Below are positions 1-64,000 of a DNA stretch of 64,000 nucleotides, piece by piece. Within the stretch, counting starts at the first letter, position 1; the number at the start of each line of letters is the position of its first letter. A program made the position numbers and the translations under genes. The DNA lies in contig JAGNLW010000001.1 of the NCBI GenBank assembly GCA_017999365.1, positions 130,239-194,238 on the forward strand. Reading direction: 5' to 3'. The notes beneath the pieces were generated by a model. The model made no database searches. It was not told the origin of the DNA and worked only from the letters and a program-made list of their open reading frames with translations. This DNA is from Candidatus Aminicenantes bacterium. Its GTDB lineage: Bacteria > Acidobacteriota > Aminicenantia > Aminicenantales > Saccharicenantaceae.

Positions 1-325
1 CGGCCAGGACGAGCCCGTCCGCTTCCTTGCGCACAAAAGAATATTTGCCGCTGAAGCCGTCGTCGTTCCCCCCGCTGCGGTCGTAGCTCGAGACCATCCC
101 GGTCCGGACGCCGTCGCGGAAGCGCGGCAGAAGGTCGGGCCGCGACAACGCGTCGAGGACGGCCAGGGCCCCGGCCGGCGCTCCCGCCCCGACCGCGACG
201 CCCCCCGCGGCCCCGCCCGCGCCCGCGGCCCCGGCCCCGGTCTCGCTCACCCGCCCGCAGCCCCAGCCCGACACCGCGAGCCAACCGCCCAACGCCGTCG
301 CCGCGAGCCGTGTTCCGATGCCCAT
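1..325 (-). CDS. N-terminal part of a putative lipoprotein with SSYDRxGGNDD motif (DUF2961/GH172-like); 3' end lies beyond the window start
   Basis: Minus-strand ATG at 325 gives [24 protein letters not shown] (signal plus Cys) followed by Gly/Ala linker and [24 protein letters not shown]. The ORF runs off the window edge, and it is not in the supplied track. Confidence 0.4.
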
Positions 326-559
326 GTCCGCCTCCTCGACCGGGGCGCCGCCGCGCCCGGCCGATCGACTGGCGCCCGCGCGTCGCCCCACTATGGACCA
401 GCCCCGCCCCGCCCGTCAAGCGGCGGGAGGACGGCGCAGGACATTGACGGAATCTTCACAACCCTTTGACAATTCTTCCCCCGCCCCGGCCGATGATGGG
501 ACCGTGATGAACGACCGATCGACCGAACGACCTGCAGAAAACCACGACAGGGGGATCTC

Positions 560-1733
560 ATGAACGCCTGGACCGTCAGCGCTCCCGCCCTTGCCATCAG
601 CCTCGCCCTCAACTTCTGCCTTCCCGCCCCAGCCCCGTCTCCGGCACTTCCCGTGTCCGGCGTCTCCGCGCCCGCCAATCCCGCCCCCGCTTCGCCTGCC
701 CCGGAGGCCTCACCCGCCCCTCCGCCCGCCGCCCTCCAGTTCCACCCCAAGCCGCTCCTGGCCGCCGGCGAGGTCGCCGGCCTCAACTTCGGCGTCTGGG
801 CCTTCCTCCATTACGTCGGCAACGCCTACTATTCCTATATCAGCTGGGAAACCATCCGCGACAACATCCGCGACGGCTGGGAGTGGGACCGCAGCATGTA
901 TTTCGTCAACTTCTACCACCATCCCTACCACGGCTACCTCTATTACAGCGCCGGCCGGGCCAACGGCCTCGGCTTCTGGGGGTCGTCCCTGTGCGCCATC
1001 GGCGGCAGCCTGATGTGGGAGGTCATGATGGAGAAGTACCGGCCTTCCATCAACGACCTCATCACGACCTCGTCGGGCGGCATCGCCATCGGCGAGATCG
1101 GCTACCGCTTCTCGGCCCTGGTCCGCAAGAAGGGCGCCCGCGGGCTCGGCCGCATCTGGCGCGAGGCCGCCGGGACGGTCCTCGATCCCGTCGGCGGCGT
1201 CAACCGCCTGCTCAACGGCCACAAGGACGAAGAGCCGTGGCTGCCCGGCAGTCCCGATCTCGGCCGCATCCTCGACGGGGAGCTCGTCCTGACCGGTCCC
1301 GTCATCGCCCGCAGCGCCGGCCTGACGGGCACCCGGATCGCGCCCGTCCTGGGCTTCACGCTGCGCTACGGCGATCCGGCCGGCGCGGGCTGGACGGGGC
1401 GGCCTTACGACGTCTTCACCGTCGCCGGCCGTCTCCGCTGGGGCCCCGACAAGCCCCACCTGTCGCTGGCCATCCGGGGCGCGCTCGTCGGCAAACGCTG
1501 GGATGGCCCGCGCGGCTCATCGCACTTCGCCGGCCTCTATCAGCACTACGAATACTACGGCATCGACACCATGCGGGTCTGCGGCTCCTCGTTCACGGCC
1601 GGCTGGACCTCGACCTTCAGGCCGGGCCCCGAGGCGCGCATTACGGCTTCGGCCCGCTTGGGCTGGCTCGGCCGACGAACCGGGCTCCCGCCATCTCCTC
1701 GAGGCCCGGGTGTTCGCGACCTGGCAGTTCTAG
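560..1733 (+). pseudogene. Secreted/outer-membrane protein (DUF3943-like, uncertain) with an apparent frameshift near 1640-1690. The natural C-terminus ...EARVFATWQF is in another frame.
   Basis: ORF 560..1834 has a signal-like N-terminus and a Pro/Ala-rich linker, then a conserved-looking core (MWEVMMEKYRPSINDLITTSSGGIAIGEIGYRF). Its last ~50 codons read as junk and overlap the next gene. Frame 3 (ORF 1503..1733) over the same DNA ends in a classic OMP C-terminal strand with terminal Phe. Confidence 0.45.
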
Positions 1734-1746
1734 CGCGGAGGGGAAC

Positions 1747-2460
1747 ATGGTCCCGACAAGGAACAGACACAGGTTCGGAAGAGGGAGCACGGCGCTCGCG
1801 GATGTCCTCACGGCGGCCGCATTCGCGGCTTTAACCGCCCTGGCGGTCCTGGTTTGGCCGGCCTCGGCCGTCGCGGGCCCCGGCGACGGGCTTTCGGCCC
1901 GTCGGTCGGTCGGGGCGGTCGTGGACTTCGGCCTGGCCACATACGGCGCCGGAGACTTCGGGCGCGGCCCGCGCTACGGCGCCGGCCTGTGCTTCCGGAC
2001 CGGCCGGCACGCCGCGGTCGAGATCCTCGTCGAGCGCTTCACCGTGCCCGTCGCCGAGGGCGCGGCGGCGACCGAAGACCGGCCCGGGCTGTCGACGGGC
2101 TGACTCGCGAAGACCACGGTCCTCGTCGATCACCACTGGTATCCGTTCTGCCGAGGCCGCGTCCTCCCCTACGCCCTGATCGGGGTGGGATTCGCGATCT
2201 TCGGCTACGCTCCCGACGACGAGGCTTTGGCCGGGCGCCGGGACTTCGTCGATCGCCTGGCCCTCCAGCTCGGCGGCGGTCTCGAGTACCGGCTGACCCC
2301 GCGCCTGGCGGCCTGCGTCAAGGCCCGCTACGATCTCGTCAAGACGTGGCTCGAGGACCTGCCGCGGACCGCCCCCATCCGCGACACCGACCCCTTGGCC
2401 CAGAATATGCTGAACCTCTACGCCCTGGAGCTATCGCTGGGGATCAAGCTCGCTTTTTAG
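1747..2460 (+). pseudogene. Outer-membrane beta-barrel (OmpW/porin-family-like) gene interrupted by an in-frame TGA at 2101-2103
   Basis: Frame-1 ATG 1747 gives a signal peptide and beta-strand-like sequence up to ...GLSTG, then TGA. The same frame continues as LAKTTVLVDHHWYPF...MGFAIFGYAP... and ends in LSLGIKLAF (OMP C-terminal signature). The two pieces, 1747..2103 and 2185..2460, are collinear in one frame. Confidence 0.4.
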
Positions 2461-4635
2461 CTCCGGGCGGTGGTCGAGGACGCGCAGCACGGCCTCGGCC
2501 GCGGCGCCGTTGCCCCAGTCGTAGATCGTGAACACGCCCATGCCTTCGCCCTCGGGGCTGGTCCGGCCGCCGTGCCCGTAGTTCTCCATGGTGAATCCGT
2601 AGTCGGCCGGGCCGAACCACGGGTAGACGCGCTCCCACATGGCCTTGACCTTCGGGTTCTCCGGGCAGTACATCATGACGAAGCCGGCCTCGAGCGCGGC
2701 CAGCCCGCGTTCCCGGAAGGCCGTCTCCCCCGTCGCGTCGGCATAGTCGAGGAAGAGCTCGGCGAACAGGCTCTGGCGCGAGTCGTTCCACTCGCCGTCG
2801 GCGTTCATGACCCCGAAGCCGCCGAGGGCCGGGACGTGGATGAACGGCGGCTGCCAGACCTGCTGGGCCATCGACAGCTCGTCAAGCGTCCGCCGCCCCC
2901 AGTCGAGGTAGAGGGCGCGGCCGGTCGCGCGCCAGGCCGCGAGCAGGGCCTCGGCGGTCCAGAACATCGACAGCGTGTTCTGTTTGTAGAGGGCGTTGCG
3001 CTCGACCGGGCGGTCGAGGTAGCGGTCCTTGCCCCAGGCGCTGCACGACCAGAAGGTCTCGAAATCGAGCCAGCGGCCGCGCGGCACGATGTCCGCGACG
3101 ACTGCGTCGACGGCCCGCAGGGCGGCCGCCCGGAAGCGGGGCTCGCCCGTCATGTCGGCGAGCTTCAACAGGAACGTCGCGCTCAGGCTCGATTCGGGCG
3201 TCCGGTTCATGACCGGACCGGAGGCGTGGGTCTCGGGATGGAGCCAGCCGGGGAAATAGCCGGCCTCGTCCTGGAGGCGCAAGAGGCGCTCGCCGTAGGC
3301 CCGGGCGTAGTCGAGCAGGCGGGCGTCCTTCTCGAGCTCGTCGTGCCAGCGCAGCATGGCGAGGGCGGTCACGCTCATGTCGAGGACGTGGTACCAATCC
3401 GCCGTGATGCCGTGTTCGACGGGCGTGCGGTCGGAGTTCGTCCAGCGGGCCTCGCTCCAGGGCCGGGGCCGGGGCAGCATGCGGCCGTCGACCGGGACCT
3501 CCTCGTTCGGCGTCGCGATGACGGACGGGAACAGGCCGTCGGCGACGGGCGCGGCCAGGGCCAGCTCTTTCGTCATGCGGGCCTTGGCCAGGAGCCCCTC
3601 GTCGAGGGCCGCCCGGGCGTAACGGAACAGGCCCGAGGCGCTCCGCAGGGACGAGAACCAGGCCTGGTTCCAGATCGACAGGGACTCGCGCTGGAACCAC
3701 GGCTCGGGGGAGTTGGGCGACTGGGAGACGTTGACGATGAACTGGGGCGCGCCGACGCGCCGGCCGCCGAGGTCGAACTCCTGCCAGACGAACGGGGCCC
3801 AGCCGCGGAAGGCCCAGTCGTAGGTCCGGCGGACGTAGCTTCGGAGCGGCCCGGGGATGGGCTCGCCCTTCGCGTAGAGCGGGCGGCCCCATCGCGACCA
3901 CAGGAAGGACGCCGCGCCGGCCCAGGGGTCCTTGACGGGCTCGGGGTCGACGGCGGCGGAGATGAAGAAGCCCAATTCGACGCGGCCCGGCCGGAAGACC
4001 TGCCCGGGGACCTTTCTGAAAAGGACGTGCTCCGGGACATCGGTCTTGGACAGGCCGAGGGCCATGGCCCGCTTCGGCGCGTCGAGGTCGAGGAACCAGG
4101 GGTTCTCGGGCCGGGCGCCGACGAGGTCGAGATCGGGGACGACGGTCAGCACGCGCGGGCCGGCCGCGGCGATGAGGGCCGGCGAGCGGAACACGTGTTG
4201 GGCGGCGACGGTACCTTCCTCGGGCGCGAGGTGGGGGGCCCACCACAGCTCGGGCTCGAAGAGGAGGTCGAAGCGGACGGCGAGCTCGTCCTGGGCGGCC
4301 GGGGCTTCGAGGTCCCAGACGAGGCGGACGCGGCGCCAGCCCTTCTCCGGTCCGTCCAGGTCGGCGACGTCGACGCGCGGCGCCCCGGCCGGGCCGAGCG
4401 CGGGCACGGTGAAGGAAACGACGGGCTCGCCGTCGAGGCGCAGCGTGTAGCGGGCTCCGTCGCGGTCGAGGCGCGTCGCGCCGGTCTCGACGGCTCGGCA
4501 GGCCCAGAAGCCGGGAACGGCCGAGAGAAGGACGGCGAGAAGGATAGAAACACAGACGGCACGCGCGGGGTGGGCGTCCACGGAGATGGGTCGGCGGGCG
4601 CGGCGGGCACGGCGTGCGAACCGGGATCCGTTCAT
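2431..4635 (-). CDS. Large secreted hypothetical protein (possible alpha/alpha-toroid glycosidase-like fold; function unknown)
   Basis: ORF 2431..4770, trimmed to the ATG at 4635 that has a GGAGG RBS. The N-terminus MNGSRFARRARRARRP... plus a hydrophobic stretch is signal/TM-like. The protein is 734 aa, non-repetitive and Trp-rich. Confidence 0.6.
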   Translation of the reverse strand: MNGSRFARRARRARRPISVDAHPARAVCVSILLAVLLSAVPGFWACRAVETGATRLDRDGARYTLRLDGEPVVSFTVPALGPAGAPRVDVADLDGPEKGWRRVRLVWDLEAPAAQDELAVRFDLLFEPELWWAPHLAPEEGTVAAQHVFRSPALIAAAGPRVLTVVPDLDLVGARPENPWFLDLDAPKRAMALGLSKTDVPEHVLFRKVPGQVFRPGRVELGFFISAAVDPEPVKDPWAGAASFLWSRWGRPLYAKGEPIPGPLRSYVRRTYDWAFRGWAPFVWQEFDLGGRRVGAPQFIVNVSQSPNSPEPWFQRESLSIWNQAWFSSLRSASGLFRYARAALDEGLLAKARMTKELALAAPVADGLFPSVIATPNEEVPVDGRMLPRPRPWSEARWTNSDRTPVEHGITADWYHVLDMSVTALAMLRWHDELEKDARLLDYARAYGERLLRLQDEAGYFPGWLHPETHASGPVMNRTPESSLSATFLLKLADMTGEPRFRAAALRAVDAVVADIVPRGRWLDFETFWSCSAWGKDRYLDRPVERNALYKQNTLSMFWTAEALLAAWRATGRALYLDWGRRTLDELSMAQQVWQPPFIHVPALGGFGVMNADGEWNDSRQSLFAELFLDYADATGETAFRERGLAALEAGFVMMYCPENPKVKAMWERVYPWFGPADYGFTMENYGHGGRTSPEGEGMGVFTIYDWGNGAAAEAVLRVLDHRPELKSELDPQR

Positions 4636-4754
4636 GGCGGCCTCCTGGCCGAGGAGATAACACAAAAAGGGCGGCAGGGAAATAGGGGGATGGGTCTTGT
4701 GTCCTTCATTTGACGGGACTATAATCCGGCCAACCGGAGTCAGAGGAGGGAGCC

Positions 4755-5390
4755 ATGAGCGCCTGTCCATCCTGTCAGACCCAGAACCCGCCCGGCAGCA
4801 AGTTCTGCGCGGGTTGCGGAGGAGCTCTTCCCAAGATACCCGTTCCCCTGCGTTGCGCCTCCTGCGGAGCCGAGAGCCCGGAGGGCAGCCGCTTCTGCAA
4901 GGGCTGCGGCAAGCCGGTCGGAGCGGGCGCCGCCGGCGGCGGCGGCCAAGGGCGCACGGCCGCGCCCCCCGTCGCCCCCAAGCCCAAGGCCATGGGCGAG
5001 GGTGTCCAGCGCATCAAGACGCTCCTGCTCGCCGGAGCGGGCCTGTACGGCGTGGCCATCTTCCTCATGTATTCCGAACTGGCCCGGATGAAGGCCGCCT
5101 TCGGCCCGTACGCGGGGCAGCTTCCGGGAGCCGACACCCAGTGGTTCCTCATCATCCTCGACGCCTGCCTGGCCGCGGGGAACATCTACGCCTCGACGCT
5201 GGTCGTCAAAGGCGATCTCAAGTACGCCAAGTGGCTGTTCGCGGCGATGGCCGTCCTGGGGCTCATCTTCTTCGTCCGCGGCCTCAAGGGTTCCATCGTC
5301 TTCATCCTGCTCAACGGGGCCGTCATGGCCGCCGGTGCCTACGGCTACCGGCTGGTCGGGCAGGAGCATCGGAAGACCACCCCGGTTTGA
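4755..5390 (+). CDS. Double zinc-ribbon domain membrane protein
   Basis: N-terminus has two CPxC-x8-12-FCxGCG ribbons (CPSCQTQNPPGSKFCAGCG; CASCGAESPEGSRFCKGCG). The C-terminal half has about 4 predicted TM helices. GGAGGGAG RBS is present. Confidence 0.7.
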   Translation: MSACPSCQTQNPPGSKFCAGCGGALPKIPVPLRCASCGAESPEGSRFCKGCGKPVGAGAAGGGGQGRTAAPPVAPKPKAMGEGVQRIKTLLLAGAGLYGVAIFLMYSELARMKAAFGPYAGQLPGADTQWFLIILDACLAAGNIYASTLVVKGDLKYAKWLFAAMAVLGLIFFVRGLKGSIVFILLNGAVMAAGAYGYRLVGQEHRKTTPV

Positions 5391-5403
5391 CCAAGGAGAC
5401 GCC

Positions 5404-6162
5404 ATGATCGCATGCCCGTCCTGCGCCTTCGAGAATCCCGACGACGGCAAGTTCTGCACCGGCTGCGGGGCCAAACTGACGCCCCCGCCTCCCCCGCCCG
5501 CGGCTCCGGAAGCGGCCGCCGGGCCCGGCGGACCGTCGCGATTTTGCAACGAGTGCGGGGCCAGGGTCCCGGCGGATTCCAGGTTCTGCACGGCCTGCGG
5601 ACGGACGACCGAGCCCACCTCCCCGGGGGCCGGCCAGGAGGCCGGCGCGGGCGGGCGGGCCGGCGGCGCCGCTTCGGCCTCCGCCGCGGCCTATCTCGCC
5701 GCGCTCGACGAACGCCTGGCCACCGCCGGCTATGAGAAGATCGACGCGCCGGCGGTGCTCGGCCTCGACCGATTCCTCCGCCGCAAGAAGTTCGAGCTGA
5801 TGCAGATCGGTATGGTCACGGCGGTCTGCGGCGTCAAGGTCCTCGACGGGCCGGCGACGCCGTCCTACGTCAAGGATTACAGCAAGGCCGTCTTCGACGC
5901 CGCCGTCGGCAAGAAGGGCTTTCTGGCGCGCAACGCCGTCCAGCAGCTCCTCGTCTATCCCGTCCTGGTCGTCCCTTCGGCCGAGGCGGGCGTGGCCGAG
6001 TTCCTGAGCTCCCATTGGCCGAAGCACTGGATGGCCTTCGAGTTCCCTGTCGTCGCGGCGATCGGGACCGGGGAGCTCCTGCTCCACCGGGGCACGCCGG
6101 TCTGGCAGGCGCTGTCCCACGGGGGGTTCCGCAAGCAGGCCGAGAGCCTGTTCGCGGTCTAG
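5404..6162 (+). CDS. Double zinc-ribbon domain protein (paralogous N-terminus to the upstream gene)
   Basis: Start at ATG 5404 (AAGGAGAC RBS), inside track ORF 5335..6162. Ribbons are CPSCAFENPDDGKFCTGCG and CNECGARVPADSRFCTACG, followed by a Pro-rich linker and a ~170-aa C-terminal domain. Confidence 0.7.
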   Translation: MIACPSCAFENPDDGKFCTGCGAKLTPPPPPPAAPEAAAGPGGPSRFCNECGARVPADSRFCTACGRTTEPTSPGAGQEAGAGGRAGGAASASAAAYLAALDERLATAGYEKIDAPAVLGLDRFLRRKKFELMQIGMVTAVCGVKVLDGPATPSYVKDYSKAVFDAAVGKKGFLARNAVQQLLVYPVLVVPSAEAGVAEFLSSHWPKHWMAFEFPVVAAIGTGELLLHRGTPVWQALSHGGFRKQAESLFAV

Positions 6163-6163
6163 G

Positions 6164-6763
6164 TCAGCTGTCTGAGTCGCCCGAGGACGACGAGCCGGTG
6201 TCGTCGCTCCCCGAACCGGAAGGCTCGTCCGCGTCGGAGGACGAGGAAGAGGACGAGCCGCCCGCGTCATAGTCAGCGCCGGACGAAAGCCCGTCATCGT
6301 CGTCGGACAGCTCCGCGTCGTCGTCCGCCGCGCCGTGGTCGACGAGATGGCCGTCGGCGGGATCGACGACCTGGTCTGCGCCGACCGTGTCGGCCGACGA
6401 TCCGCGTCCCGTGGTGTCGACCGTGTCGATGCGGCCGTCGCCGTCGATGTCGTTGGCGACGCTCTCCGAATAGCCGTCTTGGTCGATGTCGCCGTAATAG
6501 GTGCCGGTGCTCGTCTTGCCGAGCTGGACCTCGACGTCGCCGAGCCCGTCCCCGTCCCGGTCGACCTTGGTCCACAGGCTGGAGCCGTCGCCGCCGCCGC
6601 GGTCCTCGATCTCGACGATGCGGGGCACGACCTCGGGCGGTCCCTCGCCGGCGCCGTCGGCGCTGTCGTCCGCGTCCGTCTCCTCCTCGACCTCCGTCAC
6701 CTTGAGATCGTCCACGGCCGGCGGCTCCTCACGGTCGCGGCCGGTGTCGTCGGGTTCGGCCAT
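6164..6763 (-). CDS. Highly acidic Asp/Ser-rich protein with DxDxDG calcium-binding-like (thrombospondin type-3-like) repeats
   Basis: 199-aa ORF directly downstream of, and co-oriented with, the M48 protease gene. It has repeated DRDGDGLGD / DIDGDGRID motifs and a poly-Ser C-terminus. It has no signal peptide, and the only RBS-like sequence (GAGGAG) abuts the ATG, which is sub-optimal, hence moderate confidence. Confidence 0.4.
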   Translation of the reverse strand: MAEPDDTGRDREEPPAVDDLKVTEVEEETDADDSADGAGEGPPEVVPRIVEIEDRGGGDGSSLWTKVDRDGDGLGDVEVQLGKTSTGTYYGDIDQDGYSESVANDIDGDGRIDTVDTTGRGSSADTVGADQVVDPADGHLVDHGAADDDAELSDDDDGLSSGADYDAGGSSSSSSSDADEPSGSGSDDTGSSSSGDSDS

Positions 6764-6786
6764 GTCGCCCTCCTCGGGGAAAGCCC

Positions 6787-7980
6787 CTACGACTTGGGAT
6801 CGATGCTATCGAGCCTGAGGCGGAACACGCCGCCGCAGGACTTGCAGGGGATGTCGAGCCAGGGTTCGGCGGGCCGGGCGACGAGACGGAACGTGAACGG
6901 GGCCCGGCAGGTCGGGCAGGTGCCCTCGAGGAGGCGGACCTTCGCCCCGGGCGGCGGTGCGGACGGGACGGGACCCGGCGCTTTTTTCGGGGGCCGGAGC
7001 TTCTTCAGGTAGCCCTTCTCGTCGAACAGGCCGTCGAGCGGGGCGCCGCTTCCGGACTCCACCTTCTGCCGGAGGGCCTCGTACGGCGGCGAGGCGGCGA
7101 AGTCGCGCAGCTCGACGAGGCGGCTGCCGAGGTAGGGCGTGGCCGAGGTCATCATCTGGCTGACCTTGGTCATGGTCGGATCCTGGGTCTCGGCCTGGCG
7201 GATCCAGTCGTCGATGTCCATCTCGGCCAGCTCGCGGCGCGAGCGGAGATGGAGCAGGAAGACGGCCCGCTTGGCGACGTCGAAGCCTCCGACGGCCAGC
7301 AGGGCGGCCCGGTCGGCGGTCATGTCGGCCACGCGCATCCAATTGGAGACGGCCGACTCGACGCCGCCTTCGATGACCTTGAGGGGATTGGAGAGGAGTC
7401 CGACGACGCCCTCGGCCATGAGGTTGGACCGCTGTTGACCGACCAGGAACATGCTGGCCGTCGTCCACAGGGCGTGCTGGCTGACGAGGTGGCCGATCTC
7501 GTGGCCGAGGACGAACAGGAGCTCCTCGTCGTTGAGGAAGCGGGGCAGGAAGGCGCCGATGTTGACGAAGGCGTCGTCGTCCGTGCCGTAGGTCGCGGAC
7601 TGGTAGCCGCGGTCGAGCTCGACGTAGAAGGCGGGCAGACGGGGGGCGCCGAGGCGCCGGGCGGCCAGGCGGCCGAGCTCGAGGACGCGGGGATACTGCC
7701 TGTCCGTGGCCAGGATGCTGTTGAAGGTCGATTCGTACCAGGGCTTGCCGATCTTGCGCGACAGGCTCTCGGCCGATTTGCGCAGGACGAGCGAGCCGCG
7801 GAGCATCTGGTTCATCCGCTGCATCGAGGGGTGCTCGAAGTCGCGGGGGTCGAGGGAGAAGGGCGCGGCGGACGGGCCGGGCGGTGGGGCGGCGCCCGCG
7901 GCCGAGGCGAGAGGGGCGCCGCACTGGCCGCAGAAGCGGCCGTGGTCGGGAACGGGAGAGCCGCAGGCGTTGCAGAACAT
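6787..7980 (-). CDS. M48-family zinc metalloprotease (HExxH) flanked by N- and C-terminal zinc-ribbon motifs
   Basis: The active-site motif is LGHEIGHLVSQH. The N-terminus has MFCNACGSPVPDHGRFCGQCG and the C-terminus has CPTCRAPF...CKSCGG, both zinc-ribbon-like. Confidence 0.75.
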   Translation of the reverse strand: MFCNACGSPVPDHGRFCGQCGAPLASAAGAAPPPGPSAAPFSLDPRDFEHPSMQRMNQMLRGSLVLRKSAESLSRKIGKPWYESTFNSILATDRQYPRVLELGRLAARRLGAPRLPAFYVELDRGYQSATYGTDDDAFVNIGAFLPRFLNDEELLFVLGHEIGHLVSQHALWTTASMFLVGQQRSNLMAEGVVGLLSNPLKVIEGGVESAVSNWMRVADMTADRAALLAVGGFDVAKRAVFLLHLRSRRELAEMDIDDWIRQAETQDPTMTKVSQMMTSATPYLGSRLVELRDFAASPPYEALRQKVESGSGAPLDGLFDEKGYLKKLRPPKKAPGPVPSAPPPGAKVRLLEGTCPTCRAPFTFRLVARPAEPWLDIPCKSCGGVFRLRLDSIDPKS

Positions 7981-8148
7981 GTGACCCCGGTGTTACCCGC
8001 TGAATTAGCACACGCGGCAAGGGCAAGTCAAGGCGGGAAGCCGGGAGACGAGGGCGGCACGTTCGGAAAAATGGGCGATCGGGTCTTGTGTCCCCGTTTT
8101 GGCGGGGATAGAATAGCCGGGAACGAACGTTCCGATCGGAGGCTCTCC

Positions 8149-10185
8149 ATGTCCAGGACAAAGACCAACCCGTTCCGTTCCGGGGCGCTCCTCGCTCTTG
8201 TCGTCGCGACGGCGGCGGTGACTGCCTGTAGCCAAGGCGCCGGCGGCAAGGCCCAGGCGCTGTCAGTCGCGTCGCCCGACGGCAGCCTCGCGCTGACGCT
8301 GGCGACGGCCGCCAAACCGAGGCCCTACGCCGAGGGCGAGCGGCTCTATTACCGCGTGACCTACAAGGGCGCGCCGGTCCTCGTCGATTCGCCGCTCGGC
8401 CTCGATCTGCTCGGGGCCCCGGCCCTCGAGCGCGATTTCGAGGTCGTGGGGACGGAAGCGCGGTCGAACGACACGACCTGGGAGAACGCCTTCGGGGCCC
8501 TGCGGACGGTCCCGGACAGGTACAACGAGCTCGTCGTGTCGCTGCGCGAAAAGAACGCGCCGGGGCGGCGGCTCGACGTCGTGCTGCGGGCCTACGACGA
8601 GGGCGTCGCGTTCCGCTACGTCCTGCCGAAGCAGGAGGCCGTCGGCGAGTACGCCCTGGCGGCGGAGTCGACCGGATTCTACTTCGCCGGCGAGACGCGG
8701 GCCCTGGCGCTCGACCTGGGACGCTGGGACACGAGCAACGAGGGGCCGTACGCGTGGACGCCGCTCGCGGCGCTCAAGCCGGCGTCGCTCGTCCACACGC
8801 CGCTTCTCGTCGAGATGCCGGGCGCCGGGTTATGGGCGGCCCTGCTCGAGGCCGACCTGACCGATTACGCGGGGCTCTATGTGGCGGGCGCGGCGGGCGT
8901 GCCCAACGGGCTCGCGGCCCGGCTGGCCGTGCCGCCGCGACGGGCGCTCGACCGGGCGGTCGTGGGGACCGCGCCGCTGCGGACGCCGTGGCGCGTCCTG
9001 ATGGTCGGGACGGACCCGGCCCGGTTCATCGAGCGGAACTACCTCGTGCTCAACCTGAGCGAGCCCTGCGCCGTCGGCGACACATCGTGGATCAAGCCGG
9101 GCAGGGCGGCCTGGGATTGGTGGTCCGGGAGCACCGCGACGGGCGTGAGCTTCAAGCCGGGCATGAACACGGCGACGATGAAGCACTACATCGACTTCGC
9201 GGCCAGGCACGGCCTCGAGTACATGCTCGTCGACGCCGGTTGGGCCCCGATGTCGGAGGACGGCCGGATCGAGGACATCCTGAAGTACCGGCCCGAAGTC
9301 GACATCCCGGCGATCATCGCTTACGGGAAGGCCAAGGGCGTCGAGACCCTGCTTTGGGTCGAGTGGCGGGCCCTCGACCGGGCCATGGACGAGGCCATGG
9401 CGCTCTTCGAGAGGTGGGGCGCGGCGGGCATCAAGGTCGACTACATGAACCGCGACGATCAGGAGATGGTCGCCTATTACGAGAAGGTCTGCCGCAAGGC
9501 CGCCGAGCACCGGCTGACGGTCGATTTCCACGGCGCCTACAAGCCGACGGGGCTGCGGCGGACCTATCCGAACCTGCTGACGCGCGAGGGCGTCATGGGC
9601 CTGGAGTACAGCAAGTGGAGCGAATCCATCACCCCGGAGCACGACGTCAACATCGCCTTCACGCGCATGCTGGCCGGGCCGATGGATTTCACGCCGGGCG
9701 GTTTCCGCAACGCGGCCCGGGGGAAGTTCGAGGCCCGGGACATCGCGCCGATGACGCAGGGGACGCGGGCCCATCAACTGGCCATGTACGTCGTCTACGA
9801 GAGCCCGCTGGTCATGGTCTCCGACTACCCGGAGGCGTACGAAGGGCAGCCGGGGATGGCCTTCATCGAACGCGTCCCGACGGTCTGGGACGAAACGCGC
9901 GTGCTGGCCGGCAAGCCGGGCGAGTTCGTGGTCGTCGCCAGACGTAAGGGCGCCGAGTGGTACGTCGGCGGCCTGACGAACTGGGACGCGCGGGAGGTCG
10001 AGATCGGGTTGGGGTTCCTGGGTGCGGGCGCTTTCGAGGCCGAGATCTTCGCCGACGGTCCCGATGCGGCGACGGAGGGGACAAGTCTGGCGGTCTCGAA
10101 GAAAGCGGTCGCCGCCGCCGACAAGCTGACCCTGCGGCTCGCCCCCGGCGGCGGATTCGCCCTCGGGGTCAGACCCCAGCTTTGA
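8149..10185 (+). CDS. Glycoside hydrolase family 97 (alpha-glucosidase/alpha-galactosidase, SusB-like) lipoprotein
   Basis: Start ATG 8149 after GGAGG. Lipoprotein signal ...AAVTAC. Conserved GH97 core (e.g. ...AGIKVDYMNRDDQEMVAYYEKV..., ...HGAYKPTGLRRTYPN...). About 680 aa, typical size. Confidence 0.85.
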   Translation: MSRTKTNPFRSGALLALVVATAAVTACSQGAGGKAQALSVASPDGSLALTLATAAKPRPYAEGERLYYRVTYKGAPVLVDSPLGLDLLGAPALERDFEVVGTEARSNDTTWENAFGALRTVPDRYNELVVSLREKNAPGRRLDVVLRAYDEGVAFRYVLPKQEAVGEYALAAESTGFYFAGETRALALDLGRWDTSNEGPYAWTPLAALKPASLVHTPLLVEMPGAGLWAALLEADLTDYAGLYVAGAAGVPNGLAARLAVPPRRALDRAVVGTAPLRTPWRVLMVGTDPARFIERNYLVLNLSEPCAVGDTSWIKPGRAAWDWWSGSTATGVSFKPGMNTATMKHYIDFAARHGLEYMLVDAGWAPMSEDGRIEDILKYRPEVDIPAIIAYGKAKGVETLLWVEWRALDRAMDEAMALFERWGAAGIKVDYMNRDDQEMVAYYEKVCRKAAEHRLTVDFHGAYKPTGLRRTYPNLLTREGVMGLEYSKWSESITPEHDVNIAFTRMLAGPMDFTPGGFRNAARGKFEARDIAPMTQGTRAHQLAMYVVYESPLVMVSDYPEAYEGQPGMAFIERVPTVWDETRVLAGKPGEFVVVARRKGAEWYVGGLTNWDAREVEIGLGFLGAGAFEAEIFADGPDAATEGTSLAVSKKAVAAADKLTLRLAPGGGFALGVRPQL

Positions 10186-10408
10186 GAATATAATCAACAG
10201 GTTAAGTCAGAAAAGAGACCTTCTCATCAGCTTGAAACGCATGTTTTTTGGGTTAAAAACATCGAATTTTATCTCAGAGGACCATTTGGCCGGTCAAGAG
10301 GTGAAACGATCCGTTTTTCGGCCCCAAAAAGGTTGTAATTATTGATTGGAGGGTCCTCCATTTTGGGCCCAAGTGTAAGAAAACATTCGAGAAGCTGGGG
10401 TCTGACCC
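10165..10408 (+). mobile_element. MITE-like element copy 1: AT-rich ~244 bp flanked by 18-bp terminal inverted repeats GGGGTCAGACCCCAGCTT / AAGCTGGGGTCTGACCCC
   Basis: Perfect inverted repeats at 10165-10182 and 10391-10408. The interior is much lower in GC than its surroundings and contains internal hairpins (ATGTTTTTTGGGTTAAAAACAT). The left repeat supplies the last codons and stop of the GH97 gene. Confidence 0.6.
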
Positions 10409-10433
10409 CAAGGAGGCCAAGGAGGAGGAGAAG

Positions 10434-12161
10434 ATGACAAAACATGCGATCGCGGTCGGGGGCATCGCCCTCGCTCTGATCATCGTTTCCGTCCCGTCCC
10501 CAGCCGCCGCCACAGACGCCGACATCAAGGCCGCCATCGCGCCGGCCGCGACCGCCAAGCTCGACAGCTGCACGGTCATCGGGGCCGGCCGCCTGGCCAC
10601 CGTCGACGGCTCGGTCATCACCTCGCACTCGGATTGCTGCAGCGAGTGCCGCATCCAGGTCGTCCCCGGCCGGACCTTTCCCAAAGGCGCCATGGCCGAC
10701 GTCCACTGGGGCATGGTCTACTTCGGGGCCGAGGACGACCGCCGCGCCCTGCCCCTCGGCGACTTCGGCAAGGTCATCGGCCGCATCCCCCAGGCCGAGC
10801 GGACCTTCGCCTACTTCCACACCGGCTACTCGCAGATGAACGAGCGCCAGCTGGCCATCGGCGAGAGCACCTGCTCCCAGCGCGCCGAGCTCGACGTCCC
10901 CTACGTCGAGGGCCTGACCCGCCAGATCATGACCGTCGAGCAGGCTCAGGTCTTCGCCCTGCAGCGCTGCTCAACGGCCCGCGAGGCCGTCAAGCTCATC
11001 GGCTCGCTCGTCGAGACCTACGGCTTCCTCCCCTCCTGCGGCGGCTCCGAGGCTCTCTGCGTCGCCGACCCGCGCGAGCTCTGGACGATGGAGATCTGCA
11101 GCGTCGGGCCCGAATGGGCGCCCGGGAGCGGCAAGCCCGGCGCCATCTGGGTGGCCCGCCGCGTCCCCGACGACCACGTCGTCGTCATCGCCAACTATTT
11201 CCGCATCCGGGAGATCGACCTCAAGAGCCCCGACACCCTGGCCTCGCCGAACGTCGTCCGGGAAGCCGTCGACCGCGGCTGGTACGATCCCAAGAGTGGC
11301 CGGCCGTTCGTCTGGCAGGAGGCCTACGCCCCGCCCGTCCGCGAGGGCAACCTCAGCCGGATGTGGCTCGTCACCAGCACCCTGGCCCCGAACCTCAAAG
11401 CCTGGCCGAAGCGGGCCCTCAAGGACGCCGCCGGGCCAGGGACGATCTACGCCCAGCCGTTCGAAGGCGCCGCGTTCTACCCCTGGTCGTTCAAGCCGGA
11501 GCGCAAGATCGGCGTCCGGGACGTCATCGCCTTCCAGCGCTCGGCCTTCGAGGAGACGGTCTACGACATGACCTGGGACCCGGCCTGGATGGTCCCGGCC
11601 GGGGGCGGGCGCATGGAGAAAAGCCCGATGGCCTCGCCCTTCATCTCGGCCGAGATGGAGAAGGTCCTGCGCGTCCGGCACCACCGGACGATCGCCACCC
11701 AGGGCTACGGGATGGTCGCCCAGTTGCGGTCCTGGCTCCCGGACGCGGTCGGCGGCATCTACTGGTTCTACGTCGACAACCCTTCCGTCAGCCCCTATGT
11801 CCCGGTCTACGCCGGCGTGACCGACGTCTCCCCGTTCTACAAGACGTACGACTTCCGCGAGTTCAGCGAGGATTCGGCGCGCTGGGCCGTGGACTTCGTC
11901 GAGAAGCTTATGCTGCTGCGCTGGCAGCCGGCCATGCGCGACGTCCGGGCCGCCCGCGACCCCGTCGAGGCCGCGTTCTTCGACGAGCAGGCCGCCGTGG
12001 ATGCCAAGGTCGCGGCGCTCCTGGAGGGGGGCGCCGGCGGGCGCGCCGCCGCCGCGGACTACCTGACCAGCCTGACGGTCGAGCGGATGGAGAAGCTCGT
12101 GGCCCTCTACCGCTCGCTCCGCAAGACCTTGCTCGCGAAGTACTCCGGCGACGGCGTCTGA
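10434..12161 (+). CDS. Peptidase family C69 dipeptidase (secreted)
   Basis: Signal peptide, then the DSCTVIGAG motif where the Cys is the nucleophile after signal cleavage. Size and family-wide motifs fit C69. A strong AAGGAGGAGGAG RBS precedes the start. Confidence 0.85.
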   Translation: MTKHAIAVGGIALALIIVSVPSPAAATDADIKAAIAPAATAKLDSCTVIGAGRLATVDGSVITSHSDCCSECRIQVVPGRTFPKGAMADVHWGMVYFGAEDDRRALPLGDFGKVIGRIPQAERTFAYFHTGYSQMNERQLAIGESTCSQRAELDVPYVEGLTRQIMTVEQAQVFALQRCSTAREAVKLIGSLVETYGFLPSCGGSEALCVADPRELWTMEICSVGPEWAPGSGKPGAIWVARRVPDDHVVVIANYFRIREIDLKSPDTLASPNVVREAVDRGWYDPKSGRPFVWQEAYAPPVREGNLSRMWLVTSTLAPNLKAWPKRALKDAAGPGTIYAQPFEGAAFYPWSFKPERKIGVRDVIAFQRSAFEETVYDMTWDPAWMVPAGGGRMEKSPMASPFISAEMEKVLRVRHHRTIATQGYGMVAQLRSWLPDAVGGIYWFYVDNPSVSPYVPVYAGVTDVSPFYKTYDFREFSEDSARWAVDFVEKLMLLRWQPAMRDVRAARDPVEAAFFDEQAAVDAKVAALLEGGAGGRAAAADYLTSLTVERMEKLVALYRSLRKTLLAKYSGDGV

Positions 12162-12209
12162 GCCGGCGACAGGGCCGATCCGCCGGGAGCGGTCCCGGCC
12201 GTCCGGGGC

Positions 12210-12992
12210 TTAGCGCCCGAAGCCTTTGACCTTCTTGTAGCCGGCCGGCAGGTCGTAGTGGCCCGCGGGGGCGGCCTTCTCCGTGCATTCGAGGAGCTCG
12301 GTCGTGGACTTCATCTCCTGGCCCATGACCTTGGCCACGGTCGTCTGGTAGACGACGACGCCCTTGATCTTCTTCATCTCGGCCAGGATCTTGTCGAAAC
12401 CGGGCATCGAGGCCATCATGCCGTTGGCCATGGCGAAGGCCATGGTGTAGTCGACCTTGATGTCCTCGGTGGCCCAGGCGTCGCCGCTGGTCTTGCCCAT
12501 GCCGCCCATGTCGATCTCGAGGGTGTAGCGGCGGGCGTTCCAGCTGCCGATCTTCTTGGTCTCGCCGGTGTCGGTGACCTTGGCCGACATCCCGCCCATG
12601 AGGCCCTTCATCATCCCGGCCATGGCCTTGGCCTGGGCCTTGTCCTCCTCGTCCCCGCCGGCCTCGTCGGCCGCCGCGTCGAACATCTTGCCGAAATCGA
12701 GGGGCATCTCGGAGTACGACTTCTTGTTGTGGTCGATCATGTAGAGCATCTTCTTGTCGGCTTGGAAGATCATCGAGGTGTTGGCCCCCTCCTGGTCCGT
12801 GCGGGCCTTGTTGTCGCCCATCCAGAAGACCATGATCTCGTCCTTGGCCGGCTGGGACTGGCCCATCATCGTGAAGGCGTCGGTGTGGGTCTTGTTCTTC
12901 ATGTAGACGTCGGCCCGGGCCTGCGCCGTCGAGAGGACGAGACAGGCAAGGACGGCGAGAAAGGCGATGCGGATCAGGCGGGATGATCTCAT
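12210..12992 (-). CDS. Secreted Met/Lys-rich protein of unknown function (DUF4412-like, uncertain)
   Basis: Clear signal peptide (MRSSRLIRIAFLAVLACLVLSTAQA). Native-looking composition (K/M/D-rich, unlike the R-rich antisense junk). Met-rich segment AMAGMMKGLMGGM. Confidence 0.6.
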   Translation of the reverse strand: MRSSRLIRIAFLAVLACLVLSTAQARADVYMKNKTHTDAFTMMGQSQPAKDEIMVFWMGDNKARTDQEGANTSMIFQADKKMLYMIDHNKKSYSEMPLDFGKMFDAAADEAGGDEEDKAQAKAMAGMMKGLMGGMSAKVTDTGETKKIGSWNARRYTLEIDMGGMGKTSGDAWATEDIKVDYTMAFAMANGMMASMPGFDKILAEMKKIKGVVVYQTTVAKVMGQEMKSTTELLECTEKAAPAGHYDLPAGYKKVKGFGR

Positions 12993-13091
12993 ATTGACCT
13001 CGCTTGGGGTGTGGGTTTCCGGCGCCCCGGCGCCGTGATTCCTTTATAATGCGCCCTCCCGGCATCTGTCAAGCAACCGGGAAGCAACCGG

Positions 13092-13314
13092 GGGGTCAGA
13101 CCCCAGCTTTTCAAAAAGAATCAACAGGATAACCCCATTTCGGACAGGTCCCATCAGTTTGAAGCTCACTTTTTTGGGCCCAAAAACATCATGCGCCTTC
13201 CCAACGAAATAAGGCTATGTTTTGGGGCACAAAAACGTGAGATCAAAGCTGAAGGCGGATCCCCAAAATGGGGGTATGTTACTGATTAAATTGGAGAAGC
13301 TGGGGTCTGACCCC
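13092..13314 (+). mobile_element. MITE-like element copy 2, same orientation and the same terminal inverted repeats as copy 1
   Basis: GGGGTCAGACCCCAGCTT at 13092-13109 and AAGCTGGGGTCTGACCCC at 13297-13314. Shared internal blocks with copy 1 (AATCAACAGG, TTTTTTGGG..AAAAACATC, TTGGAGAAGCTGG). The palindrome TTTTTGGGCCCAAAAA is internal. The element abuts the nitroreductase stop. Confidence 0.6.
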
Positions 13315-13317
13315 CGA

Positions 13318-13908
13318 CTAGTAACTGTTCCAATGGAGGACGGCCGACAGGGGGCGCTTGGGGACATGAAGGCGGCCGGCTTCGTCCTTCCAGTAGCGGC
13401 AGCTGTCGGCCATGACCTCGGCCGCCGGCTCCTCGGCCGGATACCCCAGCGCCAGGACGCTGTCGATGCGGTACCCGTCGGGCACGCCAAGCACGCCCTT
13501 GAGCTTCTCGCGGTCGATCGACAGCAGCCAGCAGGCCCCGACCCCCTCGGCCAGCGCCGTCAGGATCATATTCTCCATGGCCGCGCCGACGTCGTACTCG
13601 AACATCTTTTCGCGCAGCATCGAGTCGACGAGCGTCACGACGTAGGCCGCCGGTTCCTCCCCCGTCTTCGGGTCCCCCGCCGGCGCGATGTAGGCCGCCC
13701 ACTTGAGGCACGGGAAGACCTCGGCCGCCCGCGCCGGATCGTCCACCACGACGAAGGAGAGCGGCTGGACGTTGGCCGCCGAAGGCGCCAGCCGGGCCGT
13801 CTCGACCAGCCGCGTCAGCAGCTCCCGCGGCACCGGCCCCGGCCGGAACCGGCGGATGGTCCGCCGCGCCACCGCGAGATCGTAAACGTTCTGTCCGTTC
13901 TGACCCAT
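13318..13908 (-). CDS. Nitroreductase-family protein
   Basis: The nitroreductase fold signature is present (...VARRTIRRFRP...LAPSAANVQPLSFVVV...). Start trimmed to ATG 13908, which has an AAGGAG RBS (track ORF extends to 13962). Confidence 0.8.
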   Translation of the reverse strand: MGQNGQNVYDLAVARRTIRRFRPGPVPRELLTRLVETARLAPSAANVQPLSFVVVDDPARAAEVFPCLKWAAYIAPAGDPKTGEEPAAYVVTLVDSMLREKMFEYDVGAAMENMILTALAEGVGACWLLSIDREKLKGVLGVPDGYRIDSVLALGYPAEEPAAEVMADSCRYWKDEAGRLHVPKRPLSAVLHWNSY

Positions 13909-14050
13909 TGCGCGACTCCTTTCCCGCCGAAGCGACCGGGTTTCCTCATTATTATAAGCCATTCCGCCGTCGCCATCGCCATGGCCTTCGCCGGATCCGT
14001 CCCCGCCCGGCCGCGGCGCCGAGCCCCTCGTCGCCCGCGGCCCTCGGGTC

Positions 14051-15268
14051 TCAACGCCCTCCCGAGGCCATCCCCGCCCTCGCCCGCCCCTCCGTCACCG
14101 GGGCCTTGGCCATGAACACGGCCGTCGCGCCCAGCAACAGCAGCGCGGCGAACCGGTACATCCAGCGGTATCCCGCCGCGTCCGAGATCCACCCGAACAC
14201 CGGCGAGCCCAATCCCATACCGACGTCGAAGAGCGAGTTGTACAGGCTGATGGCCAGTCCTTTGTTCTCCCGTCCCAGGAAATCGATGATATAGGTGCTC
14301 AGGGCCGGGAAGATGAGCCCCTGCCCGATGCCGCCGACGAACCCCGTGACCACCAGGAGCGGCAGGCTGCGGACCTGGGCCAGGACGAACAGGTTCCCGG
14401 CGATGATGAGGGCCGCCGGCCAGATGACCGTCTTCCTCCCGCGCCTGTCCGACAGGTCGGACAGGCGGACGCGCGTCAATATGGCCGCCAGCGAGAAGAC
14501 CAGGAAGAACGTCCCCACCCTGGCGATGCCGATCGAATGCCCGAACACGGCCACGAAGTAGATCATGGCCCCGCGGATGGCGCCGTGGAAGACGGGCATG
14601 CCGGCGATGATGGCCGCCAGCGCCCAGGGCACGGCCCGCAGCGCCGGCAGCCCGGCCGGCCGCCGCCCGCCCTCCCCGCCCCCCCCGTCCTCAGGCCGGC
14701 ACGATCCTTCGCGCGCCAGCAACAGGCAGACCAGCGCCGCCGCCAGGAACGCCGCGCTGACGTTGTACAGCCGTCCCGGCCCTCCTGCCCCGCGCAACAA
14801 CTCCTCGGCCACGAGCGGCCCGACGGCGTTGGCCACCAGCCCGGCGACACCGATGACGCCCATGGTCTTGGCCAACCGATCGGCCGGGGCCAGGTCCGAG
14901 CACAGGGCGATCGTCGCCGTCATGCTCACTCCCCAGCCGACTCCCGCCACTGCCCGCAGCGCCAGCGGCAGCCACCCGGCGTCCCTCACGAGATGGAAGA
15001 GCGGCGTCGTCACGAGCAGCAGCGCCGCCCCGGCGACGGCGAGCCGCTTCCCTCCCCGCAGGTCGATCATCCGCCCGAACAGCGGCCGGATGGCGATGGC
15101 CACGACGCTGTAGACGCCCATGATCAGGCCGATGCGGCCCGGGCTCGAACCGAACGCCTCGAGGACGACCGGGAAGAGGAAGAAGAGCGAGACGGCCATG
15201 AACAGGAAGAAGAAGCCGGCCAGTGCCAGCAGGAAGTCCCGGCTGGTGAACGACCGCGGTGCGCTCAT
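14051..15268 (-). CDS. MFS transporter (12 TM), probable sugar-acid/hexuronate-related permease
   Basis: The real gene is the 405-aa C-terminal portion of the 1332-aa artefactual ORF 14051..18049. Start MSAPRSFTSRDFLLALAGFFF... Typical MFS loop motif G(R/K)xxD(R)xGR(K/R) appears twice. Confidence 0.8.
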   Translation of the reverse strand: MSAPRSFTSRDFLLALAGFFFLFMAVSLFFLFPVVLEAFGSSPGRIGLIMGVYSVVAIAIRPLFGRMIDLRGGKRLAVAGAALLLVTTPLFHLVRDAGWLPLALRAVAGVGWGVSMTATIALCSDLAPADRLAKTMGVIGVAGLVANAVGPLVAEELLRGAGGPGRLYNVSAAFLAAALVCLLLAREGSCRPEDGGGGEGGRRPAGLPALRAVPWALAAIIAGMPVFHGAIRGAMIYFVAVFGHSIGIARVGTFFLVFSLAAILTRVRLSDLSDRRGRKTVIWPAALIIAGNLFVLAQVRSLPLLVVTGFVGGIGQGLIFPALSTYIIDFLGRENKGLAISLYNSLFDVGMGLGSPVFGWISDAAGYRWMYRFAALLLLGATAVFMAKAPVTEGRARAGMASGGR

Positions 15269-15300
15269 GAGACCGATCCGATCCGCCGCTCTCCGCCCCG

Positions 15301-15942
15301 CTAGGCCGGTCCGCCGAGCGACTCGACCAGCCGCCGGGCCCGCGCCTCGATCGCCGCCCAGTCCCCCGCCTCGACGGCCTTGGCGTCGACGAGGGCCGCG
15401 CCCAACCCGACGCACGCCGCGCCCGCCGCCAGGAAGTCGCGGGCGTTCTCGACCGTCACCCCGCCGGTCGGCATGAGCCGGACCTCCGGCAGCGGCCCGC
15501 GCATGTCGCGCACGAACTGCGGACCGAGCGAGGTCGCCGGGAAGACCTTGACGAGGTCCGCCCCGGCCCGCCAGGCCGCGACGATCTCGGTCGGCGTGAA
15601 GGCCCCCGGCGCGACGACCACGCCCGCCTCCCGGCAGGCGGCCACCGTGTCGCGGTCGAAGACGGGCGAGACGACAAAGTCGGCCCCGGCCGCGATGACC
15701 TCCGCGGCCGTCGCCGCGTCGAGCACGGTACCGGCCCCGACGAGCGCGCCCTCCGCCTTCGCCCGGGCCTGCTCGCGGATGATGCCGACCGCGCCCGGCA
15801 CGGTCATGGTCACCTCGACGGCCTTCACGCCGCCCCGGCCGAGCGCCGCCGCCACCGCGGCCAGCCGGTCCGCGTCCTTCATCCGGATGACGGCCACGGC
15901 CCGCCCGGCCAGGAGCCGCCCGAGGACCTCGTCTTTGGTCAT
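15301..15942 (-). CDS. eda: 2-dehydro-3-deoxy-phosphogluconate (KDPG) / 4-hydroxy-2-oxoglutarate aldolase
   Basis: 213 aa with the KDPG aldolase family pattern (...GGVKAVEVTMTVPGA...GAGTVL...FVVSP...EIVAAWRAGADLVKVFPA...). Confidence 0.85.
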   Translation of the reverse strand: MTKDEVLGRLLAGRAVAVIRMKDADRLAAVAAALGRGGVKAVEVTMTVPGAVGIIREQARAKAEGALVGAGTVLDAATAAEVIAAGADFVVSPVFDRDTVAACREAGVVVAPGAFTPTEIVAAWRAGADLVKVFPATSLGPQFVRDMRGPLPEVRLMPTGGVTVENARDFLAAGAACVGLGAALVDAKAVEAGDWAAIEARARRLVESLGGPA

Positions 15943-15957
15943 GTTCGCCCTCTCGCC

Positions 15958-16992
15958 CTACCTCAGGACCCGCCCGGACCGGTCGCCCTTGACCAGCGCC
16001 GCGATGTCCCTCTCCGTCGACAGGTTGAAGTCGCCGGGGATACCATGCTTGAGGGCCGCCGCGGCCACGGCGAATTCCAGGGCCTCGGCGTCCGTCCCGC
16101 CTCCCGGCCGCGTCAGCCCGTGGATGAGCCCGGCGGCGAAAGCGTCGCCCGTCCCGATGCGGTCGACGACCCGGCGGATCTCGTGGATGGGCCCGGTCAG
16201 GAACTCCGTCCGGTTCCGCAACACGGCCGTCCAGCGGTTCCAGTCGGCGCTGTAGCTCTCGCGCAGCGTCAGCGCGATCCGCGCCACGTTGGGGAACGCG
16301 GCCATGACCTCGGCCGTCAGGTCGGCATAGAGCCGGGAATCGAGGCGCCCTCCCGAGACCTCGGGGGCCGGCCCGATACCGAGCGAACGCTGGCAGTCCT
16401 CCTCGTTGCCCGTGACCAGGTCGGCCAGGGCGGCCAGCTCGCGCATGACCTCGGGCGCCGGACGGCCGTACGTCCAGAGCTTGGACCGGTAGTTGAGGTC
16501 GAGCGAGACCGTCATCTTCCGCGCCCGCGCCGCCCGGGCCGCCTCCGTCGTCAGGGCCGCGGCCGCGGCGCTGATCGCCGGCGTGATGCCGGTCAGGTGG
16601 AGCCAATCCATGCCGGCCAGGGCCGCCTCCCAATCGACCGCCCCCGGCCCGGCCTCGGCCACGCCCGAGCCCTCGCGGTCGTAGAAGACCTGGGACGGCC
16701 GGGCCCCGGAGCCCGTCTCGGAATAATAGATCCCCAGGCGCCGTCCGCCCCGGACGACGGCCCGGGTGTCGACGCCGTATCGCCGCAGCTCCCGCAGGGC
16801 CGCCTCTCCCGCCGGGTTCGCCGGCACCACCGAGATCCAGCGAGACCTGTGGCCGAGCAGGGCCAACGACACGGCCACGTTGGCCTCGCCGCCGCCGAAG
16901 CCGGCCCGCAGGACGGGCGACTGGAAGAGGAGCTCCCCGTCCGGCGGCGAAAGCCGGAGCATGATCTCGCCGAAGGTCGCGATGTTGGCCAT
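15958..16992 (-). CDS. kdgK: 2-dehydro-3-deoxygluconokinase (PfkB family)
   Basis: 344 aa. N-terminal FGEIMLRLSP and C-terminal IDRIGTGDAFAAGLIHGL (PfkB anion-hole/GD motif). Sits immediately upstream of eda in the same orientation. Confidence 0.85.
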   Translation of the reverse strand: MANIATFGEIMLRLSPPDGELLFQSPVLRAGFGGGEANVAVSLALLGHRSRWISVVPANPAGEAALRELRRYGVDTRAVVRGGRRLGIYYSETGSGARPSQVFYDREGSGVAEAGPGAVDWEAALAGMDWLHLTGITPAISAAAAALTTEAARAARARKMTVSLDLNYRSKLWTYGRPAPEVMRELAALADLVTGNEEDCQRSLGIGPAPEVSGGRLDSRLYADLTAEVMAAFPNVARIALTLRESYSADWNRWTAVLRNRTEFLTGPIHEIRRVVDRIGTGDAFAAGLIHGLTRPGGGTDAEALEFAVAAAALKHGIPGDFNLSTERDIAALVKGDRSGRVLR

Positions 16993-17143
16993 GCCGCACT
17001 CTCCTACGGCCTAAGATAGCACAGGCGGCGCCCGCCCCCAAAACCGGAAAATGGGGACTTTGACGTCCCCGTTTCGCACTCCCTTGAAAAGGGCCGGGAA
17101 CGGAGTACAATACGCCCGAAATTCCCGCGGAGAACATGGCCCC

Positions 17144-18004
17144 ATGGACAAGCTCAAGGACCGCATCAAGAACGCCCTTTTCATCCTCGTCGGCTGCGCC
17201 GTCATGGGACTGGCCTACGCCATGTTCCTCATCCCCCACCACTTCGTGCCCGGCGGCGTCTCGGGCGTGGCCATGATCGCGAATTACTTCTCCAAGCTGC
17301 CCGTCGGCCTGCTCATCATGGTCCTCAACGTGCCCATCTTCCTGCTCGGCCTCAAGACCATGGGCAAGAAGTACGTCGTCAACAGCCTGGCCGGCATGGT
17401 CGTCTCCTCGGTCTTCATCGACCTCTTCTACGAGGTCGTCAAAGTCCCCTCGGCCACCGACAACGCCGTCCTGGCCTCGATCTACGGCGGCGTCATGCTC
17501 GGCGTCGGGCTGGGCATCGTCTTCCGCGGCCGGGCCTCGACCGGCGGCTCGGACATCATCGGCATGGTCCTCAGCAAGTACACCGGCATGTCGCTCGGCT
17601 ACGGCATCATGGTCACGGACTTCCTGGTCATCTCGGCCTCCGGCTTCGCCCTGCGCTCCCTCGAGGCCCCGCTCTACGGCTACATCGTCCTGTTCCTGTC
17701 GACCAAGGTCATCGACATGGTCCTCGAGGGCTGGAACTACTCCAAGCTCGTCCTCATCACCTCGACCCGGACCCAGGAGATCGCGGATTACATCCTCCAC
17801 GGCCTCGACCGCAGCGGCACGGCCCTGCGCTCCCGCTCGCTCTACCTCAACCGCGAGGGCGAGATCATCATGACCGTCATCCACCGCAAGCAGCTGGCCG
17901 ACCTGCGGACCCACGTCCGCCGCATCGACCCCGAGGCCTTCGTCGTCATCAACGACACCTACGACGTCCTCGGCAAGGGCTTCAAGTCCCACCTCATCAC
18001 CTGA
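17144..18004 (+). CDS. YitT-family membrane protein (DUF161 + DUF2179)
   Basis: The multi-TM N-terminal domain has the GGxSG motif of the YitT/UPF0750 family (FVPGGVSGVAMIANY), followed by a C-terminal DUF2179-like soluble domain. Start taken at ATG 17144. Confidence 0.75.
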   Translation: MDKLKDRIKNALFILVGCAVMGLAYAMFLIPHHFVPGGVSGVAMIANYFSKLPVGLLIMVLNVPIFLLGLKTMGKKYVVNSLAGMVVSSVFIDLFYEVVKVPSATDNAVLASIYGGVMLGVGLGIVFRGRASTGGSDIIGMVLSKYTGMSLGYGIMVTDFLVISASGFALRSLEAPLYGYIVLFLSTKVIDMVLEGWNYSKLVLITSTRTQEIADYILHGLDRSGTALRSRSLYLNREGEIIMTVIHRKQLADLRTHVRRIDPEAFVVINDTYDVLGKGFKSHLIT

Positions 18005-18072
18005 AGCGCCCTTTGGCCCCGGAAATGGAGTAAAATGGGTCCCGGACACCGCCCCGGAAAGGAGCCCCGACC

Positions 18073-19293
18073 ATGCCTCTGAGAACGAGCGCCCTGAGAC
18101 GGTCCGCCGTCCTCCCGCTCCTGGCCGCCGCCGCGCTGACCGCCCTAACCGTCCTGTCCGCGACGGCCGCCGCCCAGACCGGCGGGCCCGAGAGCCTGGG
18201 CTTCAAGAAGCGGTTCTTCGTCGACCTCGTCAATCCCTCGCCCTTCGCCCTCGAGAACCAGGCCCTGGTCCTCGACGTCGCGGCCATCCGGGCCTCGGTC
18301 GCCCCCGACTTCAACACTTACTTCTACGCCCTGTTCGAGGCCAAGGGTGCCGAGCTGGCCCTGGTCGTGACCCAGGCCGACGACCTCGACAAGGACCGCT
18401 ACCACGACGAGATCGTCGTCGTCCGGACCCTGCCCGCCAACTCGACGACCCGCCTGGCCTGCTGGTACACGCCAGAGCGCAGCTTCCAGCTCTTCCCGGC
18501 CGACAAGGCCTTCGCCCGCGGCCCCTGGACTGGCAGCGACGCCGCGGCCGGCTGGGAATCGAACCTGTCCGCCTTCAAGCTCACGCGCGGCCGCGTCGGC
18601 CTCTACGGCAAGCTCCAGCCGGACCTCATATTGAAGAAGTTCCCCACGCTCGAGGCCAAGCCCGGTGACTGGGGCCAGGACCTCCTCGGCGCCGGCGACG
18701 GCCCCGGCCTCGGCGGACTGTCGCTCTGGGACGGCGAAAAGCGCCTGCCGCTCTACGGCCCCGCCGCCCCCGCGCCCAAGCTGACCGTCCTGGCCACGGG
18801 CCGCGTCCGGGCCCTGGTCAAGGCCGAGTACCCGCCCCTGGCCACGTCCCAAGGCGAGGTCGGACTGACCATCCTCTACTCGACCTTCGCCGACGCCCCG
18901 TACTCTCGGCAGGACGTCCTCCTGACGTCCAAGGGGACCGGCGCCATCGCCGTCGGCCCGGCCCTCGAGAACCTGCCCAACGCCGTCTGGACGGTCGACA
19001 AGGCCAAGGGCTACGCCACCGTCTGGGGCCGCGGCGCGGGCAAGGCCGGCGAGATCGGCCTGGCCGCCATCGCCCCGGCGGACTCGATCGCCGCCGTCGC
19101 CGAGACCGCGACCGACCGGGCCCTCCGGCTCGACGGCCGGGCCGGCCGCCGGCTGACCTATTGGGTCGCCGGGGCCTGGGAGCGCGGCACCGTCACCCCG
19201 CCGACGCCCGGGGCCAAGGGCTGGGCCGCCCGCGCCGGAGAGCTGGCCGCGCGCCTGCTCACCCCGGTCAAAGTGGAGTTCAAAACCAAATGA
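18073..19293 (+). CDS. Secreted protein, DUF4861-like (often found in uronate/pectin/GAG utilisation loci)
   Basis: RR-containing signal peptide. About 400 aa. Positioned between KDG genes and amino-sugar genes. The family assignment is from memory of family features and is uncertain. Confidence 0.55.
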   Translation: MPLRTSALRRSAVLPLLAAAALTALTVLSATAAAQTGGPESLGFKKRFFVDLVNPSPFALENQALVLDVAAIRASVAPDFNTYFYALFEAKGAELALVVTQADDLDKDRYHDEIVVVRTLPANSTTRLACWYTPERSFQLFPADKAFARGPWTGSDAAAGWESNLSAFKLTRGRVGLYGKLQPDLILKKFPTLEAKPGDWGQDLLGAGDGPGLGGLSLWDGEKRLPLYGPAAPAPKLTVLATGRVRALVKAEYPPLATSQGEVGLTILYSTFADAPYSRQDVLLTSKGTGAIAVGPALENLPNAVWTVDKAKGYATVWGRGAGKAGEIGLAAIAPADSIAAVAETATDRALRLDGRAGRRLTYWVAGAWERGTVTPPTPGAKGWAARAGELAARLLTPVKVEFKTK

Positions 19294-20681
19294 CGAACCG
19301 CCGCCGCGGCCCGGTGCCGCCCTGCGACCCGGCCTTCGAACCCATCGTCCTCGCCTGGCGCGACTACCTCGCCAAGGCCCGGTCCTCCAGGGCCCGGGCC
19401 CTCCGGCTGGCCGTCGAACGCGAGGACGGACTGGTCTCGGTCTTCGACGCCCCGGCCCCGCCTCCCGACGCCGATCCGGCCACCGCCTTCCGCCTCGTCG
19501 AGCGCGCAGCCAAGTTCCTGCTCTGGTCGCGCGGCGGCTGGCGCATCCATTATCTCGGGCCCGACGCCCTCGGACGGCGGCTCAAGGCCGAATACGCGCC
19601 CGACGGCCCGCGCGCCTTCGACGCCCGGGTCATGGGCGGCGTCTACGGCCGGCCGTTCGAAGTCGTCCTCCACAGCCCGGCGACCTTCCCGGAGCCCCGC
19701 GAGGCCCTGCACTTCCCCGGGGGCCACGTCCGCGGCTTCCGCATCGGCTTCGACCTCGGCGCCAGCGACTACAAGGTCGCCGCGGTCGTCGACGGCGAGC
19801 CGGTCTGGAGCGAGGAGATCCCCTGGTCGCCCTCGACCGAGCCCGATCCCGATTATCACTACCGCATGATCGACGAGGGCCTCCGCAGGGCCGCCGCCCA
19901 CCTCCCCCGCGTCGACGCCATCGGCGGCTCGTCGGCCGGCGTCATCATCGGCAACCAGGTCCGCATCGCCTCCCTGTTCCGGGCCGTGCCGGCGGACCTG
20001 TTCGAATCCAAGGTCCGCAACATCTTCGACCGCCTGGCCGCGGCCTGGGGCGTGCCCTTCGAGGTCATCAACGACGGCGAGGTCACGGCCCTGGCCGGGA
20101 TGCTGTCGATCGGCGAGCCCGGCGTCCTCGGCGTGGCCATGGGCTCGAGCGAGGCCGCCGGTTACCTCGACGCCGAGGGCCACATCCCGGGCTGGCTCGA
20201 CGAGCTGGCCTTCGCCCCCGTCGACCTCAGCCCGTCGGCCGTCGCCGACGAGTGGTCGGGCGACCGCGGCGTCGGGGCCAACTACTTCTCCCAGCAGGCC
20301 GTGAACAAGCTGGCCCTGGCGGCCGGCCTGTCCTTCCCCGCCGACATGAAGCTGCCTGAGCGGCTCAAGGAGGTCCAGGGGCTGGCCGAGCGCGGCAACA
20401 TCCCGGCCACGCGGGTCTTCGAGTCCATCGGCGTCTACCTCGGTTACACCGTCCCCTGGTACGAGGTCTTCTACGGTTTCCGCCACCTGCTCGTCCTGGG
20501 CCGGGTCCTGTCCGGGCCGGGCGGCGCCCTGATCGTCGAGCGGGCCGAAGAGGTCCTGCGGACCGAGTTCCCGGAGACGGCCGCCCGCGTCCGCCTCCAC
20601 CTGCTCGACGAGAAGAGCCGGCGCGTGGGCCAGGCCGTGGCCGCGGCCAGCCTGCCGGAGATCCAAGGAGCGAAACGATGA
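19290..20681 (+). CDS. ROK-family sugar kinase-like protein with ~150-aa N-terminal extension
   Basis: Start ATG 19290 overlaps the upstream stop (ATGA). It has GFDLGASDYKVAAV (ROK/ASKHA phosphate-1 motif) and FEVINDGEVTALAGM (ROK ENDANAAALGE-like motif). Confidence 0.6.
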   Translation: MTNRRRGPVPPCDPAFEPIVLAWRDYLAKARSSRARALRLAVEREDGLVSVFDAPAPPPDADPATAFRLVERAAKFLLWSRGGWRIHYLGPDALGRRLKAEYAPDGPRAFDARVMGGVYGRPFEVVLHSPATFPEPREALHFPGGHVRGFRIGFDLGASDYKVAAVVDGEPVWSEEIPWSPSTEPDPDYHYRMIDEGLRRAAAHLPRVDAIGGSSAGVIIGNQVRIASLFRAVPADLFESKVRNIFDRLAAAWGVPFEVINDGEVTALAGMLSIGEPGVLGVAMGSSEAAGYLDAEGHIPGWLDELAFAPVDLSPSAVADEWSGDRGVGANYFSQQAVNKLALAAGLSFPADMKLPERLKEVQGLAERGNIPATRVFESIGVYLGYTVPWYEVFYGFRHLLVLGRVLSGPGGALIVERAEEVLRTEFPETAARVRLHLLDEKSRRVGQAVAAASLPEIQGAKR

Positions 20682-21538
20682 AATTCACCAAGCCCGACGC
20701 CTCGGTCTTCGTCCCCGACGGCGCGGACCCCGAGACCGCTTTCCGCCGGGTCACCCACCTCGGCATCGGCGCCCACCAGGACGATCTCGAGATCATGGCC
20801 TTCCACGGCATCCAGAAGTGCTTCACCAGCCGCGAGCTCTGGTTCGGCGCCGTCACCTGCACGAACGGGGCCGGCTCGCCGCGGGCCGGTGAGTACGCCG
20901 ACTTCAGCGACGAGGACATGGCCGCGCTGCGGCGCCGCGAGCAGGAGAAGGCCGCCGTCCTCGGCAACTACGGCGTCCTCGTCCAGCTCAACCACACCAG
21001 CGCCGAGGTCAAGGACGTCGGCACGGGCCGCCTCCGGGCCGACCTCGTCAAGGCCCTGCGGCTGGCCCGCCCGGAGGTCGTCTACACCCACAACCCCGCC
21101 GACAAGCACGACACCCACCTGGCCGTCGTCTTCACGGCCATCGCGGCCCTGCGCGAGCTGGCCCCCGAGGAGCGCCCGACGACCGTCTACGGCTGCGAGG
21201 TCTGGCGCGGCCTCGACTGGATGGACGACGAGGACAAGGTCCCGCTCGACGTCGGCCGCCGCGAGGCCCTGTCGACGGGCCTCATCGGCGTCTACGACTC
21301 CCAGGTCGAGGGCGGCAAGCGGTACGACCTGGCCACGCCGGGCCGCCGGCGGGCCAACGCCAGCTACTTCCAGTCCCACCAGACCGACGCGGCCGAGCAG
21401 CTCTGGTTCGCCATGGACCTGACCCCGCTCGTCCGGGACGACACCCTCGACGTCGGCCGCTTCGTCCTGGGCCACGTCGACAAGTTCCGGGCCGGCGTCG
21501 AGAGCAAGATCAAGAAATTCGGAGTCCGGAAGCGCTGA
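20678..21538 (+). CDS. PIG-L/LmbE-family N-acetylglucosaminyl deacetylase
   Basis: GAHQDDLEIM matches the (A/P)HxDDE zinc-binding motif of PIG-L/LmbE. Start overlaps the upstream stop (ATGA). Confidence 0.8.
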   Translation: MKFTKPDASVFVPDGADPETAFRRVTHLGIGAHQDDLEIMAFHGIQKCFTSRELWFGAVTCTNGAGSPRAGEYADFSDEDMAALRRREQEKAAVLGNYGVLVQLNHTSAEVKDVGTGRLRADLVKALRLARPEVVYTHNPADKHDTHLAVVFTAIAALRELAPEERPTTVYGCEVWRGLDWMDDEDKVPLDVGRREALSTGLIGVYDSQVEGGKRYDLATPGRRRANASYFQSHQTDAAEQLWFAMDLTPLVRDDTLDVGRFVLGHVDKFRAGVESKIKKFGVRKR

Positions 21539-21567
21539 CCGCGCCCGGCCGCGAGGAGGAACCCCCC

Positions 21568-22350
21568 ATGGAGATCATCATCCAGCCCGACAGCCAGCAG
21601 GCCAGCCTGGTCGCGGCCCGCGTCGTCGCCCGGACCGTCCGGGAGAAGCCCCACGCCGTGCTCGGCCTGGCCACCGGCAACACCCCGCTCCAGCTCTACC
21701 GCAACCTCGTCCTCATGCACCACGAGTCGGGCCTCGACTTCAGCGGCGTGACCAGCTTCAACCTCGACGAATACGTCGGCGTCCCGCCGACCCATCCCTC
21801 GTCGTTCCACAGCTACATGTGGGCCCACCTGTTCAGCCACATCAACATGCCCAAGGAGCGCATCAACATCCCCGACGGGCTGACGGCCGACATCCCGGCC
21901 GCCTGCCGGAAATACGAGCAGGCCATCCGCTCGGCCGGCGGCATCGACATCCAGGTCCTGGGCATCGGGACCAACGGCCACATCGGCTTCAACGAGCCGT
22001 CCTCGTCGCTGTCGTCGCGGACGCGCATCAAGACCCTGACCGAGGAGACGCGCCTCGACGCCGCCTCGGCCTTCGGGGGCGAGGAAGGGGTGCCGACCCA
22101 CGTCCTGACCATGGGCCTGGGCACGATCATGGACGCCAAGATGTGCCTGCTCCTGGCCTTCGGCAAGAAGAAGGCCCGGGCCGTGGCCCGCACGGTCGAG
22201 GGCCCGGTCACGGCCATGGTGCCGGGCTCGGTCCTGCAGATGCACCCGCGGGCCGTCCTGGTCCTCGACAAGGAGGCCGCCTCCGAGCTGGAGATGGCCG
22301 ACTACTACCTCTGGGTCCAGGAGCATAAACCCGATTGGCAGAAGCACTGA
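21568..22350 (+). CDS. nagB: Glucosamine-6-phosphate deaminase
   Basis: 260 aa. Conserved NagB blocks (GLATGNTPL..., ...FNLDEYVG..., ...GIGTNGHIGFNEP..., ...THVLTMG...). Confidence 0.9.
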   Translation: MEIIIQPDSQQASLVAARVVARTVREKPHAVLGLATGNTPLQLYRNLVLMHHESGLDFSGVTSFNLDEYVGVPPTHPSSFHSYMWAHLFSHINMPKERINIPDGLTADIPAACRKYEQAIRSAGGIDIQVLGIGTNGHIGFNEPSSSLSSRTRIKTLTEETRLDAASAFGGEEGVPTHVLTMGLGTIMDAKMCLLLAFGKKKARAVARTVEGPVTAMVPGSVLQMHPRAVLVLDKEAASELEMADYYLWVQEHKPDWQKH

Positions 22351-22386
22351 GTTTGATATAGACTGAGGCCGGAAGGAGCCACACCC

Positions 22387-23253
22387 ATGACCCACCCCAT
22401 CAAGAACGTGCTCTGGGCCACGGACTTTTCCGCCGAGTCGAAGGAAGCCCTGGCCTACGCGAGCTTTTTCGCCAAGACCTTCAAGGCCAAGCTGACGGCC
22501 CTGCACGTCGTGCCCGATTTCGCGCCGGCCCTCTACGAGGCCTGGCCGGAGGCGCAGGCCGAGCTGGCCGGCAAGATCGAGGCCAGCAAGGTCAGCGCCA
22601 AGGCCCAGCTCGAGCACATGTGTGCGGCCCAGGGCGTCTGCGCCGACAAGATCGTGGTCACCGAGGGCTCGGCGGCCAAGGTCATCCTCAAGACCGCGCA
22701 GAAGGAAGGCGCCGGGCTCATCGTCGTCGGCCGCAAGGGCGTCTCGGGGCACGAGCAGAACCTCATCGGCAGCGTCACCCACCGCATCCTGCGCGGCGCC
22801 CGCGTGCCGGTCCTGGTGACCAAGGGCACGGACGGCAAGCTCGGCGACCTGACCAAGATCCTCGTGCCGACCGACTTCTCGAACGACGAGGACGTCGAGC
22901 GCGACCACGCCTGGAAGCTGGCCAAGGCCCTGGGCGCGAGCCTGACCTTCCTCTATGTCATGGAGCTCTTCGGCCACGACTTCCGGCTGACCGACGAGAT
23001 GTTCTCCTCGGTCCTGAAGAAGCTCCAGGCCCGCAAGAAACGCGAGCACAAGGCCGTCGAGATGCGCGAGGACGTCGTCAAGGCCGTGCACGGCTACGAG
23101 GGCATCATCGAGTACGCCGACAGCAAGGGCTTCGGGCTCGTGGTCATGTCGACGACGGTGCGCAAGCTGTCGCGGCTCTTCCTCGGCAGCACGACCGAGA
23201 AGGTCATCGCCCACAGCCGCGTGCCCGTCTTCGCCATCCCGCGCGAGAAGTGA
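22387..23253 (+). CDS. Universal stress protein (tandem UspA domains)
   Basis: Two UspA-like halves, each ending in the ATP-binding-type G-x2-G-x9-G(S/T) segment (...VVGRKGVSGHEQNLIGSVTHRIL...; ...VMSTTVRKLSRLFLGSTTEKVI...). Confidence 0.8.
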   Translation: MTHPIKNVLWATDFSAESKEALAYASFFAKTFKAKLTALHVVPDFAPALYEAWPEAQAELAGKIEASKVSAKAQLEHMCAAQGVCADKIVVTEGSAAKVILKTAQKEGAGLIVVGRKGVSGHEQNLIGSVTHRILRGARVPVLVTKGTDGKLGDLTKILVPTDFSNDEDVERDHAWKLAKALGASLTFLYVMELFGHDFRLTDEMFSSVLKKLQARKKREHKAVEMREDVVKAVHGYEGIIEYADSKGFGLVVMSTTVRKLSRLFLGSTTEKVIAHSRVPVFAIPREK

Positions 23254-23283
23254 AGTAGGGCCCTGAAGAAAGAATACCGGCCC

Positions 23284-23430
23284 ATGGCCCTGGGTTTCTG
23301 GGGCGTGGGCCTGCCGCTCATCCTGTTCGGGCTCCTGTTCTGCCGGACCGCCGCCCAGCGGGTCGCGGTCCTCGGGGCGGGGGCGCTCTTCCTCGCGGCC
23401 GGAGCGCTCATCGCCCGGGCCAGGGGATAG
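23284..23430 (+). CDS. Small (48-aa) two-helix hydrophobic protein immediately upstream of the SSS transporter (not in the ORF track)
   Basis: ATG 23284 ... TAG 23428-23430 gives MALGFWGVGLPLILFGLLFCRTAAQRVAVLGAGALFLAAGALIARARG. Small membrane proteins commonly precede solute:sodium symporters. The RBS is weak. Confidence 0.35.
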   Translation: MALGFWGVGLPLILFGLLFCRTAAQRVAVLGAGALFLAAGALIARARG

Positions 23431-23433
23431 CCG

Positions 23434-25218
23434 ATGACGCTCGCCGCGGTCGATTGGCTGTTCATCGGCTGGTACCTGGCCCTGTCGATCGGCATCGGGC
23501 TCTATTACTCCAAGCGGGCCGGCCGGAGCATCTCCGAGTATTTCCTGAGCGGCCGGACCCTGCCCTGGTGGCTGCTGGGGACGTCCATGGTGGCGACGTC
23601 CTTCTCCTCCGACACCCCGCTCGCCGTGACCGGCATCGTCGTCAAGGACGGCGTCGCCGGCAACTGGCTGTGGTGGAACTTCATGCTCGGCGGCGCCCTG
23701 ACCGTGCTCTTCTTCGCCCACCTGTGGCGGCGGGCCGAGGTCGTCACCGAGGTCGAGTTCATCGACCTGCGCTATTCGGGCCGGCCGGCCCGGTTCCTGC
23801 GCGGCTTCAAGGCCCTCTACCTCGGCCTGCCGGTCTCGGCCATCACCTTCGGCTGGGTCACGCTGGCCATGGTCAAGATCATCCAGGCCGTCTTCGGCAC
23901 GAGCGGCGTCACGGCCCTGGCCGTCTGCCTGGGGCTGACGGTCCTCTACACGACGATCAGCGGCCTGTGGGGCGTCGTGGCCACGGACATGCTGCTCTTC
24001 GGCGTGGCCATGGCCGGGTCGGTCATCCTGGCCGTGGTCTCGGTCGAGCAGGCCGGCGGCATCGGGGCCCTGGTCGAAGCGGTCCGGTCGATGGGCGCGG
24101 CGAACGGCAGGGACTACCTGTCGGTCTTCCCGCCGCTCGGGCGGGCCCTGCCGCTGGCCTTCTTCGTCGCTATCTTCGTCCAGTGGTGGTCTGTCTATTA
24201 CCCCGGGGCCGAGCCGGGCGGCGGCGGCTGGAGCGCCCAGCGCATGCTGGCGGCCAAGGACCCGCGCCACGCCGTCCAGGGCACGCTCTGGTTCACGGTG
24301 GCCAACTACGTCCTGCGGCCGTGGCCCTGGATCCTGACGGCCCTGGCGGCCATGGTCGTCTTCCCGGGGCTCACGGGCGCGGCGCCGGGCGAGATGGAGG
24401 CGGCCTACCCGCGGATGATCGGCTTCGTGCCGAAGGGCGTCGCGGGCATCATCGTCGCCTCGCTCTTCGCGGCCTTCATGTCGACGATCGAGTCCATCGT
24501 CAACCTGGCCGGCTCCTACCTTCTCAACGACTTCTACCGGCCGTTCGTCCGCCGGGGCGCGAGCGAGAGGCACTACGTCGCGGCCTCGCGGGTCATCGTC
24601 CTGGTCGTCTCGCTCCTCGGGGCCGGATTCGCCGTCGTCCTCGGCAGCGTCAAGATGGGCTGGCAGCTGGTCATGGAGCTGTCGGCGGGCATCGGCCTGG
24701 TCCTGCTCCTGCGCTGGTACTGGTGGCGGATCAGCGCCTGGTCGGAGATCGCGGCCCTGGGGGCCTCGGCGGCCACGGCCGTGTATCTGAAGATCGCGCC
24801 GGGCAATCCGCTCGTGCGCGGGGCCGGTCGGCTCCTCGAGGGCTGGGGATTCGCGCCCGACGCCTGGGGCGCCGGCATCCTGGTCATCGTGGCCGTGACG
24901 ACCGCGGCCTGGATCGCGGCCACGTTCCTGGCCCGGCCGGACGACGAGGCCAAGCTCCTGGCCTTCTACCGCAAGGTCCGGCCCGGCGGGGCCTGGGGAC
25001 CGATCGCCAGACTCGACGGGCGCCGCTACCGGCTGGGCGCGGCCCCGTTCGCGGGCTGGGCCCTGGCCGTGGCCATGACCCTGTGCCTGCTTCTCGGCGT
25101 CGGCCGGCTGGTCTTCGGGGACTGGGGACCGGGCGCGGCCTATCTCGGAGCGGGCGGCCTGGCGGCGTGGGCGCTGGCCAGGATCGTCGCCCGCATCGAT
25201 TGGGAGGGACAGCGATGA
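23434..25218 (+). CDS. Sodium:solute symporter (SSS) family transporter
   Basis: 594 aa, about 13-14 TM helices, with SSS family blocks (...GRTLPWWLLGTSMVATSFSSDTPLAVTG...). Confidence 0.85.
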   Translation: MTLAAVDWLFIGWYLALSIGIGLYYSKRAGRSISEYFLSGRTLPWWLLGTSMVATSFSSDTPLAVTGIVVKDGVAGNWLWWNFMLGGALTVLFFAHLWRRAEVVTEVEFIDLRYSGRPARFLRGFKALYLGLPVSAITFGWVTLAMVKIIQAVFGTSGVTALAVCLGLTVLYTTISGLWGVVATDMLLFGVAMAGSVILAVVSVEQAGGIGALVEAVRSMGAANGRDYLSVFPPLGRALPLAFFVAIFVQWWSVYYPGAEPGGGGWSAQRMLAAKDPRHAVQGTLWFTVANYVLRPWPWILTALAAMVVFPGLTGAAPGEMEAAYPRMIGFVPKGVAGIIVASLFAAFMSTIESIVNLAGSYLLNDFYRPFVRRGASERHYVAASRVIVLVVSLLGAGFAVVLGSVKMGWQLVMELSAGIGLVLLLRWYWWRISAWSEIAALGASAATAVYLKIAPGNPLVRGAGRLLEGWGFAPDAWGAGILVIVAVTTAAWIAATFLARPDDEAKLLAFYRKVRPGGAWGPIARLDGRRYRLGAAPFAGWALAVAMTLCLLLGVGRLVFGDWGPGAAYLGAGGLAAWALARIVARIDWEGQR

Positions 25219-27083
25219 GGAAAATGGGGACGTTTCTATTTATTTCTGTCATCTTTCTCCTGTTCCCCGGCTGCGGCCGGACGCCGGATGGGGCGAAGGC
25301 CGGCGCGGGCCGGAAGGCGGGCCAGACCGCAGGCGAGCGGGCGGGCGCGTCGAGCCCCGCCCTGTCCCCCGGCGTCGCGGCGTTCGGTTACCCGGTCGGC
25401 GGCGAGCCCTGGTATTTCGTCAGGGGCGGGCTCGCGCTCGCCGAGCTCCCGGAGGGGGCCGGCGCGGACGCGGCCTGGAGCGTCGACAGGGTCGTCGTCG
25501 ACGGCGAGCGGACGCGGGACTTCCTCGTCTACCAGGACGGCCGCGAGATCGACAAGCACGCGGTCAAAGCCGCGCGCGGGCGCGTCGCGTTCGAGGTCAA
25601 GGCCCGGCGCGTCTGGGCGCCGGGGGCCGAGTCGGAGATGACCGTCGACCTCGTCGAGCCCGTCTCGGGAGACATCCGCGTCGTCACGGCCAAGGGCACG
25701 GCGCCGGCCGGGCGCGGCTATTGGGACCCGGCCTGGAAGAACTACCTGGCCCTCGTCGTCTCGGAGGACCACGGCTTCGACCGCGCGGCCTATCCCGTCC
25801 ACGCCACGCTCGGCATCCTGGCCGATTACATCCGTTCGGCCGACGAAGTCCGGGTGGTGCGGGCGGAACGCCGCGAGGGCGGGGACATCGTCTACACCGA
25901 GGTCCCGAGCCAGGTCACCGATCTCGTCACCTGGAACGACCCGGCGGTCCTGGGGATCGAGGAGAAGGACGCCGCGACCGGAGCCAAGGTCGTCCGCTAC
26001 CATCCGACGACCTCGTTCGATGTGGCCTTCCTGGCCGACGTCGCGGCCCGCTCCAAGGTGACCTATCTCGTGTTCTACAACAATCCGGGCGCGGCCGCGC
26101 CCGCCTATCCGGCCGGACTGAGCGTGGCCAAGGGGAAAGGATTGGCACGGACGGTCGAGAACCCGTTCTACCGCATCACCCTGCATGAGGCCAGCGGCCA
26201 CATCTACGAGATCTTCGAGAAGGCGACCGGGACGACGCTCGAGCACAAGCTCGAGACGAACGGGGCCGTCCACTGGAACCCCGACGTCTACGCGCCGCCC
26301 CATGCCTGGTACCACAGCTCGGATTGGACGGCGCCCGAGGCGGTCGAGACGGCCGCCGGGCCGGTCTTCTACGCCGTCAACATCAAGGGCCAGCTGCCCC
26401 AGCCGGAAGGCATCGACATCGGCATCCGCTATCGCTTCTACGCCGGATCGCCCGCTGTGACCGTCGAGTCCGTGCTGACCGTAGGCAAGGACGCCTTCGT
26501 CATGGCCCTGCGCAACGCCGAGGTCGTCTTCAACAAGGCCGTCTTCACCAAGGCCGCGTTCAAGCGGGACGGCGAGACGGAGGTCCTCGACTTCGCCGTC
26601 TCCAAGCGGCACCCGGACCACGCCGTCGTCCTGCGGCCCGACACGCCCTGGGTCAGCTTCTACGACGAGGCCAAGGGCGTCGGCTTCGCCTCGCTCTACC
26701 TCGACATGGCCACGCCGAACCTCAACGGCGGCCAGGCCTCGCTCGAGCAGCCCTTCCTCTACATCCAGCACGGGCCGTGGTACTACGTGTCACGCGGCTT
26801 CGTCTATTCCTTCGCCACCAACAACCAGACCCGGATGCTGCCGGTCAAGGCGGGCAGCGTATATTACGACCGGAGCGCCTGGATCGCCTTCCCTTACCCG
26901 AAGGCGGAGGGCATCGGCCCGTTCCTCGACGCCCGATACAACGCCCTGAAGTTCCCGCTGGCCGTGAGCGAGGACATCGAGACCTTCAGGGAGAGCCCCG
27001 AGGGCTGGGTCGTGCCCATCCTGACCGAGCCCTTCGAGGAGGGCGTCAAGGGCGCCACCGGCGGCGCCGACCGCCGCAAATAG
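25215..27083 (+). CDS. Hypothetical lipoprotein (623 aa), translationally coupled to the SSS transporter
   Basis: Start ATG 25215 overlaps the SSS stop (ATGA), with a GGGAGGGA RBS. Lipoprotein signal MRKMGTFLFISVIFLLFPGCG. The track fuses it into artefactual ORF 23454..27083. Confidence 0.65.
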   Translation: MRKMGTFLFISVIFLLFPGCGRTPDGAKAGAGRKAGQTAGERAGASSPALSPGVAAFGYPVGGEPWYFVRGGLALAELPEGAGADAAWSVDRVVVDGERTRDFLVYQDGREIDKHAVKAARGRVAFEVKARRVWAPGAESEMTVDLVEPVSGDIRVVTAKGTAPAGRGYWDPAWKNYLALVVSEDHGFDRAAYPVHATLGILADYIRSADEVRVVRAERREGGDIVYTEVPSQVTDLVTWNDPAVLGIEEKDAATGAKVVRYHPTTSFDVAFLADVAARSKVTYLVFYNNPGAAAPAYPAGLSVAKGKGLARTVENPFYRITLHEASGHIYEIFEKATGTTLEHKLETNGAVHWNPDVYAPPHAWYHSSDWTAPEAVETAAGPVFYAVNIKGQLPQPEGIDIGIRYRFYAGSPAVTVESVLTVGKDAFVMALRNAEVVFNKAVFTKAAFKRDGETEVLDFAVSKRHPDHAVVLRPDTPWVSFYDEAKGVGFASLYLDMATPNLNGGQASLEQPFLYIQHGPWYYVSRGFVYSFATNNQTRMLPVKAGSVYYDRSAWIAFPYPKAEGIGPFLDARYNALKFPLAVSEDIETFRESPEGWVVPILTEPFEEGVKGATGGADRRK

Positions 27084-27158
27084 CCTCTCAGACGGTACCT
27101 GGCATTCACAAACGCCGGTTTCCCCCTGGTGATGTGAAGGCCTGGCACCAGACCGACA

Positions 27159-27187
27159 TTGACAAAAGGCGGGGGAATCGCTCTAAT
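27159..27187 (+). promoter_or_regulatory. Sigma-70-like promoter (TTGACA-17-TCTAAT) in front of the DsbD-alpha-like/selA/selD/selB operon
   Basis: TTGACA at 27159-27164, a 17-nt spacer, TCTAAT at 27182-27187. The first start codon is 6-9 nt downstream, implying a leaderless or very short leader mRNA. Confidence 0.4.
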
Positions 27188-27192
27188 GGCCG

Positions 27193-27765
27193 GTGATGCG
27201 CAACACCGCCGTTATCACCATCATCGCCCTCGCCGCCGCCCTCGGTCTCACGGCCGGCCCGGCCCTCGCCGCCCAGGAGGAGGGGCACGTCGTCGAGGTC
27301 AAGAGCCTCGTCTCCCGCGAAGCCGTCCGCCCCGGCGAGACCTTCCAGGCCGCCGTCCTCGTCACGGTCCAGGCGGGCTACCACATCAACGACAACGCCC
27401 CCGTCGACGAGTTCATGATCCCGACCGTCCTGACGGTCCTGGAGGCCCCGGACTTCGAGGTCCTCGAGACCTACTATCCCGTCGGCCGCCGGGCCCGTTT
27501 CTCCTACTCCGAGGTCGAACTCGTCGTCTACGAAGGGGAGACGGCCCTCGGCCTCCTGCTCAAGGCCAAGGACGGCATCGCGCCCGGCCCCCGGACCGTC
27601 AAGGTCTCCCTCGGCTACCAGGCCTGCGACGCCATGTCGTGCCTGCCGCCCAAGGAGCTGGCCTTCGAGATCGCCGTCCCCGTCGCGGCCGACGGCGCCG
27701 CGCCCGCCGCCGACGTCAAGCCCGAGGTCTTCAAAAAGCTCCGCTTCAAGTCCCTGAAAAAATGA
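27193..27765 (+). CDS. DsbD N-terminal (alpha) domain-like periplasmic thiol-disulfide protein
   Basis: Signal peptide. YHINDNAP and LGYQACDAMSCLPPKE closely resemble the E. coli DsbD-alpha cysteine pair region (..YQGCADAGFCYPPE..). Start at GTG 27193 or ATG 27196. Confidence 0.65.
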   Translation: MMRNTAVITIIALAAALGLTAGPALAAQEEGHVVEVKSLVSREAVRPGETFQAAVLVTVQAGYHINDNAPVDEFMIPTVLTVLEAPDFEVLETYYPVGRRARFSYSEVELVVYEGETALGLLLKAKDGIAPGPRTVKVSLGYQACDAMSCLPPKELAFEIAVPVAADGAAPAADVKPEVFKKLRFKSLKK

Positions 27766-29180
27766 CGGACGAATCGAGACAAGCCCTCTTCCGCGCCATC
27801 CCGTCCCTCGACGCCCTGCTGTCCTCCGAGGCCGCCGCCCCGCTCCTGGCCGCCCACGGCCGCGAGGCCGTCGTCGCCGCCGGACGGGCCGTCCTCGACG
27901 ACCTGCGCGCCGGGATCGCCGCGAATGCCGCGCCCGACGACCTGTCGCTCCCCGCCCTGGCCGCCCGCGTCGCCGGCCGCCTGGCCTCCCGCCTGGCCCC
28001 CTCCCTCGCCCCCGCCATCAACGCCACCGGCGTCATCATGCACTCCGGCCTCGGCCGGGCCGTGCTCCCGCCCGCCGCGTGCGGAGCCCTCGGCGCCGTC
28101 GCCGCCGGCTACTCGACCCTGGCCCTCGACCTCGACTCCGGCAAGCGCGTCCCCCGCGACCGCCACGTCGAGGGCCTCCTCCGCGATCTCACCGGAGCCG
28201 AAGCAGTCACCGTCGCCAACAACAACGCCGCCGCGACCGTCCTCATCCTCGACACCATGGCCCGCGGCAAAGAGGTCGTCGTCTCGCGCGGCCAGCTCGT
28301 CGAGATCGGCGGCTCCTTCCGCATGCCCGACGTCATGGCCTCAAGCGGCGCCGTCCTGCGCGAGGTCGGCACGACCAACAAGACCCACCTCCGCGACTAC
28401 GAGGCCGCCCTGTCCCCCGCCACCGGGGCCATCCTCCGCGTCCACCACAGCAACTACCGCATCCTCGGCTTCGCCGAGGAGCCCCCCATCGAGGACCTCG
28501 TCGCCCTCGGCCGCTCCCGCGGCGTCCCGGTCATCGACGACCTCGGCAGCGGAGCCCTGGTCGACCTCGCGCGCTACGGCCTGGCCGGCGAGCCCCTGGT
28601 CCGGGCCAGCTTGGCCGCCGGCGCCGACGTCGCCTGCTTCAGCGGCGACAAGCTCATCGGCGGTCCCCAGTGCGGCATCATCGCCGGCCGCACCGAGTGG
28701 ATCCAGCGTATCCGTAAGAATCCTCTGGCCCGGGCCTTCCGCTGCGGCAAGCTGACCCTGGCCGCCCTCGAAGCGACCCTCAAGCTCTTCCTGGACCCCG
28801 ACCGGCTGGCCGAACGCCATCCCATCTACCGCATGTTCGCCCTCACGCCCGGCGAACTCGCCCGCCGGGCCGAAGCCATGGCCGCCTCCCTCCGCGAAGT
28901 CCTGCCGGCCGCCGTCGCGGTCGCCGTCGTCGACGCCGAGTCCCAAGTGGGCAGCGGCGCCGTCCCCGTCGAGACCATGCCCTCGAAGGCCCTGTCCATC
29001 CGCGCCGCCCGCCTCCCCGCCGAGGACCTGGCCCGCCGCCTGCGCCGCGGCGCGCCGCCCGTCTTCGCCCGCGTCCACCGCGACGCCGTTCTCTTCGACC
29101 TGCGCACGGTCCAGCCCGGCCAGGAGGCCGCCCTCCGGGCCGCGCTCGCCGCGATCCTCCAAGATGAAAAAAACAAATAG
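27762..29180 (+). CDS. selA: L-seryl-tRNA(Sec) selenium transferase (selenocysteine synthase)
   Basis: PLP-lysine motif FSGDKLIGGPQCG (SelA FSGDKLLGGPQAG). 472 aa. Start overlaps the upstream stop (ATGA). Confidence 0.9.
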   Translation: MTDESRQALFRAIPSLDALLSSEAAAPLLAAHGREAVVAAGRAVLDDLRAGIAANAAPDDLSLPALAARVAGRLASRLAPSLAPAINATGVIMHSGLGRAVLPPAACGALGAVAAGYSTLALDLDSGKRVPRDRHVEGLLRDLTGAEAVTVANNNAAATVLILDTMARGKEVVVSRGQLVEIGGSFRMPDVMASSGAVLREVGTTNKTHLRDYEAALSPATGAILRVHHSNYRILGFAEEPPIEDLVALGRSRGVPVIDDLGSGALVDLARYGLAGEPLVRASLAAGADVACFSGDKLIGGPQCGIIAGRTEWIQRIRKNPLARAFRCGKLTLAALEATLKLFLDPDRLAERHPIYRMFALTPGELARRAEAMAASLREVLPAAVAVAVVDAESQVGSGAVPVETMPSKALSIRAARLPAEDLARRLRRGAPPVFARVHRDAVLFDLRTVQPGQEAALRAALAAILQDEKNK

Positions 29181-30405
29181 GAACGGCCCCGTTTCTCGGG
29201 CCTTCTTCGAGAGGCGCAAGCGCGTCATGGGGCGGTCCATCGCCCTCGGCCATTGCATCTGCAACCCCAAGGACCCCTGCCCCTGCGACCTCTTCAAACA
29301 GAAGAACGTCTGTCTCTGCGCCGGCGAGCGCGAGGCCGACGCCCCCGACGACGTCGCCCTGACCACTCTCGTCGAGAACGCCGGCTGCGCCTCAAAGATC
29401 GGCCAGGAGGACCTCAAGCGGGCCCTCGCCGGCCTGCCGCGCACCTTCGACCGCCGCGTCCTCGTCTCCTCGGACACCTGCGACGACGCCGGCGTCTACG
29501 CCCTGACCCCGCGCACGGCCCTCGTCCAGTCGGTCGACGTCTTCACCCCCGTCGTCGACGACGCCTACGCCTTCGGCGAGATCGCCGCCGCCAACTCCCT
29601 CAGCGACATCTACGCCATGGGCGGCCGCCCCCTGACGGCCCTGTCCATCGTCGCCTTCCCCATCGAGCGCCTCAGCCCGCGCCTCATGAACCGCATGCTC
29701 CAGGGCGGCGTCGACAAGCTCCGCGAAGCGGGCGTGGCCCTCCTCGGCGGCCACAGCATCAAGGACCGCGAGATCAAGTTCGGTTTCGCCGTGACCGGCG
29801 TCGTCGACCCCCGCCGCATGACCGTGAACAACCGCGCCAAGCCCGGCGACGTTCTCGTCCTGACCAAGCCCCTCGGCACGGGCACGCTGAGCTTCGCCCG
29901 CCAGATCGGCCGGGCCCCGGCCGACGGCCTGGCCGCCGCCGAGCTCTCCATGCGCGCCCTCAACAAGGCCGCCGCCGCCCTCTTACCGGCCTTCCGCGTC
30001 ACCACGGCCACCGACATCACCGGCTTCGGCCTGGCCGGCCACCTCGGCGAGATCGCCGCCCAGAGCCGAGTCGACATCGAGGTCTTCGGCGCCTCCCTCC
30101 CCGTCTTCCCCGGCGTCCTCGAGCTCATCCGCGCCGGGGTCGTCTCGGGCGCCGTCGAGCGCAATCGCGAATACGCCTCGTCCTTCGTCCGGCGCGCCGA
30201 TCTGACCGTCCCCGAGGAGCTCGAGACGCTCCTCTACGACCCCCAGACCTCGGGCGGCCTGCTCGTCGCCGTCCGCCCCTCGCGGGCCGCGGCTTTCCTC
30301 TCCGCCCTCGGCCGCGCCGGCGTCCCGGCCGCCGCCATCGTCGGACGCGTCACCCGCAAGTCCGCCAAGCCCCGCATCGTCCTCCGCGCCGCCGCCCCGC
30401 GCTGA
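29164..30405 (+). CDS. selD: Selenide, water dikinase (selenophosphate synthetase), Cys-type, with Cys-rich N-terminal extension
   Basis: Core ...LTTLVENAGCASKIG... aligns to E. coli SelD ...LTQYSHGAGCGCKI... (Cys rather than Sec at the active-site position). The AIR-synthase-like fold blocks are present. A ~50-aa N-terminal extension with HCICNPKDPCPCDLFKQKNVCLCAGE precedes the core. Alternative start ATG 29227. Confidence 0.9.
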   Translation: MKKTNRNGPVSRAFFERRKRVMGRSIALGHCICNPKDPCPCDLFKQKNVCLCAGEREADAPDDVALTTLVENAGCASKIGQEDLKRALAGLPRTFDRRVLVSSDTCDDAGVYALTPRTALVQSVDVFTPVVDDAYAFGEIAAANSLSDIYAMGGRPLTALSIVAFPIERLSPRLMNRMLQGGVDKLREAGVALLGGHSIKDREIKFGFAVTGVVDPRRMTVNNRAKPGDVLVLTKPLGTGTLSFARQIGRAPADGLAAAELSMRALNKAAAALLPAFRVTTATDITGFGLAGHLGEIAAQSRVDIEVFGASLPVFPGVLELIRAGVVSGAVERNREYASSFVRRADLTVPEELETLLYDPQTSGGLLVAVRPSRAAAFLSALGRAGVPAAAIVGRVTRKSAKPRIVLRAAAPR

Positions 30406-30410
30406 CCGCC

Positions 30411-32342
30411 ATGGCCGAGCTCGACCACGTCATCGTCGGCACGGCCGGGCACATCGACCACGGCAAGAGCGCCCTCGTCCGGGCCCTGACCGGCACCGAC
30501 CCCGACACGCTGCCCGAGGAAAAGGCCCGCGGCATGACCATCGAGCTGGGCTTCGTCTTCCTCGACGACCCGGGCTACCCGAAGCAGATCGTCTTCATCG
30601 ACGTCCCCGGCCACGAGCGCTTCGTCAAGACCATGGCCGCCGGAGCCAGCCACGTCGACGCCGCCCTCCTGGTCGTCGCCGCCGACGAGGGCCTGGCCGT
30701 CCAGACCCGCGAGCATTTCGACATCCTGACCCTCCTCGGCATCGAGCACGGGCTCATCGCCCTGACCAAGAGCGACCTCGTCGACGGGGACCGCGTTGCC
30801 GAGCTCACGGCGTCCGTCCGCGCCTTCGTCCGCGGCTCGTTCCTGGAGAGCGCGCCCATCCTCGCCGTCTCCGCCCTCACCGGCGCCGGCCTCCCGGAGC
30901 TCAAAGCCGCGCTCCAGGCCATCGGCCGCCGCGTCCGCCCCCGGCCCGACAGCGGCGTCTTCCGCATGCCCGTCGACCGCGTCTTCACCATGCACGGCTT
31001 CGGCACGGTCGTCGCCGGCACCGTCCTCTCGGGCACGGTCCGGGCCGGCGACCGCGTCGAGATCTTTCCCGAAGGCCTGAAAAGCCGCGTTCGCGGCGTC
31101 CAAGTCCACGGCTCCAAGGCCGACGTCTCGGGGGTCGGGCGCCGCACGGCCCTCAACCTCCAGGACCTGGCCAAGGAGGATCTCCGCCGCGGCCAGGTCG
31201 CCGCCGCCGAAGGCTCGCTCGTCCCGACGGCGCGCCTCGACGCCCGCCTCGACGTCCTGGCCGACGCCCCCCGCGAGGTCAAGCACCGCGACCGGGTCCG
31301 GCTCCACATCGGGACCGACGAGGTCATGGCCCGGCTCGCCGTCATCGGCGGGCCGTCCGTCGCCCCCGGCGCCTCCTCCCCCGTCCAGCTCGTCCTCGAA
31401 CGGCCGGCCGTGGCCCTGCCCGGCGACCGCTTCGTCATCCGTTCCTTCTCGCCCGTCCTGACCGTCGGCGGAGGCCTCGTCCTCGACGCCGCGCCCGAGA
31501 AACACAAGCGCTTCAGCGGCCGGGTCCTCGAGGGGCTGGGCAAGCTCGGCGGGCCGGCCCGCGAGGCCGTCGACCAGATGTTCGCCCAGGCCGGCGGCAT
31601 CCCCCGGACCGCCTCCGACATCGCCCTCAAGCTCGGCCGGGCCGAAGCCGACGTCGCCGAGGCCGTCGCCGCGCTCGCCGCCGAGGGCGCGCTCGTCGCC
31701 GTCGGCGAGGGCCAGCCCGAGCGCTACCTCCACCGGTCCGTCCGCGACGAGCTGGCCGCCGGGCTCGTCGACGGCCTCAAGGCCTATTTCGCCGCGAATC
31801 CCTACAAGCCGGCCATGCCCTACTCCGATCTCCGCGCCGCTTTTCTCGGCAAAAGCGACGCCGCCGGCCTCAAGCACGTCCTCGACTCCCTCCTCGCCTC
31901 GGGCGCGCTCTTCCGCAAGGACGCCGGCGTCGGCCTCACCGGCCGCGAGGTCGCGGCCGACCCCGTCGAGGCCGAGCGCCGCGCCCGCGTCGCCGGGGCC
32001 TATGCCTCGGCCCGGTTCTCCGCCCCGCTCGAGGACGACGTCCGCCTCTCCCTCAAGCTCAATCCCTCGGCGTTCGAGCCCGTCCTCAACGCCCTGCTCC
32101 GCGACGGCACGCTCGTCCGGCTGGCGCCCAAGGTCGTCTATCACCGCGACACGGTCGAGGCCGCCCGCTTGGCCGTGGCCGGCCTCATCGAGCGGCGCGG
32201 CTCGGTCTCCATCGCCGAGCTCCGCGACCGCCTGGCGCTCTCCCGCAAGTACGCCCAGGCCATCCTGGAATATTTCGACAAGACCGGCTTCACCAAGCGC
32301 GTCGGCGACCGTCACGTCGCGGGCGCGCGCCCCGCCCGCTGA
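30411..32342 (+). CDS. selB: Selenocysteine-specific translation elongation factor
   Basis: GTPase motifs GHIDHGKS, DVPGHERF and TKSD. EF-Tu-like domains II/III are followed by a long C-terminal winged-helix extension (mRNA/SECIS binding). 643 aa. Confidence 0.9.
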   Translation: MAELDHVIVGTAGHIDHGKSALVRALTGTDPDTLPEEKARGMTIELGFVFLDDPGYPKQIVFIDVPGHERFVKTMAAGASHVDAALLVVAADEGLAVQTREHFDILTLLGIEHGLIALTKSDLVDGDRVAELTASVRAFVRGSFLESAPILAVSALTGAGLPELKAALQAIGRRVRPRPDSGVFRMPVDRVFTMHGFGTVVAGTVLSGTVRAGDRVEIFPEGLKSRVRGVQVHGSKADVSGVGRRTALNLQDLAKEDLRRGQVAAAEGSLVPTARLDARLDVLADAPREVKHRDRVRLHIGTDEVMARLAVIGGPSVAPGASSPVQLVLERPAVALPGDRFVIRSFSPVLTVGGGLVLDAAPEKHKRFSGRVLEGLGKLGGPAREAVDQMFAQAGGIPRTASDIALKLGRAEADVAEAVAALAAEGALVAVGEGQPERYLHRSVRDELAAGLVDGLKAYFAANPYKPAMPYSDLRAAFLGKSDAAGLKHVLDSLLASGALFRKDAGVGLTGREVAADPVEAERRARVAGAYASARFSAPLEDDVRLSLKLNPSAFEPVLNALLRDGTLVRLAPKVVYHRDTVEAARLAVAGLIERRGSVSIAELRDRLALSRKYAQAILEYFDKTGFTKRVGDRHVAGARPAR

Positions 32343-32411
32343 TCCCGCCCGGCGGGCCGTCCCGACAACGCGCGGGAACCGGCCTGACCGGACCGGCGTT
32401 ATACGAGTATA

Positions 32412-33557
32412 ATGGGCCCAGCCATGACCGCCCGCCGCGCCCTGTTCCTGTTCCATCTCCGGGTCGGCGCCCGTCTGGCCCTGCGCGTCCTGGCCCCCGT
32501 GCTGGCGGCGGCGCTTTTCCTTTATTACGTTCTCCGGCCGGAGTTCTCGCTCGAGCTGGCCCGCATCCTTTTCATCGAGGGCGGCTTCGTCGAATCCGGC
32601 CTGGCCGGCACGCTGCTCCTGCTCGGTCTGGCCCGCGTGGTCGCACCCCGGATCGCGGCCGGAAGCGCCGGCTGGACGCGCTCGCTCCCGGTCGCCCCGG
32701 CCGCCCAGCGGTTCTCCGCGCTCCTCTCGCTGCTCGTCGCCGAGATCCCCGTCCTCACGGTGCTCGGGGCGTTCGTCTGGGTCATCACGGACCCGGGACC
32801 GATGCCCGGGGCCGCGCTCGCCGCGCGCCTCGCGGAACATGCCCTCCGCTTCCTCCCCCATGTCCTGGGCCTGATCGCGGGCGCCGCCGCGGCCGGCCGC
32901 GTCGCCAGGCGGGACGCGCCCTCCGGGGCCTTCTTCCAAACGCTCTCCCTCCGGGCCGTCGGATGGCGGTTCGCCCTCGCCGGCCTCGCGGCCTGCGCCG
33001 TCCTCGGCGGCGCCCGGCTCCTGTTGGCCAATAACGACCTCGCCCCGCGCGCGGCCTTCGTTCTCTCGCTCTTCGGCATCGTCCTCGGCCTGACCGCGTT
33101 CGTCGGACCGGCCGCCGACATCCTGGCCGCCCGCCGGCCCGCTTGGCCCTGGCTCAGGTCCCTGCCGAGGTCGGCCGCGGCCCGCGTGCGGGACGATGCG
33201 CTCCTCCTGGCCCTGCTCGCCCTCCCGCTCGCGGCCCTCGGCATGATCCTGCTCCGGAGCCCGGCCCGGCGGGCCGCCTACCTCCCGGGACCATTGGCCT
33301 GGCTCGCGGTACGGGGCGCGGAAGCCCTTCGCGAGGCCGGCGACCGGCCGTTCGGGGCTCTCGGGCACATCGCCGTCGAAGGGGCCTTCCTCTCCCTCGT
33401 CCTGGCCCTTTTGCCTTGGACCTCGTTCCTGCTCGCGGCGGCGTCTCCCGTCGCCTTTATCCTCGCCCGCGACGCGGAGCGCCGTCTCAAGCCGACCCGC
33501 TGGGCCGAGCGGCGCCACGCGGCCGCCGGCGACCCCCTCTCCTGGAGCGCTTCATGA
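32412..33557 (+). CDS. Polytopic membrane protein (ABC-2-type permease-like), coupled to the downstream ABC ATPase
   Basis: About 380 aa and highly hydrophobic with multiple TM segments. Its stop overlaps the ATPase start (ATGA). The start may be ATG 32412 or 32424. Confidence 0.55.
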   Translation: MGPAMTARRALFLFHLRVGARLALRVLAPVLAAALFLYYVLRPEFSLELARILFIEGGFVESGLAGTLLLLGLARVVAPRIAAGSAGWTRSLPVAPAAQRFSALLSLLVAEIPVLTVLGAFVWVITDPGPMPGAALAARLAEHALRFLPHVLGLIAGAAAAGRVARRDAPSGAFFQTLSLRAVGWRFALAGLAACAVLGGARLLLANNDLAPRAAFVLSLFGIVLGLTAFVGPAADILAARRPAWPWLRSLPRSAAARVRDDALLLALLALPLAALGMILLRSPARRAAYLPGPLAWLAVRGAEALREAGDRPFGALGHIAVEGAFLSLVLALLPWTSFLLAAASPVAFILARDAERRLKPTRWAERRHAAAGDPLSWSAS

Positions 33558-34285
33558 TGGTCTTCGAGAAGGTCTCCTTCGGCTACGAGCCCGGCCGGCC
33601 GGTCGTCCGGGACGCGACATTCGCCCTGGGCCCCGGGTTGACGCTCCTCGTCGGCCCGAACGGCTGCGGCAAGAGCACCTTGCACAAGCTCGCCGCCGGC
33701 GTCGAGCGCCCCGACGGCGGACGCGTCCTCGTCGACGGCCTGGATCTCTGGGAACGGGAAGCCGAGGCCTGCCGCGGCCTGGCCTATCTGCCGGAATTCC
33801 CGGACATCACGCCCTACGCCTCCCTCCGGGACGTCCTCCGTCTGGTCTGCCGCCTGCGCGGCGAGCCGGGAGCCGCCGGCGAGCGGGCCCTCGAGCTCTT
33901 CGGCCTCGGCGACGAATCCCGGCGCTCGGTCCGCGAGCTGTCCTCGGGACAGCGCAAGCGGGCGCTCTTCGCGGCCGCGTTCGTCGGCCGCCCCGGCCAT
34001 ATCCTGCTCGACGAGCCCCTCGACGCCCTCGACCGCCAGATCGCCGATGAGGTCGTGCGCTGGATCGGCGAGCGGGCGGCGGCCGGGGCTTCGGTCGTCG
34101 TCGTCTCCCACGCCATCGAACCCCTGGCAGGGCTCACCACCCGGGCCGTGACGGCCCGGGCCGGCTCGATCGAGGTCCGCGAGGATATCCCCGCGTCCCA
34201 AGAGGAGCGGCTTCGGCTTCTCGACGCGCTCGCCCGCGGCCAGGACCCGCGCTTTCCCGGGGGAGGTTCCCCAGATGCCGCCTGA
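33554..34285 (+). CDS. ABC transporter ATP-binding protein
   Basis: Walker A GPNGCGKST, signature LSSGQRKR, Walker B ILLDEPLDALD, and an H-loop. Start ATG 33554 inside artefactual ORF 33143..34285. Confidence 0.8.
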   Translation: MMVFEKVSFGYEPGRPVVRDATFALGPGLTLLVGPNGCGKSTLHKLAAGVERPDGGRVLVDGLDLWEREAEACRGLAYLPEFPDITPYASLRDVLRLVCRLRGEPGAAGERALELFGLGDESRRSVRELSSGQRKRALFAAAFVGRPGHILLDEPLDALDRQIADEVVRWIGERAAAGASVVVVSHAIEPLAGLTTRAVTARAGSIEVREDIPASQEERLRLLDALARGQDPRFPGGGSPDAA

Positions 34286-34787
34286 GCGCGTACTCGTCGT
34301 GGACGGCTACAACGTCATCCACCGCGTCCCGGAGCTCGAGGCGAGCCTGGACGGGGGCCTGGCGAACGCCCGCAACCGCCTGGCCGTCCGGGTCTCGGCC
34401 TGGGCCCGGGAGCATCCGGGCGTGGAGTGCGTCATCGTCTTCGACGGGGATTTCGAGCATTCCGGCGGCCGCGACGAGCGCCTGGCCGGTATCCGCTGCC
34501 TGTTCTCTCTGAGCGCCCACGGGGGCGACGACGAGATCATCCGCTTCGTCCGCGAGCGCCGGGGCCGCAAAGCGGACGTCACCGTCGTCTCCGACGACAA
34601 CAAGGTCGGTAACAACTGCCGGGCCCACGGCGCCGCGGTCCGGCCTTCGAGCTTCCTCATGGAGCGCAAGACCCGCCCCGCTTCCCCCGCCCCGAACCGT
34701 CGCAAAGACCCGGCGGAAGGCCGGGGCCTCGACCGCAAGGCGGCCGCCGCCATAGAGGACGAGCTCAAGAAGAAATTCGGCCTCTGA
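34275..34787 (+). CDS. NYN-domain (YacP-like) predicted ribonuclease
   Basis: LVVDGYNVIH ... CVIVFDG ... DDEI pattern of the YacP/NYN family. 170 aa. Confidence 0.7.
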   Translation: MPPERVLVVDGYNVIHRVPELEASLDGGLANARNRLAVRVSAWAREHPGVECVIVFDGDFEHSGGRDERLAGIRCLFSLSAHGGDDEIIRFVRERRGRKADVTVVSDDNKVGNNCRAHGAAVRPSSFLMERKTRPASPAPNRRKDPAEGRGLDRKAAAAIEDELKKKFGL

Positions 34788-34919
34788 AACCGTTCCGGAC
34801 CCTGTCCCCATCGCCGATAGGGGGGATTTTCGCCCGGCGTGCTTGACACCCGCCCCTCCCGGCATTATCGTTGACTTTGAGGATTGGGGCTAATTTATTG
34901 TTTTGGAGTAGGTTACGCC

Positions 34920-36095
34920 ATGAGGAATCCCCTGTCTAAGCTCAAGGTCCTGGCCGCGTTGGCCGTCCTAACGGCGGGTATCGGCGCCTGCGGCCTCGGC
35001 GGCGACACCGGTCGGCTCTCCCTGAGCCTGACCGACGCCGCGACCGACCAGTATAACGCCGTCTACGTCACCATCCGCGAGGTCGCCGTCCACGCCGAGG
35101 GCGATATGGAGGATGGCTGGACGGTCGTCTCCAGCCCGAACAAGACCGTCAATCTCCTGGACCTCGTCAACGGCGTCCGCGAGCAGCTGGCCCTGGCCGA
35201 CCTCACGGCCGGGCATTACACCCAGCTCCGGCTCATGATCGGCGAGACGGCCGACGGCGGCGTCAACATCCGCAGCCAGGCCCATCCCTTCGCCAACTAC
35301 GTCATCGACGACCGCGACGATTATCACGAGCTGAAGATCCCGAGCGGCCTGCAGACGGGCGTCAAGATCGTCCAGGGCTTCGATATCAACGAGAACCGGA
35401 CGACCGAGCTCATCCTCGACTTCGACGCCTCCCGGTCCGTCGTCGCGGCCGGCCGCAGCGGCCGGTATCTCCTGAAGCCGACCATCCAGGTGCTCGGCAC
35501 CGAATTGGCCGCTATCGTGAGCGGCTCCGTCACCACGCCCGACGCCAACCTGAACCCCGTGGCCGTCCCCGGGGCCCTCGTCAGCGCCCAGGTCTACGAC
35601 GCCACGGCGGCCGATCCCAAGGACCGGGTCCTCGTGCGCACCGCCACCATGAGCGACGACGCCGGCGCCTACAAGCTCTTCATCGGAGCCGGGTCCTACA
35701 ACTTCGTCGCCGGCCGCCTGGGCGAGGTCGAACCCGTCTTCGCCCCGGTCGCCCTCCCTCTCACCGTCGAGGCCGACACGACGCCGACCCAGGACTTCTC
35801 CGTCGAGGACGTCGCCGCAGCCGACCTCGGCACGCTCGACGGCACGGTGACGATCGCCAGCCCGGCCACGGACGCCTACGTGACCATCTCGGTCCGCACG
35901 ACCGTCACGCTGACGACCGGGGACGCCGTCGTCGAGGTCTGGACGGCCAACGTCCAGGACGGCGGGACCTACTCCATCAAGCTGCCGGCCGGGACCTACA
36001 GCCTCGTCGCCTGGACGAGCGGCCGGCCGACCTTCGAAGCGACCGGCGTCGCCCTGACGGCGAACACGACCACTTCGGTTCCCGTCTCCTTCTGA
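34920..36095 (+). CDS. DUF4382-like lipoprotein
   Basis: Start ATG 34920 (track ORF begins at 34884). Lipoprotein signal ...LTAGIGACG. LSLSLTDAATDQYNAVYVTIREVAVH matches the N-terminal signature of the DUF4382 family as I recall it. Confidence 0.65.
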   Translation: MRNPLSKLKVLAALAVLTAGIGACGLGGDTGRLSLSLTDAATDQYNAVYVTIREVAVHAEGDMEDGWTVVSSPNKTVNLLDLVNGVREQLALADLTAGHYTQLRLMIGETADGGVNIRSQAHPFANYVIDDRDDYHELKIPSGLQTGVKIVQGFDINENRTTELILDFDASRSVVAAGRSGRYLLKPTIQVLGTELAAIVSGSVTTPDANLNPVAVPGALVSAQVYDATAADPKDRVLVRTATMSDDAGAYKLFIGAGSYNFVAGRLGEVEPVFAPVALPLTVEADTTPTQDFSVEDVAAADLGTLDGTVTIASPATDAYVTISVRTTVTLTTGDAVVEVWTANVQDGGTYSIKLPAGTYSLVAWTSGRPTFEATGVALTANTTTSVPVSF

Positions 36096-36107
36096 TCCGC
36101 ACGCTCT

Positions 36108-36150
36108 GAAAGGGCCTTCCGGGGCGAGACCCGGCAGGCCCTTCGTTTAT
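36108..36150 (+). terminator. Putative rho-independent terminator after the DUF4382 gene
   Basis: GAAAGGGCC ... GGCCCTTC stem (with a nested CCGGG/CCCGG hairpin) followed by GTTTAT. Confidence 0.35.
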
Positions 36151-36311
36151 CGTCCCCTTCGTTGACCCGGCCGCCGGATTCTCTTATAATCCGTCCGGGT
36201 GCACGGGGCAATGAGGCCCCGCGCAGGTTATCGCCTCACGGGTGGTCGGGCCGCCATCCTTATCGTCCCGGAACGCCTCCCCGGCGTTCGGGGCGCCGAT
36301 AGGGAGTCGCC

Positions 36312-37991
36312 ATGGCTCAGGGTATGACCACCAACGGTTGGATTTTCTTCGCGCTCGGCTGGGGCACGATCATCGCCCTGGCCCTGTACTGCTTCCGCCG
36401 CGTCTTGTTCGGCAAAAAACCCGAGATCGTCGTCGAGGCCGGCGGCCGCGAGCAATGGGGCTCGCGGGTCGGGCTCATCCTGGCCGTGGCCGGCAACGCC
36501 ATCGGCCTGGGCAACTTCCTGCGTTTCCCGGTCAAGGCGGCCGCCAACGGCGGCGGCGCCTTCATGATCCCCTACTTCGTGGCCTTCCTGCTGCTCGGCA
36601 TCCCCATGATGTGGGTCGAGTGGACGATCGGCCGTATGGGCGGGGCCCACGGCCACGGCACGACGCCGGGCATGCTCAACCTGCTCTGGAAGAAAGCGCC
36701 TTCGAAGTACCTCGGCGCGCTGGGCATCGTCATCCCCTTCGTCATCGTCATCTACTACAATTTCATCGAGTCGTGGTGCCTGGGCTTCTCCTGGTTCTCG
36801 ATCACCGGCAAGTATTTCGGCCACGCCAACCGCGAGGCCATGGGACAGTTCCTACGCGGCTTCCAGGGAGTCGAGTCGAACGAATTCTTCAGCTCCATGG
36901 CCCCCATCCTCATCTTCTGGGGCATCACCATCGCCATGAACTTCTTCTTTCTCTACAAGGGCATCTCCCGAGGCATCGAGGTCCTGGCCAAGTACGGCAT
37001 GCCCTTGCTCTTCGTCTTCGGCATCGTTCTCGTCGTCCGCGTCCTGACCCTGGGCACGCCCGATCCGTCGACGCCGGAGCTCAACATCGGGGCCGGACTG
37101 GGCTATATCTGGAACCCCGACTTCAGCCGCCTGGGGTCGGCCACGGTCTGGCTGGTCGCGGCCGGGCAGATCTTCTTCACCCTGAGCCTGGGCCAGGGCA
37201 TCATCAACACCTACGCGTCCTACGTCCGCGAGAAGCAGGACATCACCCTCAACGGCATCACGACCGCCTCGACCAACGAGTTCGCGGAGGTCGTGCTCGG
37301 CGGCACCATCGCCATCCCGGCCGCCATCGTCTTCTTCGGCCTGGCCGAGACCCAGGCCATCGCCCAGGGCGGCGCCTTCAACCTGGGCTTCCAGGCCCTG
37401 CCGGTCATCTTCCAGAAGATCCCGCTCGGCCAGATCTTCGGCGGCATGTTCTTCTTCCTTCTCTTCATCGCCGGCATCACCTCGTCCGTGGCCATGACCC
37501 AGCCGGCCATCGCCTTCCTCCAGGACGAGTTCAAATGGAAGCGCGAGAAGGCCGTCGTGGTCGTGTTCTCCGTGCTGGTCACGATGACGGCCATGGTCAT
37601 CGCCTTCTTCCGGTTCGGCTTCCTCGACGAGCTCGACTTCTGGGCCGGCACCTTCGGCCTGGTCGTCTTCGCGGCCATCGAGATCGTCCTGTTCTCCTGG
37701 GTCTTCGGTCTCAAGAAGGGCTGGGCCGAGATGCACAAGGGAGCCGACCTCAAAGTGCCGCGCGTCTTCCGCTTCATCCTGACCTACATCACGCCCATCT
37801 ACCTGCTGGTCATGCTGGCCATCTGGACCTACCAGGACGCGGTCAAAGCCTTCCTGATGAAGGACAAGCCAGAGGCCGACAAACCCTACCTGTGGGGCGC
37901 CCGGGTCATGATCGCCGCCCTGCTCCTGGCCATGTGCTTGCTCATCCGCAAGGCCTGGAACCGGAAAAAAGCCGAGCCGCAGGCGTCATGA
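36312..37991 (+). CDS. Neurotransmitter:sodium symporter (NSS/SNF) family transporter
   Basis: GNAIGLGNFLRFP is the NSS signature (GNxVGLGNxWRFP). 559 aa, 12 TM. Confidence 0.9.
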   Translation: MAQGMTTNGWIFFALGWGTIIALALYCFRRVLFGKKPEIVVEAGGREQWGSRVGLILAVAGNAIGLGNFLRFPVKAAANGGGAFMIPYFVAFLLLGIPMMWVEWTIGRMGGAHGHGTTPGMLNLLWKKAPSKYLGALGIVIPFVIVIYYNFIESWCLGFSWFSITGKYFGHANREAMGQFLRGFQGVESNEFFSSMAPILIFWGITIAMNFFFLYKGISRGIEVLAKYGMPLLFVFGIVLVVRVLTLGTPDPSTPELNIGAGLGYIWNPDFSRLGSATVWLVAAGQIFFTLSLGQGIINTYASYVREKQDITLNGITTASTNEFAEVVLGGTIAIPAAIVFFGLAETQAIAQGGAFNLGFQALPVIFQKIPLGQIFGGMFFFLLFIAGITSSVAMTQPAIAFLQDEFKWKREKAVVVVFSVLVTMTAMVIAFFRFGFLDELDFWAGTFGLVVFAAIEIVLFSWVFGLKKGWAEMHKGADLKVPRVFRFILTYITPIYLLVMLAIWTYQDAVKAFLMKDKPEADKPYLWGARVMIAALLLAMCLLIRKAWNRKKAEPQAS

Positions 37992-38326
37992 AGAAGGCCG
38001 ACGCGTTCACCTGCCCCGCGCCGGCCAAGCGGAAGAAGGGGGGCGGCCACCCGTTCATGCGCGCCCTGCTCTTCGGCGCGGGCGTGCCCAGCCTTCTTCT
38101 CTGGGCCTGGTTCGTCGCCACGGACCTGGCCCCGGGACTGGCCGACTTCCTATTCGGCCTGACAGCCCTGTGGATGCTGTTCGTCCGCCTGTTCGAGGCC
38201 AGCGGCATCACCGACGGGTCCGCCCCGCCCGGGAAGGCCGAGCGCCGGCGTGTCGTGGTGTTCACGGCCGCGCTGACGGCGGGCGCGGCCGGGCTCTACG
38301 CCCTGGCCAAGTTCGTCGGCCTGTGA
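37988..38326 (+). CDS. Small membrane protein translationally coupled to the NSS transporter
   Basis: ATG 37988 overlaps the NSS stop (ATGA). 112 aa with 3 predicted TM helices. It is the tail of artefactual ORF 36242..38326. Confidence 0.5.
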   Translation: MKKADAFTCPAPAKRKKGGGHPFMRALLFGAGVPSLLLWAWFVATDLAPGLADFLFGLTALWMLFVRLFEASGITDGSAPPGKAERRRVVVFTAALTAGAAGLYALAKFVGL

Positions 38327-38350
38327 ACTCGTCAGCCCGCCGGTCGCGGC

Positions 38351-39276
38351 TCAGCGCTTCTTCGGCCGGAAGACGATGCCCATCGGCTTGAGGTAGTCCT
38401 CGAGCGGCGGCAGACCGAGCTCCTTGCGCCATTCGTCCACGCGGGCCTCGTCCTCGAGGGGGTAGAGCTCTTCCTTCTTGGTCAGCTCGTTGTACCTCGT
38501 GTGCGTGCCGTATCTCTGCGGCTGGTTGTCGTTATACAGGCCCCGGTCGCAGACGGCGGCGTATCGCTCCCAGGGGAGTTCCCCCGCCTCGCAGACCGTC
38601 TTGATATCGGCCAGATACGTCTTCTGGGCCCCGTCGCTCGAGTGCATCACGACCAGGAAAGCGGCCATGGTTGCCTCGCGCCCCACCGCCGCCACCCGGG
38701 GCCAGCCCTTCTCGGCGATCAGTTCCTCGAGCTCGGCCTGGCTCCGCTGCTGGACCATGAACTTGAACGGCCACAAGGCCTCGACGACCGAGGACCGCAT
38801 GCCGATCCTGCGGCCGGCGATGCCGACCTCCTCGAAGAAGGCCTGATCCCAGGCCCGGAGCCTCCACAGGGCTTTGGCGTACTCGACGTCCCCGAAGGTT
38901 TTGCCGGACTTGGCGGCGAGCGCGGCCAAGAGCCCATCCTCGAACGCGCCCCAGCGCCGGTCTCCCCGGGCCGTCACGAGATCGCCGTCGGTCAGGATCT
39001 CCAGCGAAGGCGCCAGCTCCGCGGCCTGAGCGAGGTATTTGAAGCATTCGTCCATCCTCTTGTTGATGGACAGGGCCCGGGCCAGGCCGAGAATGGCACC
39101 CGCGTCCTTGGGATCCTGGAGCAGGTCCTTCCGGTATTCCTCGATGGCCCCCGGGATATCGCCTTCGGCAGCCGCTCGCCGGGGCTGCCCCCTGCCTGCG
39201 GAAGGGGCGGTTGCGCCAGGGCCCCGCCGAGGATCGCCAGGAAGACCACTATGGACAAACCGCCGCGCATGATCAT
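38351..39276 (-). pseudogene. Secreted TPR-like protein. The signal peptide (39276 downward) and the body (ORF 38351..39055, extended upstream) are in different frames, so there is an apparent 1-nt indel near 39150-39175.
   Basis: Minus-strand ATG 39276 gives MIMRGGLSIVVFLAILGGALAQPPLPQAGGSPGERLPKA. The frame of MDECFKYL... extended upstream reads EGDIPGAIEEYRKDLLQDPKDAGAILGLARALSINKR (TPR-like). The two frames meet near ccgaaggcgatatc. Confidence 0.5.
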
Positions 39277-39396
39277 ATCGGCTCCTCTCCTAGTGATTTC
39301 GCCGCAGGAGCGGTCCGCGTTTATCGTCACATGGGGAATGGCGATATGGCGGCGTTCTTTGCACGGACGGGGATGGCCGGCCCCGCCGCCGGACAG

Positions 39397-41049
39397 TTAA
39401 CGAGGCGTGACGGGTCGACGAGTGGCGTTGGTCCCGCAATGGACCTCGCCGCCGTACCGATGGTAGGGGGAGAAGTCGTCGATGACCGCGATCCTGCAGC
39501 CGAGCGGCTCCAACCGGTCCTTGACGGCCCGCAGCAGCACGTCCGTTCCCCCGACGAGCGGCCCGTGGGGATCGGGGACGATCAGGGTCTTGCCGACCTG
39601 GAGAGAATTGACCATGTTGGCCGTCAAGGCGCCGTAACGGCCCTCGAAGCGGCCGGGCCAGGTCTCGAACAGGACGGGGATCTCGACGATATCCGCGTCG
39701 TCGATGCCGAGCTCGGCCTGGAGCGTCCGGCGCACCGCATCGATCTTCTTCTGGACGAAGGCCTGGTCGGCCCGGACCTTCGGGTCCTTCAGGACCGTCG
39801 CGACCGGCGCATCGAGGTATTCCCCTTTCTCGCTGTCCGGGCGCCGGGTCCCCCGGTTCAGGATGCCGCCCGGAGCCGCCCGCTCCGCGTCGCGGAGAAG
39901 CTCCAGGGCCAGGCGGGGCGAAGGCAAGAGCATCCGAAAGGGGCGCCCGACGTCGGACGGGACCCACGACACGGTTTCGTCGACGTGGCCGATGACGAGC
40001 CACGACGTATCGAGCCACAGCACGGGAGCCTGCGCCCCCTGGGCCTCGAGGAAAGCGATGACCTCGGGATGCATGGACCGGGCCCCTTGGGTTCCCGCGT
40101 AGACGCGGCCGAAAGGAAAAGCGCGATCCCCGACCGTGACCGGAGGGCTGACCTCGAGATTGCCGTACCAATCGATCCATTCCGCCGACCGGCCCCGATC
40201 GCTCCCCGGATGGATGACCGCGGAATCGGGGCCGAGAAAGGACTCGGCGAATAACCCGTCCAGCTCATGTCCCCGATTCCCGTGGAGAGCGACAGGGATC
40301 GCCCTCCGTCCATCGCCCGCCCAACCGATCTCCGTGGCGTCCTGGATCCAGATGTCGTGCTCGGGCAGGTCCGGCCGTTCGAAGGCCAGGAGCCGCGCCC
40401 CGGCCGCTTCGACGAGCGGCTTCAGCTCTTCGACGAAGCGTTCGGTCAGCTTCGTCCGCACGACATGAACGGCGTCCGCCGGATCGAGGCAACTGGACAT
40501 CAGGAACGGCGCCAGGGCGACCGCCACAACCCGATGCGCGATCGGCCGTCCTTCCCGGGTCTCGAAACGGAAGCCGACCTCGAACTCGCGGGGACGATCC
40601 CGTCCGGCGAAATCCCCCGCTTCGATGGCGATCTCGACGCTCCCTTCCCGGCATTCTTCGGCCTTGAGCTGAAGGGCGTCCGCGACGGGCCGAAAGCAAC
40701 CGCCCTTCGGATCGAGATGCAGGACCCTGAGGGAGCGCACCCAGGAGGACGGCACTTCGGGCTTAAGGACCGATCCTTCAGGGAGAGACCGACCGGAGAC
40801 GATCCGTGTTCTCACGAGTTCGTTCTCGATAGCCGCATCGAGGGAATCCGCCCGGCAGTCGGGACGTCCGTCCCCGTCGTCGTCGTCGACGTTCGGGATG
40901 ATGGCCCGGGTCTCCCTGAGCCTCTCATTCTGGCCAGACCCGCCGGTCCTGGCCCCGGAAACGATCGTCCCCCTCAGGATGAACGCGGCCAAGAGCACCG
41001 TTCCGAGACATAAGGCCGTCAACCGGGGCAAGTCATGCCTGTCGCTCAT
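39397..41049 (-). CDS. Protein-arginine deiminase (PAD, eukaryote-type catalytic domain) homolog, secreted or membrane-anchored
   Basis: C-terminal ...YGGEVHCGTNATRRP matches the PAD catalytic-Cys region (human PAD4 ...GEVHCGTNVRRKP...). The N-terminus has a signal/TM anchor. 550 aa. Confidence 0.65.
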   Translation of the reverse strand: MSDRHDLPRLTALCLGTVLLAAFILRGTIVSGARTGGSGQNERLRETRAIIPNVDDDDGDGRPDCRADSLDAAIENELVRTRIVSGRSLPEGSVLKPEVPSSWVRSLRVLHLDPKGGCFRPVADALQLKAEECREGSVEIAIEAGDFAGRDRPREFEVGFRFETREGRPIAHRVVAVALAPFLMSSCLDPADAVHVVRTKLTERFVEELKPLVEAAGARLLAFERPDLPEHDIWIQDATEIGWAGDGRRAIPVALHGNRGHELDGLFAESFLGPDSAVIHPGSDRGRSAEWIDWYGNLEVSPPVTVGDRAFPFGRVYAGTQGARSMHPEVIAFLEAQGAQAPVLWLDTSWLVIGHVDETVSWVPSDVGRPFRMLLPSPRLALELLRDAERAAPGGILNRGTRRPDSEKGEYLDAPVATVLKDPKVRADQAFVQKKIDAVRRTLQAELGIDDADIVEIPVLFETWPGRFEGRYGALTANMVNSLQVGKTLIVPDPHGPLVGGTDVLLRAVKDRLEPLGCRIAVIDDFSPYHRYGGEVHCGTNATRRPVTPR

Positions 41050-41170
41050 GGAGGCACGTTAACATAGCCCACCTGTGGAATCAACGCGGCCGGCGGCCGC
41101 ACGGGAAGTTCCCCATGACCCGGATCGCCTTGACACATGTTCCCCGAGAGACTACCATCACTCCGCCCTC

Positions 41171-41265
41171 GGGAGGGTGAAGGATCCGGTGATCCTTCCG
41201 GACTTCAAATCCGGTATGGGGCTATAAACGTCCCGGATGGGTTCGACTCCCATACCTTCCCGCCA
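41171..41265 (+). tRNA. selC: tRNA-Sec (anticodon UCA)
   Basis: 95 nt. 8-bp acceptor stem GGGAGGGU/ACCUUCCC (one G-U), 6-bp D-stem AGGAUC/GAUCCU with 4-nt loop, anticodon stem CCGGA/UCCGG with loop CUUCAAA (UCA), long variable arm GGGGC-UAUAAAC-GUCCC, 5-bp T-stem AUGGG/CCCAU with loop UUCGACU, discriminator G and an encoded CCA. This is the bacterial 8/5 tRNA-Sec architecture. Confidence 0.85.
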
Positions 41266-41338
41266 CTCCCCTTCCCGCCGAGCCCTTGACAACCCCGGCC
41301 ATCGGATTATCCTTATCTGCGGGGATCGGTAAGAAACC

Positions 41339-42997
41339 ATGGCGCGGAGCCGAACTGCGTTCCTCCTGCTCGCATTGACGGCGGTCCTCGGATCGTGCGG
41401 AGCCGAGGCCCCCGCCGAGATCACCGTATCCGTCATCCCGGATGCGGCCGTGGTCTATCCTTTCTACTCGAGACAGTTTCGGGCCTACGTCCGTAATTCG
41501 ACGGACAACAACGTCACCTGGAGCGTGTCCGGAACGGGCCGCTGCGGCACGATCAACGAGACCGGCCGTTACACCGCTCCTCCGAGCGTCCCCAATCCGG
41601 CCCGGGTGATGGTCACGGCGACTTCCGTCGAGGACCCGACCAAGTCGGCCTCCGCCGCGGTCGAACTTGTCTACGGCCCCGACGATCCCAACCAATGGAC
41701 ATGGGTCAACGGCAGCGACCAGGTCGACGAGCGCGGCGACTATGGGACGAAAGGTGTTTCCGCCGCTGCCAACGCGCCGGGAGCCCGACAGTCCGCCCTC
41801 TCTTGGAGCGGCCCGTCCGGCACGCTTTGGCTGTTCGGAGGCTTCGGCTATTCCCACGACGTCGGCATCCTCAACGACCTGTGGAATTACGATCCCGCGA
41901 TCGACCAATGGACCTGGATCTCGGGCGGCGATCATCCCGACCAGGTCGGCGTGTATGGGACGAAAGGGACCCCGAACGCCGCGAACGTCCCCGGGAGCCG
42001 GGAGTGGTCCGCCTCCTGGATCGACGCCGTCGGCCGGCTCTGGCTCTTCGGCGGCGAAGCCTACGATGCGGACGGGAACCTCGGCACGATCAACGATCTG
42101 TGGCGGTTCGATCCGAGCGCCGGCGCGTGGACCTGGATCTCCGGCAGCGACCGATGCTGGGAGTCCGGGATCTACGGCGCCAAAGGCGTGGCGGACCCCG
42201 CGAACATGCCGGGAGGTCGACGGGGGCATGTCTCCTGGATCGACCCGGAGGGCGCGCTCTGGCTCTTCGGCGGTAAGGGCTTCGATACTACCCCCGAACA
42301 GCTCTTCGGCTCTTTCAACGATCTTTGGAAATTCGACCCGAGCACCCTTCTTTGGACTTGGATGTCGGGGACGGACGACATCGAACGGCCTGGGACCTAC
42401 GGCGTCAAGAGGGTCCCCGATCCGGCGAACGTCCCGGGAGGACGGGAGGGGGCCTCGAGCTGGACCGATGCGGAGGGGAACCTTTGGCTCTTCGGCGGGT
42501 CCGGCTGCGATGCGACCGGAGGCGTCGAGGCGCTCAACGATCTCTGGAAGTTCGACCGCGTCCTGGGACAGTGGACATGGATGTCGGGGAGCGACCTCGG
42601 CGATTCGTACGGCACCTATGGCGCCCTCGGCGCGCCGGCGCCAACGAACGTCCCCGGGGCCCGCACCGGGGCCGTGGCCTGGACCGACCGCCTGGGAAGG
42701 CTCTGGCTCTTCGGCGGTTACGGATTCGCCGCGGCCGGCTACGGCCGCGAGCTCAACGATCTCTGGCGGTTCGATCCTTCGACCCTCGAATGGACCTGGA
42801 TCTCGGGCAGCGACCAGCCCGAACCGCGCGGCATCTACACCGAGCGCCATATCGTCGAGTACATCGACGCTCCCGGGGGCCGCTATCATGCCGTCTCCTG
42901 GCTCGGCCCCCGCGGAGACCTCTGGCTCTTCGGCGGCCGGGGCTACGACGCCGACCGCGGCGGCCATCTCAACGACCTCTGGCGATTTCAATTCTGA
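41339..42997 (+). CDS. Kelch-repeat (galactose-oxidase-type) beta-propeller lipoprotein with N-terminal Ig-like domain
   Basis: Lipoprotein signal ...VLGSCGA. Eight repeats of the pattern YGTKG-x5-ANVPG-R-x5-W-x-D-x2-G-x-LWLFGG-x-G-x-D...LNDLW-x-FDP. Confidence 0.85.
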   Translation: MARSRTAFLLLALTAVLGSCGAEAPAEITVSVIPDAAVVYPFYSRQFRAYVRNSTDNNVTWSVSGTGRCGTINETGRYTAPPSVPNPARVMVTATSVEDPTKSASAAVELVYGPDDPNQWTWVNGSDQVDERGDYGTKGVSAAANAPGARQSALSWSGPSGTLWLFGGFGYSHDVGILNDLWNYDPAIDQWTWISGGDHPDQVGVYGTKGTPNAANVPGSREWSASWIDAVGRLWLFGGEAYDADGNLGTINDLWRFDPSAGAWTWISGSDRCWESGIYGAKGVADPANMPGGRRGHVSWIDPEGALWLFGGKGFDTTPEQLFGSFNDLWKFDPSTLLWTWMSGTDDIERPGTYGVKRVPDPANVPGGREGASSWTDAEGNLWLFGGSGCDATGGVEALNDLWKFDRVLGQWTWMSGSDLGDSYGTYGALGAPAPTNVPGARTGAVAWTDRLGRLWLFGGYGFAAAGYGRELNDLWRFDPSTLEWTWISGSDQPEPRGIYTERHIVEYIDAPGGRYHAVSWLGPRGDLWLFGGRGYDADRGGHLNDLWRFQF

Positions 42998-43257
42998 TCC
43001 GGTGACCGTAGAGCCACGATGCACCCGACTTGACAACCTGTCCGTTCGGGATATGCTTGAACCCGGGGTTTCGGATAGGGATGCAAGTTCCTCGTTTGAT
43101 CCGGTTCATTCTTCTATCGACCGCCCAGGTCCTTTCGTCCGACATGTACTTCACCGTCGAGACCGAGGTCGCGTACTGAGCGGTCCGGTCGGTTGACTTC
43201 CCGGCGCATATCTGCGCATCATAGAAGCAGACGAGGAACGACACGGAGTGAGATGAC

Positions 43258-43848
43258 ATGACGCCCGCAACGAGGTCCGTCCGCGCCGCGCTCGCCGCGG
43301 CCTTCGCCCTGGCCGTCCTTCTCGCGCCCGCCGCGTCGGCCGAGGTCTTCAAGGCCCGCATGCTGACCGGCATGGCCCCCGTCGAACCGCCCATGGTCAA
43401 CGTCCAGATGGAGGTCACCGGCTGGACGACGCTCGAGGAGATCCGCCAGTTCCAGGACATCCTCGGCTCGGCCGGCATCGACGCCTTCCTGGCCGCCTTC
43501 AACCAGGCCGACAAGGGCACCGTCCGGTTCATGACCACGCGCGGCTGGAACCTGCCCATTCACGCGGCCGTGGTCGTGCCTGACGACAAAGGCGGCAAGG
43601 TTGTGCGGCTGTTCTTCAACCGCCAAAGCTGGAACCCGGGCTCCTACAAGCCGGTCGGGCGGCACTATTTCATGGCCATCGAGCTCAAGCTCAACGAGAA
43701 GGGCAAGGGCGAGGGCCGGTTCTACGAGGATGCCCAGCTCAAGCTGAACTCCCTCGCGGCGACCGTCGAGATCGAGACCTACGAGTCGGCCCCCAAGCTC
43801 TTCCCGCAGGTCCAGGAAGTGGTCAAGAAGGCCGACGCGAAGAAGTAG
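43258..43848 (+). CDS. Secreted hypothetical protein (196 aa)
   Basis: Signal peptide (...APAASAEV). Lys-rich native-like composition. It is the only long ORF in a lower-GC stretch. Confidence 0.6.
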   Translation: MTPATRSVRAALAAAFALAVLLAPAASAEVFKARMLTGMAPVEPPMVNVQMEVTGWTTLEEIRQFQDILGSAGIDAFLAAFNQADKGTVRFMTTRGWNLPIHAAVVVPDDKGGKVVRLFFNRQSWNPGSYKPVGRHYFMAIELKLNEKGKGEGRFYEDAQLKLNSLAATVEIETYESAPKLFPQVQEVVKKADAKK

Positions 43849-45427
43849 CGTAGAGATCGCCGCCCTTCCCGTCGTAGATGACGAAGGCGGGCAGGTCGCG
43901 GACGACGATCCTCCGGACGGCTTCCATCCCCAGGTCGGCGAAGTCGATCGTCTCGCTCGAGACGATGTGCTCCTTGGCGATGAGCGCGGCCGCGCCGCCG
44001 ATCGTGCCCAGGAACACCCCTCCCCCGGCCTTCAGCGCCTCGACGGCGGGAGCGGTCCGGTTGCCCTTGCCGATGGAGACGAGCGAGGCCCCGGCCTTCA
44101 GGAAGTCGGCCATATAGCCGTCCATACGCTGGGCCGTGGTCGGGCCGAAGCTGCCCGAGGGCATCCCCTTGGGCGTCTTGGCCGGGCCGGCGTAATAGAC
44201 GGGATGGTGCTTGAGGTAATCCGGCAGGTCGCCCGTCTCGCGGAGGATCTTCGCCAGCCGGGCGTGGGCGATGTCGCGGGCCACGACGAGCGGCCCCGAG
44301 AGGCGGACCATCGTGCCTACGGCCAGGCCCTTGAGCTTGGCCAGGATCACGGGCATGGGTTGGCCGAGATCGACGGTCACGGCCGCCGCCGGCCCGGCCG
44401 TCCGGGCACCCTCTAGGAACCGGCCCGGCCGCCGCTCAACCTCTTCCAGGAAGACGCCGTCGGCCGTGATCTTGCCGCGCAGGCCGCGGTCGGCGTTGCA
44501 GGAGACGCCCAGTCCGATCGGGCACGATCCGGCGTGGCGGGGCAGGCGGACGAAGCGCACTTCGTGGGCGAGATAGCGCCCGCCGAATTGCGCACCGAGC
44601 TCCGTCTCCCGAGCCAGGCGCATGACGCGCTCCTCCCAATCGAGGTCGCGGAAGGCGTCGCCGCGCCGGCCGCCTATCTTCGGCAGGCCGTCGAGGAAGC
44701 CGGCCGAGGCCAGCTTGACGGCTTTCAGGGTCGCCTCGGGCGACAGGCCGCCGACGACGACGGCGACGCGGTAGGGCGGGCAGGCGGCCACGCCGAGGGC
44801 ACGGATCTTCTCGGCCAAAAAGGCTTCGAGGGCCCCGTCCTCGAGCCGGGCCTTGGACTCCTGGAACAGGGCGATCTTGTTGGACGAGCCGCCGCCTTTG
44901 GCCAGGAAGAAGAACCGGTATTCGTCGCCGGGGACGGCCTGGAGCTCGATCTGGGCCGGCAGGTTCGTCCCGGTGTTGACCTCGTCCATGACCGTGAGCG
45001 GAGCCATGACGGAATAGCGCAGGTTGCGCGTCCGGTAGACGCGGGACGCGGCCGCCGCCAGGACGTCCTCGTCCCGGCCGTCGGTGACGACGCGGAAGCC
45101 CCGGCCGCCGAAAACCTGGATGGAGCCGGTGTCCTGGCAGAGCGGCAGGACGCCCTCGGCGGCGATGACGGCGTTACGCAGGACCGCCTCGGCCACGAAG
45201 CGGTCGTTGCCGGAGGCGTCAGGGGCGTCGAGGACGCGGCGCATGGCCGCCAGGAAGTCCGGCCGTAGGAAGAAGGCCAGGTCGGCGAAGGCCTCGCCGG
45301 CCAGGGCTTCGAGGGCGCCGTCGGCCACGCGCAGGGCCGGCCGGCCGCCGCAGGCGGCCTTGCGGACGCCCCGCGCCGCGAGCTTCCGGTACTTGACGCG
45401 ATCGCGTCCCAGGGCGAAGGCGTTCAT
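43823..45427 (-). CDS. Class I (Fe-S) fumarate hydratase-family hydro-lyase, fused alpha+beta. Probably acts as mesaconase/fumarase given its location.
   Basis: CQDTGS, one of the Fe-S cluster cysteine motifs of class I fumarases/tartrate dehydratases. 534 aa single-chain form. It sits at the end of the methylaspartate cluster. Confidence 0.85.
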   Translation of the reverse strand: MNAFALGRDRVKYRKLAARGVRKAACGGRPALRVADGALEALAGEAFADLAFFLRPDFLAAMRRVLDAPDASGNDRFVAEAVLRNAVIAAEGVLPLCQDTGSIQVFGGRGFRVVTDGRDEDVLAAAASRVYRTRNLRYSVMAPLTVMDEVNTGTNLPAQIELQAVPGDEYRFFFLAKGGGSSNKIALFQESKARLEDGALEAFLAEKIRALGVAACPPYRVAVVVGGLSPEATLKAVKLASAGFLDGLPKIGGRRGDAFRDLDWEERVMRLARETELGAQFGGRYLAHEVRFVRLPRHAGSCPIGLGVSCNADRGLRGKITADGVFLEEVERRPGRFLEGARTAGPAAAVTVDLGQPMPVILAKLKGLAVGTMVRLSGPLVVARDIAHARLAKILRETGDLPDYLKHHPVYYAGPAKTPKGMPSGSFGPTTAQRMDGYMADFLKAGASLVSIGKGNRTAPAVEALKAGGGVFLGTIGGAAALIAKEHIVSSETIDFADLGMEAVRRIVVRDLPAFVIYDGKGGDLYATSSRRPS

Positions 45428-46371
45428 TCGTAGATCCCCTCGACGTCGATGAGGTCCTCGAAGGCGTCCTCCCCTTTCTTGCCGACGAGGCCGATGACGT
45501 AATATTCCTTGCTCATGTGGTCGTAGCGGTATTCCTTGATGAGGCGGAAGTTCTCGATCTTGCCGCTCGAGGAGACGTGGGTCCGCGTCCCCGTGCAGGG
45601 CATGGTGCTCTCGCCGATGCCCAGGGTGTTTTCGCCGCAGACGGACAGCGGCACGTCCTTGGCGATGATGGCCAGGACCTTCTTCTCGAGCTCGTGGAGG
45701 TCGACGTCGGGCCGCTCCTTGAAGTTCAGGACGAAGCCCTGGCGGACGTCGGAGTGCAGGGGCGGGAAGGGGATGCGGTAGTCCTTCTCCAGGACCATGC
45801 AGGTGATGTCCTCGGCCGAGTGGGCCATCAGCCGGTACCTGATGGTCTTGTCGACGACCTCCTTGATGGCCCGGGGGAAGGGCCCGAAGACCGTCGGCCG
45901 GGCGACGATGATCTCCTCGCCGATGCCGATGAGGACCTGGGCGTTGTGGCCCAAGGACTCGTAGACGAGGTCGAAGTGCTCGACGACGACCCGGCGGTGG
46001 TGGGAGACGGCCTTGAGGATGGCCTCCGCGAGCTCGTACTTCTGGTGGAAGGCCAGCTCGTAGCGGGCGTCGATGTGGAAGGTGTGGCCCGAGAAGGGGT
46101 CGGCGGGGTCGAAATCGTAGAGCGGCGTCGGCCGGACGTTGATGCCCTCGTCGTCGTTGGTCAGCTCGAGCCCGGGGAAGAGCCCCTTGATGAGGGTCGA
46201 CTTGCCCGAGCCCTCAGCGCCGAGGATACCGATGAGCAGGTCGGTCGGCGTCAGGTACTTCTGGGCCAGCTCGGCCGCGACCATGTACAGCCGGTTGCTG
46301 CCGCGGGGGGCGTAGTAGGTGGCGTAGAGGAGCGTCTCGCGGTGGACCGTGCCTTGGCCGAGCTTCATCAT
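45424..46371 (-). CDS. P-loop NTPase of unknown function
   Basis: Walker A GILGAEGSGKST. 315 aa. Overlapping start/stop with its neighbours (ATGA) on both sides implies an operon with the fumarase-like gene and the DUF1446/DUF4387 pair. Confidence 0.55.
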   Translation of the reverse strand: MMKLGQGTVHRETLLYATYYAPRGSNRLYMVAAELAQKYLTPTDLLIGILGAEGSGKSTLIKGLFPGLELTNDDEGINVRPTPLYDFDPADPFSGHTFHIDARYELAFHQKYELAEAILKAVSHHRRVVVEHFDLVYESLGHNAQVLIGIGEEIIVARPTVFGPFPRAIKEVVDKTIRYRLMAHSAEDITCMVLEKDYRIPFPPLHSDVRQGFVLNFKERPDVDLHELEKKVLAIIAKDVPLSVCGENTLGIGESTMPCTGTRTHVSSSGKIENFRLIKEYRYDHMSKEYYVIGLVGKKGEDAFEDLIDVEGIYE

Positions 46372-46391
46372 GGAGCGGCCTCCTCTCTCCC

Positions 46392-46703
46392 CTAGTAGGT
46401 CAGGCTCAGGAGCGGGGCGTGCTGCTGCGCGCCGTAGATGTCGGTCTCGCCCGCGTCGCCCGACGGGATGGGCCGGCGCATGGTGATCTTGAGGGCGTTG
46501 CTGGGCTCGAAGTAGACGATCTTGAGGATGTCGGCGACGGGCCGCTTGTAGAGCGCGGCGACCTTCCTCTTGGTGACGATGTTCCGGCGGCGGAAGAGCT
46601 CGAAGTGCTCGCGGTCCTTGAACAGGATGTCGAGCGTCAGCTCGTAGGGCCCGGAGTTCTTGGACCGGATGACCTTGGCGGCGCCGAGGATGCTGCGCTT
46701 CAT
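46392..46703 (-). CDS. Small protein (103 aa), DUF4387-like
   Basis: Start ATG 46703 with an AGGAG RBS. It is the in-frame tail of artefactual ORF 46392..47795. It sits directly downstream of the DUF1446-like gene, a pairing I recall as conserved. Confidence 0.5.
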   Translation of the reverse strand: MKRSILGAAKVIRSKNSGPYELTLDILFKDREHFELFRRRNIVTKRKVAALYKRPVADILKIVYFEPSNALKITMRRPIPSGDAGETDIYGAQQHAPLLSLTY

Positions 46704-48097
46704 GATATCTCCTTTCCGCCCCGGAAGACGACCGTCCGGGCTGGGAAATCGTCCGGACGGGCGACCGGCATCAGGTGATAGACCGAGAACTCGAAGACCT
46801 CGCCCATTTTGGCATCGGAGGGCGAGAAAGGCAAGGCCAGGTTGCCGGCCGTCGAGATGCGGCCGGGATAGCCGTAGTGGAGCAGGGTCGAGCGGGTCAG
46901 GCCGCAGACCGAGTCGGCCGCGGCCTGGGTCGGACCGACGGCCTCGATGACGAGGCCCAGCTCGTGCGAGCGGACCGTCTTCTCGGGCTCCAGGGCGCCC
47001 ATGACCCCGTCCTTGCCGTAGACGTGGAAGAAGACCCGGCCCTCGACCTTCTCGGCCGCCAGGATGTCCTTGACCTGGGACTCGACGCCGGCCAGGATGC
47101 CGTCGATCTCGCGGATCATGATGGGGTCGCGGGTGCCGGCCACGGCGATGGTCCGGTAGCCGACCCGGCGGACGCCCTCGAGCTTGACGAAATACCGCTC
47201 GGTCTCGACGTGGCGGCTGCCGCGGACCTCGACCCGGCCGCCGGGAAGCTCGGTGAACGAGCAGGCGGTCAGGTCGAGCTCGCCGCCGGGGCCCGGCAGG
47301 TGATAGGGATCGGTCTTCTCGTAGAGGGTGTGGGCGGCCGTCGAGACCTTGGTGAAGCGGCGCTTGGGATTGAGGGACTCGAGGACGAAGGAGTCCTCGG
47401 TGAGGGTGGCGAAGGCGCAGTCGGCCCCGGAGCCCGGCGTCGCGGCGATGGCCGCGCACTCCAGGATCTTGCCCATGTGGATGGCCAGGCCCGGGCCGAA
47501 GCCGCGGGCGATGGGCAGGGCGGCGAAGACGGCCGGGTCGTAGCAGCGGCCGGCCAGGACGACCTGGCAGCCGTCCGCCAGGGCCTTCTGGATGGGCTCG
47601 ACGCCCATCTGGCAGACGACGTTGACCGACTCGTCGAGGACGGCCTCGGTGAGCGGCGGGACATAGGTCAGCGGCACGATCTCGCCCTTGCGCAGGTGCC
47701 TGCGGACGACGGCCTTGGGGACGTCGGAGTAGATGATGCCCAGCGTGAAGCTCAGCTTCTCCTCGGCCGCGATCTCGCGGACGATCTCCTCGCACCAGTC
47801 GACGTGGGGCCGGGCCCCGCTGCCGCCGGCCGTGCCGACGACGACGGGGATGCCGCGCTCGACGCCGGCCTTCAGCATGAAGCGCAAGTCGCGCTTGACG
47901 GCCGAGCGGTCGGTGAAGGACTTGCCCGCCCCGAGGTAGTAGGGGCCGGGGTCGGTCGAGCCGGCGTCGGCCCCGATGAGGTCTGGCTCCTTGGCCAGGC
48001 CGGCCATGAAGGAGGCCTCCGGGAAGCCGTAGCCGAGGATGGCCGTCGTCGACAGGACGCGGAACTCTTTCTTGGCTTTTTTCGGCCGGGCGGCCAT
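46700..48097 (-). CDS. DUF1446 (AtuA-like) family protein, function unknown
   Basis: 465 aa. AGGAGG RBS. Its stop overlaps the start of the small downstream gene. The family assignment is from recollection of the conserved DUF1446+DUF4387 gene pair and is uncertain. Confidence 0.55.
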   Translation of the reverse strand: MAARPKKAKKEFRVLSTTAILGYGFPEASFMAGLAKEPDLIGADAGSTDPGPYYLGAGKSFTDRSAVKRDLRFMLKAGVERGIPVVVGTAGGSGARPHVDWCEEIVREIAAEEKLSFTLGIIYSDVPKAVVRRHLRKGEIVPLTYVPPLTEAVLDESVNVVCQMGVEPIQKALADGCQVVLAGRCYDPAVFAALPIARGFGPGLAIHMGKILECAAIAATPGSGADCAFATLTEDSFVLESLNPKRRFTKVSTAAHTLYEKTDPYHLPGPGGELDLTACSFTELPGGRVEVRGSRHVETERYFVKLEGVRRVGYRTIAVAGTRDPIMIREIDGILAGVESQVKDILAAEKVEGRVFFHVYGKDGVMGALEPEKTVRSHELGLVIEAVGPTQAAADSVCGLTRSTLLHYGYPGRISTAGNLALPFSPSDAKMGEVFEFSVYHLMPVARPDDFPARTVVFRGGKEIS

Positions 48098-48098
48098 G

Positions 48099-49352
48099 TC
48101 AGGCCTCCTTCCCCGTCCGCGAGCGGAGCACGGCCAGGACCCGCTCCATCTCGTTGCGGACGATCATGTAGCCCTCGTCGAAGCCCATGCCCGGCTTGGC
48201 CAGCAGGCGCTCGGCCCGGGCGGCCACGGCGGCGTGGACGCAGGCCTTGGCCGAGACCTCGGTCTCGTTGCAGGTGCCGCCCTGGTAGGCCTCCATGCCG
48301 TGGGCCCGGCAGTGGAGGACGGCCTCGATGGTGTTCTGGATGCCGCCGAGGTCGGGCGTCTTGATCTGGACCATGTCGCAGGACTGGGCGGCCGTGAAGT
48401 CGACGACGTCCTCGTAGGTGTTGCACCACTCGTCGGCGACGATCTTGACCCGGGAGCCCTTGGCCCGCAGCTCGCGGCGGATGGCGGCCAGGAGCTCGAT
48501 CTGTCGGGGCTTCTCGCCGGCGTCGACGGGCCCCTCGATGTAGAGCGGGAACTCGCCGGCCACGGGCTCGAGCGAGGCCAGGTAGTCGGCCACGCGGGCC
48601 GGCTTGAGGGCGCAGATGACGCCGATCGTGCCGTAGACGTCGATGTGGAGGGTCGGGACGTAGGCGGGGTCGGTCCGGACCTTGCGGATGCGGTCGACGA
48701 GCCAGCCGACGTACTCGCGGAGGAGCTCGCCCTCGTGGCCGAGCTTGGTCTTGACGTTGTTGATGAGGGCGTGGGGCAGGACGTCGACCCGCTTCATGAT
48801 CATCTTGTCGGCGTTGATGTAGCGGTCGTCGCCGCTCTGCCCGAAGATGGGCACGCGCTCGGCGACGACGGGCAGGCCGTACTCCTCGCAGACGACCTCG
48901 GCCATGATCCGGCCCGTGGCCAGGGCCCGGGCGTGGAGCAGGGCCTGGGACAGGCCGTAGCGGATGGCCGTGTGCAGGCGCCGCCCCCCGAACTCGAGGG
49001 CCTCGAACCGGGCGGCCAGGTCGCGGAAGCGGCCGACCTCGGCGCCCTCGAGAAGGGGCCGTATCTCGCGCTCGAGGAGGGGCAGGTAATCGGCGGCGAG
49101 GAACAGGGGGTCGCGGCCGCCGGCCCCGGAGTACTGGACGGCGGCGCAGTCACCCAGGGCCCAGCTGCCGTTCTCGAGCTGGAGCAGGACGGACAGGGCC
49201 TCGCCGGCGACCCGGACGGCCTTGAAGCCGGGGGTCTCGGGCTTGCCTCCGTAGACGGCGCCGTCGTGCGGCGCGCCGGATTTGATGGCCTGCTGGTCGT
49301 CGAAATAGAAGGCCGACGACCCGGGCACGAACAGGGCTTTGACGATCTTCAT
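48099..49352 (-). CDS. Methylaspartate ammonia-lyase (beta-methylaspartase)
   Basis: Start MKIVKALFVPGSSAFYFDDQQAIK (MAL N-terminal signature). 417 aa enolase-superfamily protein. It is the tail of artefactual ORF 48099..50237. Confidence 0.9.
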   Translation of the reverse strand: MKIVKALFVPGSSAFYFDDQQAIKSGAPHDGAVYGGKPETPGFKAVRVAGEALSVLLQLENGSWALGDCAAVQYSGAGGRDPLFLAADYLPLLEREIRPLLEGAEVGRFRDLAARFEALEFGGRRLHTAIRYGLSQALLHARALATGRIMAEVVCEEYGLPVVAERVPIFGQSGDDRYINADKMIMKRVDVLPHALINNVKTKLGHEGELLREYVGWLVDRIRKVRTDPAYVPTLHIDVYGTIGVICALKPARVADYLASLEPVAGEFPLYIEGPVDAGEKPRQIELLAAIRRELRAKGSRVKIVADEWCNTYEDVVDFTAAQSCDMVQIKTPDLGGIQNTIEAVLHCRAHGMEAYQGGTCNETEVSAKACVHAAVAARAERLLAKPGMGFDEGYMIVRNEMERVLAVLRSRTGKEA

Positions 49353-50800
49353 TTGGGCCTCCCGATGAGCTTGCCTTTGCTGATGGCATAGATGTCGTCG
49401 GTCACCATCTGGAAGGTGACCGGGCGCCCCTCGGTCCGGGACCGCTCCTGCAGGCGCTCCTTGTGGAAGTTCATGATGTCGTCGCCGAGGGGCAGGGCGC
49501 CCTTGGCGAAGAGGCGGATGTAGCCCTCGTTGTCGCGGATGGGCAGGACCTTGCCCTTGTTGTAGACCGACGGGGCGAAGGGCACGTCGAGGATGCCGGA
49601 GGCGAAGGCCCGGACGACGCCCTGGACGAGGTCGTCGCCGGCGGCCGACAGGACGGCCCGCATGAGGGCGTCGACCTCGCGGCGGATGAGGTCCTTCTCG
49701 CGGTCGACGACGGCGTTGTCGGTGCAGATCCTCTGGTCCTGCATCATGCTCAGGACCTGGCGGGTGGCCTTGAGCCCGGCCGCGTTGGCCTCCTTGGTCG
49801 GGATGCCCATGGCCTCGTGGGGGGACTTGACGATGGTCTTCTCGACCTTGCCGGCGGCGGCGACGAAGGCGCCCGTGCTGATGACCGAGAAGGCCTTGGC
49901 CTCGTCCTCGGGGAAGCCGCCCATCCACTGGTGGAAGACCAGGGTCAGGTCGTAGTCGGAGAAGCCGGCGGCGCGGAAGTACTCGTCGGCGAGCTCCCGG
50001 AGGGAGGCCAGGGCGGCCAGGTCCTGCAGGACGTTGCCGCCCTGCCCGTAGCCGAGGGTCAAAGATTTGACGCCCTGCTCGAGGGCCAGCAGGCCCTCGA
50101 GGATGGCCACGGTGTGGGAGATGAAGGGCGGCACGAGGGTCCCCGTCAGCGGGCCGAAGGGCTCGCGGTTGACGCTGATGCCGTTCTCCTCGTAGTAGCC
50201 GGTCAGCCGGTCGACGTACTGCCAGTGGCGCAGGCACTCCCCGACCTCGACCTTCTTGGCGTAGGGGATGTTGTAGGAGATGCCGCCGCCCTCGTAGGAC
50301 GTGAAGCCGCCGGCCAGGGAGATCTCGGCCAGCAGCCGGGCGTCCGGGGTGCCGTGGCGGACCTGGGTCGGCCGGGAGACGGCCTCGGTGACCTTGCGGC
50401 AGCCGTCGCGGCCGTGATTGACGGCCGGGAAGCCGTTGAGGAGCGAGGTGCCGGCGGCCCGCGACTTCTCGATGCCGCGGGCGGCCTCTTCGTAGCGGTT
50501 CTGCCGCGTGTAGGCGTCGATCGTCGTCGGCAGGAGGTCGGCCGTGCCCTCGGTCTCGAGGAAGCGGAGCAGGCGGATGTGGTCGTCGATGAGGGCCACG
50601 CCGGCCCGCGGTTGGATGAGGGTGCGGCCCTCGGCCTTGGCCTTGGCCATGGCTTTGGCGAAGTTCTTTTCCGCGGGCAGGGCGCGCTGGTAGCGCAGGC
50701 CGTCCTCGATGTCGGCGACGTCCCGGCCGGTCGGCCAGGAGTCGAGCACGGCCTGGCGCTGGGCCAGAAAGTCCTTCCAGGGCATGCGGTGGTGTGTCAT
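49349..50800 (-). CDS. glmE: Glutamate mutase epsilon (E, catalytic) subunit / methylaspartate mutase E chain
   Basis: 483 aa, the typical GlmE/MutE size. Conserved along its whole length. Start overlaps the MAL start region (ATGA). Confidence 0.9.
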   Translation of the reverse strand: MTHHRMPWKDFLAQRQAVLDSWPTGRDVADIEDGLRYQRALPAEKNFAKAMAKAKAEGRTLIQPRAGVALIDDHIRLLRFLETEGTADLLPTTIDAYTRQNRYEEAARGIEKSRAAGTSLLNGFPAVNHGRDGCRKVTEAVSRPTQVRHGTPDARLLAEISLAGGFTSYEGGGISYNIPYAKKVEVGECLRHWQYVDRLTGYYEENGISVNREPFGPLTGTLVPPFISHTVAILEGLLALEQGVKSLTLGYGQGGNVLQDLAALASLRELADEYFRAAGFSDYDLTLVFHQWMGGFPEDEAKAFSVISTGAFVAAAGKVEKTIVKSPHEAMGIPTKEANAAGLKATRQVLSMMQDQRICTDNAVVDREKDLIRREVDALMRAVLSAAGDDLVQGVVRAFASGILDVPFAPSVYNKGKVLPIRDNEGYIRLFAKGALPLGDDIMNFHKERLQERSRTEGRPVTFQMVTDDIYAISKGKLIGRPK

Positions 50801-50811
50801 GGGTGTCCTCG

Positions 50812-52230
50812 TTATGCCTTTCGATCGGAGAGGGGCGTCAGGAGCTTGAGCCCGGCGACGGCGGCGCGGGCGGCCGCGTCGGGGAATTCCGCCGCCAGGT
50901 TCCCCAACAAGGGGAAGAGGTATTGGGCGTCCGCGTAGCAGGCCGGGTCCTCGGGGACCAGGTGCCGCGTGTCGGGGTCGGTCGAGCCGGGGGCGCGGAC
51001 CTCGAGCAGCAGGGACGGGTCATCGTGGCCGGCCAGGAAGCCGCCCGAGCCGACGAGGCGCGAGACCCGGCGGAGGTCCTTGCCGCGTTGGACATCGAAG
51101 CCGCCCTGGGGCGTGAAGACCCGTTGGACGACGCCGGCGTGCCGCAGGGCCGAGGCCCGGACGCAGGCGGCGGCCAGGAGGCGGTCGAAGCGCCGGCCGC
51201 GGTCGTCGGCGGGCAGGCGGTCGGTGGCCCGGCTGACCTCCTCGACATAGGCCTTGAGCGCGGCCGGCGTCTCGCCGAGGGCGGCCAGGCGCGACTCGAG
51301 GAAGGCGGCCTCGGACCGGTACAGGGCTTCGGCCGAGACCCGCAGGCCCAGGTCCCCCTCGACGGTCCGCTTGAGCCGGGGCTCGCGCAGGCCGCGCAGG
51401 AGGACCGTGTCGCCGCCGTGGAACGATTCCGTGTGCGAATAGAAGTCGGTCGTGGCCCCGCCCATGTCGATGAGGGCGAAGTCCTGCCAGCCGGGGACGC
51501 GCTCGCCGATCGTGCGGACGAGCTCGAAGACGGCCAGCGGGGTCGGCAGGGGCTCGCGGCCGGCCGCGGCCGCGACGCCGGACAGGCCCTTGCCGTCGAC
51601 GATGCGCTCGAGGAAGGCCCGACGGATGACCTCGCGGGCCGGCTCGATGTCCAGGACGCCGACCTCGGGCATGACGTTGGCGGCCGTGACCAGATCGAGC
51701 CCGGCCAGGAGGCGGGCCACGTCGTCGCGGACCTTGCGGTTGCCGGCGTAGAGGTGGACGGCCGGCAGGGCCGCTTCGGCCAGGCGGGCGGCGTTGTGGA
51801 GGACGATCCGGGCATTGCCGCCGTCGGTGCCGCCGGTGAGGAGGACGATGTCGGGGGCGGCCGCGGCCAGCTCGGCCAGGTCGTCGGAGGCCAGCTCGTA
51901 GGAGAAGGCCCGGACGACCTTGCCGCCGGCCGAGGTCGCGGCCATGCGGGCGACGGAGAGCGTCAGGTCGGGGGTCAACCCGACGGCGGCGATCTTGAGC
52001 CCGCCGCGGGCCGACGAAGACCAGTGGACGGGGACGGCCGAGGCGTCGGCCGCGGGCAGGCCGGCGCAGACGGCTTCGCGGACGGCGGAGAAACCGCGGC
52101 CGAGGTCGTCGACGGTGGTCGGCCGGACGGCCCGGGCGACCGGGCGGAGCTCCTCCCCGGCCAGGGAGAACAGGCCTCCCTTGGTGTAGGTCGACCCGAT
52201 GTCGACGGATAGGAGGAGCCGGGCGTCCAT
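50812..52230 (-). CDS. glmL: Glutamate mutase component L (GlmL/MutL, ASKHA-fold reactivase/chaperone)
   Basis: Start MDARLLLSVDIGSTYTKGG (MutL-type DxGST motif) with an AGGAGGAG RBS. 472 aa. It is the tail of artefactual ORF 50812..52443. Confidence 0.8.
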   Translation of the reverse strand: MDARLLLSVDIGSTYTKGGLFSLAGEELRPVARAVRPTTVDDLGRGFSAVREAVCAGLPAADASAVPVHWSSSARGGLKIAAVGLTPDLTLSVARMAATSAGGKVVRAFSYELASDDLAELAAAAPDIVLLTGGTDGGNARIVLHNAARLAEAALPAVHLYAGNRKVRDDVARLLAGLDLVTAANVMPEVGVLDIEPAREVIRRAFLERIVDGKGLSGVAAAAGREPLPTPLAVFELVRTIGERVPGWQDFALIDMGGATTDFYSHTESFHGGDTVLLRGLREPRLKRTVEGDLGLRVSAEALYRSEAAFLESRLAALGETPAALKAYVEEVSRATDRLPADDRGRRFDRLLAAACVRASALRHAGVVQRVFTPQGGFDVQRGKDLRRVSRLVGSGGFLAGHDDPSLLLEVRAPGSTDPDTRHLVPEDPACYADAQYLFPLLGNLAAEFPDAAARAAVAGLKLLTPLSDRKA

Positions 52231-52232
52231 CG

Positions 52233-52652
52233 TCAGTTCTTCCGGGCCTCGATGTCCTGGCGGAGCAGGCGGACGGCCTCGGCCAAGTCGACCTGGGGCG
52301 GGAAGACCCGGTCGAAGCCCATGGCCTTGAACTTCCGCTCGACCTCCTCGAAGGGGGTCTTGCCGACGACGAGGTTGCCGCCGGCGTAGAGCAGGACCGA
52401 CTCCAGGCCGCGCTCGACGGCCTTCTGGCGCAGGCCCTCGCAATCGATGAGGCCGTGGCCGTAGAGCGAAGAGACCAGGATGGCCTTGGCGTCCGACTCG
52501 ACGGCGGCGTCCAGGAACTCGTCCTGGCTGACCATGACGCCGAGGTTGACGACGTGGAAGCCGGCCTCCGTGAAGTAGGCGTCGAGGATCTTGTTGCCGA
52601 CCGAGTGGCAGTCGGCCCCGATGACGCCCAGGACGATGCGCGGGGCGTCCAT
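52233..52652 (-). CDS. glmS: Glutamate mutase sigma (S, B12-binding) subunit
   Basis: 139 aa. RIVLGVIGADCHSVGNKIL is the cobalamin-binding DxHxxG region of MutS/GlmS. Confidence 0.9.
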   Translation of the reverse strand: MDAPRIVLGVIGADCHSVGNKILDAYFTEAGFHVVNLGVMVSQDEFLDAAVESDAKAILVSSLYGHGLIDCEGLRQKAVERGLESVLLYAGGNLVVGKTPFEEVERKFKAMGFDRVFPPQVDLAEAVRLLRQDIEARKN

Positions 52653-53656
52653 CACAGGCTCCGGGGGCCTTCGTCGAGGAGCGTCCTCAGGCGCTCCTCC
52701 ACGTTGAGCAGGGACCCCCGCTCGATCTGGTAGTCGAACGGGATGATGGTCCCGCCTCGCTCGGTGAACTCCTGGAGGGCGGCCAGGTGCTCGCGGTCGC
52801 GCTGCAGGGAATAGCCGGCCGGGATGATGACGGCGTCGAGCCCGGCGATGAAGGCGCCGAGGCGGTCGAGCTCGGACCAGAACAGCGGGGCCACGGCGGA
52901 GCCGGGCACGTCGAAGGCCTTGAGGTGGTCGAGGACGATCTCCAGGAAGCGCCGGGACTCGCAGACGACGCCGATCTTCTGGGACGGCGTCAGGCGGGCC
53001 AGGGCGATGATGGAGTTGCGGGTCGGGGCCATGGCCACCTGGACGAGCTTGGCCTTGAGGCCGGGGAAGCGCTCCAGGACCTCGCCGAAATGGGTCGTCG
53101 TCGTCAGGACCAGGTCGAAGTTCTGCAGGCGCTCGGCGCCCTGGGGATCCTCGAGCAGGTCGTCGACCAGGAACTTGGCCATGTTGACCCGGGGGATGAT
53201 CTGGAACTGGCGCTCGATGATGGACAGGGTCTCGGGGTTGCAGTCGACGGCGGCCACGTTGAGGTTCTGGAGGTCGTCCTCGCGCCCGAGCAGGCGGAGG
53301 TCGAAGAAGATGCGGATGTCGTGGGCGCTGAACTTGAGGCGGGCCAGCTCGTCGATGAGCTCGTCGATGAGGCGGAGGGCCTTGTCCTTGCGGCTCTCGG
53401 CCGGCGAGGTGCGCTCGGGGGCGACGAAGCTGCCCCGGCCGGGTGCGGCCTCGATGAGGCGGCGCCGGACGAGCTCCTCGTAGGCCTTCTTGACCGTGCC
53501 CCGGGCGGTGTGGAGGTCCCCGGCCAGGTCGCGCTCGGCGGGCAGTTTCTGGCCCGGCTTCATGCGGCCGGACTTGATCTGCTTCTCGAAGAACTCCATG
53601 ATCTGCTGATAGGCCGGCTTGGCCCCAGGAAATTTCTCGAGCTTGAAACCGTCCAT
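52652..53656 (-). CDS. GntR-family transcriptional regulator with C-terminal ligand-binding domain
   Basis: N-terminal winged HTH (...GQKLPAERDLAGDLHTARGTVKKAYEEL...). 334 aa. Sits at the head of the glutamate mutase operon. Confidence 0.8.
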   Translation of the reverse strand: MDGFKLEKFPGAKPAYQQIMEFFEKQIKSGRMKPGQKLPAERDLAGDLHTARGTVKKAYEELVRRRLIEAAPGRGSFVAPERTSPAESRKDKALRLIDELIDELARLKFSAHDIRIFFDLRLLGREDDLQNLNVAAVDCNPETLSIIERQFQIIPRVNMAKFLVDDLLEDPQGAERLQNFDLVLTTTTHFGEVLERFPGLKAKLVQVAMAPTRNSIIALARLTPSQKIGVVCESRRFLEIVLDHLKAFDVPGSAVAPLFWSELDRLGAFIAGLDAVIIPAGYSLQRDREHLAALQEFTERGGTIIPFDYQIERGSLLNVEERLRTLLDEGPRSL

Positions 53657-53668
53657 GCTTACTCCTTA

Positions 53669-53798
53669 TGGTATGTACCAATAATAATTGGACTATACCT
53701 TTTATATACCGCCTGATAATGTTTGTCAAGTGAAAATTATGTCAAAGGTATGGACCAATAAGAAACCACTTGCCATCGCGGTCCACCATATATATAAT
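53669..53798 (+). promoter_or_regulatory. Divergent control region: direct repeats GGTATGTACCAATAA (53670-53684) and GGTATGGACCAATAA (53747-53761), plus TTGCCA-17-TATAAT promoter (53770-53798)
   Basis: AT-rich 160-bp intergenic region between the GntR gene and the giant ANL-GNAT gene. Repeat 1 contains the perfect palindrome GGTA-TG-TACC (GntR-type operator). A third degenerate copy (GGTATAGTCC, reverse) lies at 53690-53699. Confidence 0.45.
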
Positions 53799-53815
53799 GA
53801 GGGGGAGGGAATGTC

Positions 53816-56800
53816 ATGAAAGCGGAGCCTTCCCGTTACGCCCGGGACCTCCAGCGCCTGCTCGAGGCCTGGGCGGGACCGAAGGGAAAACGGCGGCCGG
53901 GGCCCGGGACGACCGGGAACAGCGCCCTGGAGCTCCTGGAGCGGGTGGAGCGGGACCTCTCCGGGGGGCGGGGTCCATCTCGCGAGGCTGGCCGGGAGTT
54001 CCTGCGGATCACCTCCGATCCGCGCTTCCTCCGCGAGCTCGGCCGCACCGACCTCCAGACACGTTGGGCCGAGGCTTGCTTCGCCCTCATCCAAGCCACG
54101 GGATACGGCATCGGCGATCTCTTCGAGGACCGGGTCCGGGAGACGCCCGGCCGGGTCTTCCTCCAGGACATGGCGGTCTCCCCTCCCCGTCTCTGGACCT
54201 ACGAGGCGGCGGCCCGCCACGTCCGCGAGACCGCGGGGGCCCTCTACGCCCTGGCCGACGCGGAGGGGATCGAGCCGCGTCTGGCCATCTACGCCGAGAA
54301 CCACGCCGAGGGCGCCGTCGCCGACCTGGCCTGTCTTTGCACCGACATCCTCGACACCCCCGTCAATCCCCATTTCAGCCTGGAGAACGTCGTCGGCGTC
54401 TGCGACGCACTGGCCATCAACATGGTCCTGGCCAACGACCGGGAGCGGATCGGTCTTCTCCGCGAGGCCCGCCGGCGCGCGGCCCGGCCGTTCCGCATCC
54501 TGGTCACCGATCCGGGCCTGAACGACGGCGGAGAGGACATCGTCTTCCTGACCGAGTACGCCAAGCAGCTCGGCGCCCGCGACGTCGAGGCCCGCCTGGC
54601 CCGGCGCCGGCGCTTCCGTCTGGACGAAGTGGCCACGGTCATGTTCACCTCGGGTTCGACGGGCCGGCCCAAAGGCGTCTCGTTCTCCATCTACAACCTG
54701 ATCAGCAAGCGCTTCGCCCGGGCCGCCGCCCTGCCGCTGGTCGGCCCCGAAGAGGTCTTCCTGAGCTTCCTGCCGCTCTACCACACCTTCGGCCGGTACC
54801 TCGAGCTCCTGGGCACGATCTATTGGCGAGGAACCTACGTCTTCGCCGGCAATCCCTCGGCCGAGACCCTGTTCAGGCTCATGCCCAAGGTCCGGCCGAC
54901 CGGCTTCATCAGCGTCCCGGTTCGCTGGGCCCAGCTCCACGAGCGCTGCCTCGAGCGCCTCGACGCGGCGCCGGCCGGGGCCGACGCCGGGGCCATCGTC
55001 CGCGAGGTCGTCGGGACGCGCCTGGCCTGGGGGTTGTCGGCCGCCGGCTACCTGGATCCCCGGGTCTTCCGCTTCTTCCAGGCCCACGGCGTCGAGCTCA
55101 TGAGCGGCTTCGGCATGACCGAGGGCACCGGCGGCATGACCATGACCCCGCCCGGCGGCTACGTCGACAACTCCCACGGCCTGCCCCTCCCGGGCCTCAC
55201 GGCCCGGCTCGGGGAGAACGGCGAGCTCCAGGTCTCGGGCCATTACGTCGCCCGCTACCTCGAGGACAAGGGCCCCGGCGACACCGTCCCCGTCCCGACG
55301 GGCGACCCTGAGCGCGACCACTGGTTCGCGACCGGCGACGTCTTCGAGCGCCAGGCCAACGGCTACTACCAGATCGTCGACCGCATCAAGGACATCTACA
55401 AGAACAACCGCGGCCAGACCGTGGCCCCGCGCAAGGTCGAGGACAAGTTCGTCGGCGTGCCGGGCATCAAGCGGACCTTCCTCGTCGGCGACGGCCGGCC
55501 CTACAACGTCCTGTTCATCGTCCCGGACGCGGCCGACCGGGTCCTGGCCGGCGGGCTGGCCCGGGAGAGCGACCGGGAGAACCTCCGCGAGTATTTCCGG
55601 CGCATCGTCACGGCCGCCAACGAGGGCCTGGCCCCGTACGAGAGGGTCGTCAACTTCGAGGTCCTCGGGCGGGACTTCGATCCCGAGGCCGGCGAGGTGA
55701 CGGCCAAGGGCTCCTACAACCGCAAGCGCATCGAGGCCGCCTTCGCCGGGGCCATCGACGACCTCTACCGACGCCGCGCCGTCGACCTTCGCGGCCAGGG
55801 CCTGACCGTCCGTCTGCCGCTCTGGTTCTTCCGCGACCTGGGCATCCTCGAGGACGAGATCGTCCGCGACCGCGACGGCCTGCGGGACCTCAACAGGGGC
55901 CTGCGCCTGCCCCTGCGGCGCGGCTCGGACGGGCGGACCTGGCTCGTCGGCGACCTCGAGTACGAGATCGAGGGCGGCCTCCTCGACCTCGGGCTGTTCG
56001 CTCGCCAGCCCGTCCTCTGGGTCGGCAACCCCTCGCTGGCCGCCTTCGCTCCCTGCAAGGAGGGCTGGGACCTGCCCCTCGAGCCGGCCACCGGCTGGGT
56101 GTCCCTGCCGCGGCGCCGGGCCCGGACCTACACGGAGGCCGAGACGCCGCCTCCGGCCAAGCTCGGCGACGCCCGCCTCGGCCGCCTCCACGTCCTGCTG
56201 GCCAAGCTCCTGTTCTCGCCCGAGGACGTCCCGGACGCCGTCCTGGCCGAGGTCGAGCGCGTCTTCTACGAATCGCCCCTGCGGACCGAGGAGCTCGTCC
56301 GGGCCCGCCTGCGGGCCATGGCCTGGCACCCGAGCCCGCGGCTGCGCTGCTGGGCCTACCGCATCCTTCTCATCCACGACCCGGACATCGACTACGGCCA
56401 GGTCATGCCGGCCTTCGTCAGTTCGGGCCTGCCCTTTCTCGACCGGGAGAGCATCGACGAGATCGCCTCGGCCCGTCTCGGACGAGGCCGGCTGGACGCC
56501 TTCCGGGTCCGCCTGCGGGCCTACCGCGAGACCATGCCCTGGCCGGTCACCGCGCCCTACCGGCGCCAGTTCGAGCGCATCTTCCGCCTGCTCGTCGACC
56601 TGGCCGGGCGCGAGCCCTCCTTCTTCAGTTCCGTGCGGGCCGAGCTGGCCAGCTGGGTCCTGCACCGGGCCGACCCCGAACTGGCCCGGACGGCCGAGCG
56701 CCACCTCGACCGCATGGTGGCCCGGTTCGGCCGGAACGCCGCCGCCGGCACGCGCGCCGCGTCCGAACGCAGGCCGCCGCGCCCGATCTGCGACGACAGC

Positions 56801-58474
56801 CTGACGGCCGCCGAGGCCCGCCGGGTCCGGGCCGTCCTGGCCCTGCCCTCGTTCCTGCGCGACTCGGTCCGGCTGGCCTCCGGCGTCGAGGACTTCGAGG
56901 CCGGCCAGATCGCCGCCGACGGCCTGTGGGTCTCGCGCATCTACAGCGCGCCGCGCCGTTCGACCTATCGGGTCAGCGTCAACACCGCCGCCGGGCGCCA
57001 CTACGACCTCAAGCTCGTCCTGCCCGAGGGGCCGCGCGACGGGGCCGAGCGCGAGACCCGGCTGTGGTCGGCCGTGCTCTCGGACCAGCCCGGCGGGCCG
57101 CGCGTCCTGCCGCCGCTCGGGGCGACCGACGAGCGGACGGGCGCCGTGACCTGGCGCCACCTCGGCGACCTGACCGTCTGGGAGAAGATCCGCGAGTTCG
57201 CCGGACGGCGGGCCGTGGACGGGCCGCTGCCCGCGCCTTCGGTCTGGCGCAAGCTCTACGTCGAAGCCATGTCGGCCCTCTTCGGGGCCTGGCAGACGAG
57301 CGGCCGGCGCATCCTGCCGGGCCGTATCTCGCCGGTCAACGTCGTCGTGCCCGACCTCGAGTTCCGGGACGACACCTTCCTGGCCTCGATCGACGGCTGG
57401 CGTCCCTCTTCGGGCCCGCTGTCGCTCGTCCGCCCCATGGTCGACGGCTTCTACCGCCGGCCGGCGGCCAACTACCCCTGGCTCAAGGACCACCTCGACC
57501 TCGACTGGATCTTCGACGCCGCCTACGACGCCCTGGGCCGGGAGCGGGCCGCGGCCTTCTTCGACGCCCTCCAGCCCGAACTCGACCGCCGGCCGCTGCC
57601 CTCGCTGGCGGGGCAGGACCTGGCCGTCCGCCTGCGCCGGTACCGGGCCGAGTTCGCCCGGACCTACGTCTTCCCCATGCCGCCGTTGAGCGCGGTCGAG
57701 GCCTACCGCGAATGGCGGCAGGGCAACCCGCTGGCCCCGTCGCGGGACCGGGAGCGCAAGGTCCTCGACCTCTACCGGCGCTACTCCCTGGAGCGTTTCC
57801 CGGAGATCGTCCGCTACTACCTCTACCGTCACACCTATTTCGCCGGGCGGAGCGAGCGCATCGAAGCCCTCTTCGACCGCCTCTTGGCGCGGCTGGGCAC
57901 ATCCCTGGACGAGCCGGCCGTGCAGCGGACGGAGCTTTCGGACCTGCAGTCGGCCCTGCGCGACGAGCTCGACCGCCTCGTCTTCAGCCGTATGGTCTTC
58001 CCGCGCCTCGACCCGGACAGCCGTTTGGACGTCAGGACCAAGGGCGAAGAAGGCGAACGGCGGGTCGTCGTGCGGTCCTTCCTGCTCGACCGGGCCGGGC
58101 GGACCTACACCTTCAACGAGACCCTCGACCCGGCCGAGATCGGCCAGGCCTACCGGCTGTTCTTCAAGGAGAACTACCCCAAGATCGTCTCCCAACAGGA
58201 CCGACACTTCGTCCTCAAGGACGGGCAGGAGCGCATCGTCGGGGGGCTGTGCTACCGGATGTTGTCGAACCGGGTGGCCTGGATCGACGTCATCGCCGTG
58301 ACCTCGAACCTCAAGTCATCGGGACTGGGCGGGGCGGCCCTGGACGACTTCTGCGCCCGCATGGCCAGCCAGGGCGTGCCCCTGGTCATGACCCACCTCT
58401 ATCTGCCGGGGTTCTTCCTGAGGCACGGCTTCCGCCTGGACAAGCGCTGGGGCGCGCTGGTCAAGACGCTTTGA
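53816..58474 (+). CDS. Giant multidomain protein: N-terminal AMP-binding (ANL) adenylating domain, ~900-aa central region, C-terminal GNAT acetyltransferase domain
   Basis: GGGGGAGGGA RBS. AMP-binding motif MFTSGSTGRPKGV and later ANL blocks (GFGMTEGTG..., ...WFATGD...). The C-terminus has the GNAT beta-alpha-beta pattern ...VGGLCYRM...WIDVIAVTSNLKSSGLGGAALDDFC. 1552 aa. Confidence 0.75.
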   Translation: MKAEPSRYARDLQRLLEAWAGPKGKRRPGPGTTGNSALELLERVERDLSGGRGPSREAGREFLRITSDPRFLRELGRTDLQTRWAEACFALIQATGYGIGDLFEDRVRETPGRVFLQDMAVSPPRLWTYEAAARHVRETAGALYALADAEGIEPRLAIYAENHAEGAVADLACLCTDILDTPVNPHFSLENVVGVCDALAINMVLANDRERIGLLREARRRAARPFRILVTDPGLNDGGEDIVFLTEYAKQLGARDVEARLARRRRFRLDEVATVMFTSGSTGRPKGVSFSIYNLISKRFARAAALPLVGPEEVFLSFLPLYHTFGRYLELLGTIYWRGTYVFAGNPSAETLFRLMPKVRPTGFISVPVRWAQLHERCLERLDAAPAGADAGAIVREVVGTRLAWGLSAAGYLDPRVFRFFQAHGVELMSGFGMTEGTGGMTMTPPGGYVDNSHGLPLPGLTARLGENGELQVSGHYVARYLEDKGPGDTVPVPTGDPERDHWFATGDVFERQANGYYQIVDRIKDIYKNNRGQTVAPRKVEDKFVGVPGIKRTFLVGDGRPYNVLFIVPDAADRVLAGGLARESDRENLREYFRRIVTAANEGLAPYERVVNFEVLGRDFDPEAGEVTAKGSYNRKRIEAAFAGAIDDLYRRRAVDLRGQGLTVRLPLWFFRDLGILEDEIVRDRDGLRDLNRGLRLPLRRGSDGRTWLVGDLEYEIEGGLLDLGLFARQPVLWVGNPSLAAFAPCKEGWDLPLEPATGWVSLPRRRARTYTEAETPPPAKLGDARLGRLHVLLAKLLFSPEDVPDAVLAEVERVFYESPLRTEELVRARLRAMAWHPSPRLRCWAYRILLIHDPDIDYGQVMPAFVSSGLPFLDRESIDEIASARLGRGRLDAFRVRLRAYRETMPWPVTAPYRRQFERIFRLLVDLAGREPSFFSSVRAELASWVLHRADPELARTAERHLDRMVARFGRNAAAGTRAASERRPPRPICDDSLTAAEARRVRAVLALPSFLRDSVRLASGVEDFEAGQIAADGLWVSRIYSAPRRSTYRVSVNTAAGRHYDLKLVLPEGPRDGAERETRLWSAVLSDQPGGPRVLPPLGATDERTGAVTWRHLGDLTVWEKIREFAGRRAVDGPLPAPSVWRKLYVEAMSALFGAWQTSGRRILPGRISPVNVVVPDLEFRDDTFLASIDGWRPSSGPLSLVRPMVDGFYRRPAANYPWLKDHLDLDWIFDAAYDALGRERAAAFFDALQPELDRRPLPSLAGQDLAVRLRRYRAEFARTYVFPMPPLSAVEAYREWRQGNPLAPSRDRERKVLDLYRRYSLERFPEIVRYYLYRHTYFAGRSERIEALFDRLLARLGTSLDEPAVQRTELSDLQSALRDELDRLVFSRMVFPRLDPDSRLDVRTKGEEGERRVVVRSFLLDRAGRTYTFNETLDPAEIGQAYRLFFKENYPKIVSQQDRHFVLKDGQERIVGGLCYRMLSNRVAWIDVIAVTSNLKSSGLGGAALDDFCARMASQGVPLVMTHLYLPGFFLRHGFRLDKRWGALVKTL

Positions 58475-59405
58475 CGCGCAAATCGACGGAGACTTCCTTC
58501 TTGCCCAGGAACTCGTAGCCGACCGCGCCGAACTTGCACGACGAGACGCACTTCAGGCAGCGGACGCAATCGGGAGAGTTGGCCGATTCGTAGATGCTGA
58601 TCCCGACGGGGCACTCCTTGGTGCACTTGTCGCACAGGGTGCACTTGTCGGGGTCGACGGCCATGCGGAAAAGGCTGGCCTTGTTGAACAGGCCCCAGAA
58701 GGCGCCGAGCGGGCAGACCGTGCGGCAGAAGGGGCGGCGGCTGAGGACGAACCAGCCCAGGAACAGGACGAGCAGGGCCAGCTTCCAGTAATACATGAAG
58801 CCGATGAGGGGGCGCAGGTCGGCCTTGATGAGCATGAGCGGGATGCCGGCCTCGAGCGTCCCGGCCGGGCAGACCCATTTGCAGAACCAGGTCTGGCCGT
58901 AGCCGAACTGATCGACGACGAGCAGCGGCAGGGCCACGACCGTGGTGGCCAGGACGACGTAGCGGAAGTAGGTCAGGAAGCGCGGCACCTTGAGCTTGGG
59001 CGAAGGGATCTTGTGGACGAGCTCCTGGAAGAAGCCGAACGGGCAGACCCAGCCGCAGGGCATGCGGCCCACGGCGCTGCCGACGGCGGCCAGGAATCCG
59101 GCGACATAGAGGCCGAACTTCTTCTGGGCGATCGACAGGTTGAAACGCAGGCCGGCGAAGAAGGTCTGCATGGCGCCGACGGGACAGGCCCCCATGGCCG
59201 AGGGGCAGGAGTAGCAGTTGAGGCCGGGGACGCAGACACCCTTGACCGCGCCCTGGAAGATGCGGCCCTGGAACCACGACGGGATCCAGGCGTTGAGGCC
59301 GAGGGCGAAGAAGGCCTGGTACCAGGGGCGGCGGTCCCGGGGCTTGCGGGCCGCGGGCTTACGGGCCGGGACGGTCTTCCGGACGGCGCCCATGGTCGTC
59401 CTCAC
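58461..59405 (-). CDS. Membrane polyferredoxin (NapH/MauN/CcoG-like 4Fe-4S binding protein)
   Basis: Three transmembrane-type CxxCP motifs (PCGWVCPFG, FCKWVCPAG, FCRTVCPLG) plus two ferredoxin CxxCxxC motifs (CTLCDKCTKECP, CVRCLKCVSSC). Confidence 0.75.
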   Translation of the reverse strand: MRTTMGAVRKTVPARKPAARKPRDRRPWYQAFFALGLNAWIPSWFQGRIFQGAVKGVCVPGLNCYSCPSAMGACPVGAMQTFFAGLRFNLSIAQKKFGLYVAGFLAAVGSAVGRMPCGWVCPFGFFQELVHKIPSPKLKVPRFLTYFRYVVLATTVVALPLLVVDQFGYGQTWFCKWVCPAGTLEAGIPLMLIKADLRPLIGFMYYWKLALLVLFLGWFVLSRRPFCRTVCPLGAFWGLFNKASLFRMAVDPDKCTLCDKCTKECPVGISIYESANSPDCVRCLKCVSSCKFGAVGYEFLGKKEVSVDLRVKAS

Positions 59406-59536
59406 CCGATCCCGATGCAGTCGAGGCAGACCGTGACGGCCTTCTCGAGGACGGTCCGGTACTCGCCGAGCAGGAGACCGGCGGTCATGACGGCCAGGGA
59501 CAGGACCAGGAGGACCCAGGGCAGCCGGCGCTTCAT
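59402..59536 (-). CDS. Small (44-aa) membrane protein ending in a CLDC motif
   Basis: MKRRLPWVLLVLSLAVMTAGLLLGEYRTVLEKAVTVCLDCIGIG. Located between the thioredoxin and polyferredoxin genes, with overlapping or abutting stops and starts. Coordinates are taken from the ORF-track frame. Confidence 0.45.
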   Translation of the reverse strand: MKRRLPWVLLVLSLAVMTAGLLLGEYRTVLEKAVTVCLDCIGIG

Positions 59537-60171
59537 TTCACTCCCCCGCCGACGAGAGCGGCGACGGCCTTGTCGAGCGCGGCCTCCAGCTCGTCGGTGG
59601 CCCCGACGTGGGCATGGGTGACGGTGCCCGTCGCATTGAAGACATAGACGACCGGGATCTCCTGGACGCCGTAGGCCTTCTTCATATCCTTGGCCGTCGC
59701 GGCCACGCCCGCGGCGGCGGGAGCCGTGGGCGCGTCGGCCAGCATGGGATAGGTGATCTTGAGCTTGTTGTAGAAGGGCTTGACGACCTTGCCTCCGGCC
59801 TCGTCGAGGGCGATGCCCAGGACGACCAGGCCGCCCTCGGTCCGGTCCGCGGCCGGCCCATAGGTCTCGCTGAGCTTCTGCATGTGGGGCATGGCCTTGC
59901 GGCAGGGCACGCACCAGGTGGCCCAGAAATCGACCAGCACGGCCGCCGGGTGGGTCTTGACGGTCTTGGTCTCGCCGGCCACGGTCTCGGTCACGGTGAG
60001 GGTCAGCCGGCCGTCTTCCACGGCGACGGCATAGTCCTTGCCGTCGACGTTCTTGAGCGAGAACGGCACGAGCTTGGCCCCCGGCTTGAGCACGGCGAAG
60101 GCCGGCAGGACGAGGAGCAGGGCCAGGAGCAGGATCGGGACCGTCAGGGCGAAACCGCGGCGCGTCTTCAT
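59533..60171 (-). CDS. Periplasmic thioredoxin-fold protein (TlpA/ResA-like), WCxxC
   Basis: Start ATG 60171 (signal MKTRRGFALTVPILLLALLLVLPAFA). VLVDFWATWCVPCRKAMP is the thioredoxin active site. Confidence 0.8.
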   Translation of the reverse strand: MKTRRGFALTVPILLLALLLVLPAFAVLKPGAKLVPFSLKNVDGKDYAVAVEDGRLTLTVTETVAGETKTVKTHPAAVLVDFWATWCVPCRKAMPHMQKLSETYGPAADRTEGGLVVLGIALDEAGGKVVKPFYNKLKITYPMLADAPTAPAAAGVAATAKDMKKAYGVQEIPVVYVFNATGTVTHAHVGATDELEAALDKAVAALVGGGVK

Positions 60172-60224
60172 GCTCCCCAGTTTAGCGGAATAAAGGGGAC
60201 GATTCCAGGGGAACATCCCCATTT

Positions 60225-60791
60225 CTAGAATCTGACGACGAAGCCGAGGCCGGCCGAGAGGCCGCCGATCTTGGCCTCGAGGGGGTCCTCGGCGTCGCCG
60301 GCGGTCAGGGTGCAGGCCCGGTAGCCGGCGTGGACGTCCAGGCCGAACGACCGGCCCATCAAGAGGACGAGCCCCGCCTGGCCCAGCGCGCCGAGGCCGC
60401 TTTCGCTGGCCGCGCCGAGCGCGTTCCTTTCCTTGAACAGGAAGTAGGCGGCCGCGGCGCCGAGATAGGGACGGACGCCCTTGCGGCCGAATTGGAGGCG
60501 CAGGCCGGCGAAGAGCGGCGTGATCGTGACCTTGGTCGTCTCCTCGGATTCCGTCGTCAGGCCCCGCTTGGAGAACAGCTCGACGCCGGCCCAGGCCCGC
60601 AGCGGCCCGGCCACCGGCACCGCGAGGTCGAGGCCGAAAGCCGGCCCGCCGCCGTAGACGTCGCGGAAGACGGCGTCGGACGGGGTGAAGTAACCGCCCT
60701 TGATCGTGAGCGCGGTCTCGGCCGCTCGGGCCCCGGCCGCTGTCAGGGCCAGGGCCAAAAGCGCGGCCGCCGCCTTCGTCGCGTGTCTCAT
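60225..60791 (-). CDS. Outer-membrane beta-barrel protein (OmpW/porin-family-like)
   Basis: Signal peptide. Alternating hydrophobic strands. Ends ...GLGFVVRF with a terminal Phe. Confidence 0.75.
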   Translation of the reverse strand: MRHATKAAAALLALALTAAGARAAETALTIKGGYFTPSDAVFRDVYGGGPAFGLDLAVPVAGPLRAWAGVELFSKRGLTTESEETTKVTITPLFAGLRLQFGRKGVRPYLGAAAAYFLFKERNALGAASESGLGALGQAGLVLLMGRSFGLDVHAGYRACTLTAGDAEDPLEAKIGGLSAGLGFVVRF

Positions 60792-60810
60792 CGCGAGCTC
60801 CTTCTATTCC

Positions 60811-63747
60811 CTAGTTGACGACGAGCGTGACGGAGTCCCTGACCTCGAGGCTGCCCGAGGTGGCCTCGACGGTGATCTCGTAAGTGCCGGCCGGCGTGCC
60901 GGTATCGCCGCCGCCCCCCCCGCCGCCCGCGCTGCAGCCCGCGGCGGCGACGATGAGGACGGCCAGAAGCCCGGCCGCGGCCAGGCGCGCGGCGAGGCGC
61001 GGGAACCCCGGCCTCGTCGCGGTCCGGACGGCCAGGAGGGCCAGGAGCGCGGCCAGGGCCAGCGGCGGGAGGAGCCCTCCCGGCGGCGGTAAGGCGGCCG
61101 GTCGTGCCGCGGTCCCCGCCCCCGAGCTCTTGCGGGCCGTCGTGGCGACGGTCATCGTGGCCGTGGCCCCGCCACTGCCGGGCGTCACGCTCGCCGGCGA
61201 GAAAGAGGCCGAAGCGCCCCGCGGCAGGCCGACGGCGCGCAGGGCGACCGAGGCGTCGAACGATCCGTAGCGAGGCGCCAGTTGGACCGTGAAGGTCCCG
61301 CTCGAGCCCGCGCTGAGGGTGGTCGAGGCGGGCGTCGCCTCGACCGTGAAATCGGTCACGGTGAACGCCGCCGGGGCCGTCAGGCCGCCGGCCGGGGCCG
61401 GGTTGACGACCACGATCTCGAATTCGCCGCCCGCGGCGATGTCCGCGGCCGGGATGGCCGCCCGCAGCTCCGTCGCGCCGACGAAGGTCGTCGGCCGATC
61501 CAAGCCGTTCCACCGGACGGAGGAGTTCGAGACGAAGCCCGTCCCCAGGACGGTCAGGGTGAAGTCGGCGCCGCCCCCGTTGGCCCGCGTCGGCGAAATC
61601 GAGGCCAACGTGGGCGCGGGATTCTCGACCGCGAACGTGAGGCCGTTAGACACGCCGCCGCCCGGCCCGCGGACGACGACGCTGACGAGCCCGCCCAGGG
61701 CCAAGTCGGAGGCGGGGATGGCCGCCTCGAGCCGGCCGGCGTCGACGAAGGCCGTCGGCCGGTCGTTCCCGTTCCAGGTCACCACGGCGCCCGGGACGAA
61801 GCCCGAGCCGATGACGGCCAGAGTGAAGGGCCCGCCGTTGACGGACGCGTTCGAGGGCGAGAGGGAGGCCGCCGTGAAGGCGTAGACCATGGGCCCGCTC
61901 AGCACCCCGGCCAGCGGGGCCCGGGCCGAGCCGCCCTGGCCGTCCTCGAATTGGAAGAAGTAACTGTGCTCGCCGGCGGCCAGCGCAGAGGTCGACCAGC
62001 GGTAGCGCCCGTCGGAGGCCGAGTAGGTCGTCGCGTGGGGGGTCCCGTCGACATAGACGTTCCGCACGGCCGGGGCGTCGCCGTCCTCGTCCGTGAACTG
62101 GACGGAGAACATGTAGGTGTCGGAGGGCGTGCCGCTCGACGGCGAGACCCGGGCGTAGAGGAGCTCCGGCGGGTGGTTGTAGTCCGGCCCGGCATAGGTG
62201 TAGTCGACCCAGGCGTAGACCTGTTCGCCGCCGTCGGCCGTCTTGGGCACCTGGGCCGAGGCGACCTCTGTGGCCGGGTCGGTGGTCAGGTCGACGATCT
62301 TGAAGGCCTTCAGGGTGGCCGGATCGCCGGCCGTGCCGTCGCGCATACCCAGATGATAGCGCCGGGCGCCGGCCCCCGCCGTCAGGATGTCGGTGAAGTC
62401 GAGGACGAACGTGCCGTCGACGGCCGTCGCCGAGCCGTCGAAGGCGAAGGCCCCGCCCTGGCCCCAGAGGGCGGTCGGAGGCCAGGTCGTCGAGGGAGTG
62501 GTGGCCGAGGTCGTCGATGTGCCCAGGGACAGCCGCATCTGGTCCCGCTTGGCGTGCTTGACCGTGAACTCGCCGGTCATCAGGGGCGTGTAGGAGTCCC
62601 GGACGGTCAGCAGGAAGACCATGTCGTTGAAGAAGGCCGGTTCGCGCGGCGTCGTCGGGGCGCCGGCGACGAGAGGGACCAGGCGCAGGGCGTCGTAGGC
62701 CAGCCAGGTGAAGCCGCCGTCGCGCCAGGAGCCGCCCCAGGAGTTGGCGATGCGCAGGGCGCCCTTCTCGCCGGTGTCGATGGCCCCGTTGCCGTTGATG
62801 TCGGTCCAGATCGCGTCGTTGTAGCCGACGACGGTCATGCCGTGCGAGCCTTCGGCGCCGTTGACCCAATAGCCGACGGCCTCGCCCACCGCGCCGTCGT
62901 CGGCGGCGGTCGAGGGATCGTCGAGGGCGGCCTTGAGCTGCCAGGACGAGACGTAGGTCCCGAAGACCATGACGTAACCGTTCGTCAGGAGCTGCTTGAG
63001 GAGGTCGAGCCCCGCGTCTTCGCTGACGTCCCGCAGGTACTGGACCGGGTCGATCCGGACGGCGAGGGCCCGCCGCCAGGCGGCCGGGTCCAGGCACCAG
63101 GCCTTGAAGTTCGTGTCGTAGGGGAAGTCGGCCCAAGTCACCGCCCCGTGGCGTTCGAGGAGGTCGTAGTTCTCGCCGAAGTACGTCCCCTCGTCCTTGC
63201 CGTCGTTGAGCATGTTGTAGGACCACTTCGGCGAGTACTTGTTCGTGTTGTCGGCCGGATCGCGGATGTCCATGTCGCGCTGGAACGCGGCCATGTAGGA
63301 GAGCTGGTAATAGGTGCTCGAGAACGAGGCGCACGAGCCGAGCGGGTTCTGGCTGCGGATAGGCGGGAAGAATTTGAGCAGGCTGTTGTCGACGGAGACC
63401 GGCAGGTCGCCGGCCGCGACGAGGGACGAGGCGGAGGCCAGGACGGCGGCCTCCCCCGGCCGGGCGGAGACGAGCTCGCCGCCGACCCGGTCGACGGCCC
63501 GGACCTCGAGAGGCGGCCGTCCCTGGGCGGAACGGGCGTCGTTGATCCGCTCGAGCCCCAGCCAGTTGACCCGGACCCCGGCGACGCGCGGGTGGGTCTC
63601 GACGAATTCCCGCAGGCGGGCCTCGTCCTCCCGGAGCAGGCCGGTCCGATGGCCCTCGTCCGGCGCGATATCCTGGGCGGGAGAGACCGCCAGGAGGAGG
63701 GCGCCGAGGAGCGCCGCGAGCAGAACCTTCCGGGAAGTCAGGGGCAT
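60811..63747 (-). CDS. Large secreted papain-like (C1 family) cysteine peptidase with Ig-like/IPT repeats and C-terminal hydrophobic sorting-like segments
   Basis: Signal peptide. NPLGSCASFSSTYYQ (Cys nucleophile region) and NSWGGSWRDGGFTWLAY (C1 Asn/Trp region). Repeated SPSxAS/NGG Ig-like modules. The C-terminus has ...GGLLPPLALAALLALLAVRTATR... then ...AAGLLAVLIVAAAGCS.... Confidence 0.7.
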   Translation of the reverse strand: MPLTSRKVLLAALLGALLLAVSPAQDIAPDEGHRTGLLREDEARLREFVETHPRVAGVRVNWLGLERINDARSAQGRPPLEVRAVDRVGGELVSARPGEAAVLASASSLVAAGDLPVSVDNSLLKFFPPIRSQNPLGSCASFSSTYYQLSYMAAFQRDMDIRDPADNTNKYSPKWSYNMLNDGKDEGTYFGENYDLLERHGAVTWADFPYDTNFKAWCLDPAAWRRALAVRIDPVQYLRDVSEDAGLDLLKQLLTNGYVMVFGTYVSSWQLKAALDDPSTAADDGAVGEAVGYWVNGAEGSHGMTVVGYNDAIWTDINGNGAIDTGEKGALRIANSWGGSWRDGGFTWLAYDALRLVPLVAGAPTTPREPAFFNDMVFLLTVRDSYTPLMTGEFTVKHAKRDQMRLSLGTSTTSATTPSTTWPPTALWGQGGAFAFDGSATAVDGTFVLDFTDILTAGAGARRYHLGMRDGTAGDPATLKAFKIVDLTTDPATEVASAQVPKTADGGEQVYAWVDYTYAGPDYNHPPELLYARVSPSSGTPSDTYMFSVQFTDEDGDAPAVRNVYVDGTPHATTYSASDGRYRWSTSALAAGEHSYFFQFEDGQGGSARAPLAGVLSGPMVYAFTAASLSPSNASVNGGPFTLAVIGSGFVPGAVVTWNGNDRPTAFVDAGRLEAAIPASDLALGGLVSVVVRGPGGGVSNGLTFAVENPAPTLASISPTRANGGGADFTLTVLGTGFVSNSSVRWNGLDRPTTFVGATELRAAIPAADIAAGGEFEIVVVNPAPAGGLTAPAAFTVTDFTVEATPASTTLSAGSSGTFTVQLAPRYGSFDASVALRAVGLPRGASASFSPASVTPGSGGATATMTVATTARKSSGAGTAARPAALPPPGGLLPPLALAALLALLAVRTATRPGFPRLAARLAAAGLLAVLIVAAAGCSAGGGGGGGDTGTPAGTYEITVEATSGSLEVRDSVTLVVN

Positions 63748-63825
63748 GGCTCGGCGTCCTTTCTCAGATTTAGTCTATTAAGACGGACGCCCGTTGAAAA
63801 GTCAAATAGGGACGGCCCGCCCCGT

Positions 63826-63855
63826 TTGACAGGAGGGCGCGGGCTCCCATAGAAT
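63826..63855 (+). promoter_or_regulatory. Sigma-70-like promoter TTGACA-18-TAGAAT upstream of the FGGY kinase gene
   Basis: TTGACA at 63826-63831 and TAGAAT at 63850-63855. The ATG at 63877 is preceded by GAGGA. Confidence 0.35.
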
Positions 63856-63876
63856 CCGGGGCGAGCGAGGACGAAC

Positions 63877-64000
63877 ATGCCCACCTACGCCGTCGGCGTC
63901 GATTCCGGCACCCAGGGAACGAAGGCCCTCGTCGTCGACGCGGCCACCGGCCGCGTCCTCGGCCGGGGAAGGGCACCCCACGTCCTGGTCCCGGGCCTCG
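63877..64000 (+). CDS. FGGY-family carbohydrate kinase, N-terminal fragment (continues beyond window)
   Basis: MPTYAVGVDSGTQGTKALVVDAATGRVLG matches the FGGY N-terminal phosphate-binding motif (GIDxGTxSxK). Confidence 0.6.
   Translation, partial: MPTYAVGVDSGTQGTKALVVDAATGRVLGRGRAPHVLVPGL

What the first reader, a model, noticed from the sequence alone, without database searches (positions are those of the whole stretch)
39397..41049. Eukaryote-type protein-arginine deiminase (PAD) homolog in a bacterium, secreted
The C-terminal ...GEVHCGTNATRRP... is nearly identical to the catalytic-cysteine region of vertebrate PAD enzymes (...GEVHCGTNVRRKP...). It is distinct from agmatine deiminase or Porphyromonas PPAD motifs. 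Bacterial members of this family are sparse and usually attributed to horizontal transfer. The protein has an N-terminal signal or TM anchor, suggesting extracellular citrullination activity. It sits next to the tRNA-Sec gene, and tRNA genes are common integration sites.
Basis: partly seen in the sequence, partly recalled or inferred. Interest (0 to 1): 0.55.

Follow-up and report, generated by a model that had tools for sequence, protein, structure and literature searches.

The report
Exported bacterial protein-arginine deiminase (Aminicenantes)
This gene encodes a bona fide member of the protein-arginine deiminase family (the enzymes that turn arginine into citrulline in proteins), carried by an uncultured Aminicenantes bacterium and fitted with an export signal; such bacterial relatives are already known, so it is a solid but fairly ordinary new member.

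Summary
ORF 39397..41049 (-) encodes 550 aa ending GEVHCGTNATRRPVTPR. It hits Pfam PAD PF03068 at E=1.2e-80 and no agmatine or arginine deiminase model. Its predicted structure superposes on human PADI4 (TM 0.81).

It is a two-domain PAD: a divergent PAD_M plus PAD_C, with no PAD_N. The catalytic Asp237/His355/Asp357/Cys538 and calcium sites 1 and 3-5 are intact. The Ca2 "switch" site is missing.

An N-terminal hydrophobic export signal is conserved in 100 of 109 full-length close relatives. About a third of these look like lipoproteins.

The host is a Candidatus Aminicenantes MAG from sewage or digester samples. The protein belongs to a clade found only in Aminicenantes (55-77% identity). That clade is separate from the animal plus Nostocales-type cyanobacterial clade and from the actinobacterial "THHH" type.

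"Eukaryote-type", horizontal acquisition and tRNA-mediated integration are not supported:
- Identity to human PADs (36%) equals that to other distant bacterial PADs.
- The tRNA-Sec–PAD–DUF6624–SNF order is shared with a related species.
- No integrase or att repeat is present.
- PAD lies on the tRNA's conserved 5' side.

No gene partner is conserved. The likely function is Ca-dependent citrullination outside the cytoplasm, with unknown substrates. Verdict: new member of a known kind, modest interest.

The parts
39397..41049 (-). PAD gene, 550 codons plus stop. The ATG start at 41047-41049 is preferred over NCBI's TTG start at 40990-40992 (531 aa).
   Evidence: ORF list and codon check. Pfam PF03068 E=1.2e-80. 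The exact protein is in NCBI as a 531-aa 'hypothetical protein [Candidatus Aminicenantes bacterium]'. The upstream start is supported because 100 of 109 homologs keep the N-terminal hydrophobic segment.
40951..41049 (-). Export signal (aa 1-33): charged n-region MSDRHDLPR, h-region L10-L25, and a possible signal-peptidase I site VSGA|R. It could instead act as an uncleaved signal anchor.
   Evidence: Kyte-Doolittle mean of 2.44 over 15 aa starting at residue 11, and family-wide conservation. The AF2 model has a helix at 10-31 with low pLDDT. The cleavage site is inferred by the -3/-1 rule only; no SignalP was available.
40909..40950 (-). Disordered linker (aa 34-47).
   Evidence: pLDDT below 50 for residues 25-44. 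Sequence and length vary across homologs.
40510..40908 (-). Divergent PAD_M (Ig-like beta) domain, aa 48-180. Its acidic Ca-binding cluster is N53, D55, D57, D64, E75, E77 and E143, corresponding to PAD4 Ca3-5 ligands N153, D155, D157, D165, D176/D179 and E252.
   Evidence: The family profile aligns from position 46 to PAD4 residue 146 onward, E=3.5e-83. The model has beta strands from 48 to 179 at pLDDT above 90. Foldseek TM 0.81 normalised to 550 residues over 525 columns must include this domain. Site table. The Pfam PAD_M model itself gave no hit at E<=1.
39409..40509 (-). PAD_C catalytic domain, aa 181-547. Catalytic residues are D237 (40339-40341), H355 (39985-39987), D357 (39979-39981) and C538 (39436-39438). 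Substrate-site residues are W234 and R259. Ca1 ligands are Q236, E240 and E299. Ca2 positions are A238, H256, G257 and G260, so the site is absent. D275 corresponds to PAD4 D388.
   Evidence: All the conserved residues listed except D275 are invariant in the 46-sequence family alignment A2. D275 is conserved in most family members but varies (N in two clade members, K in L015). Of the Ca2-position residues, G257 and G260 are invariant and A238 is nearly so.
41171..41265 (+). tRNA-Sec (anticodon TCA). It is a neighbour, not part of the PAD function. It is divergent from PAD, with its 3' end pointing away.
   Evidence: ARAGORN and Rfam RF01852 at 76.5 bits. A promoter-like TTGACA-17-TACCAT lies at 41130-41158.
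38351..39276 (-). Downstream neighbour: a signal-peptide + TPR + DUF6624 gene. Here it is split by a net -1 frameshift near 39170-39190. The pairing with PAD is seen only in the closest relative.
   Evidence: Pfam DUF6624. The intact 308-aa ortholog follows PAD in L088. tblastn shows two frames. The indels are identical in four assemblies.

Best explanation
The gene encodes a two-domain PF03068 protein-arginine deiminase (divergent PAD_M plus PAD_C, no PAD_N) of an uncultured Candidatus Aminicenantes bacterium.

**Export (inferred).** The protein is made with an N-terminal Sec-type signal, either cleaved after about Ala33 or kept as a membrane anchor. The enzyme therefore works outside the cytoplasm, in the periplasm or tethered to a membrane. 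Ca2+ is available there.

**Chemistry (by homology to PAD4).**
- Asp237 and Asp357 hold the guanidinium group of a peptidyl-arginine.
- The Cys538 thiolate attacks the guanidinium carbon.
- His355 acts as the acid/base.
- Ammonia leaves, and water hydrolyses the S-alkylthiouronium intermediate to give peptidyl-citrulline.

**Calcium (inferred).** Ca2+ bound at site 1 (Q236, E240, E299) and at the PAD_M acidic cluster (sites 3-5) should order the active site. The Ca2 "switch" of animal PADs is absent, so calcium control must differ from that of animal enzymes.

**Evolution and partners.** The gene is an old resident of an Aminicenantes-specific clade. It is not a recent import from eukaryotes and it has no fixed operon partner. 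Its substrates are therefore encoded elsewhere or are environmental proteins and peptides.

**Shown versus inferred.** Shown here: family membership, fold, residue conservation, conservation of the export signal, phylogenetic placement and lack of conserved neighbours. Inferred: activity, Ca dependence, cleavage site, final location and substrates.
For: **Family and fold**
- PF03068 E=1.2e-80.
- Best solved relatives are human PAD3/4/1/2, E down to 1.8e-62.
- The family profile aligns positions 46-546 to PAD4 146-654, E=3.5e-83.
- AF2 model: pLDDT 85, pTM 0.83.
- Foldseek to PADI4 8r8u: E=4e-46, TM 0.81.

**Active site and calcium sites**
- D/H/D/C, W347, R372 and Ca1 equivalents are conserved and are invariant in 46 family members.
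- Ca3-5 ligands are conserved. Ca2 positions read A/H/G/G throughout the clade.

**Export**
- 100 of 109 full-length close homologs have the hydrophobic N-terminus, and 33 have a lipobox-like Cys.
- 37 of 128 broader representatives also have such a signal.

**Organism and clade**
- The exact protein is held in NCBI under Candidatus Aminicenantes.
- All but one (L017, a truncated match labelled Planctomycetales) of the GTDB hits at 55-66% identity are Aminicenantes MAGs; two of these carry an 'Eubacteriales' label in their records.
- Neighbour-joining bipartition bootstraps: Aminicenantes 76, with L015 100, human + Nostocales-type + one alphaproteobacterium 96.

**Residency**
- PAD–DUF6624–orf112–SNF synteny and a nearby tRNA-Sec are shared with a related species, L088.
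- PAD GC follows the flank GC across 20 genomes.

**No partner**
- Clustering of flanking ORFs in 17 loci finds no family in more than 3 loci.
- Neighbourhoods differ between loci.

**Precedent**
- Recombinant cyanobacterial PADI is Ca-dependent and active (PMC8826395).
- A Streptomyces PF03068 PAD makes the citrulline of citrulassin (bioRxiv 10.1101/2020.07.16.207027).
Against: - No biochemical data exist for this clade.
- The Ca2 site, essential for activating human PADs, is missing.
- PAD4 R374, which binds the substrate backbone, is His261 here, although it is Arg in most clade members.
- The Pfam PAD_M model does not hit.
- Signal-peptide prediction rests on hydropathy and the -3/-1 rule only. 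NCBI's annotation uses a later TTG start that would remove the signal.
- PAD has the lowest GC3 of 29 window genes (0.82) and atypical codon usage. This could mean weak expression or a later, within-phylum acquisition.
- No RBS-like sequence is evident before the ATG.
Confidence: 0.72

Rival explanations
1. PAD was acquired recently by horizontal transfer, from a eukaryote or another phylum, on an element integrated at tRNA-Sec.
For: - PAD lies 121 nt from tRNA-Sec.
- PAD and the Kelch gene on the other side of the tRNA have the lowest GC3 of 29 genes (0.82 and 0.83) and rank in the top four for codon-usage distance.
- In assemblies L001 and L002 the sequence breaks exactly after the tRNA-Sec anticodon loop and continues into GC 0.55 DNA. 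This tRNA is therefore a variable site.
Against: - PAD is on the 5' side of the tRNA. That side is 99.97-100% conserved in both strain variants.
- No integrase or transposase is present among the neighbours.
- The window holds no full or partial repeat of the tRNA.
- A related species keeps tRNA-Sec–(S41)–PAD–DUF6624–(DUF4328)–orf112–SNF.
- The closest 100+ homologs are all the same ~550-aa type, and the named ones are Aminicenantes.
- None of 18 related loci has a tRNA adjacent to PAD; the two tRNAs found (Asp in L015, Thr in L018) lie about 3.6-3.9 kb upstream.
- Identity to human PADs is only 36%.
Confidence: 0.05
2. The protein is cytoplasmic. The true start is the downstream TTG (531 aa, as in NCBI), and the hydrophobic N-terminus is not translated or is not a targeting signal.
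For: NCBI records MBP7705753.1 and NLH76333.1 aa. No clear Shine-Dalgarno sequence lies before the ATG. Characterised PF03068 PADs (animal, cyanobacterial, Streptomyces) are intracellular, to my own knowledge.
Against: - The n-region + h-region + linker layout is conserved in 100 of 109 homologs although the sequence varies. Many have a lipobox-like Cys after the h-region.
- Other gene callers (ENA, Logan, JGI) give 550 aa.
- The TTG start would leave a truncated hydrophobic stub, MAAFILRGTIV.
Confidence: 0.1
3. It is exported, but its physiological substrate is free L-arginine or small guanidino compounds. It would then serve nutrient or ammonia scavenging in a protein-fermenting anaerobe rather than protein citrullination.
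For: - Neighbourhoods in relatives lean towards peptide and amino-acid use: OPT transporter, peptidases S8, M55 and S41, ornithine cyclodeaminase, and an SNF symporter here.
- The window also carries glutamate-fermentation genes such as MutE.
- PAD4 R374, the backbone-binding residue, is His261 here.
Against: - R374 is Arg in most of the clade.
- The other peptidyl-substrate site residues W347 and R372 are invariant.
- PF03068 enzymes characterised so far act on peptidyl-arginine (PMC8826395).
- Neighbour themes are weak, and no family recurs in more than 3 of 17 loci.
Confidence: 0.12
4. It is a catalytically dead pseudoenzyme, like mammalian PADI6, with a structural or binding role.
For: Loss of the Ca2 site.
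Against: All four catalytic residues, W347, R372 and the Ca1 ligands are invariant in 46 family members. PADI6 chains score far lower than active PADs (E=1.7e-31 against 1.8e-62). Other two-domain PADs lacking Ca2 are considered functional (PMC8826395).
Confidence: 0.03

Closest known systems
Human PAD4/PAD3 (PADI family, PF03068; solved structures 8r8u, 1wda, 7dan)
   Same: Same catalytic fold and the same PAD_M + PAD_C arrangement (Foldseek TM 0.81). The catalytic Asp/His/Asp/Cys, W347, R372 and Ca1 and Ca3-5 ligands match. The C-terminal GEVHCGTN motif is nearly the same.
   Different: - No PAD_N domain.
- Ca2 switch ligands E351/D369/S370/N373 are replaced by A/H/G/G.
- Linker motif is APFLMSSCLDP rather than APWIMTPNT, and WIDWYGNLE replaces LDSFGNLE.
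- Only 36% identity in the catalytic domain.
- It has an N-terminal export signal, whereas the human enzymes are intracellular.
Three-domain cyanobacterial PADI (e.g. Cyanothece sp. 8801 'cyanoPADI'; clade Ai of Cummings et al. 2021, PMC8826395)
   Same: Bacterial PF03068 enzyme, shown to be Ca-dependent and active on proteins. It shares the catalytic, Ca1 and Ca3-5 residues.
   Different: The cyanobacterial type has a PAD_N domain and a full Ca2 site, and it groups with animals (bootstrap 96). The window protein lies in a separate clade, at 34% identity to Calothrix PCC 7103.
Two-domain actinobacterial/fungal PADs (e.g. Streptomyces albulus PAD that makes citrulassin; Harris et al. 2020)
   Same: Same two-domain layout without PAD_N. 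No canonical Ca2 site. Stand-alone gene with diverse neighbourhoods, acting on substrates encoded elsewhere.
   Different: The window protein lacks the diagnostic APVLTHHH triple-His linker seen in Streptomyces and Ktedonobacter. It branches elsewhere, with Planctomycetota and Armatimonadota. It carries an export signal.
Porphyromonas gingivalis PPAD (PF04371)
   Same: An exported bacterial enzyme that citrullinates peptidyl-arginine outside the cytoplasm. This is the nearest functional analogy for an extracytoplasmic PAD. Both belong to the guanidino-modifying enzyme superfamily.
   Different: It is a different family; the window protein gives no PF04371 hit. PPAD is Ca-independent. From my own knowledge, PPAD is secreted by the type IX system through a C-terminal domain. 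The window protein has no C-terminal extension.

Membership tests
Protein-arginine deiminase, PF03068 (PAD/PADI) | Match to the PAD (PAD_C) profile above Pfam's gathering score. | tested here: met
   271.9 bits against a cut-off of 25, E=1.2e-80, profile positions 3-389 of 395.
Protein-arginine deiminase, PF03068 (PAD/PADI) | Catalytic Cys645 with Asp350, His471 and Asp473 (PAD4 numbering). | tested here: met
   C538, D237, H355 and D357 are invariant in the 46-member family alignment and in all 79 sequences compared.
Protein-arginine deiminase, PF03068 (PAD/PADI) | Alpha/beta-propeller catalytic fold preceded by an Ig-like PAD_M domain. | tested here: met
   AF2 pLDDT 85. Foldseek top 50 are all vertebrate PADs, TM 0.81 over about 525 columns. 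The profile alignment begins at PAD4 residue 146. The Pfam PAD_M model itself does not hit.
Protein-arginine deiminase, PF03068 (PAD/PADI) | Ca2+-dependent conversion of peptidyl-arginine to citrulline. | not testable with these tools
   Only residue conservation is available. Ca1 (Q236, E240, E299) and Ca3-5 ligands are present.
Animal / late-cyanobacterial three-domain PADI (clade Ai, PMC8826395) | N-terminal cupredoxin-like PAD_N domain. | tested here: not met
   Only a signal peptide and a 14-aa linker precede PAD_M.
Animal / late-cyanobacterial three-domain PADI (clade Ai, PMC8826395) | Ca2 site ligands E351, D369, S370, N/D373. | tested here: not met
   A238, H256, G257, G260 here and throughout the Aminicenantes clade. 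E-D-S-[ND] in human PADs and the Nostocales-type cyanobacteria, and also in Methanophagales, some Actinobacteria, Paenibacillus and a few other lineages.
Animal / late-cyanobacterial three-domain PADI (clade Ai, PMC8826395) | Phylogenetic grouping with animal PADs. | tested here: not met
   The neighbour-joining tree places it with Aminicenantes + L015 (bootstrap 100). Human PADs group with the Nostocales type (96). This is a distance method only.
Actinobacterial / fungal two-domain PADI (clade B, PMC8826395) | Triple-histidine linker motif at PADI2 300-302. | tested here: not met
   The window has APFLMSSCLDP. Streptomyces and Ktedonobacter have APVLTHHH.
Actinobacterial / fungal two-domain PADI (clade B, PMC8826395) | Gly in place of the Ca-switch Asp (PADI2 D389, PAD4 D388). 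| tested here: not met
   D275 in the window, and D in most of the clade. My alignment also shows D in Streptomyces, so this column is alignment-sensitive.
Porphyromonas-type PAD / agmatine deiminase (PF04371) and arginine deiminase (PF02274) | Match to those profiles. | tested here: not met
   No hit at E<=1; the only other listing is a spurious Leu_leader match. NCBIfam gave no hit at all.
tRNA-integrated genomic island | Integrase gene, direct repeat of the tRNA 3' part, cargo on the 3' side of the tRNA, absence from related genomes. | tested here: not met
   No integrase among the neighbours. No tRNA repeats. PAD is on the 5' side. Synteny with L088. Codon usage is atypical, the only point in favour.
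Sec-exported protein / lipoprotein | n-h-c signal peptide with a peptidase site, or a lipobox. | tested here: inconclusive
   The n- and h-regions are clear and conserved. VSGA|R fits the -3/-1 rule. The window protein has no proper lipobox, although about 30% of relatives do. No dedicated predictor was available.

The most novel reading that the evidence does not exclude
The Aminicenantes proteins form a phylum-wide clade of Sec-exported or lipoprotein-anchored two-domain PADs that lack the Ca2 switch. They would carry out citrullination outside the cytoplasm in free-living anaerobes. Possible roles are remodelling the cell's own envelope proteins, neutralising cationic peptides, or conditioning environmental proteins and peptides for uptake. 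This would be the first extracytoplasmic PF03068 system, and a free-living counterpart of the unrelated P. gingivalis PPAD. It would also represent a third bacterial PAD lineage (APFL..S.LDP / WIDWYGNLE motifs, shared with Planctomycetota and Armatimonadota), relevant to how calcium control of PADs evolved.
Probability: 0.4. Interest if true: 0.5.

Novelty: new member of a known kind. Interest (0 to 1): 0.28.

Why it matters
Citrullination is best known from human immunity, chromatin biology and autoimmunity. What PF03068 enzymes do in bacteria is almost unknown: one cyanobacterial enzyme has been assayed, and one Streptomyces enzyme has been tied to a lasso peptide.

A well-populated clade of PADs that carry export signals and lack the Ca2 switch would offer two things. 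It is a natural experiment on how calcium regulates these enzymes. It also hints that protein or peptide deimination happens outside the cytoplasm in anaerobic, protein-degrading communities such as digesters and sediments.

For genome annotation, the practical points are these. The NCBI call ('hypothetical protein', 531 aa) should read 'protein-arginine deiminase family protein', 550 aa with a signal peptide. The gene should not be read as a eukaryote-derived transfer.

Tried and rejected
- NCBIfam scan: no family matched.
- First family alignment A1 used coordinates that clipped the start codon and kept the stop, so numbering was off by one. It was redone as A2.
- Biopython get_support on midpoint-rooted NJ trees gave misleadingly low supports. 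I replaced it with bipartition counting.
- Search for conserved operon partners:
  - tblastn of 10 window neighbours against 84 loci found hits only in the same-strain assemblies.
  - Four neighbourhood look-ups were all different, apart from DUF6624 in the 77% relative.
  - All-versus-all clustering of flanking ORFs in 17 loci found nothing recurrent.
- tRNA adjacency in relatives: none of 18 loci has a tRNA next to PAD. Only the closely related L088 has tRNA-Sec nearby.
- att-site search: no second copy of the tRNA-Sec 3' end, 5' half or 3' half in the window.
- Literature searches for Aminicenantes + PAD and for PF03068 + signal peptide returned nothing relevant. Only eight papers in the library mention PF03068.
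- Group I intron in tRNA-Sec as an explanation for the L001/L002 breakpoint: rejected, because the 3' exon does not reappear in the remaining 656 nt and a protein gene starts there.
- Tat export: no twin-arginine consensus in the n-region (read directly).
- Limits: the PAD_M Pfam model does not hit, and no ML tree software or SignalP was available.
Full report
**1. Observation**

The minus-strand ORF 39397..41049 is real. It runs from ATG at 41047-41049 to TAA at 39397-39399 and encodes 550 aa. It ends ...YGGEVHCGTNATRRPVTPR. In HMMER alignments this lies opposite human PAD4 ...HGEVHCGTNVRRKPF.

The resemblance is not limited to one motif. Pfam PAD (PF03068) matches residues 171-547 over profile positions 3-389 of 395 at 271.9 bits, E=1.2e-80. 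No agmatine deiminase/PPAD or arginine deiminase model appears even at E<=1. NCBIfam has no model that hits. The best solved relatives are human PAD3, PAD4, PAD1 and PAD2, with E from 1.8e-62 to 1e-53. The inactive PADI6 scores far lower.

The tRNA-Sec neighbour is also real. It lies at 41171..41265 (+) (ARAGORN; Rfam RF01852 at 76.5 bits). It is 121 nt from the PAD start codon and transcribed divergently.

**2. Anatomy**

A profile built from 46 family members (A2) aligns positions 46-546 to PAD4 residues 146-654 at E=3.5e-83. [quoted passage not shown] Nothing corresponds to PAD_N.

An AlphaFold2 model built on that alignment has pLDDT 85 and pTM 0.83. Its parts are:
- an N-terminal helix at residues 10-31;
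- a disordered linker, with pLDDT below 50 for residues 25-44;
- a beta domain at residues 48-180;
- the catalytic domain.

Foldseek against the PDB returns only vertebrate PADs in its top 50. The best is PADI4 8r8u, with E=4e-46 and TM 0.81 normalised to the 550-residue query, over 525 columns. The catalytic domain alone is only 68% of the query, so the superposition must include the PAD_M-like domain.

Residue mapping, using PAD4 numbering for the reference:

| Feature | PAD4 residues | Window residues | Status |
|---|---|---|---|
| Catalytic | D350, H471, D473, C645 | D237, H355, D357, C538 | conserved |
| Substrate site | W347, R372 | W234, R259 | conserved |
| Substrate backbone | R374 | H261 | Arg in most of the clade |
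| Ca1 | Q349, E353, E411 | Q236, E240, E299 | conserved |
| PAD_M cluster (Ca3-5) | N153, D155, D157, D165, D176/179, E252 | N53, D55, D57, D64, E75/E77, E143 | conserved |
| Ca4 ligand | D388 | D275 | conserved |
| Ca2 | E351, D369, S370, N373 | A238, H256, G257, G260 | absent, here and in the whole clade |

All the conserved residues in this table except D275 are invariant in A2. D275 is Asp in most clade members but varies (N in two, K in L015).

**3. Export signal**

The N-terminus has three parts:
- a charged n-region, MSDRHDLPR;
- a 16-residue hydrophobic stretch, L10-L25;
- a plausible signal-peptidase site, VSGA|R.

Among 120 close homologs, 109 have at least 25 residues before the conserved PN[IVL]DD motif. 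Of these, 100 have a strongly hydrophobic N-terminal segment, and 33 carry a lipobox-like Cys after it.

NCBI's 531-aa call (MBP7705753.1 / NLH76333.1, 'hypothetical protein') starts at the TTG codon for Leu20 and would cut this signal in half. Family conservation favours the 550-aa form.

Export-type N-termini are also common in the wider family, at 37 of 128 representatives by the same crude test. No C-terminal sorting domain is present. The evidence therefore supports an extracytoplasmic location, either periplasmic or membrane-tethered. It does not show release into the medium. A dedicated signal-peptide predictor was not available.

**4. Organism and evolutionary placement**

The exact protein occurs on NCBI, ENA and Logan contigs from sewage and digester-type metagenomes, under the name Candidatus Aminicenantes bacterium. 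More than 100 database proteins of about 550 aa are 55-77% identical. The named ones are Aminicenantes 'protein-arginine deiminase family protein'.

A scan of one genome per GTDB species found at least 566 stretches encoding relatives:
- All but one of the hits at 55-66% identity are Aminicenantes MAGs, two of them carrying an 'Eubacteriales' label in their records. The exception is L017, a truncated match labelled Planctomycetales.
- Next come Planctomycetota, Armatimonadota and a Pyrinomonadaceae MAG, at 36-43% by tblastn (up to 49% for L015 in my own tblastn).
- Then come cyanobacteria, Sumerlaeota, Myxococcota, Streptomyces, Paenibacillus and Methanophagales archaea, at 30-35%.

The exhaustive representative search counts 1,927 clusters at 50% identity with E<=1e-3, and 397 with E<=1e-30.

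I built a neighbour-joining tree of 79 catalytic domains over 361 columns, with 100 bootstraps counted as bipartitions:
- Aminicenantes clade: 76.
- Aminicenantes plus one 'Planctomycetota' MAG (L015): 100.
- Human PAD3/4 with Nostocales-type cyanobacteria plus one alphaproteobacterium: 96.

The window protein is 36% identical to human PADs. It is 34-37% identical to any other distant bacterial or archaeal PAD.

Motifs agree with the tree:
- The PAD_M-PAD_C connector is APFLMSSCLDP, shared with Planctomycetota and Armatimonadota.
- The animal/cyanobacterial form is APWIMTPNT.
- The actinobacterial form is APVLTHHH.
- WIDWYGNLE replaces LDSFGNLE.

Cummings et al. (PMC8826395) described two types. 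The three-domain type occurs in late cyanobacteria and animals. The two-domain type occurs in fungi, actinobacteria and proteobacteria and lacks Ca2 and Ca4. They also noted further bacterial outgroup sequences and argued that the transfer went from cyanobacteria to animals. Harris et al. catalogued 837 bacterial PF03068 proteins. The window protein is a two-domain PAD of a lineage that neither paper discusses by name. It is not 'eukaryote-type' in any specific sense.

**5. Is it an island at the tRNA?**

Evidence against:
- PAD lies on the 5' side of tRNA-Sec.
- Neighbours are ordinary genes: a Kelch lipoprotein, DUF6624, an SNF symporter, a DUF4382 lipoprotein and NYN_YacP, with fumarase and MutE further out. 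There is no integrase.
- The window holds no second copy of any part of the tRNA.
- A related species (L088) keeps the order tRNA-Sec – peptidase S41 – PAD – DUF6624 – DUF4328 – orf112 – SNF. Amino-acid identities to the window are PAD 77%, DUF6624 83%, orf112 79% and SNF C-terminus 93%. Its tRNA-Sec is 95.7% identical.
- PAD GC follows the local GC in 20 genomes spanning 0.55-0.71.

Evidence in favour is limited to codon usage. PAD (GC3 0.82) and the Kelch gene (0.83) have the lowest GC3 of 29 window genes. Both rank in the top four for codon-usage distance. This could reflect weak expression, or an older transfer within the phylum.

This tRNA is nevertheless a variable site. In two sewage assemblies (L001, L002) the sequence is essentially identical to the window up to base 41209, the last base of the anticodon loop. 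It then continues into unrelated DNA of GC 0.55. The 3' flank of tRNA-Sec also differs in L088. All of this variability is on the side away from PAD.

**6. Context and function**

No partner gene is conserved:
- tblastn of the window neighbours against all fetched loci hits only the same strain and L088.
- Four look-ups of homologs show different neighbourhoods. These include OPT transporter with peptidases S8 and M55, DUF1579 with ornithine cyclodeaminase, and a molybdopterin dehydrogenase.
- Clustering of flanking ORFs in 17 loci finds no family in more than 3 loci.

This matches the report that bacterial PF03068 genes sit in highly diverse neighbourhoods and act on substrates encoded elsewhere.

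The best-supported mechanism is therefore a stand-alone, exported, Ca-dependent peptidyl-arginine deiminase that uses the canonical Cys-thiouronium chemistry. Shown here are family membership, fold, active-site integrity, signal conservation and clade placement. Inferred are activity, calcium dependence without the Ca2 switch, cleavage site, final location and substrates. A bias of neighbours towards peptide and amino-acid use is suggestive but weak.

**7. Comparison and novelty**

The protein passes the membership tests for PF03068. It fails those for the animal/cyanobacterial three-domain subtype: no PAD_N, no Ca2 site, and a different phylogenetic position. It fails the test for the actinobacterial/fungal subtype, because it lacks the THHH motif. 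It also fails the tests for PPAD and agmatine deiminase.

In function, its nearest analogue as an exported citrullinating enzyme is P. gingivalis PPAD, which belongs to a different family.

Bacterial PF03068 PADs are documented, and relatives are already annotated as 'protein-arginine deiminase family protein'. This is therefore a new member of a known kind. The export signal and the clade-wide loss of Ca2 are the only features that might interest a specialist. No paper in the searchable library links Aminicenantes or signal peptides to PF03068. That is absence from one library, not proof of novelty.

**8. Verdict**

The PAD family assignment, the export signal and the tRNA-Sec adjacency are right. 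The claims of eukaryote type, horizontal acquisition and tRNA integration are not. Interest is modest, at about 0.28.

Noticed in passing
window 41171-41265 (breakpoint after 41209); L001 1-656, L002 1-571: Two sewage assemblies match the window at 99.97-100% from 38300 up to base 41209, the last base of the tRNA-Sec anticodon loop. They then continue into unrelated DNA of GC 0.55: an AT-rich spacer and the start of a proteasome/Ntn-hydrolase-like ORF (MSLGVVIKGPEGIVLAADSRITLD...). The contig ends there, and no tRNA is detected in those loci. The window and two Logan assemblies have the intact tRNA followed by the Kelch gene. The related species L088 has yet another 3' flank. The 3' side of tRNA-Sec therefore looks like a strain-variable or insertion site.
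   Followed up: partly
window 38351-39276 (-), frameshift near 39170-39190: The gene downstream of PAD encodes a signal peptide, a TPR and DUF6624. Relative to the intact 308-aa ortholog in L088, it is split by a +3 and a -4 indel (net -1). The signal peptide is in one frame and the rest in another. The same sequence occurs in four independent assemblies, so this is probably a real pseudogene or N-terminally truncated gene and not an assembly error.
   Followed up: yes
window 36197-36259 (+), upstream of 36312-37991 (+): An nhaA-I RNA (Rfam RF03057, 53.2 bits, E=1.8e-08) lies directly upstream of a sodium:neurotransmitter symporter (SNF) family gene. From my own knowledge this family is described as a Na+-responsive riboswitch class.
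   Followed up: no
window 39397-41049 and 41339-42997: PAD (GC3 0.82) and the Kelch-repeat lipoprotein gene (GC3 0.83) flank tRNA-Sec. They have the lowest GC3 of 29 window genes (most are 0.90-0.97). Despite being long genes, they rank in the top four for codon-usage distance. The cause is unresolved; it could be weak expression or older acquisition.
   Followed up: partly
L032, L033, L035 (PAD at L035 5797-7692): Three Methanophagales (ANME-1 archaea) MAGs encode about 630-650-aa PAD_M + PAD proteins (Pfam PAD 435 bits, PAD_M 65 bits) with a full Ca2 site (E-D-S-D). In L035 the gene sits directly after a protein-glutamine gamma-glutamyltransferase (TGL) gene and near FmdE. Cummings et al. 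dismissed their single archaeal hit as a misattribution, so these may be genuine archaeal PADs.
   Followed up: partly
window 29233-30402 (+): An AIRS/AIRS_C protein that I read as selenophosphate synthetase (SelD)-like, with a Cys-rich N-terminal extension, lies about 11 kb from tRNA-Sec. This is consistent with selenocysteine use by this organism. Not examined further.
   Followed up: no
window 34923-43848: PAD sits in a run of genes for exported proteins. These are a DUF4382 lipoprotein (AGIGAC), DUF6624 (signal peptide), PAD, a Kelch lipoprotein (AVLGSC) and a 196-aa protein with a signal peptide and no Pfam hit. The arrangement is not conserved in relatives.
   Followed up: partly
PDB search results: Every solved PF03068 structure returned is a vertebrate PAD. 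No bacterial, fungal or archaeal PAD structure appeared in the sequence or fold searches.
   Followed up: no

Follow-up and report, generated by a model that had tools for sequence, protein, structure and literature searches.

The selenocysteine tRNA gene of a Candidatus Aminicenantes bacterium is the unoccupied site of an island that restores the 5' half of the tRNA in sister strains

The DNA analysed here, called the window throughout, is a 64,000-nucleotide stretch of the genome of Candidatus Aminicenantes bacterium with a G+C content of about 70%. It holds a tRNA-Sec (selC) gene which serves as an attachment gene, and its attachment site is unoccupied in the window. Sister strains carry an island of 21,952 bp at this site, and this island restores the 5' half of tRNA-Sec, i.e. 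it shows a rare reversed polarity. For the gene itself, a functional bacterial selenocysteine tRNA gene is the best explanation, and we hold this reading with little doubt.

The tRNA-Sec gene and its fold

When the whole 64-kb window was searched with ARAGORN, a single tRNA was returned, a tRNA-SeC on the plus strand with the anticodon tca at position 35, at exactly the coordinates at which the first-pass annotation had placed a 95-nt tRNA-Sec with a UCA anticodon. The Rfam model of tRNA-Sec, RF01852, matched positions 41171-41261 over model positions 1-91 of 91 with 76.5 bits against a gathering score of 47 (E = 5.9e-14). The coordinates of the gene, its arms and the other features discussed below are collected in Table 1, in which nucleotide n of the tRNA corresponds to position 41170+n of the window.

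Table 1 Features of the tRNA-Sec locus, its neighbourhood and the sel genes in the window.
Feature	Position	Strand	Description and evidence
selA, L-seryl-tRNA(Sec) selenium transferase	27762-29180	+	472 aa; Pfam SelA, E = 3e-137; TIGR00474, 547 bits (cut-off 268)
selD, selenide, water dikinase	29164-30405	+	Pfam AIRS, AIRS_C; TIGR00476, 350 bits (cut-off 125)
selB, selenocysteine-specific elongation factor	30411-32342	+	643 aa; TIGR00475, 331 bits (cut-off 242)
PAD (protein-arginine deiminase) family gene	39397-41049	-	upstream, divergent; PF03068, E = 1.2e-80
Sigma-70-like promoter	41130-41158	+	TTGACA-17 nt-TACCAT; 12 nt between the box and the mature 5' end
92-aa antisense ORF	41158-41436	-	ATG start; shares sequence with the tRNA and the beginning of the Kelch gene; from the ORF listing
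Empty attachment site (attB identity block)	41170-41209	+	40 bp, position -1 to tRNA nt 39; direct repeat flanking the sister-strain island
tRNA-Sec (selC) gene	41171-41265	+	95 nt; ARAGORN, Rfam RF01852, pair counts on alignments
Acceptor stem	41171-41178 with 41254-41261		nt 1-8 with 84-91; 8 bp, one G.U; strands GGGAGGGU / ACCUUCCC
D arm	41181-41196		nt 11-16 with 21-26; 6 bp, AGGAUC/GAUCCU; 4-nt loop CGGU
Anticodon arm	41198-41214		nt 28-32 with 40-44; 5 bp, CCGGA/UCCGG; 7-nt loop CUUCAAA; anticodon TCA at 41205-41207
Variable arm	41217-41235		nt 47-52 with 60-65; 6-bp stem; 7-nt loop
T arm	41237-41253		nt 67-71 with 79-83; 5 bp, AUGGG/CCCAU; loop UUCGACU
Discriminator G	41262		nt 92; read from the sequence
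CCA, DNA-encoded	41263-41265		nt 93-95; read from the sequence
Promoter-like site of the Kelch gene	41286-41313		promoter scan
Kelch-repeat lipoprotein gene	41339-42997	+	downstream; several Kelch families in Pfam

A 13-bp helix of acceptor and T stem (8+5) and a 6-bp D stem with a 4-nt loop separate tRNA-Sec from ordinary tRNAs (7+5). Both are present in the window gene, together with the UCA anticodon in a 7-nt loop, a linker of 2 nt between acceptor stem and D stem (read from the sequence), a long variable arm, the G73 discriminator and a 3' CCA; the Rfam score lies above the gathering score, and selA, selB and selD co-occur. The gene is a routine member of the tRNA-Sec family and carries every defining feature that can be tested at the sequence level. 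The long variable arm and the encoded CCA were already part of the first-pass annotation and were found as described. Thermodynamic folding yielded the same cloverleaf with a D stem longer by one to two pairs. Three details of the tRNA itself count against a functional selC: the U27.U45 mismatch at the sixth position of the anticodon stem, a single-sequence folding z-score of -2.2, which is modest and usual for one tRNA, and the positions of the EF-Tu antideterminant. In E. coli, this antideterminant reportedly consists of C7-G66, G49-U65 and C50-G64; the window tRNA has U-A, A-U and U-A at these positions.

The fold was assessed by covariation in a set of six distinct tRNA-Sec sequences, comprising the window gene, selC of E. 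coli O157 and four genes from related metagenome-assembled genomes (MAGs). In the 8/5 structure, 98.9% of the cells form a standard pair and 12 of the 30 pairs show compensatory changes. None of 500 shuffled controls reached the observed values of pairing and compensation, and shifting the register by 1-3 columns left only 39-59% paired. The pairs of the acceptor and T stems, folded by hand in the first-pass annotation as 8 and 5 bp, are kept in all six sequences (100% paired), seven of them with compensatory change; the same holds for its 6-bp D stem, which is 100% paired with compensatory change in 4 of 6 pairs and encloses the 4-nt loop CGGU. Two-sided changes also occurred inside the lineage itself, namely at 14-23 (A-U to U.G), 15-22 (U-A to C-G) and 67-83 (A-U to G-C). 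These compensatory changes, including those within the lineage, indicate that the fold is under selection and that it is the bacterial tRNA-Sec fold. In related MAGs, the tRNA is identical at 92-95 of 95 nt (other species, 92-93 of 95; independent assemblies of the same species, all 95). A blastn search with the 95-mer matched 5,417 of 5,426 complete E. coli genomes, nearly all at a single place each, and among the E. coli matches listed all three places are annotated tRNA-Sec genes.

Promoter, neighbouring genes and the selenocysteine pathway

The sigma-70-like promoter upstream of the tRNA agrees with the consensus at 10 of 12 positions, and the consensus scan would be expected to return 0.2 such sites by chance. 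The motif TTGAC(A/G/T)-17-TA(C/G)(C/G)AT was found at equal distance in about a dozen related species, with a diverging spacer sequence. This conservation of the box in position, while the spacer diverges, points to a promoter of its own and to a leader of very few nucleotides, and we infer from the sequence that the box acts as the promoter of the tRNA-Sec gene. A scan of the window revealed no intrinsic terminator downstream of the tRNA gene. The PAD-like and Kelch lipoprotein genes between which the first-pass annotation had located the tRNA were both recovered by Pfam; the N-terminus of the Kelch protein (MARSRTAFLLLALTAVLGSC) shows a signal peptide and a lipobox (...AVLGSC).

The three sel genes are located upstream of the tRNA and all exceed the respective NCBIfam equivalog cut-offs. 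With 8.8 kb between the selB stop codon and tRNA-Sec, they lie at the distance of 9 kb given in the first-pass annotation; their order had been given as selABD and is actually selA-selD-selB. In SelB, the Pfam domains GTP_EFTU, Beta-barrel_SelB and SelB-wing_3 score above their cut-offs and SelB-wing_2 just below (21 vs 22.3 bits). The catalytic position of SelD is occupied by Cys and not by Sec (NAGCASKIG). The protein also carries an N-terminal extension of about 60 residues (window positions 29164-29360), which is Cys-rich (GHCICNPKDPCPCDLFKQKNVCLCAGE) and lies outside the SelD profiles; the TIGR00476 match begins at residue 66, and public gene calls differ in the start of selD (392 or 413 aa). 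A gene for a 190-aa DsbD_N-like protein (27193-27765, plus strand) ends 4 nt into selA. The two genes look translationally coupled, and the DsbD_N-like protein might act with the sel operon in the handling of thiols or selenium. In two crude GC3-based scans of the 64-kb window for selenoprotein genes, i.e. for an in-frame TGA with continuing coding signal, no convincing candidate was found; the scans gave only ordinary stop codons, among them those of a tandem-Usp gene at 23251, of selB and of others. A literature search on Aminicenantes and selenocysteine returned nothing relevant.

Several other features of the window were recorded. The interval between selB and the NYN gene (32412-34285) varies between strains, as seen in loci L028 and L029: an unannotated protein has 377 or 431 aa and an ABC ATPase 243 or 180 aa, depending on the assembly. 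An nhaA-I RNA motif (36197-36259, plus strand; Rfam RF03057, 53.2 bits against a gathering score of 37) is located directly upstream of a gene of the sodium:neurotransmitter symporter family (SNF; 36312-37991). Downstream of the Kelch gene, a co-oriented cluster on the minus strand (43823-52443) encodes MutL, the methylaspartate mutase E chain, methylaspartate ammonia-lyase, AtuA, a DUF4387 protein, a 315-aa unannotated protein and a Fumerase-family protein, and is adjoined by a gene for a GntR-family regulator (52652-53665); on our reading, it resembles a methylaspartate (glutamate fermentation) cluster. A plus-strand gene (53801-58474) encodes a 1,557-aa protein with an N-terminal AMP-binding and a C-terminal GNAT acetyltransferase domain and about 800 aa without annotation between them. 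Proteins identical to those of the window were found on metagenome contigs from anaerobic digesters and sewage and in the MAG GCA_012516875.1.

What the sequence data show directly is the gene with its fold, a conservation that includes compensatory changes, the promoter-like box and the co-occurrence of selA, selD and selB; for the steps from transcription and processing over charging and conversion to decoding, we reason by analogy with the established bacterial pathway. Along this route, transcription of selC would probably start at its own sigma-70-type promoter and yield a leader of few nucleotides, to be cut off by RNase P, and the 3' end would be trimmed to the encoded CCA. SerRS would then add serine, with the long variable arm and the G discriminator (G73) as presumed identity elements, and SelA would turn Ser-tRNA(Sec) into Sec-tRNA(Sec) using selenophosphate from SelD. 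Finally, SelB, and not EF-Tu, would be expected to bring Sec-tRNA(Sec) to UGA codons followed by a SECIS hairpin.

Two alternatives to a functional selC gene were weighed first. According to the first, the locus is a tRNA-Sec-like relic, either an unexpressed pseudogene or the attachment-site remnant of a mobile element. Such remnants do occur, since copies truncated to nt 1-39 form the island junctions in sister strains and are found in related species, and one MAG (L026) has, besides its intact gene, an isolated fragment at a distance of 4.3 kb. The window copy, however, is of full length, scores well above the Rfam gathering score, keeps all helices and is preceded by a promoter box that is conserved among species; it is identical in independent assemblies of the same species, retains 92-93 of 95 nt in other species, and has no rival tRNA-Sec in the vicinity of the complete selA-selD-selB set. 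We therefore regard a relic as very improbable. Equally improbable is the second alternative, a non-canonical UGA-reading tRNA, be it an allo-tRNA, a selC*-type tRNA charged with Cys or a suppressor derived from tRNA-Ser. The UCA anticodon and the long variable arm are common to such tRNAs, and allo-tRNAs have reportedly been recovered from metagenomic lineages including Acidobacteria-related ones, which counts in its favour. Allo-tRNAs and selC*-type tRNAs are said to be defined by an 8/4 or 9/3 geometry of acceptor and T stem and/or a non-G discriminator. The window gene, in contrast, has the canonical 8/5 fold and a 6-bp D stem with a 4-nt loop, not an 8/4, 9/3 or 7/5 fold, its discriminator is G and not U, all three loops equal those of E. 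coli selC, both ARAGORN and Rfam assign it to the Sec class, and selA and selB are present. On the grounds of geometry and discriminator, an allo-tRNA or selC*-type identity was rejected; an ordinary class II tRNA identity failed its tests as well.

Least credible of all is the possibility that the region codes for a 92-aa antisense protein and that the tRNA-like fold is incidental, since the ATG-initiated 92-codon ORF on which it relies has a GC3 of 0.72 against roughly 0.82-0.96 in the Pfam-supported genes of the window and an atypical codon-position GC pattern, shares sequence with both the tRNA and the beginning of the Kelch gene, does not appear in any of the public gene calls listed for this region, and competes with a tRNA match of E = 6e-14. 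The ORF is spurious, as the first-pass annotation had already held, and the one drawn opposite tRNA-Sec should be dropped from the annotation. The functional selC gene that we favour matters for annotation only, in that it completes a Sec-decoding set (selA, selB, selC, selD) in an uncultured high-GC bacterium of anaerobic digesters.

An island integrated into tRNA-Sec in sister strains

In sister strains that carry the island, the Kelch gene is preceded not by the PAD gene but by a primase/AAA_25 gene and a gene for a 459-aa tyrosine integrase with the domains HTH_17, Int_N and Phage_integrase. The island is bounded by a direct repeat of 40 bp, both junctions being located on one 2.27-Mb JGI contig, and the same two junctions were found in independent ENA assemblies. 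At the left, PAD-side junction (L006, L028), the native promoter is retained with tRNA nt 1-39 only; this fragment stops at the final base of the anticodon loop, where foreign DNA takes over. At the right, Kelch-side junction (L001), the stop codon of the integrase gene is followed after 8 nt by an intact tRNA-Sec, identical to the window gene at 95 of 95 nt. From the structures of the two junctions it follows that the displaced piece is a 5' fragment with the native promoter and that the element supplies the 5' half. The island thus has the hallmarks of integration at a tRNA attachment site, with a direct repeat within the tRNA gene at its bounds and the integrase at the tRNA-proximal end; its polarity is not the usual one, as the fragment left behind is the 5' part with the native promoter and not a 3' fragment. 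The anticodon stem-loop is the probable core of the crossover.

The island also encodes an SNF2 helicase, and its cargo includes a protein of 1,759 aa that matches Druantia DruE (E = 5e-108). Those island genes that could be seen all have the same orientation as tRNA-Sec (L001, positions 1-2927; L028, 1-7885; L006; L007). A search of the last 430 nt ahead of the island-side tRNA gave no sigma-70-like promoter, and the 3' end of the integrase ORF, within its last codons, contains a terminator-like hairpin. On the left arm, we considered whether the conserved sequence is a coding region reading into the junction and rejected this possibility, the frame having no start codon (by eye). Metagenome contigs were scanned once for exact and once for partly degenerate matches; neither scan revealed a junction of an excised or tandem island (attP). 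Among viral contigs, neither the 39-mer nor relatives of the integrase were found, and the proposal that the element is a phage has no support for this reason.

The sequence of tRNA nt 1-39 has an exact match at 15 loci of species-representative genomes, whose records bear the titles Candidatus Aminicenantes bacterium, Acidobacteria bacterium, uncultured bacterium or 'uncultured Eubacteriales bacterium', and several of which keep the neighbouring genes at 59-84% amino-acid identity. Fragments ending at nt 39, together with conserved island-arm sequence, were found in at least 5 other MAGs. One MAG contains three copies: one fragment retains the promoter, a second fragment lacks a native promoter, and an intact tRNA follows the 3' end of an integrase gene. 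This pattern fits tandem islands.

Two loci show other arrangements. On the minus strand of L026, a 39-nt 5' fragment with island-arm sequence (4989-5027) is located 4.3 kb upstream of an intact tRNA-Sec with a native-type promoter (627-721); between them lie a housekeeping-like peptidase S41 gene and two ORFs without Pfam match, and no integrase gene. This fragment is probably the relic of an old insertion with subsequent rearrangement. The suggestion that it overturns the model of reversed polarity was rejected because both junctions of the window species are located on one contig. On the minus strand of L014 (962-1005), a tRNA-Sec fragment extends to nt 44 instead of nt 39 and abuts the 3' end of a convergent DUF6624 gene; it is a different type of junction or a rearrangement.

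A search for homologues of the integrase gave 1,346 proteins at E <= 1e-20. For those with at least 60% identity, every member inspected showed the arrangement of stop codon, 8 nt and tRNA-Sec from nt 1 onwards; the tRNA-Sec is of full length in L035 (3001-4492) and L040 (2501-4007), and the contigs of L036 and L037 end inside it. For integrases of 46-48% identity (L038, 3001-4463; L041, 2501-3972), the stop codon lies directly before a 5'-truncated tRNA, which is the usual 3' polarity. With Rfam, these truncated tRNAs matched model positions 15-71 with 42 bits (anticodon CUU) and 14-71 with 31.8 bits (anticodon UCG). Rfam searches of whole loci returned no tRNA fragments, and such fragments score only when placed at the start of the searched stretch. 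The order of integrase gene, tRNA-sense core at the anticodon stem-loop and element body is common to both polarity groups. We infer that the groups differ by which arm of attP carries the restoring tRNA copy, and read this difference in evolutionary terms.

Two further observations were made on individual homologues. In L037 (4398-4456), the island contributes CUGGA to the anticodon stem, which faces UCCGG and forms a G.U pair with it; this would fit a chimeric tRNA-Sec whose halves meet in the anticodon loop. Behind the integrase gene of L042 (42% identity), a 3' fragment of a tRNA or tmRNA was recognised by eye; the Rfam scan of the whole locus was negative.

We consider it reasonably probable that these observations belong to a wider pattern, in which an entire clade of tyrosine integrases fused to HTH_17, found in Aminicenantes-like bacteria, targets selC and the islands systematically restore its 5' half (nt 1-39). 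In such carriers, the native promoter would be split from the tRNA and face co-oriented island genes including DruE, tRNA-Sec would depend on sequence and transcription of the island, and the clade would have evolved from 3'-restoring relatives by a move of the restoring copy between the arms of attP. If this is true, all selenoprotein synthesis in carriers would rely on what the island supplies in sequence and transcription. Occupied and empty sites form a natural pair here and, together with an integrase family that has both tRNA-targeting polarities, offer a clean system for asking how an element replaces the promoter-proximal half of a tRNA gene of an essential pathway and how the tRNA is expressed afterwards.

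Comparison with E. coli selC and known islands in tRNA genes

The window gene and selC of E. coli O157 both have 95 nt and align without gaps. They share the 8-bp acceptor stem, the 5-bp T stem, the 6-bp D stem, the long variable arm, the G discriminator and the encoded CCA, and the D loop CGGU, the anticodon loop CUUCAAA and the T loop UUCGACU are identical. The sequences are about 76% identical over the part aligned by blastn, and eleven stem pairs differ by compensatory change. Further differences are the U27.U45 of the window tRNA in place of G.U in E. coli, the pairs at the antideterminant positions, the variable loop of 7 nt in the window tRNA, and the host, which in case of the window is a high-GC uncultured bacterium.

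In enterobacteria, too, tRNA-Sec is the attachment site of islands that bear an integrase gene and are present or absent depending on the strain. In E. coli O157:H7, the tyrosine integrase gene and the island are located 3' of an intact selC with its own promoter, whereas the sister-strain island is located 5' of the intact tRNA and has displaced nt 1-39 together with the native promoter. The cargo also differs, as the sister-strain island includes a Druantia-like DruE helicase, and the site in the window is empty.

The attachment sites of islands with tyrosine integrases in tRNA genes reportedly include a sublocation in the anticodon loop, and some integrative elements reportedly use the 5'-distal portion of a tRNA gene for recombination. 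In a published article (PMC6563490), recombination with the 5'-distal part is described as 'considerably less frequent' than with the 3'-distal part, and archaeal cases are cited. The sister-strain island shares with such elements the reversed polarity and the 5' tRNA part carried by the element. It differs from the known cases in that the reversal spans a whole integrase clade (at least 60% identity), whose relatives at 42-48% identity appear to keep the usual 3' polarity, and in its target, which is tRNA-Sec of Aminicenantes-like bacteria.

Follow-up and report, generated by a model that had tools for sequence, protein, structure and literature searches.

A methylaspartate-pathway operon from a Candidatus Aminicenantes bacterium with a predicted CmlAB citramalate lyase and an uncharacterised P-loop protein that accompanies glutamate mutase

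The window analysed here, a 64-kb stretch of DNA from a Candidatus Aminicenantes bacterium, carries nine closely packed genes on its minus strand at positions 43823-53656, and both the gene coordinates and the family matches agree with a preliminary description of this region as a nine-gene methylaspartate-pathway cluster. Read in order, these encode a GntR regulator (52652-53656, 334 aa; PF00392, 56.9 bits), GlmS (52233-52652, 139 aa; TIGR01501, 198.6 bits against a cutoff of 135.8, and NF002612, 213.5 against 110), GlmL (gene also named mutL; 50812-52230, 472 aa; PF13941, 415 bits; TIGR01319, 398 against 204; NF040745, 450, slightly below the cutoff of 475), GlmE (49349-50800, 483 aa; TIGR01503, 717 against 390), methylaspartate ammonia-lyase or MAL (48099-49352, 417 aa; TIGR01502, 552.5 against 286), a DUF1446/AtuA protein (cmlA, 46700-48097, 465 aa), a DUF4387 protein (cmlB, 46392-46703, 103 aa), a P-loop protein (the NTPase, 45424-46371, 315 aa) for which no Pfam or NCBIfam family scores above threshold, and a single-chain class I fumarase (43823-45427, 534 aa; PF05681 and PF05683, with 214 bits for Fumerase and 210 for Fumerase_C). 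From the GntR gene to the fumarase gene, the junctions measure -1, +2, +11, -4, +1, -4, +20 and -4 nt. The three genes between mal and the fumarase gene had been described as translationally coupled. This holds for cmlA with cmlB, and for the NTPase gene with the fumarase gene, whose start overlaps the NTPase stop by 4 nt, but not for cmlB and the NTPase gene, which are separated by a 20-nt gap holding a GGAGG-type ribosome-binding site.

Upstream lies an AT-rich region (53657-53800, minus strand) that reads as the promoter/operator of the operon, with a candidate -35 element (TTGACA, 53729-53724) and a candidate -10 element (TATAAA, 53706-53701) separated by a 17-nt spacer. The GntR-type half-palindromic box GGWNNAKWCC occurs three times within 87 bp (53747-53756, 53690-53699 and 53670-53679), with just five further matches in the 64 kb. 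The TTGACA-N17-TATAWA arrangement and the GGTATAGTCC box are found again upstream of the GntR gene at the related loci L002-L022, as is one box directly ahead of the GntR ribosome-binding site, and the boxes are a plausible GntR operator. The regulator itself consists of an N-terminal winged helix followed by a C-terminal domain of ~250 aa; its orthologues in relatives bear PF27163 (YmtS_Ross), and it is encoded at 44 of 46 loci of the clade resembling the window. As its stop codon and the start of glmS overlap, the regulator is co-transcribed with the operon. The locus reads as a single, probably self-repressed operon that covers every step of the methylaspartate route by which glutamate becomes pyruvate and acetate.

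The first steps of this route are assigned from sequence: in glutamate (methylaspartate) mutase, GlmS is the B12-binding subunit S and GlmE the catalytic subunit E, whilst GlmL is an ASKHA-fold glutamate mutase accessory protein with a presumed reactivase role. The coenzyme-B12-dependent GlmS/GlmE enzyme, with GlmL as accessory, would yield (2S,3S)-3-methylaspartate, which MAL (66% identical to E. coli O157:H7 ECs_0761) would deaminate to mesaconate. Hydration of mesaconate to (S)-citramalate would fall to the class I (Fe-S) fumarase-type hydratase, presumed on its genomic context to be a mesaconase. Class I fumarase models match this protein at 562-578 bits, under the equivalog cutoffs of ~1100, and it shares 46% identity with the characterised mesaconase/fumarase FumD of E. 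coli (PMC4682846). The single-chain form, previously likened to the enzyme of clostridial pathways, resembles FumD instead; the clostridial mesaconase has two subunits.

Both Pfam assignments of the next two proteins were borne out, at 64.7 bits for PF07287 (cutoff 22.8) and 125.6 bits for PF14330 (cutoff 27). In phmmer searches, the DUF1446 protein matched PDB 9erq_A, "Citramalate lyase, subunit A (cmlA)", over residues 10-446 (E = 5.2e-177) and the DUF4387 protein matched 9erq_B, "Citramalate lyase, subunit B (cmlB)" (E = 2.6e-30). The depositors' names cmlA and cmlB stand on chains A and B of PDB 9ERQ/9EVF; these names, together with the use of the enzyme in one preprint, are the basis of the lyase assignment. 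With identities of 61% (CmlA to ECs_0760) and 53% (CmlB to ECs_0759), the two proteins are orthologues of the E. coli O157:H7 pair and are predicted to form a two-subunit CmlAB citramalate lyase, which would split (S)-citramalate to acetate and pyruvate independently of the CitDEF acyl-carrier machinery. Consistent with the earlier view that CitDEF is lacking nearby, tblastn with E. coli queries (E<=1e-3) found no homologue of CitC, D, E, F, X or G in the 64-kb window, nor did Pfam scans of its other large ORFs. The proposal that all three genes serve the citramalate-cleaving step therefore survives for the DUF1446 and DUF4387 proteins as CmlAB homologues, but not for the P-loop protein, which is no lyase subunit; nor is the enzyme undescribed, the pair having already been deposited (PDB 9ERQ/9EVF).

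The arrangement resembles known systems to differing degrees. The CmlAB system ("Cml" of Raoultella planticola; ECs_0760/ECs_0759) has the same two subunits, encoded by an AtuA-family gene (~460 aa) and a DUF4387 gene (~105 aa) that lie head to tail right after mal; here, however, the host belongs to another phylum (Aminicenantes-like, 70% GC), the lyase is known from sequence, and the additional 315-aa gene follows cmlB. The presence of a DUF1446 gene beside mal was already remarked upon in the enterobacterial cluster (Kronen and Berg 2015; PMC4682846), which shares glmS-glmL-glmE-mal-DUF1446-DUF4387 and, further on, a single-chain class I fumarase. In E. coli O157:H7 the order is glmSLE-mal-ECs_0760-ECs_0759-transporter-fumD-cobA; this cluster differs in having the transporter, cobA and a LysR-type regulator, and in lacking the GntR regulator and the 315-aa protein. 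Clostridial-type CitDEF/CitCXG clusters share the pathway, the glmS-glmL-glmE-mal core and the GntR regulator, and those of gut Oscillospiraceae also encode a 315-aa homologue (~47% identity), but they possess the acyl-carrier-protein-dependent CitDEF, its activation genes and a two-subunit fumarase where the window has CmlAB. As the same operon is found in many diderm phyla as well as in E. coli O157:H7, its occurrence in a high-GC diderm is not in itself notable, contrary to the earlier view.

The family of the 315-aa protein is small and highly conserved, and has neither a solved structure nor a functional annotation. Residues ~1-165 form a TsaE-like P-loop ATPase domain (Walker A, GAEGSGKST), and residues ~166-300 a domain like the AlaX-type editing domains of ThrRS and AlaRS, with invariant H184-x3-D188 and C259-x5-H265; in all, the protein has many invariant His, Cys and Asp residues. 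Neither likeness reaches the Pfam threshold: the score is 15.8 bits (threshold 26.6) for TsaE (YjeE), a small ATPase that takes part in making tRNA t6A, and 18.9 bits (threshold 24) for tRNA_SAD. With E. coli TsaE, hhalign aligns the P-loop only (probability 14.5%) and, unlike TsaE, the 315-aa protein carries a second, fused domain and lies outside a tsaB/tsaD context. Compared with AlaX and the editing domains, it has HxxxD for HxxxH, Cx5H for CxxxH and a fused ATPase, and any tRNA link is putative; the AlaX-like domain is nonetheless its best-supported structural feature. In other phyla, this protein has a median identity of 64.6% to the copy in the window, close to GlmE (66.3%) and MAL (66.1%) and above the fumarase (53.8%), the GntR regulator (48.5%) and GlmL (47.4%). 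Such conservation, on a par with that of catalytic enzymes, is consistent with an enzyme for universal small molecules.

Distribution argues that the P-loop protein is a separate accessory. Across the 50-kb region of the E. coli cluster, no homologue is detectable with a threshold as lax as E = 10, whilst in the clade resembling the window the gene follows cmlB at 68 of 71 loci and precedes the fumarase gene at 63. In the CitDEF-type clusters of gut Oscillospiraceae it adjoins citD or stands between citC and citXG, to which it is translationally coupled, and is not next to fumAB. It directly follows mal, with no lyase nearby, at L037, L043, L066 and L079, and accompanies glmS-glmL-glmE in Desulforamulus reducens and Carboxydothermus ferrireducens, where lyase and fumarase are absent. 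Within 10 kb of the gene, glmE or mal is present at 45 of 46 and 22 of 22 well-flanked loci, the former count also speaking, as far as these loci go, against a gene set found broadly without glutamate mutase. The constant partner across all cluster types is glutamate mutase (glmS, glmE), although the NTPase gene never adjoins glmS, glmL or glmE in two large locus sets; in Hydrogenispora ethanolica it is directly followed by glmL. Exceptions are L045, which carries cmlA-cmlB-NTPase with no mutase within 8 kb, and two Planctomycetota loci with no nearby glmL.

These patterns bear on what the protein might do. That it is a third subunit which the DUF1446/DUF4387 lyase cannot do without, or an ATP-dependent activase of this lyase, the three genes forming one system as first proposed, would fit its place after cmlB (68/71), the isolated trio of L045 and, in Oscillospiraceae, its coupling to citC/citXG, which serve to activate the other type of lyase. 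It is nevertheless very unlikely: the protein is absent from enterobacterial CmlAB clusters, cmlAB alone sustains E. coli growth that depends on mesaconate, and the gene accompanies the non-homologous CitDEF lyase, follows mal at the four loci with no lyase nearby and persists in Firmicutes clusters with no lyase whatever. We regard as similarly improbable a role in the ATP-dependent maintenance of the metal or Fe-S content of the mesaconase, an oxygen-labile enzyme of class I fumarase type. The adjoining fumarase gene (63/71 loci, with the 4-nt overlap in the window), an NTPase-fumA-fumB unit 4 kb from cmlAB at L084, the numerous invariant His, Cys and Asp residues and the need of recombinant FumD for chemical reactivation with Fe2+ and thiol (PMC4682846) speak for it, but ten NTPase loci (L037, L045, L069, L078, L169, L171, L172, L173, L174 and L175) have no fumarase within 10 kb, the gene does not lie beside fumAB in CitDEF-type clusters and there is no likeness to known Fe-S or metal-insertion NTPases. 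The least probable of these roles is that of a ligand-sensing ATPase or kinase partnering the GntR(YmtS_Ross) regulator. TsaE relatives have been reported to be protein kinases, the regulator is present at 44 of 46 window-like loci, and the E. coli cluster lacks regulator and NTPase together, with a LysR regulator in place; yet in the Firmicutes clusters L171 and L172 the NTPase is present and this regulator is not, and the conservation of the NTPase is enzyme-like (64.6% against 48.5% for the regulator).

The main rival to the cofactor role that we favour below is proofreading, in which the protein would be a hydrolase clearing misplaced 3-methylaspartate, likeliest from mischarged tRNA, through its AlaX/ThrRS-editing-like domain, with the TsaE-like domain giving regulation or specificity. 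Both editing-motif counterparts are invariant (H184-S-A-E-D188 for HxxxH and C259-T-G-x-R-x-H265-V for CxGxHV), the nearest relatives of both domains are tRNA-related proteins, and the constant partner, glutamate mutase, produces the non-proteinogenic amino acid. In three Firmicutes lineages, moreover, the gene lies directly upstream of that for RNase PH, in two of them directly after a gene for an RNase Z-like MBL phosphodiesterase. However, the glm module may have been inserted into a conserved Firmicutes gerM-racE-rph neighbourhood, which would account for this proximity and make it a single event rather than independent evidence. Known trans-editing factors work without an ATPase, the 315-aa protein is acidic (pI 5.65), one motif histidine is substituted and the Cys-His spacing differs; the enterobacterial cluster also makes 3-methylaspartate yet lacks the protein, and misactivation of this compound by a tRNA synthetase is hypothetical. 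On balance, proofreading seems unlikely, if less so than the preceding three roles.

Our preference, a tentative one, is that the 315-aa protein keeps glutamate mutase loaded with intact adenosylcobalamin. It might carry out an ATP-using recycling step, adenosylation or exchange, possibly with ASKHA-fold GlmL as partner, much as TsaE works with ASKHA-fold TsaB/TsaD. Other B12-enzyme operons carry their own cobalamin recycling (PduGH/PduS/PduO, EutA/EutT). Like the pdu and eut sets and the E. coli glm cluster with its cobA, the operon would have an accessory ATP-using gene alongside a reactivase-type ASKHA protein (GlmL), and the 315-aa gene would hold the place of the adenosyltransferase found in pdu, eut and enterobacterial glm clusters. 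We favour this role because cobA is present and the NTPase missing in the E. coli cluster, whilst no CobA homologue occurs at ~160 NTPase loci (nor any recognised adenosyltransferase family among ten Pfam-annotated ones), and because Firmicutes clusters add an ATP-driven low-potential reductase pair, HGD-D and an acyl-CoA dehydratase activase (TIGR00241, 194 bits). The likeness is one of genomic logic: of the two proteins compared by sequence, CobA shows no similarity past the P-loop (hhalign probability 2.9%) and the MeaB match is confined to it (E = 0.19). Cofactor maintenance is further weakened because it gives the AlaX-like domain no role, because the complementarity with CobA stands on one lineage, and because of L045 without mutase, the Planctomycetota loci without glmL and the lack of adjacency to glmS, glmL or glmE in the two large locus sets.

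Taken together, a methylaspartate-pathway operon with a CmlAB lyase and a separate, mutase-linked accessory 315-aa protein is likely to be the correct description of this locus. The latter, an NTPase of uncharacterised role, goes with glutamate mutase across many bacterial phyla.

The nine open reading frames of the operon are packed head to tail into positions 43823–53656 of the minus strand, with junctions of −1, +2, +11, −4, +1, −4, +20 and −4 nt, in a window whose G+C content is 64–74%. The coordinates, lengths and gene order given for them in the preliminary description were all correct. The first gene encodes a GntR-family regulator (Pfam/NCBIfam) and is followed on the same strand by those for GlmS, glutamate mutase subunit S (TIGR01501, 198.6 bits, cutoff 135.8), GlmL (TIGR01319, 398 bits, cutoff 204), GlmE, glutamate mutase subunit E (TIGR01503, 717 bits, cutoff 390) and methylaspartate ammonia-lyase (MAL; TIGR01502, 552.5 bits, cutoff 286). 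Next come an AtuA/DUF1446 protein (PF07287, 64.7 bits) and a DUF4387 protein (PF14330, 125.6 bits), both family assignments having been anticipated and here confirmed by profile searches, then a 315 amino acid P-loop protein (45424–46371; hereafter the NTPase) matching no Pfam or NCBIfam family above threshold and, finally, a single-chain class I fumarase. The fumarase retains both fumarase domains, scores below the FumA equivalog cutoffs and is 46% identical to the characterised FumD. The operon is thereby predicted to encode the methylaspartate-pathway set of mutase subunits S and E, ammonia-lyase and a citramalate-cleaving enzyme.

The last of these activities can be assigned, at the level of sequence, to the DUF1446/DUF4387 pair, which is predicted to be the CmlAB citramalate lyase. 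Searching the PDB returned a single match for each protein, chains A (456 aa) and B (105 aa) of 9ERQ/9EVF, named by their depositors ‘Citramalate lyase, subunit A (cmlA)’ and ‘subunit B (cmlB)’. The DUF1446 protein matches 9ERQ chain A over residues 10–446 (E = 5.2e-177) and the DUF4387 protein matches chain B over residues 1–102 (E = 2.6e-30). The two genes adjoin with a 4-nt overlap and are linked with mal and a class I fumarase gene both in the window and in E. coli O157:H7 Sakai, where the order is glmS-glmL-glmE-mal-ECs_0760-ECs_0759-transporter-fumD-cobA and where ECs_0760 shares 61% identity with the window CmlA and ECs_0759 shares 53% with CmlB. FumD has been characterised as a mesaconase by Kronen & Berg (PMC4682846), who also remarked that in Enterobacteriaceae and Dictyoglomus mal has a DUF1446 gene downstream of it. 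A preprint reports that growth of E. coli on mesaconate depends on Cml; the rMASP preprint is silent on Cml and GlmL. Conversion of (S)-citramalate to pyruvate and acetate is known for the enterobacterial enzyme only (from the preprint and the PDB depositor names). Pfam and NCBIfam (release 20; June 2026) name no function for the CmlA and CmlB proteins, and a literature search found no paper linking AtuA to citramalate or Aminicenantes to methylaspartate.

The preliminary description had reported that no CitDEF homologue is present, and this is borne out within the 64-kb window: tblastn with the E. coli CitC, D, E, F, X and G proteins gave no match there at E ≤ 1e-3, and PF06857, PF03328 and PF04223 were not found in the window ORFs scanned. 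An Atu-type terpene or CoA-ester module was also considered and rejected, only the AtuA Pfam domain matching (64.7 bits) and neither the operon nor its flanks containing genes for a carboxylase or an acyl-CoA dehydrogenase. The three genes between mal and the fumarase gene had been proposed to form an undescribed system processing citramalate or mesaconate. The underlying observation holds, as does a lyase role for two of the three (through the 9ERQ matches), but the NTPase falls outside the lyase and CmlAB had already been established by others (PDB 9ERQ/9EVF). Nor do the three genes constitute one system: enterobacterial CmlAB is encoded without the NTPase, and the NTPase is also found with CitDEF or with no lyase. 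The suggestion that such a pathway would be notable in a high-GC diderm does not survive either, the same operon being present across many diderm phyla and in E. coli. The cluster thus belongs to an already known type, and its residual novelty is the 315 amino acid protein.

Upstream of the GntR gene (53657–53800) is a 144-bp AT-rich island within a window of 70% G+C. The island contains a promoter-like TTGACA-N17-TATAAA sequence and, within 87 bp, three GGWNNAKWCC boxes (53670–53679, 53690–53699 and 53747–53756), of which just five more occur in 64 kb. This layout recurs upstream of the GntR regulator in related loci and for that reason is likely to represent a putative autoregulatory operator set at a self-repressed promoter. 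Divergent from the operon, on the plus strand, is a 1557 amino acid ORF (53801–58474) with an N-terminal AMP-binding (adenylate-forming) region, a C-terminal GNAT domain and ~800 central residues without an assigned family. The downstream flank encodes an SNF-family sodium symporter (36303–37991, plus strand) that could be an amino acid importer, a protein-arginine-deiminase (PAD) family protein (39397–41058, minus strand) and a Kelch-repeat propeller (41333–42997, plus strand). None of these four proteins is part of the methylaspartate pathway. Elsewhere in the window (15301–17010, minus strand), a KDPG/KHG aldolase gene adjoins one for a PfkB-family sugar kinase, likely a 2-keto-3-deoxygluconate module and unrelated to the operon. 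The operon's nearest relatives are in metagenome-assembled genomes labelled Candidatus Aminicenantes/Aminicenantales, with NTPase identities of 95% and 89%; one TPA assembly labelled ‘Eubacteriales’ encodes an NTPase with 98% identity.

Close homologues of the NTPase number in the thousands (2272 scored matches in one search, 3323 and 2320 in others) and carry source names including ‘hypothetical’, ‘lantibiotic ABC transporter’, ‘TsaE’ and ‘alanine-tRNA synthetase second additional domain-containing protein’. Among 1.84 billion representatives clustered at 50% identity there are 260 matches at E ≤ 1e-3, mostly fragments, with around six divergent full-length lineages; the family is small and closed. 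Its median identity to the window protein in other phyla is 64.6%, compared with 66.3% for GlmE, 66.1% for MAL and 65.7% for CmlA; GlmL (47.4%), the fumarase (53.8%) and the GntR regulator (48.5%) are less conserved. The NTPase is therefore conserved as strongly as the catalytic enzymes. No solved structure or functional annotation exists for the family, no discussion of it was found in our literature search and no informative fusions were seen among its members. In one 577 amino acid protein from the family search (P0246), only the last ~105 residues match the NTPase C-terminal domain, the N-terminal region being unrelated; this may be a chimeric gene call.

An AlphaFold2 model of the NTPase, built from a 30-sequence alignment, has a mean pLDDT of 75. 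The N-terminal domain (residues ~1–165) displays the TsaE fold and the C-terminal domain (residues ~166–300) that of the AlaX-like editing domains. The TsaE family profile (PF02367) aligns with residues 31–140 below its gathering threshold (15.8 versus 26.6 bits, E = 0.014), an hhalign comparison of the NTPase alignment with E. coli TsaE covered only the P-loop, and what links the domain to TsaE is still a similarity in fold and motifs. Neither tsaB nor tsaD was present in the NTPase neighbourhoods examined, where the context is one of glutamate mutase clusters. In place of the HxxxH and CxxxH motifs of the AlaX/ThrRS-AlaRS editing domains, the C-terminal domain has an invariant H184-x3-D188 and C259-x5-H265, and tRNA_SAD scores below its cutoff (18.9 versus 24 bits). 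Homology to CobA was rejected, hhalign against the E. coli protein giving a probability of 2.9% over the P-loop only; the Pfam MeaB family likewise matched at the P-loop only (E = 0.19), and a PDB profile search with the NTPase alignment gave only Walker-A matches to ABC ATPases.

Both large-collection scans for related loci were seeded with the NTPase, so the counts that follow describe NTPase-bearing loci. At least 578 matches were obtained when a single genome of each species was scanned. According to their record titles, the 80 best-scoring ones belong to Aminicenantes, Saccharicenans, Acidobacteriota, Spirochaetota, Planctomycetota, Riflebacteria/Ozemobacteria, Raymondbacteria, Elusimicrobia, Lentisphaerae, Kiritimatiellae, and delta-proteobacterial and Myxococcota genomes. 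In nearly all of these 80 loci (L002–L081) the order is GntR-glmS-glmL-glmE-mal-cmlA-cmlB-NTPase-fumarase. In the 46 loci flanked by 8 kb or more upstream and 3 kb or more downstream, glmE, MAL and CmlA/B are each found in 45 (CmlA/B accompanying glmE/MAL in 45/46) and a fumarase of any kind in 41. The NTPase gene comes after cmlB in 68 of 71 loci and before a fumarase gene in 63 of 71. An apparent absence of glmL in two loci reflects frameshifted copies, and two Planctomycetota loci are truly without a nearby glmL. In two Microflora Danica genomes (L006 and L009), glmL is split into several frames, and here and there so are glmE and mal; these look like assembly frameshifts and not pseudogenes. 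Four loci (L037, L043, L066 and L079) have the NTPase directly after mal, with no lyase, and in one (L045) no mutase gene lies less than 8 kb from cmlAB-NTPase. An uncultured bacterium (L169, on a 677-kb contig) encodes a 950 amino acid GlmL–GlmE fusion (4211–7063), and there the NTPase gene is followed by an aminotransferase gene, not a fumarase gene.

A second clade, from the gut and rumen and belonging to Oscillospiraceae by source names, emerged when metagenomes were scanned with a divergent member as the seed. Here the cluster is of the classical type, citD-citE-citF-fumA-fumB-GntR-glmS-glmL-glmE-mal running in one direction, and the NTPase gene is divergent from citD in 43 of 61 loci or sits after citC, between citC and citXG, in 16 of 61. 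GlmE, CitDEF and FumAB are encoded together in all 22 well-flanked loci. One CitDEF-type Oscillospiraceae locus (L168, JGI 3300018494) lacks fumarase genes and has, 8 kb away, a gene for a PrpD/MmgE-family dehydratase that could take on the hydration step; in this cluster citXG is followed by genes for a PGA_cap (CapA-like) protein and an MFS transporter. On gut contigs, histidine-utilisation genes (for an imidazolonepropionase-like amidohydrolase and urocanase) converge on the NTPase gene (L139, 11199–14546), an arrangement consistent with histidine serving as a source of glutamate for the methylaspartate pathway.

A third arrangement is seen among cultured Firmicutes, whose genome-sequenced carriers of the gene include Desulforamulus reducens MI-1, Carboxydothermus ferrireducens, Feifania hominis and Petroclostridium sp. 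X23. The D. reducens locus (L171; CP000612.1, 2899541–2920512) reads glmS-glmL-glmE-mal-HGD-D-activase-MBL phosphodiesterase-NTPase-rph and that of C. ferrireducens (L172) racE-glmS-glmL-glmE-HGD-D-activase-MBL-NTPase-rph, the latter without mal. In both, HGD-D, an acyl-CoA-dehydratase-type activase (TIGR00241) and an RNase Z-like MBL phosphodiesterase precede the NTPase (7289–9986 in L171, 7533–10004 in L172), and neither has a lyase or a fumarase. This looks like a different, undescribed system for the use or maintenance of glutamate mutase. In a Desulfitobacteriaceae genome the NTPase again precedes rph, with two signalling genes between it and glmE-mal-HGD-D-activase-fumAB. Petroclostridium sp. 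X23 and F. hominis have the CmlAB form with no fumarase nearby and Hydrogenispora ethanolica (L175, 10001–12421) has GntR-glmS-glmE-mal-cmlA-cmlB-NTPase-glmL, glmL having moved from between glmS and glmE to directly behind the NTPase.

The NTPase thus occurs with glutamate mutase in three cluster architectures in more than ten named lineages, and only glmS and glmE (glmL nearly so) are common to every architecture. That these two genes alone are constant leads us to infer that the NTPase is tied to glutamate mutase or its product 3-methylaspartate. It is not a CmlAB subunit or obligatory activator, since enterobacterial CmlAB works and is encoded without it (there being no trace of the NTPase gene in the E. 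coli cluster region), since it also accompanies the non-homologous CitDEF, and since clusters without any lyase retain it. These last clusters led to a lyase-accessory role being dropped as the main explanation, despite the adjacency statistics. A role as an accessory to the mesaconase is weakened by the many loci without fumarase, and one as a partner of the GntR regulator by clusters lacking that regulator. Outside the enterobacteria, the family behaves like a regular constituent of glutamate mutase clusters.

Two mechanisms fit this association. Operons for adenosylcobalamin enzymes, such as pdu and eut, commonly encode their own reactivase and adenosyltransferase, and our favourite by a narrow margin, itself less likely than not, is that the NTPase would serve in cofactor maintenance of glutamate mutase. 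The E. coli glm cluster has glmL and cobA and no NTPase; reciprocally, a CobA homologue is encoded at none of the ~160 NTPase loci collected, and recognised adenosyltransferase families are absent from the Pfam-annotated neighbourhoods. TsaE is known to partner proteins with the ASKHA fold, to which class GlmL also belongs, and the enzyme-like conservation of the NTPase would suit substrates as universal as ATP and cobalamin. The Firmicutes clusters add an ATP-driven low-potential electron-transfer pair, and relatives of this HGD-D/activase-type pair reduce difficult metal centres (PMC7317905). Cofactor maintenance leaves the AlaX-like domain unexplained, however, and the NTPase has no homology to any known B12 accessory protein (CobA and MeaB were compared) and is not adjacent to the glm genes in most loci.

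The C-terminal domain instead suggests proofreading, in which the NTPase would hydrolyse 3-methylaspartate wrongly attached to tRNA, or a related aminoacyl ester. Hydrolysis of mischarged aminoacyl-tRNA is the sole known activity of this fold, counterparts of whose catalytic or metal residues are retained, and the NTPase's constant partner, glutamate mutase, has a non-protein amino acid as its product. In Firmicutes the gene also lies between those for an RNase Z-like phosphodiesterase and RNase PH, but the rph adjacency is probably a single ancestral insertion into a gerM-racE-rph neighbourhood. Proofreading is not known to need an ATPase, the NTPase is acidic (pI 5.65) and the enterobacteria manage without it, and we consider this explanation unlikely, less so than its more specific form. 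That form, in which the NTPase founds an unrecognised enzyme family (a TsaE-like ATPase joined to an AlaX/ThrRS-editing-like domain) dedicated to mutase systems and carrying out pathway-linked proofreading of 3-methylaspartyl-tRNA, would be a long shot.

The methylaspartate pathway has been studied since the 1950s, and yet it may hold an unrecognised component in the 315 amino acid protein. Identification of CmlAB here is of value mainly for annotation, and shows that the pathway in its CmlAB form is widely distributed among uncultured anaerobes, Aminicenantes, Spirochaetota, Planctomycetota and Riflebacteria included. The role of the NTPase could bear on maintenance of the B12 cofactor or on protection against a non-protein amino acid, and could be of consequence for current attempts to employ glutamate mutase and Cml in synthetic biology. 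Were pathway-linked proofreading to prove correct, the NTPase would be the first editing factor found inside a catabolic operon, guarding translation from the operon's own intermediate.
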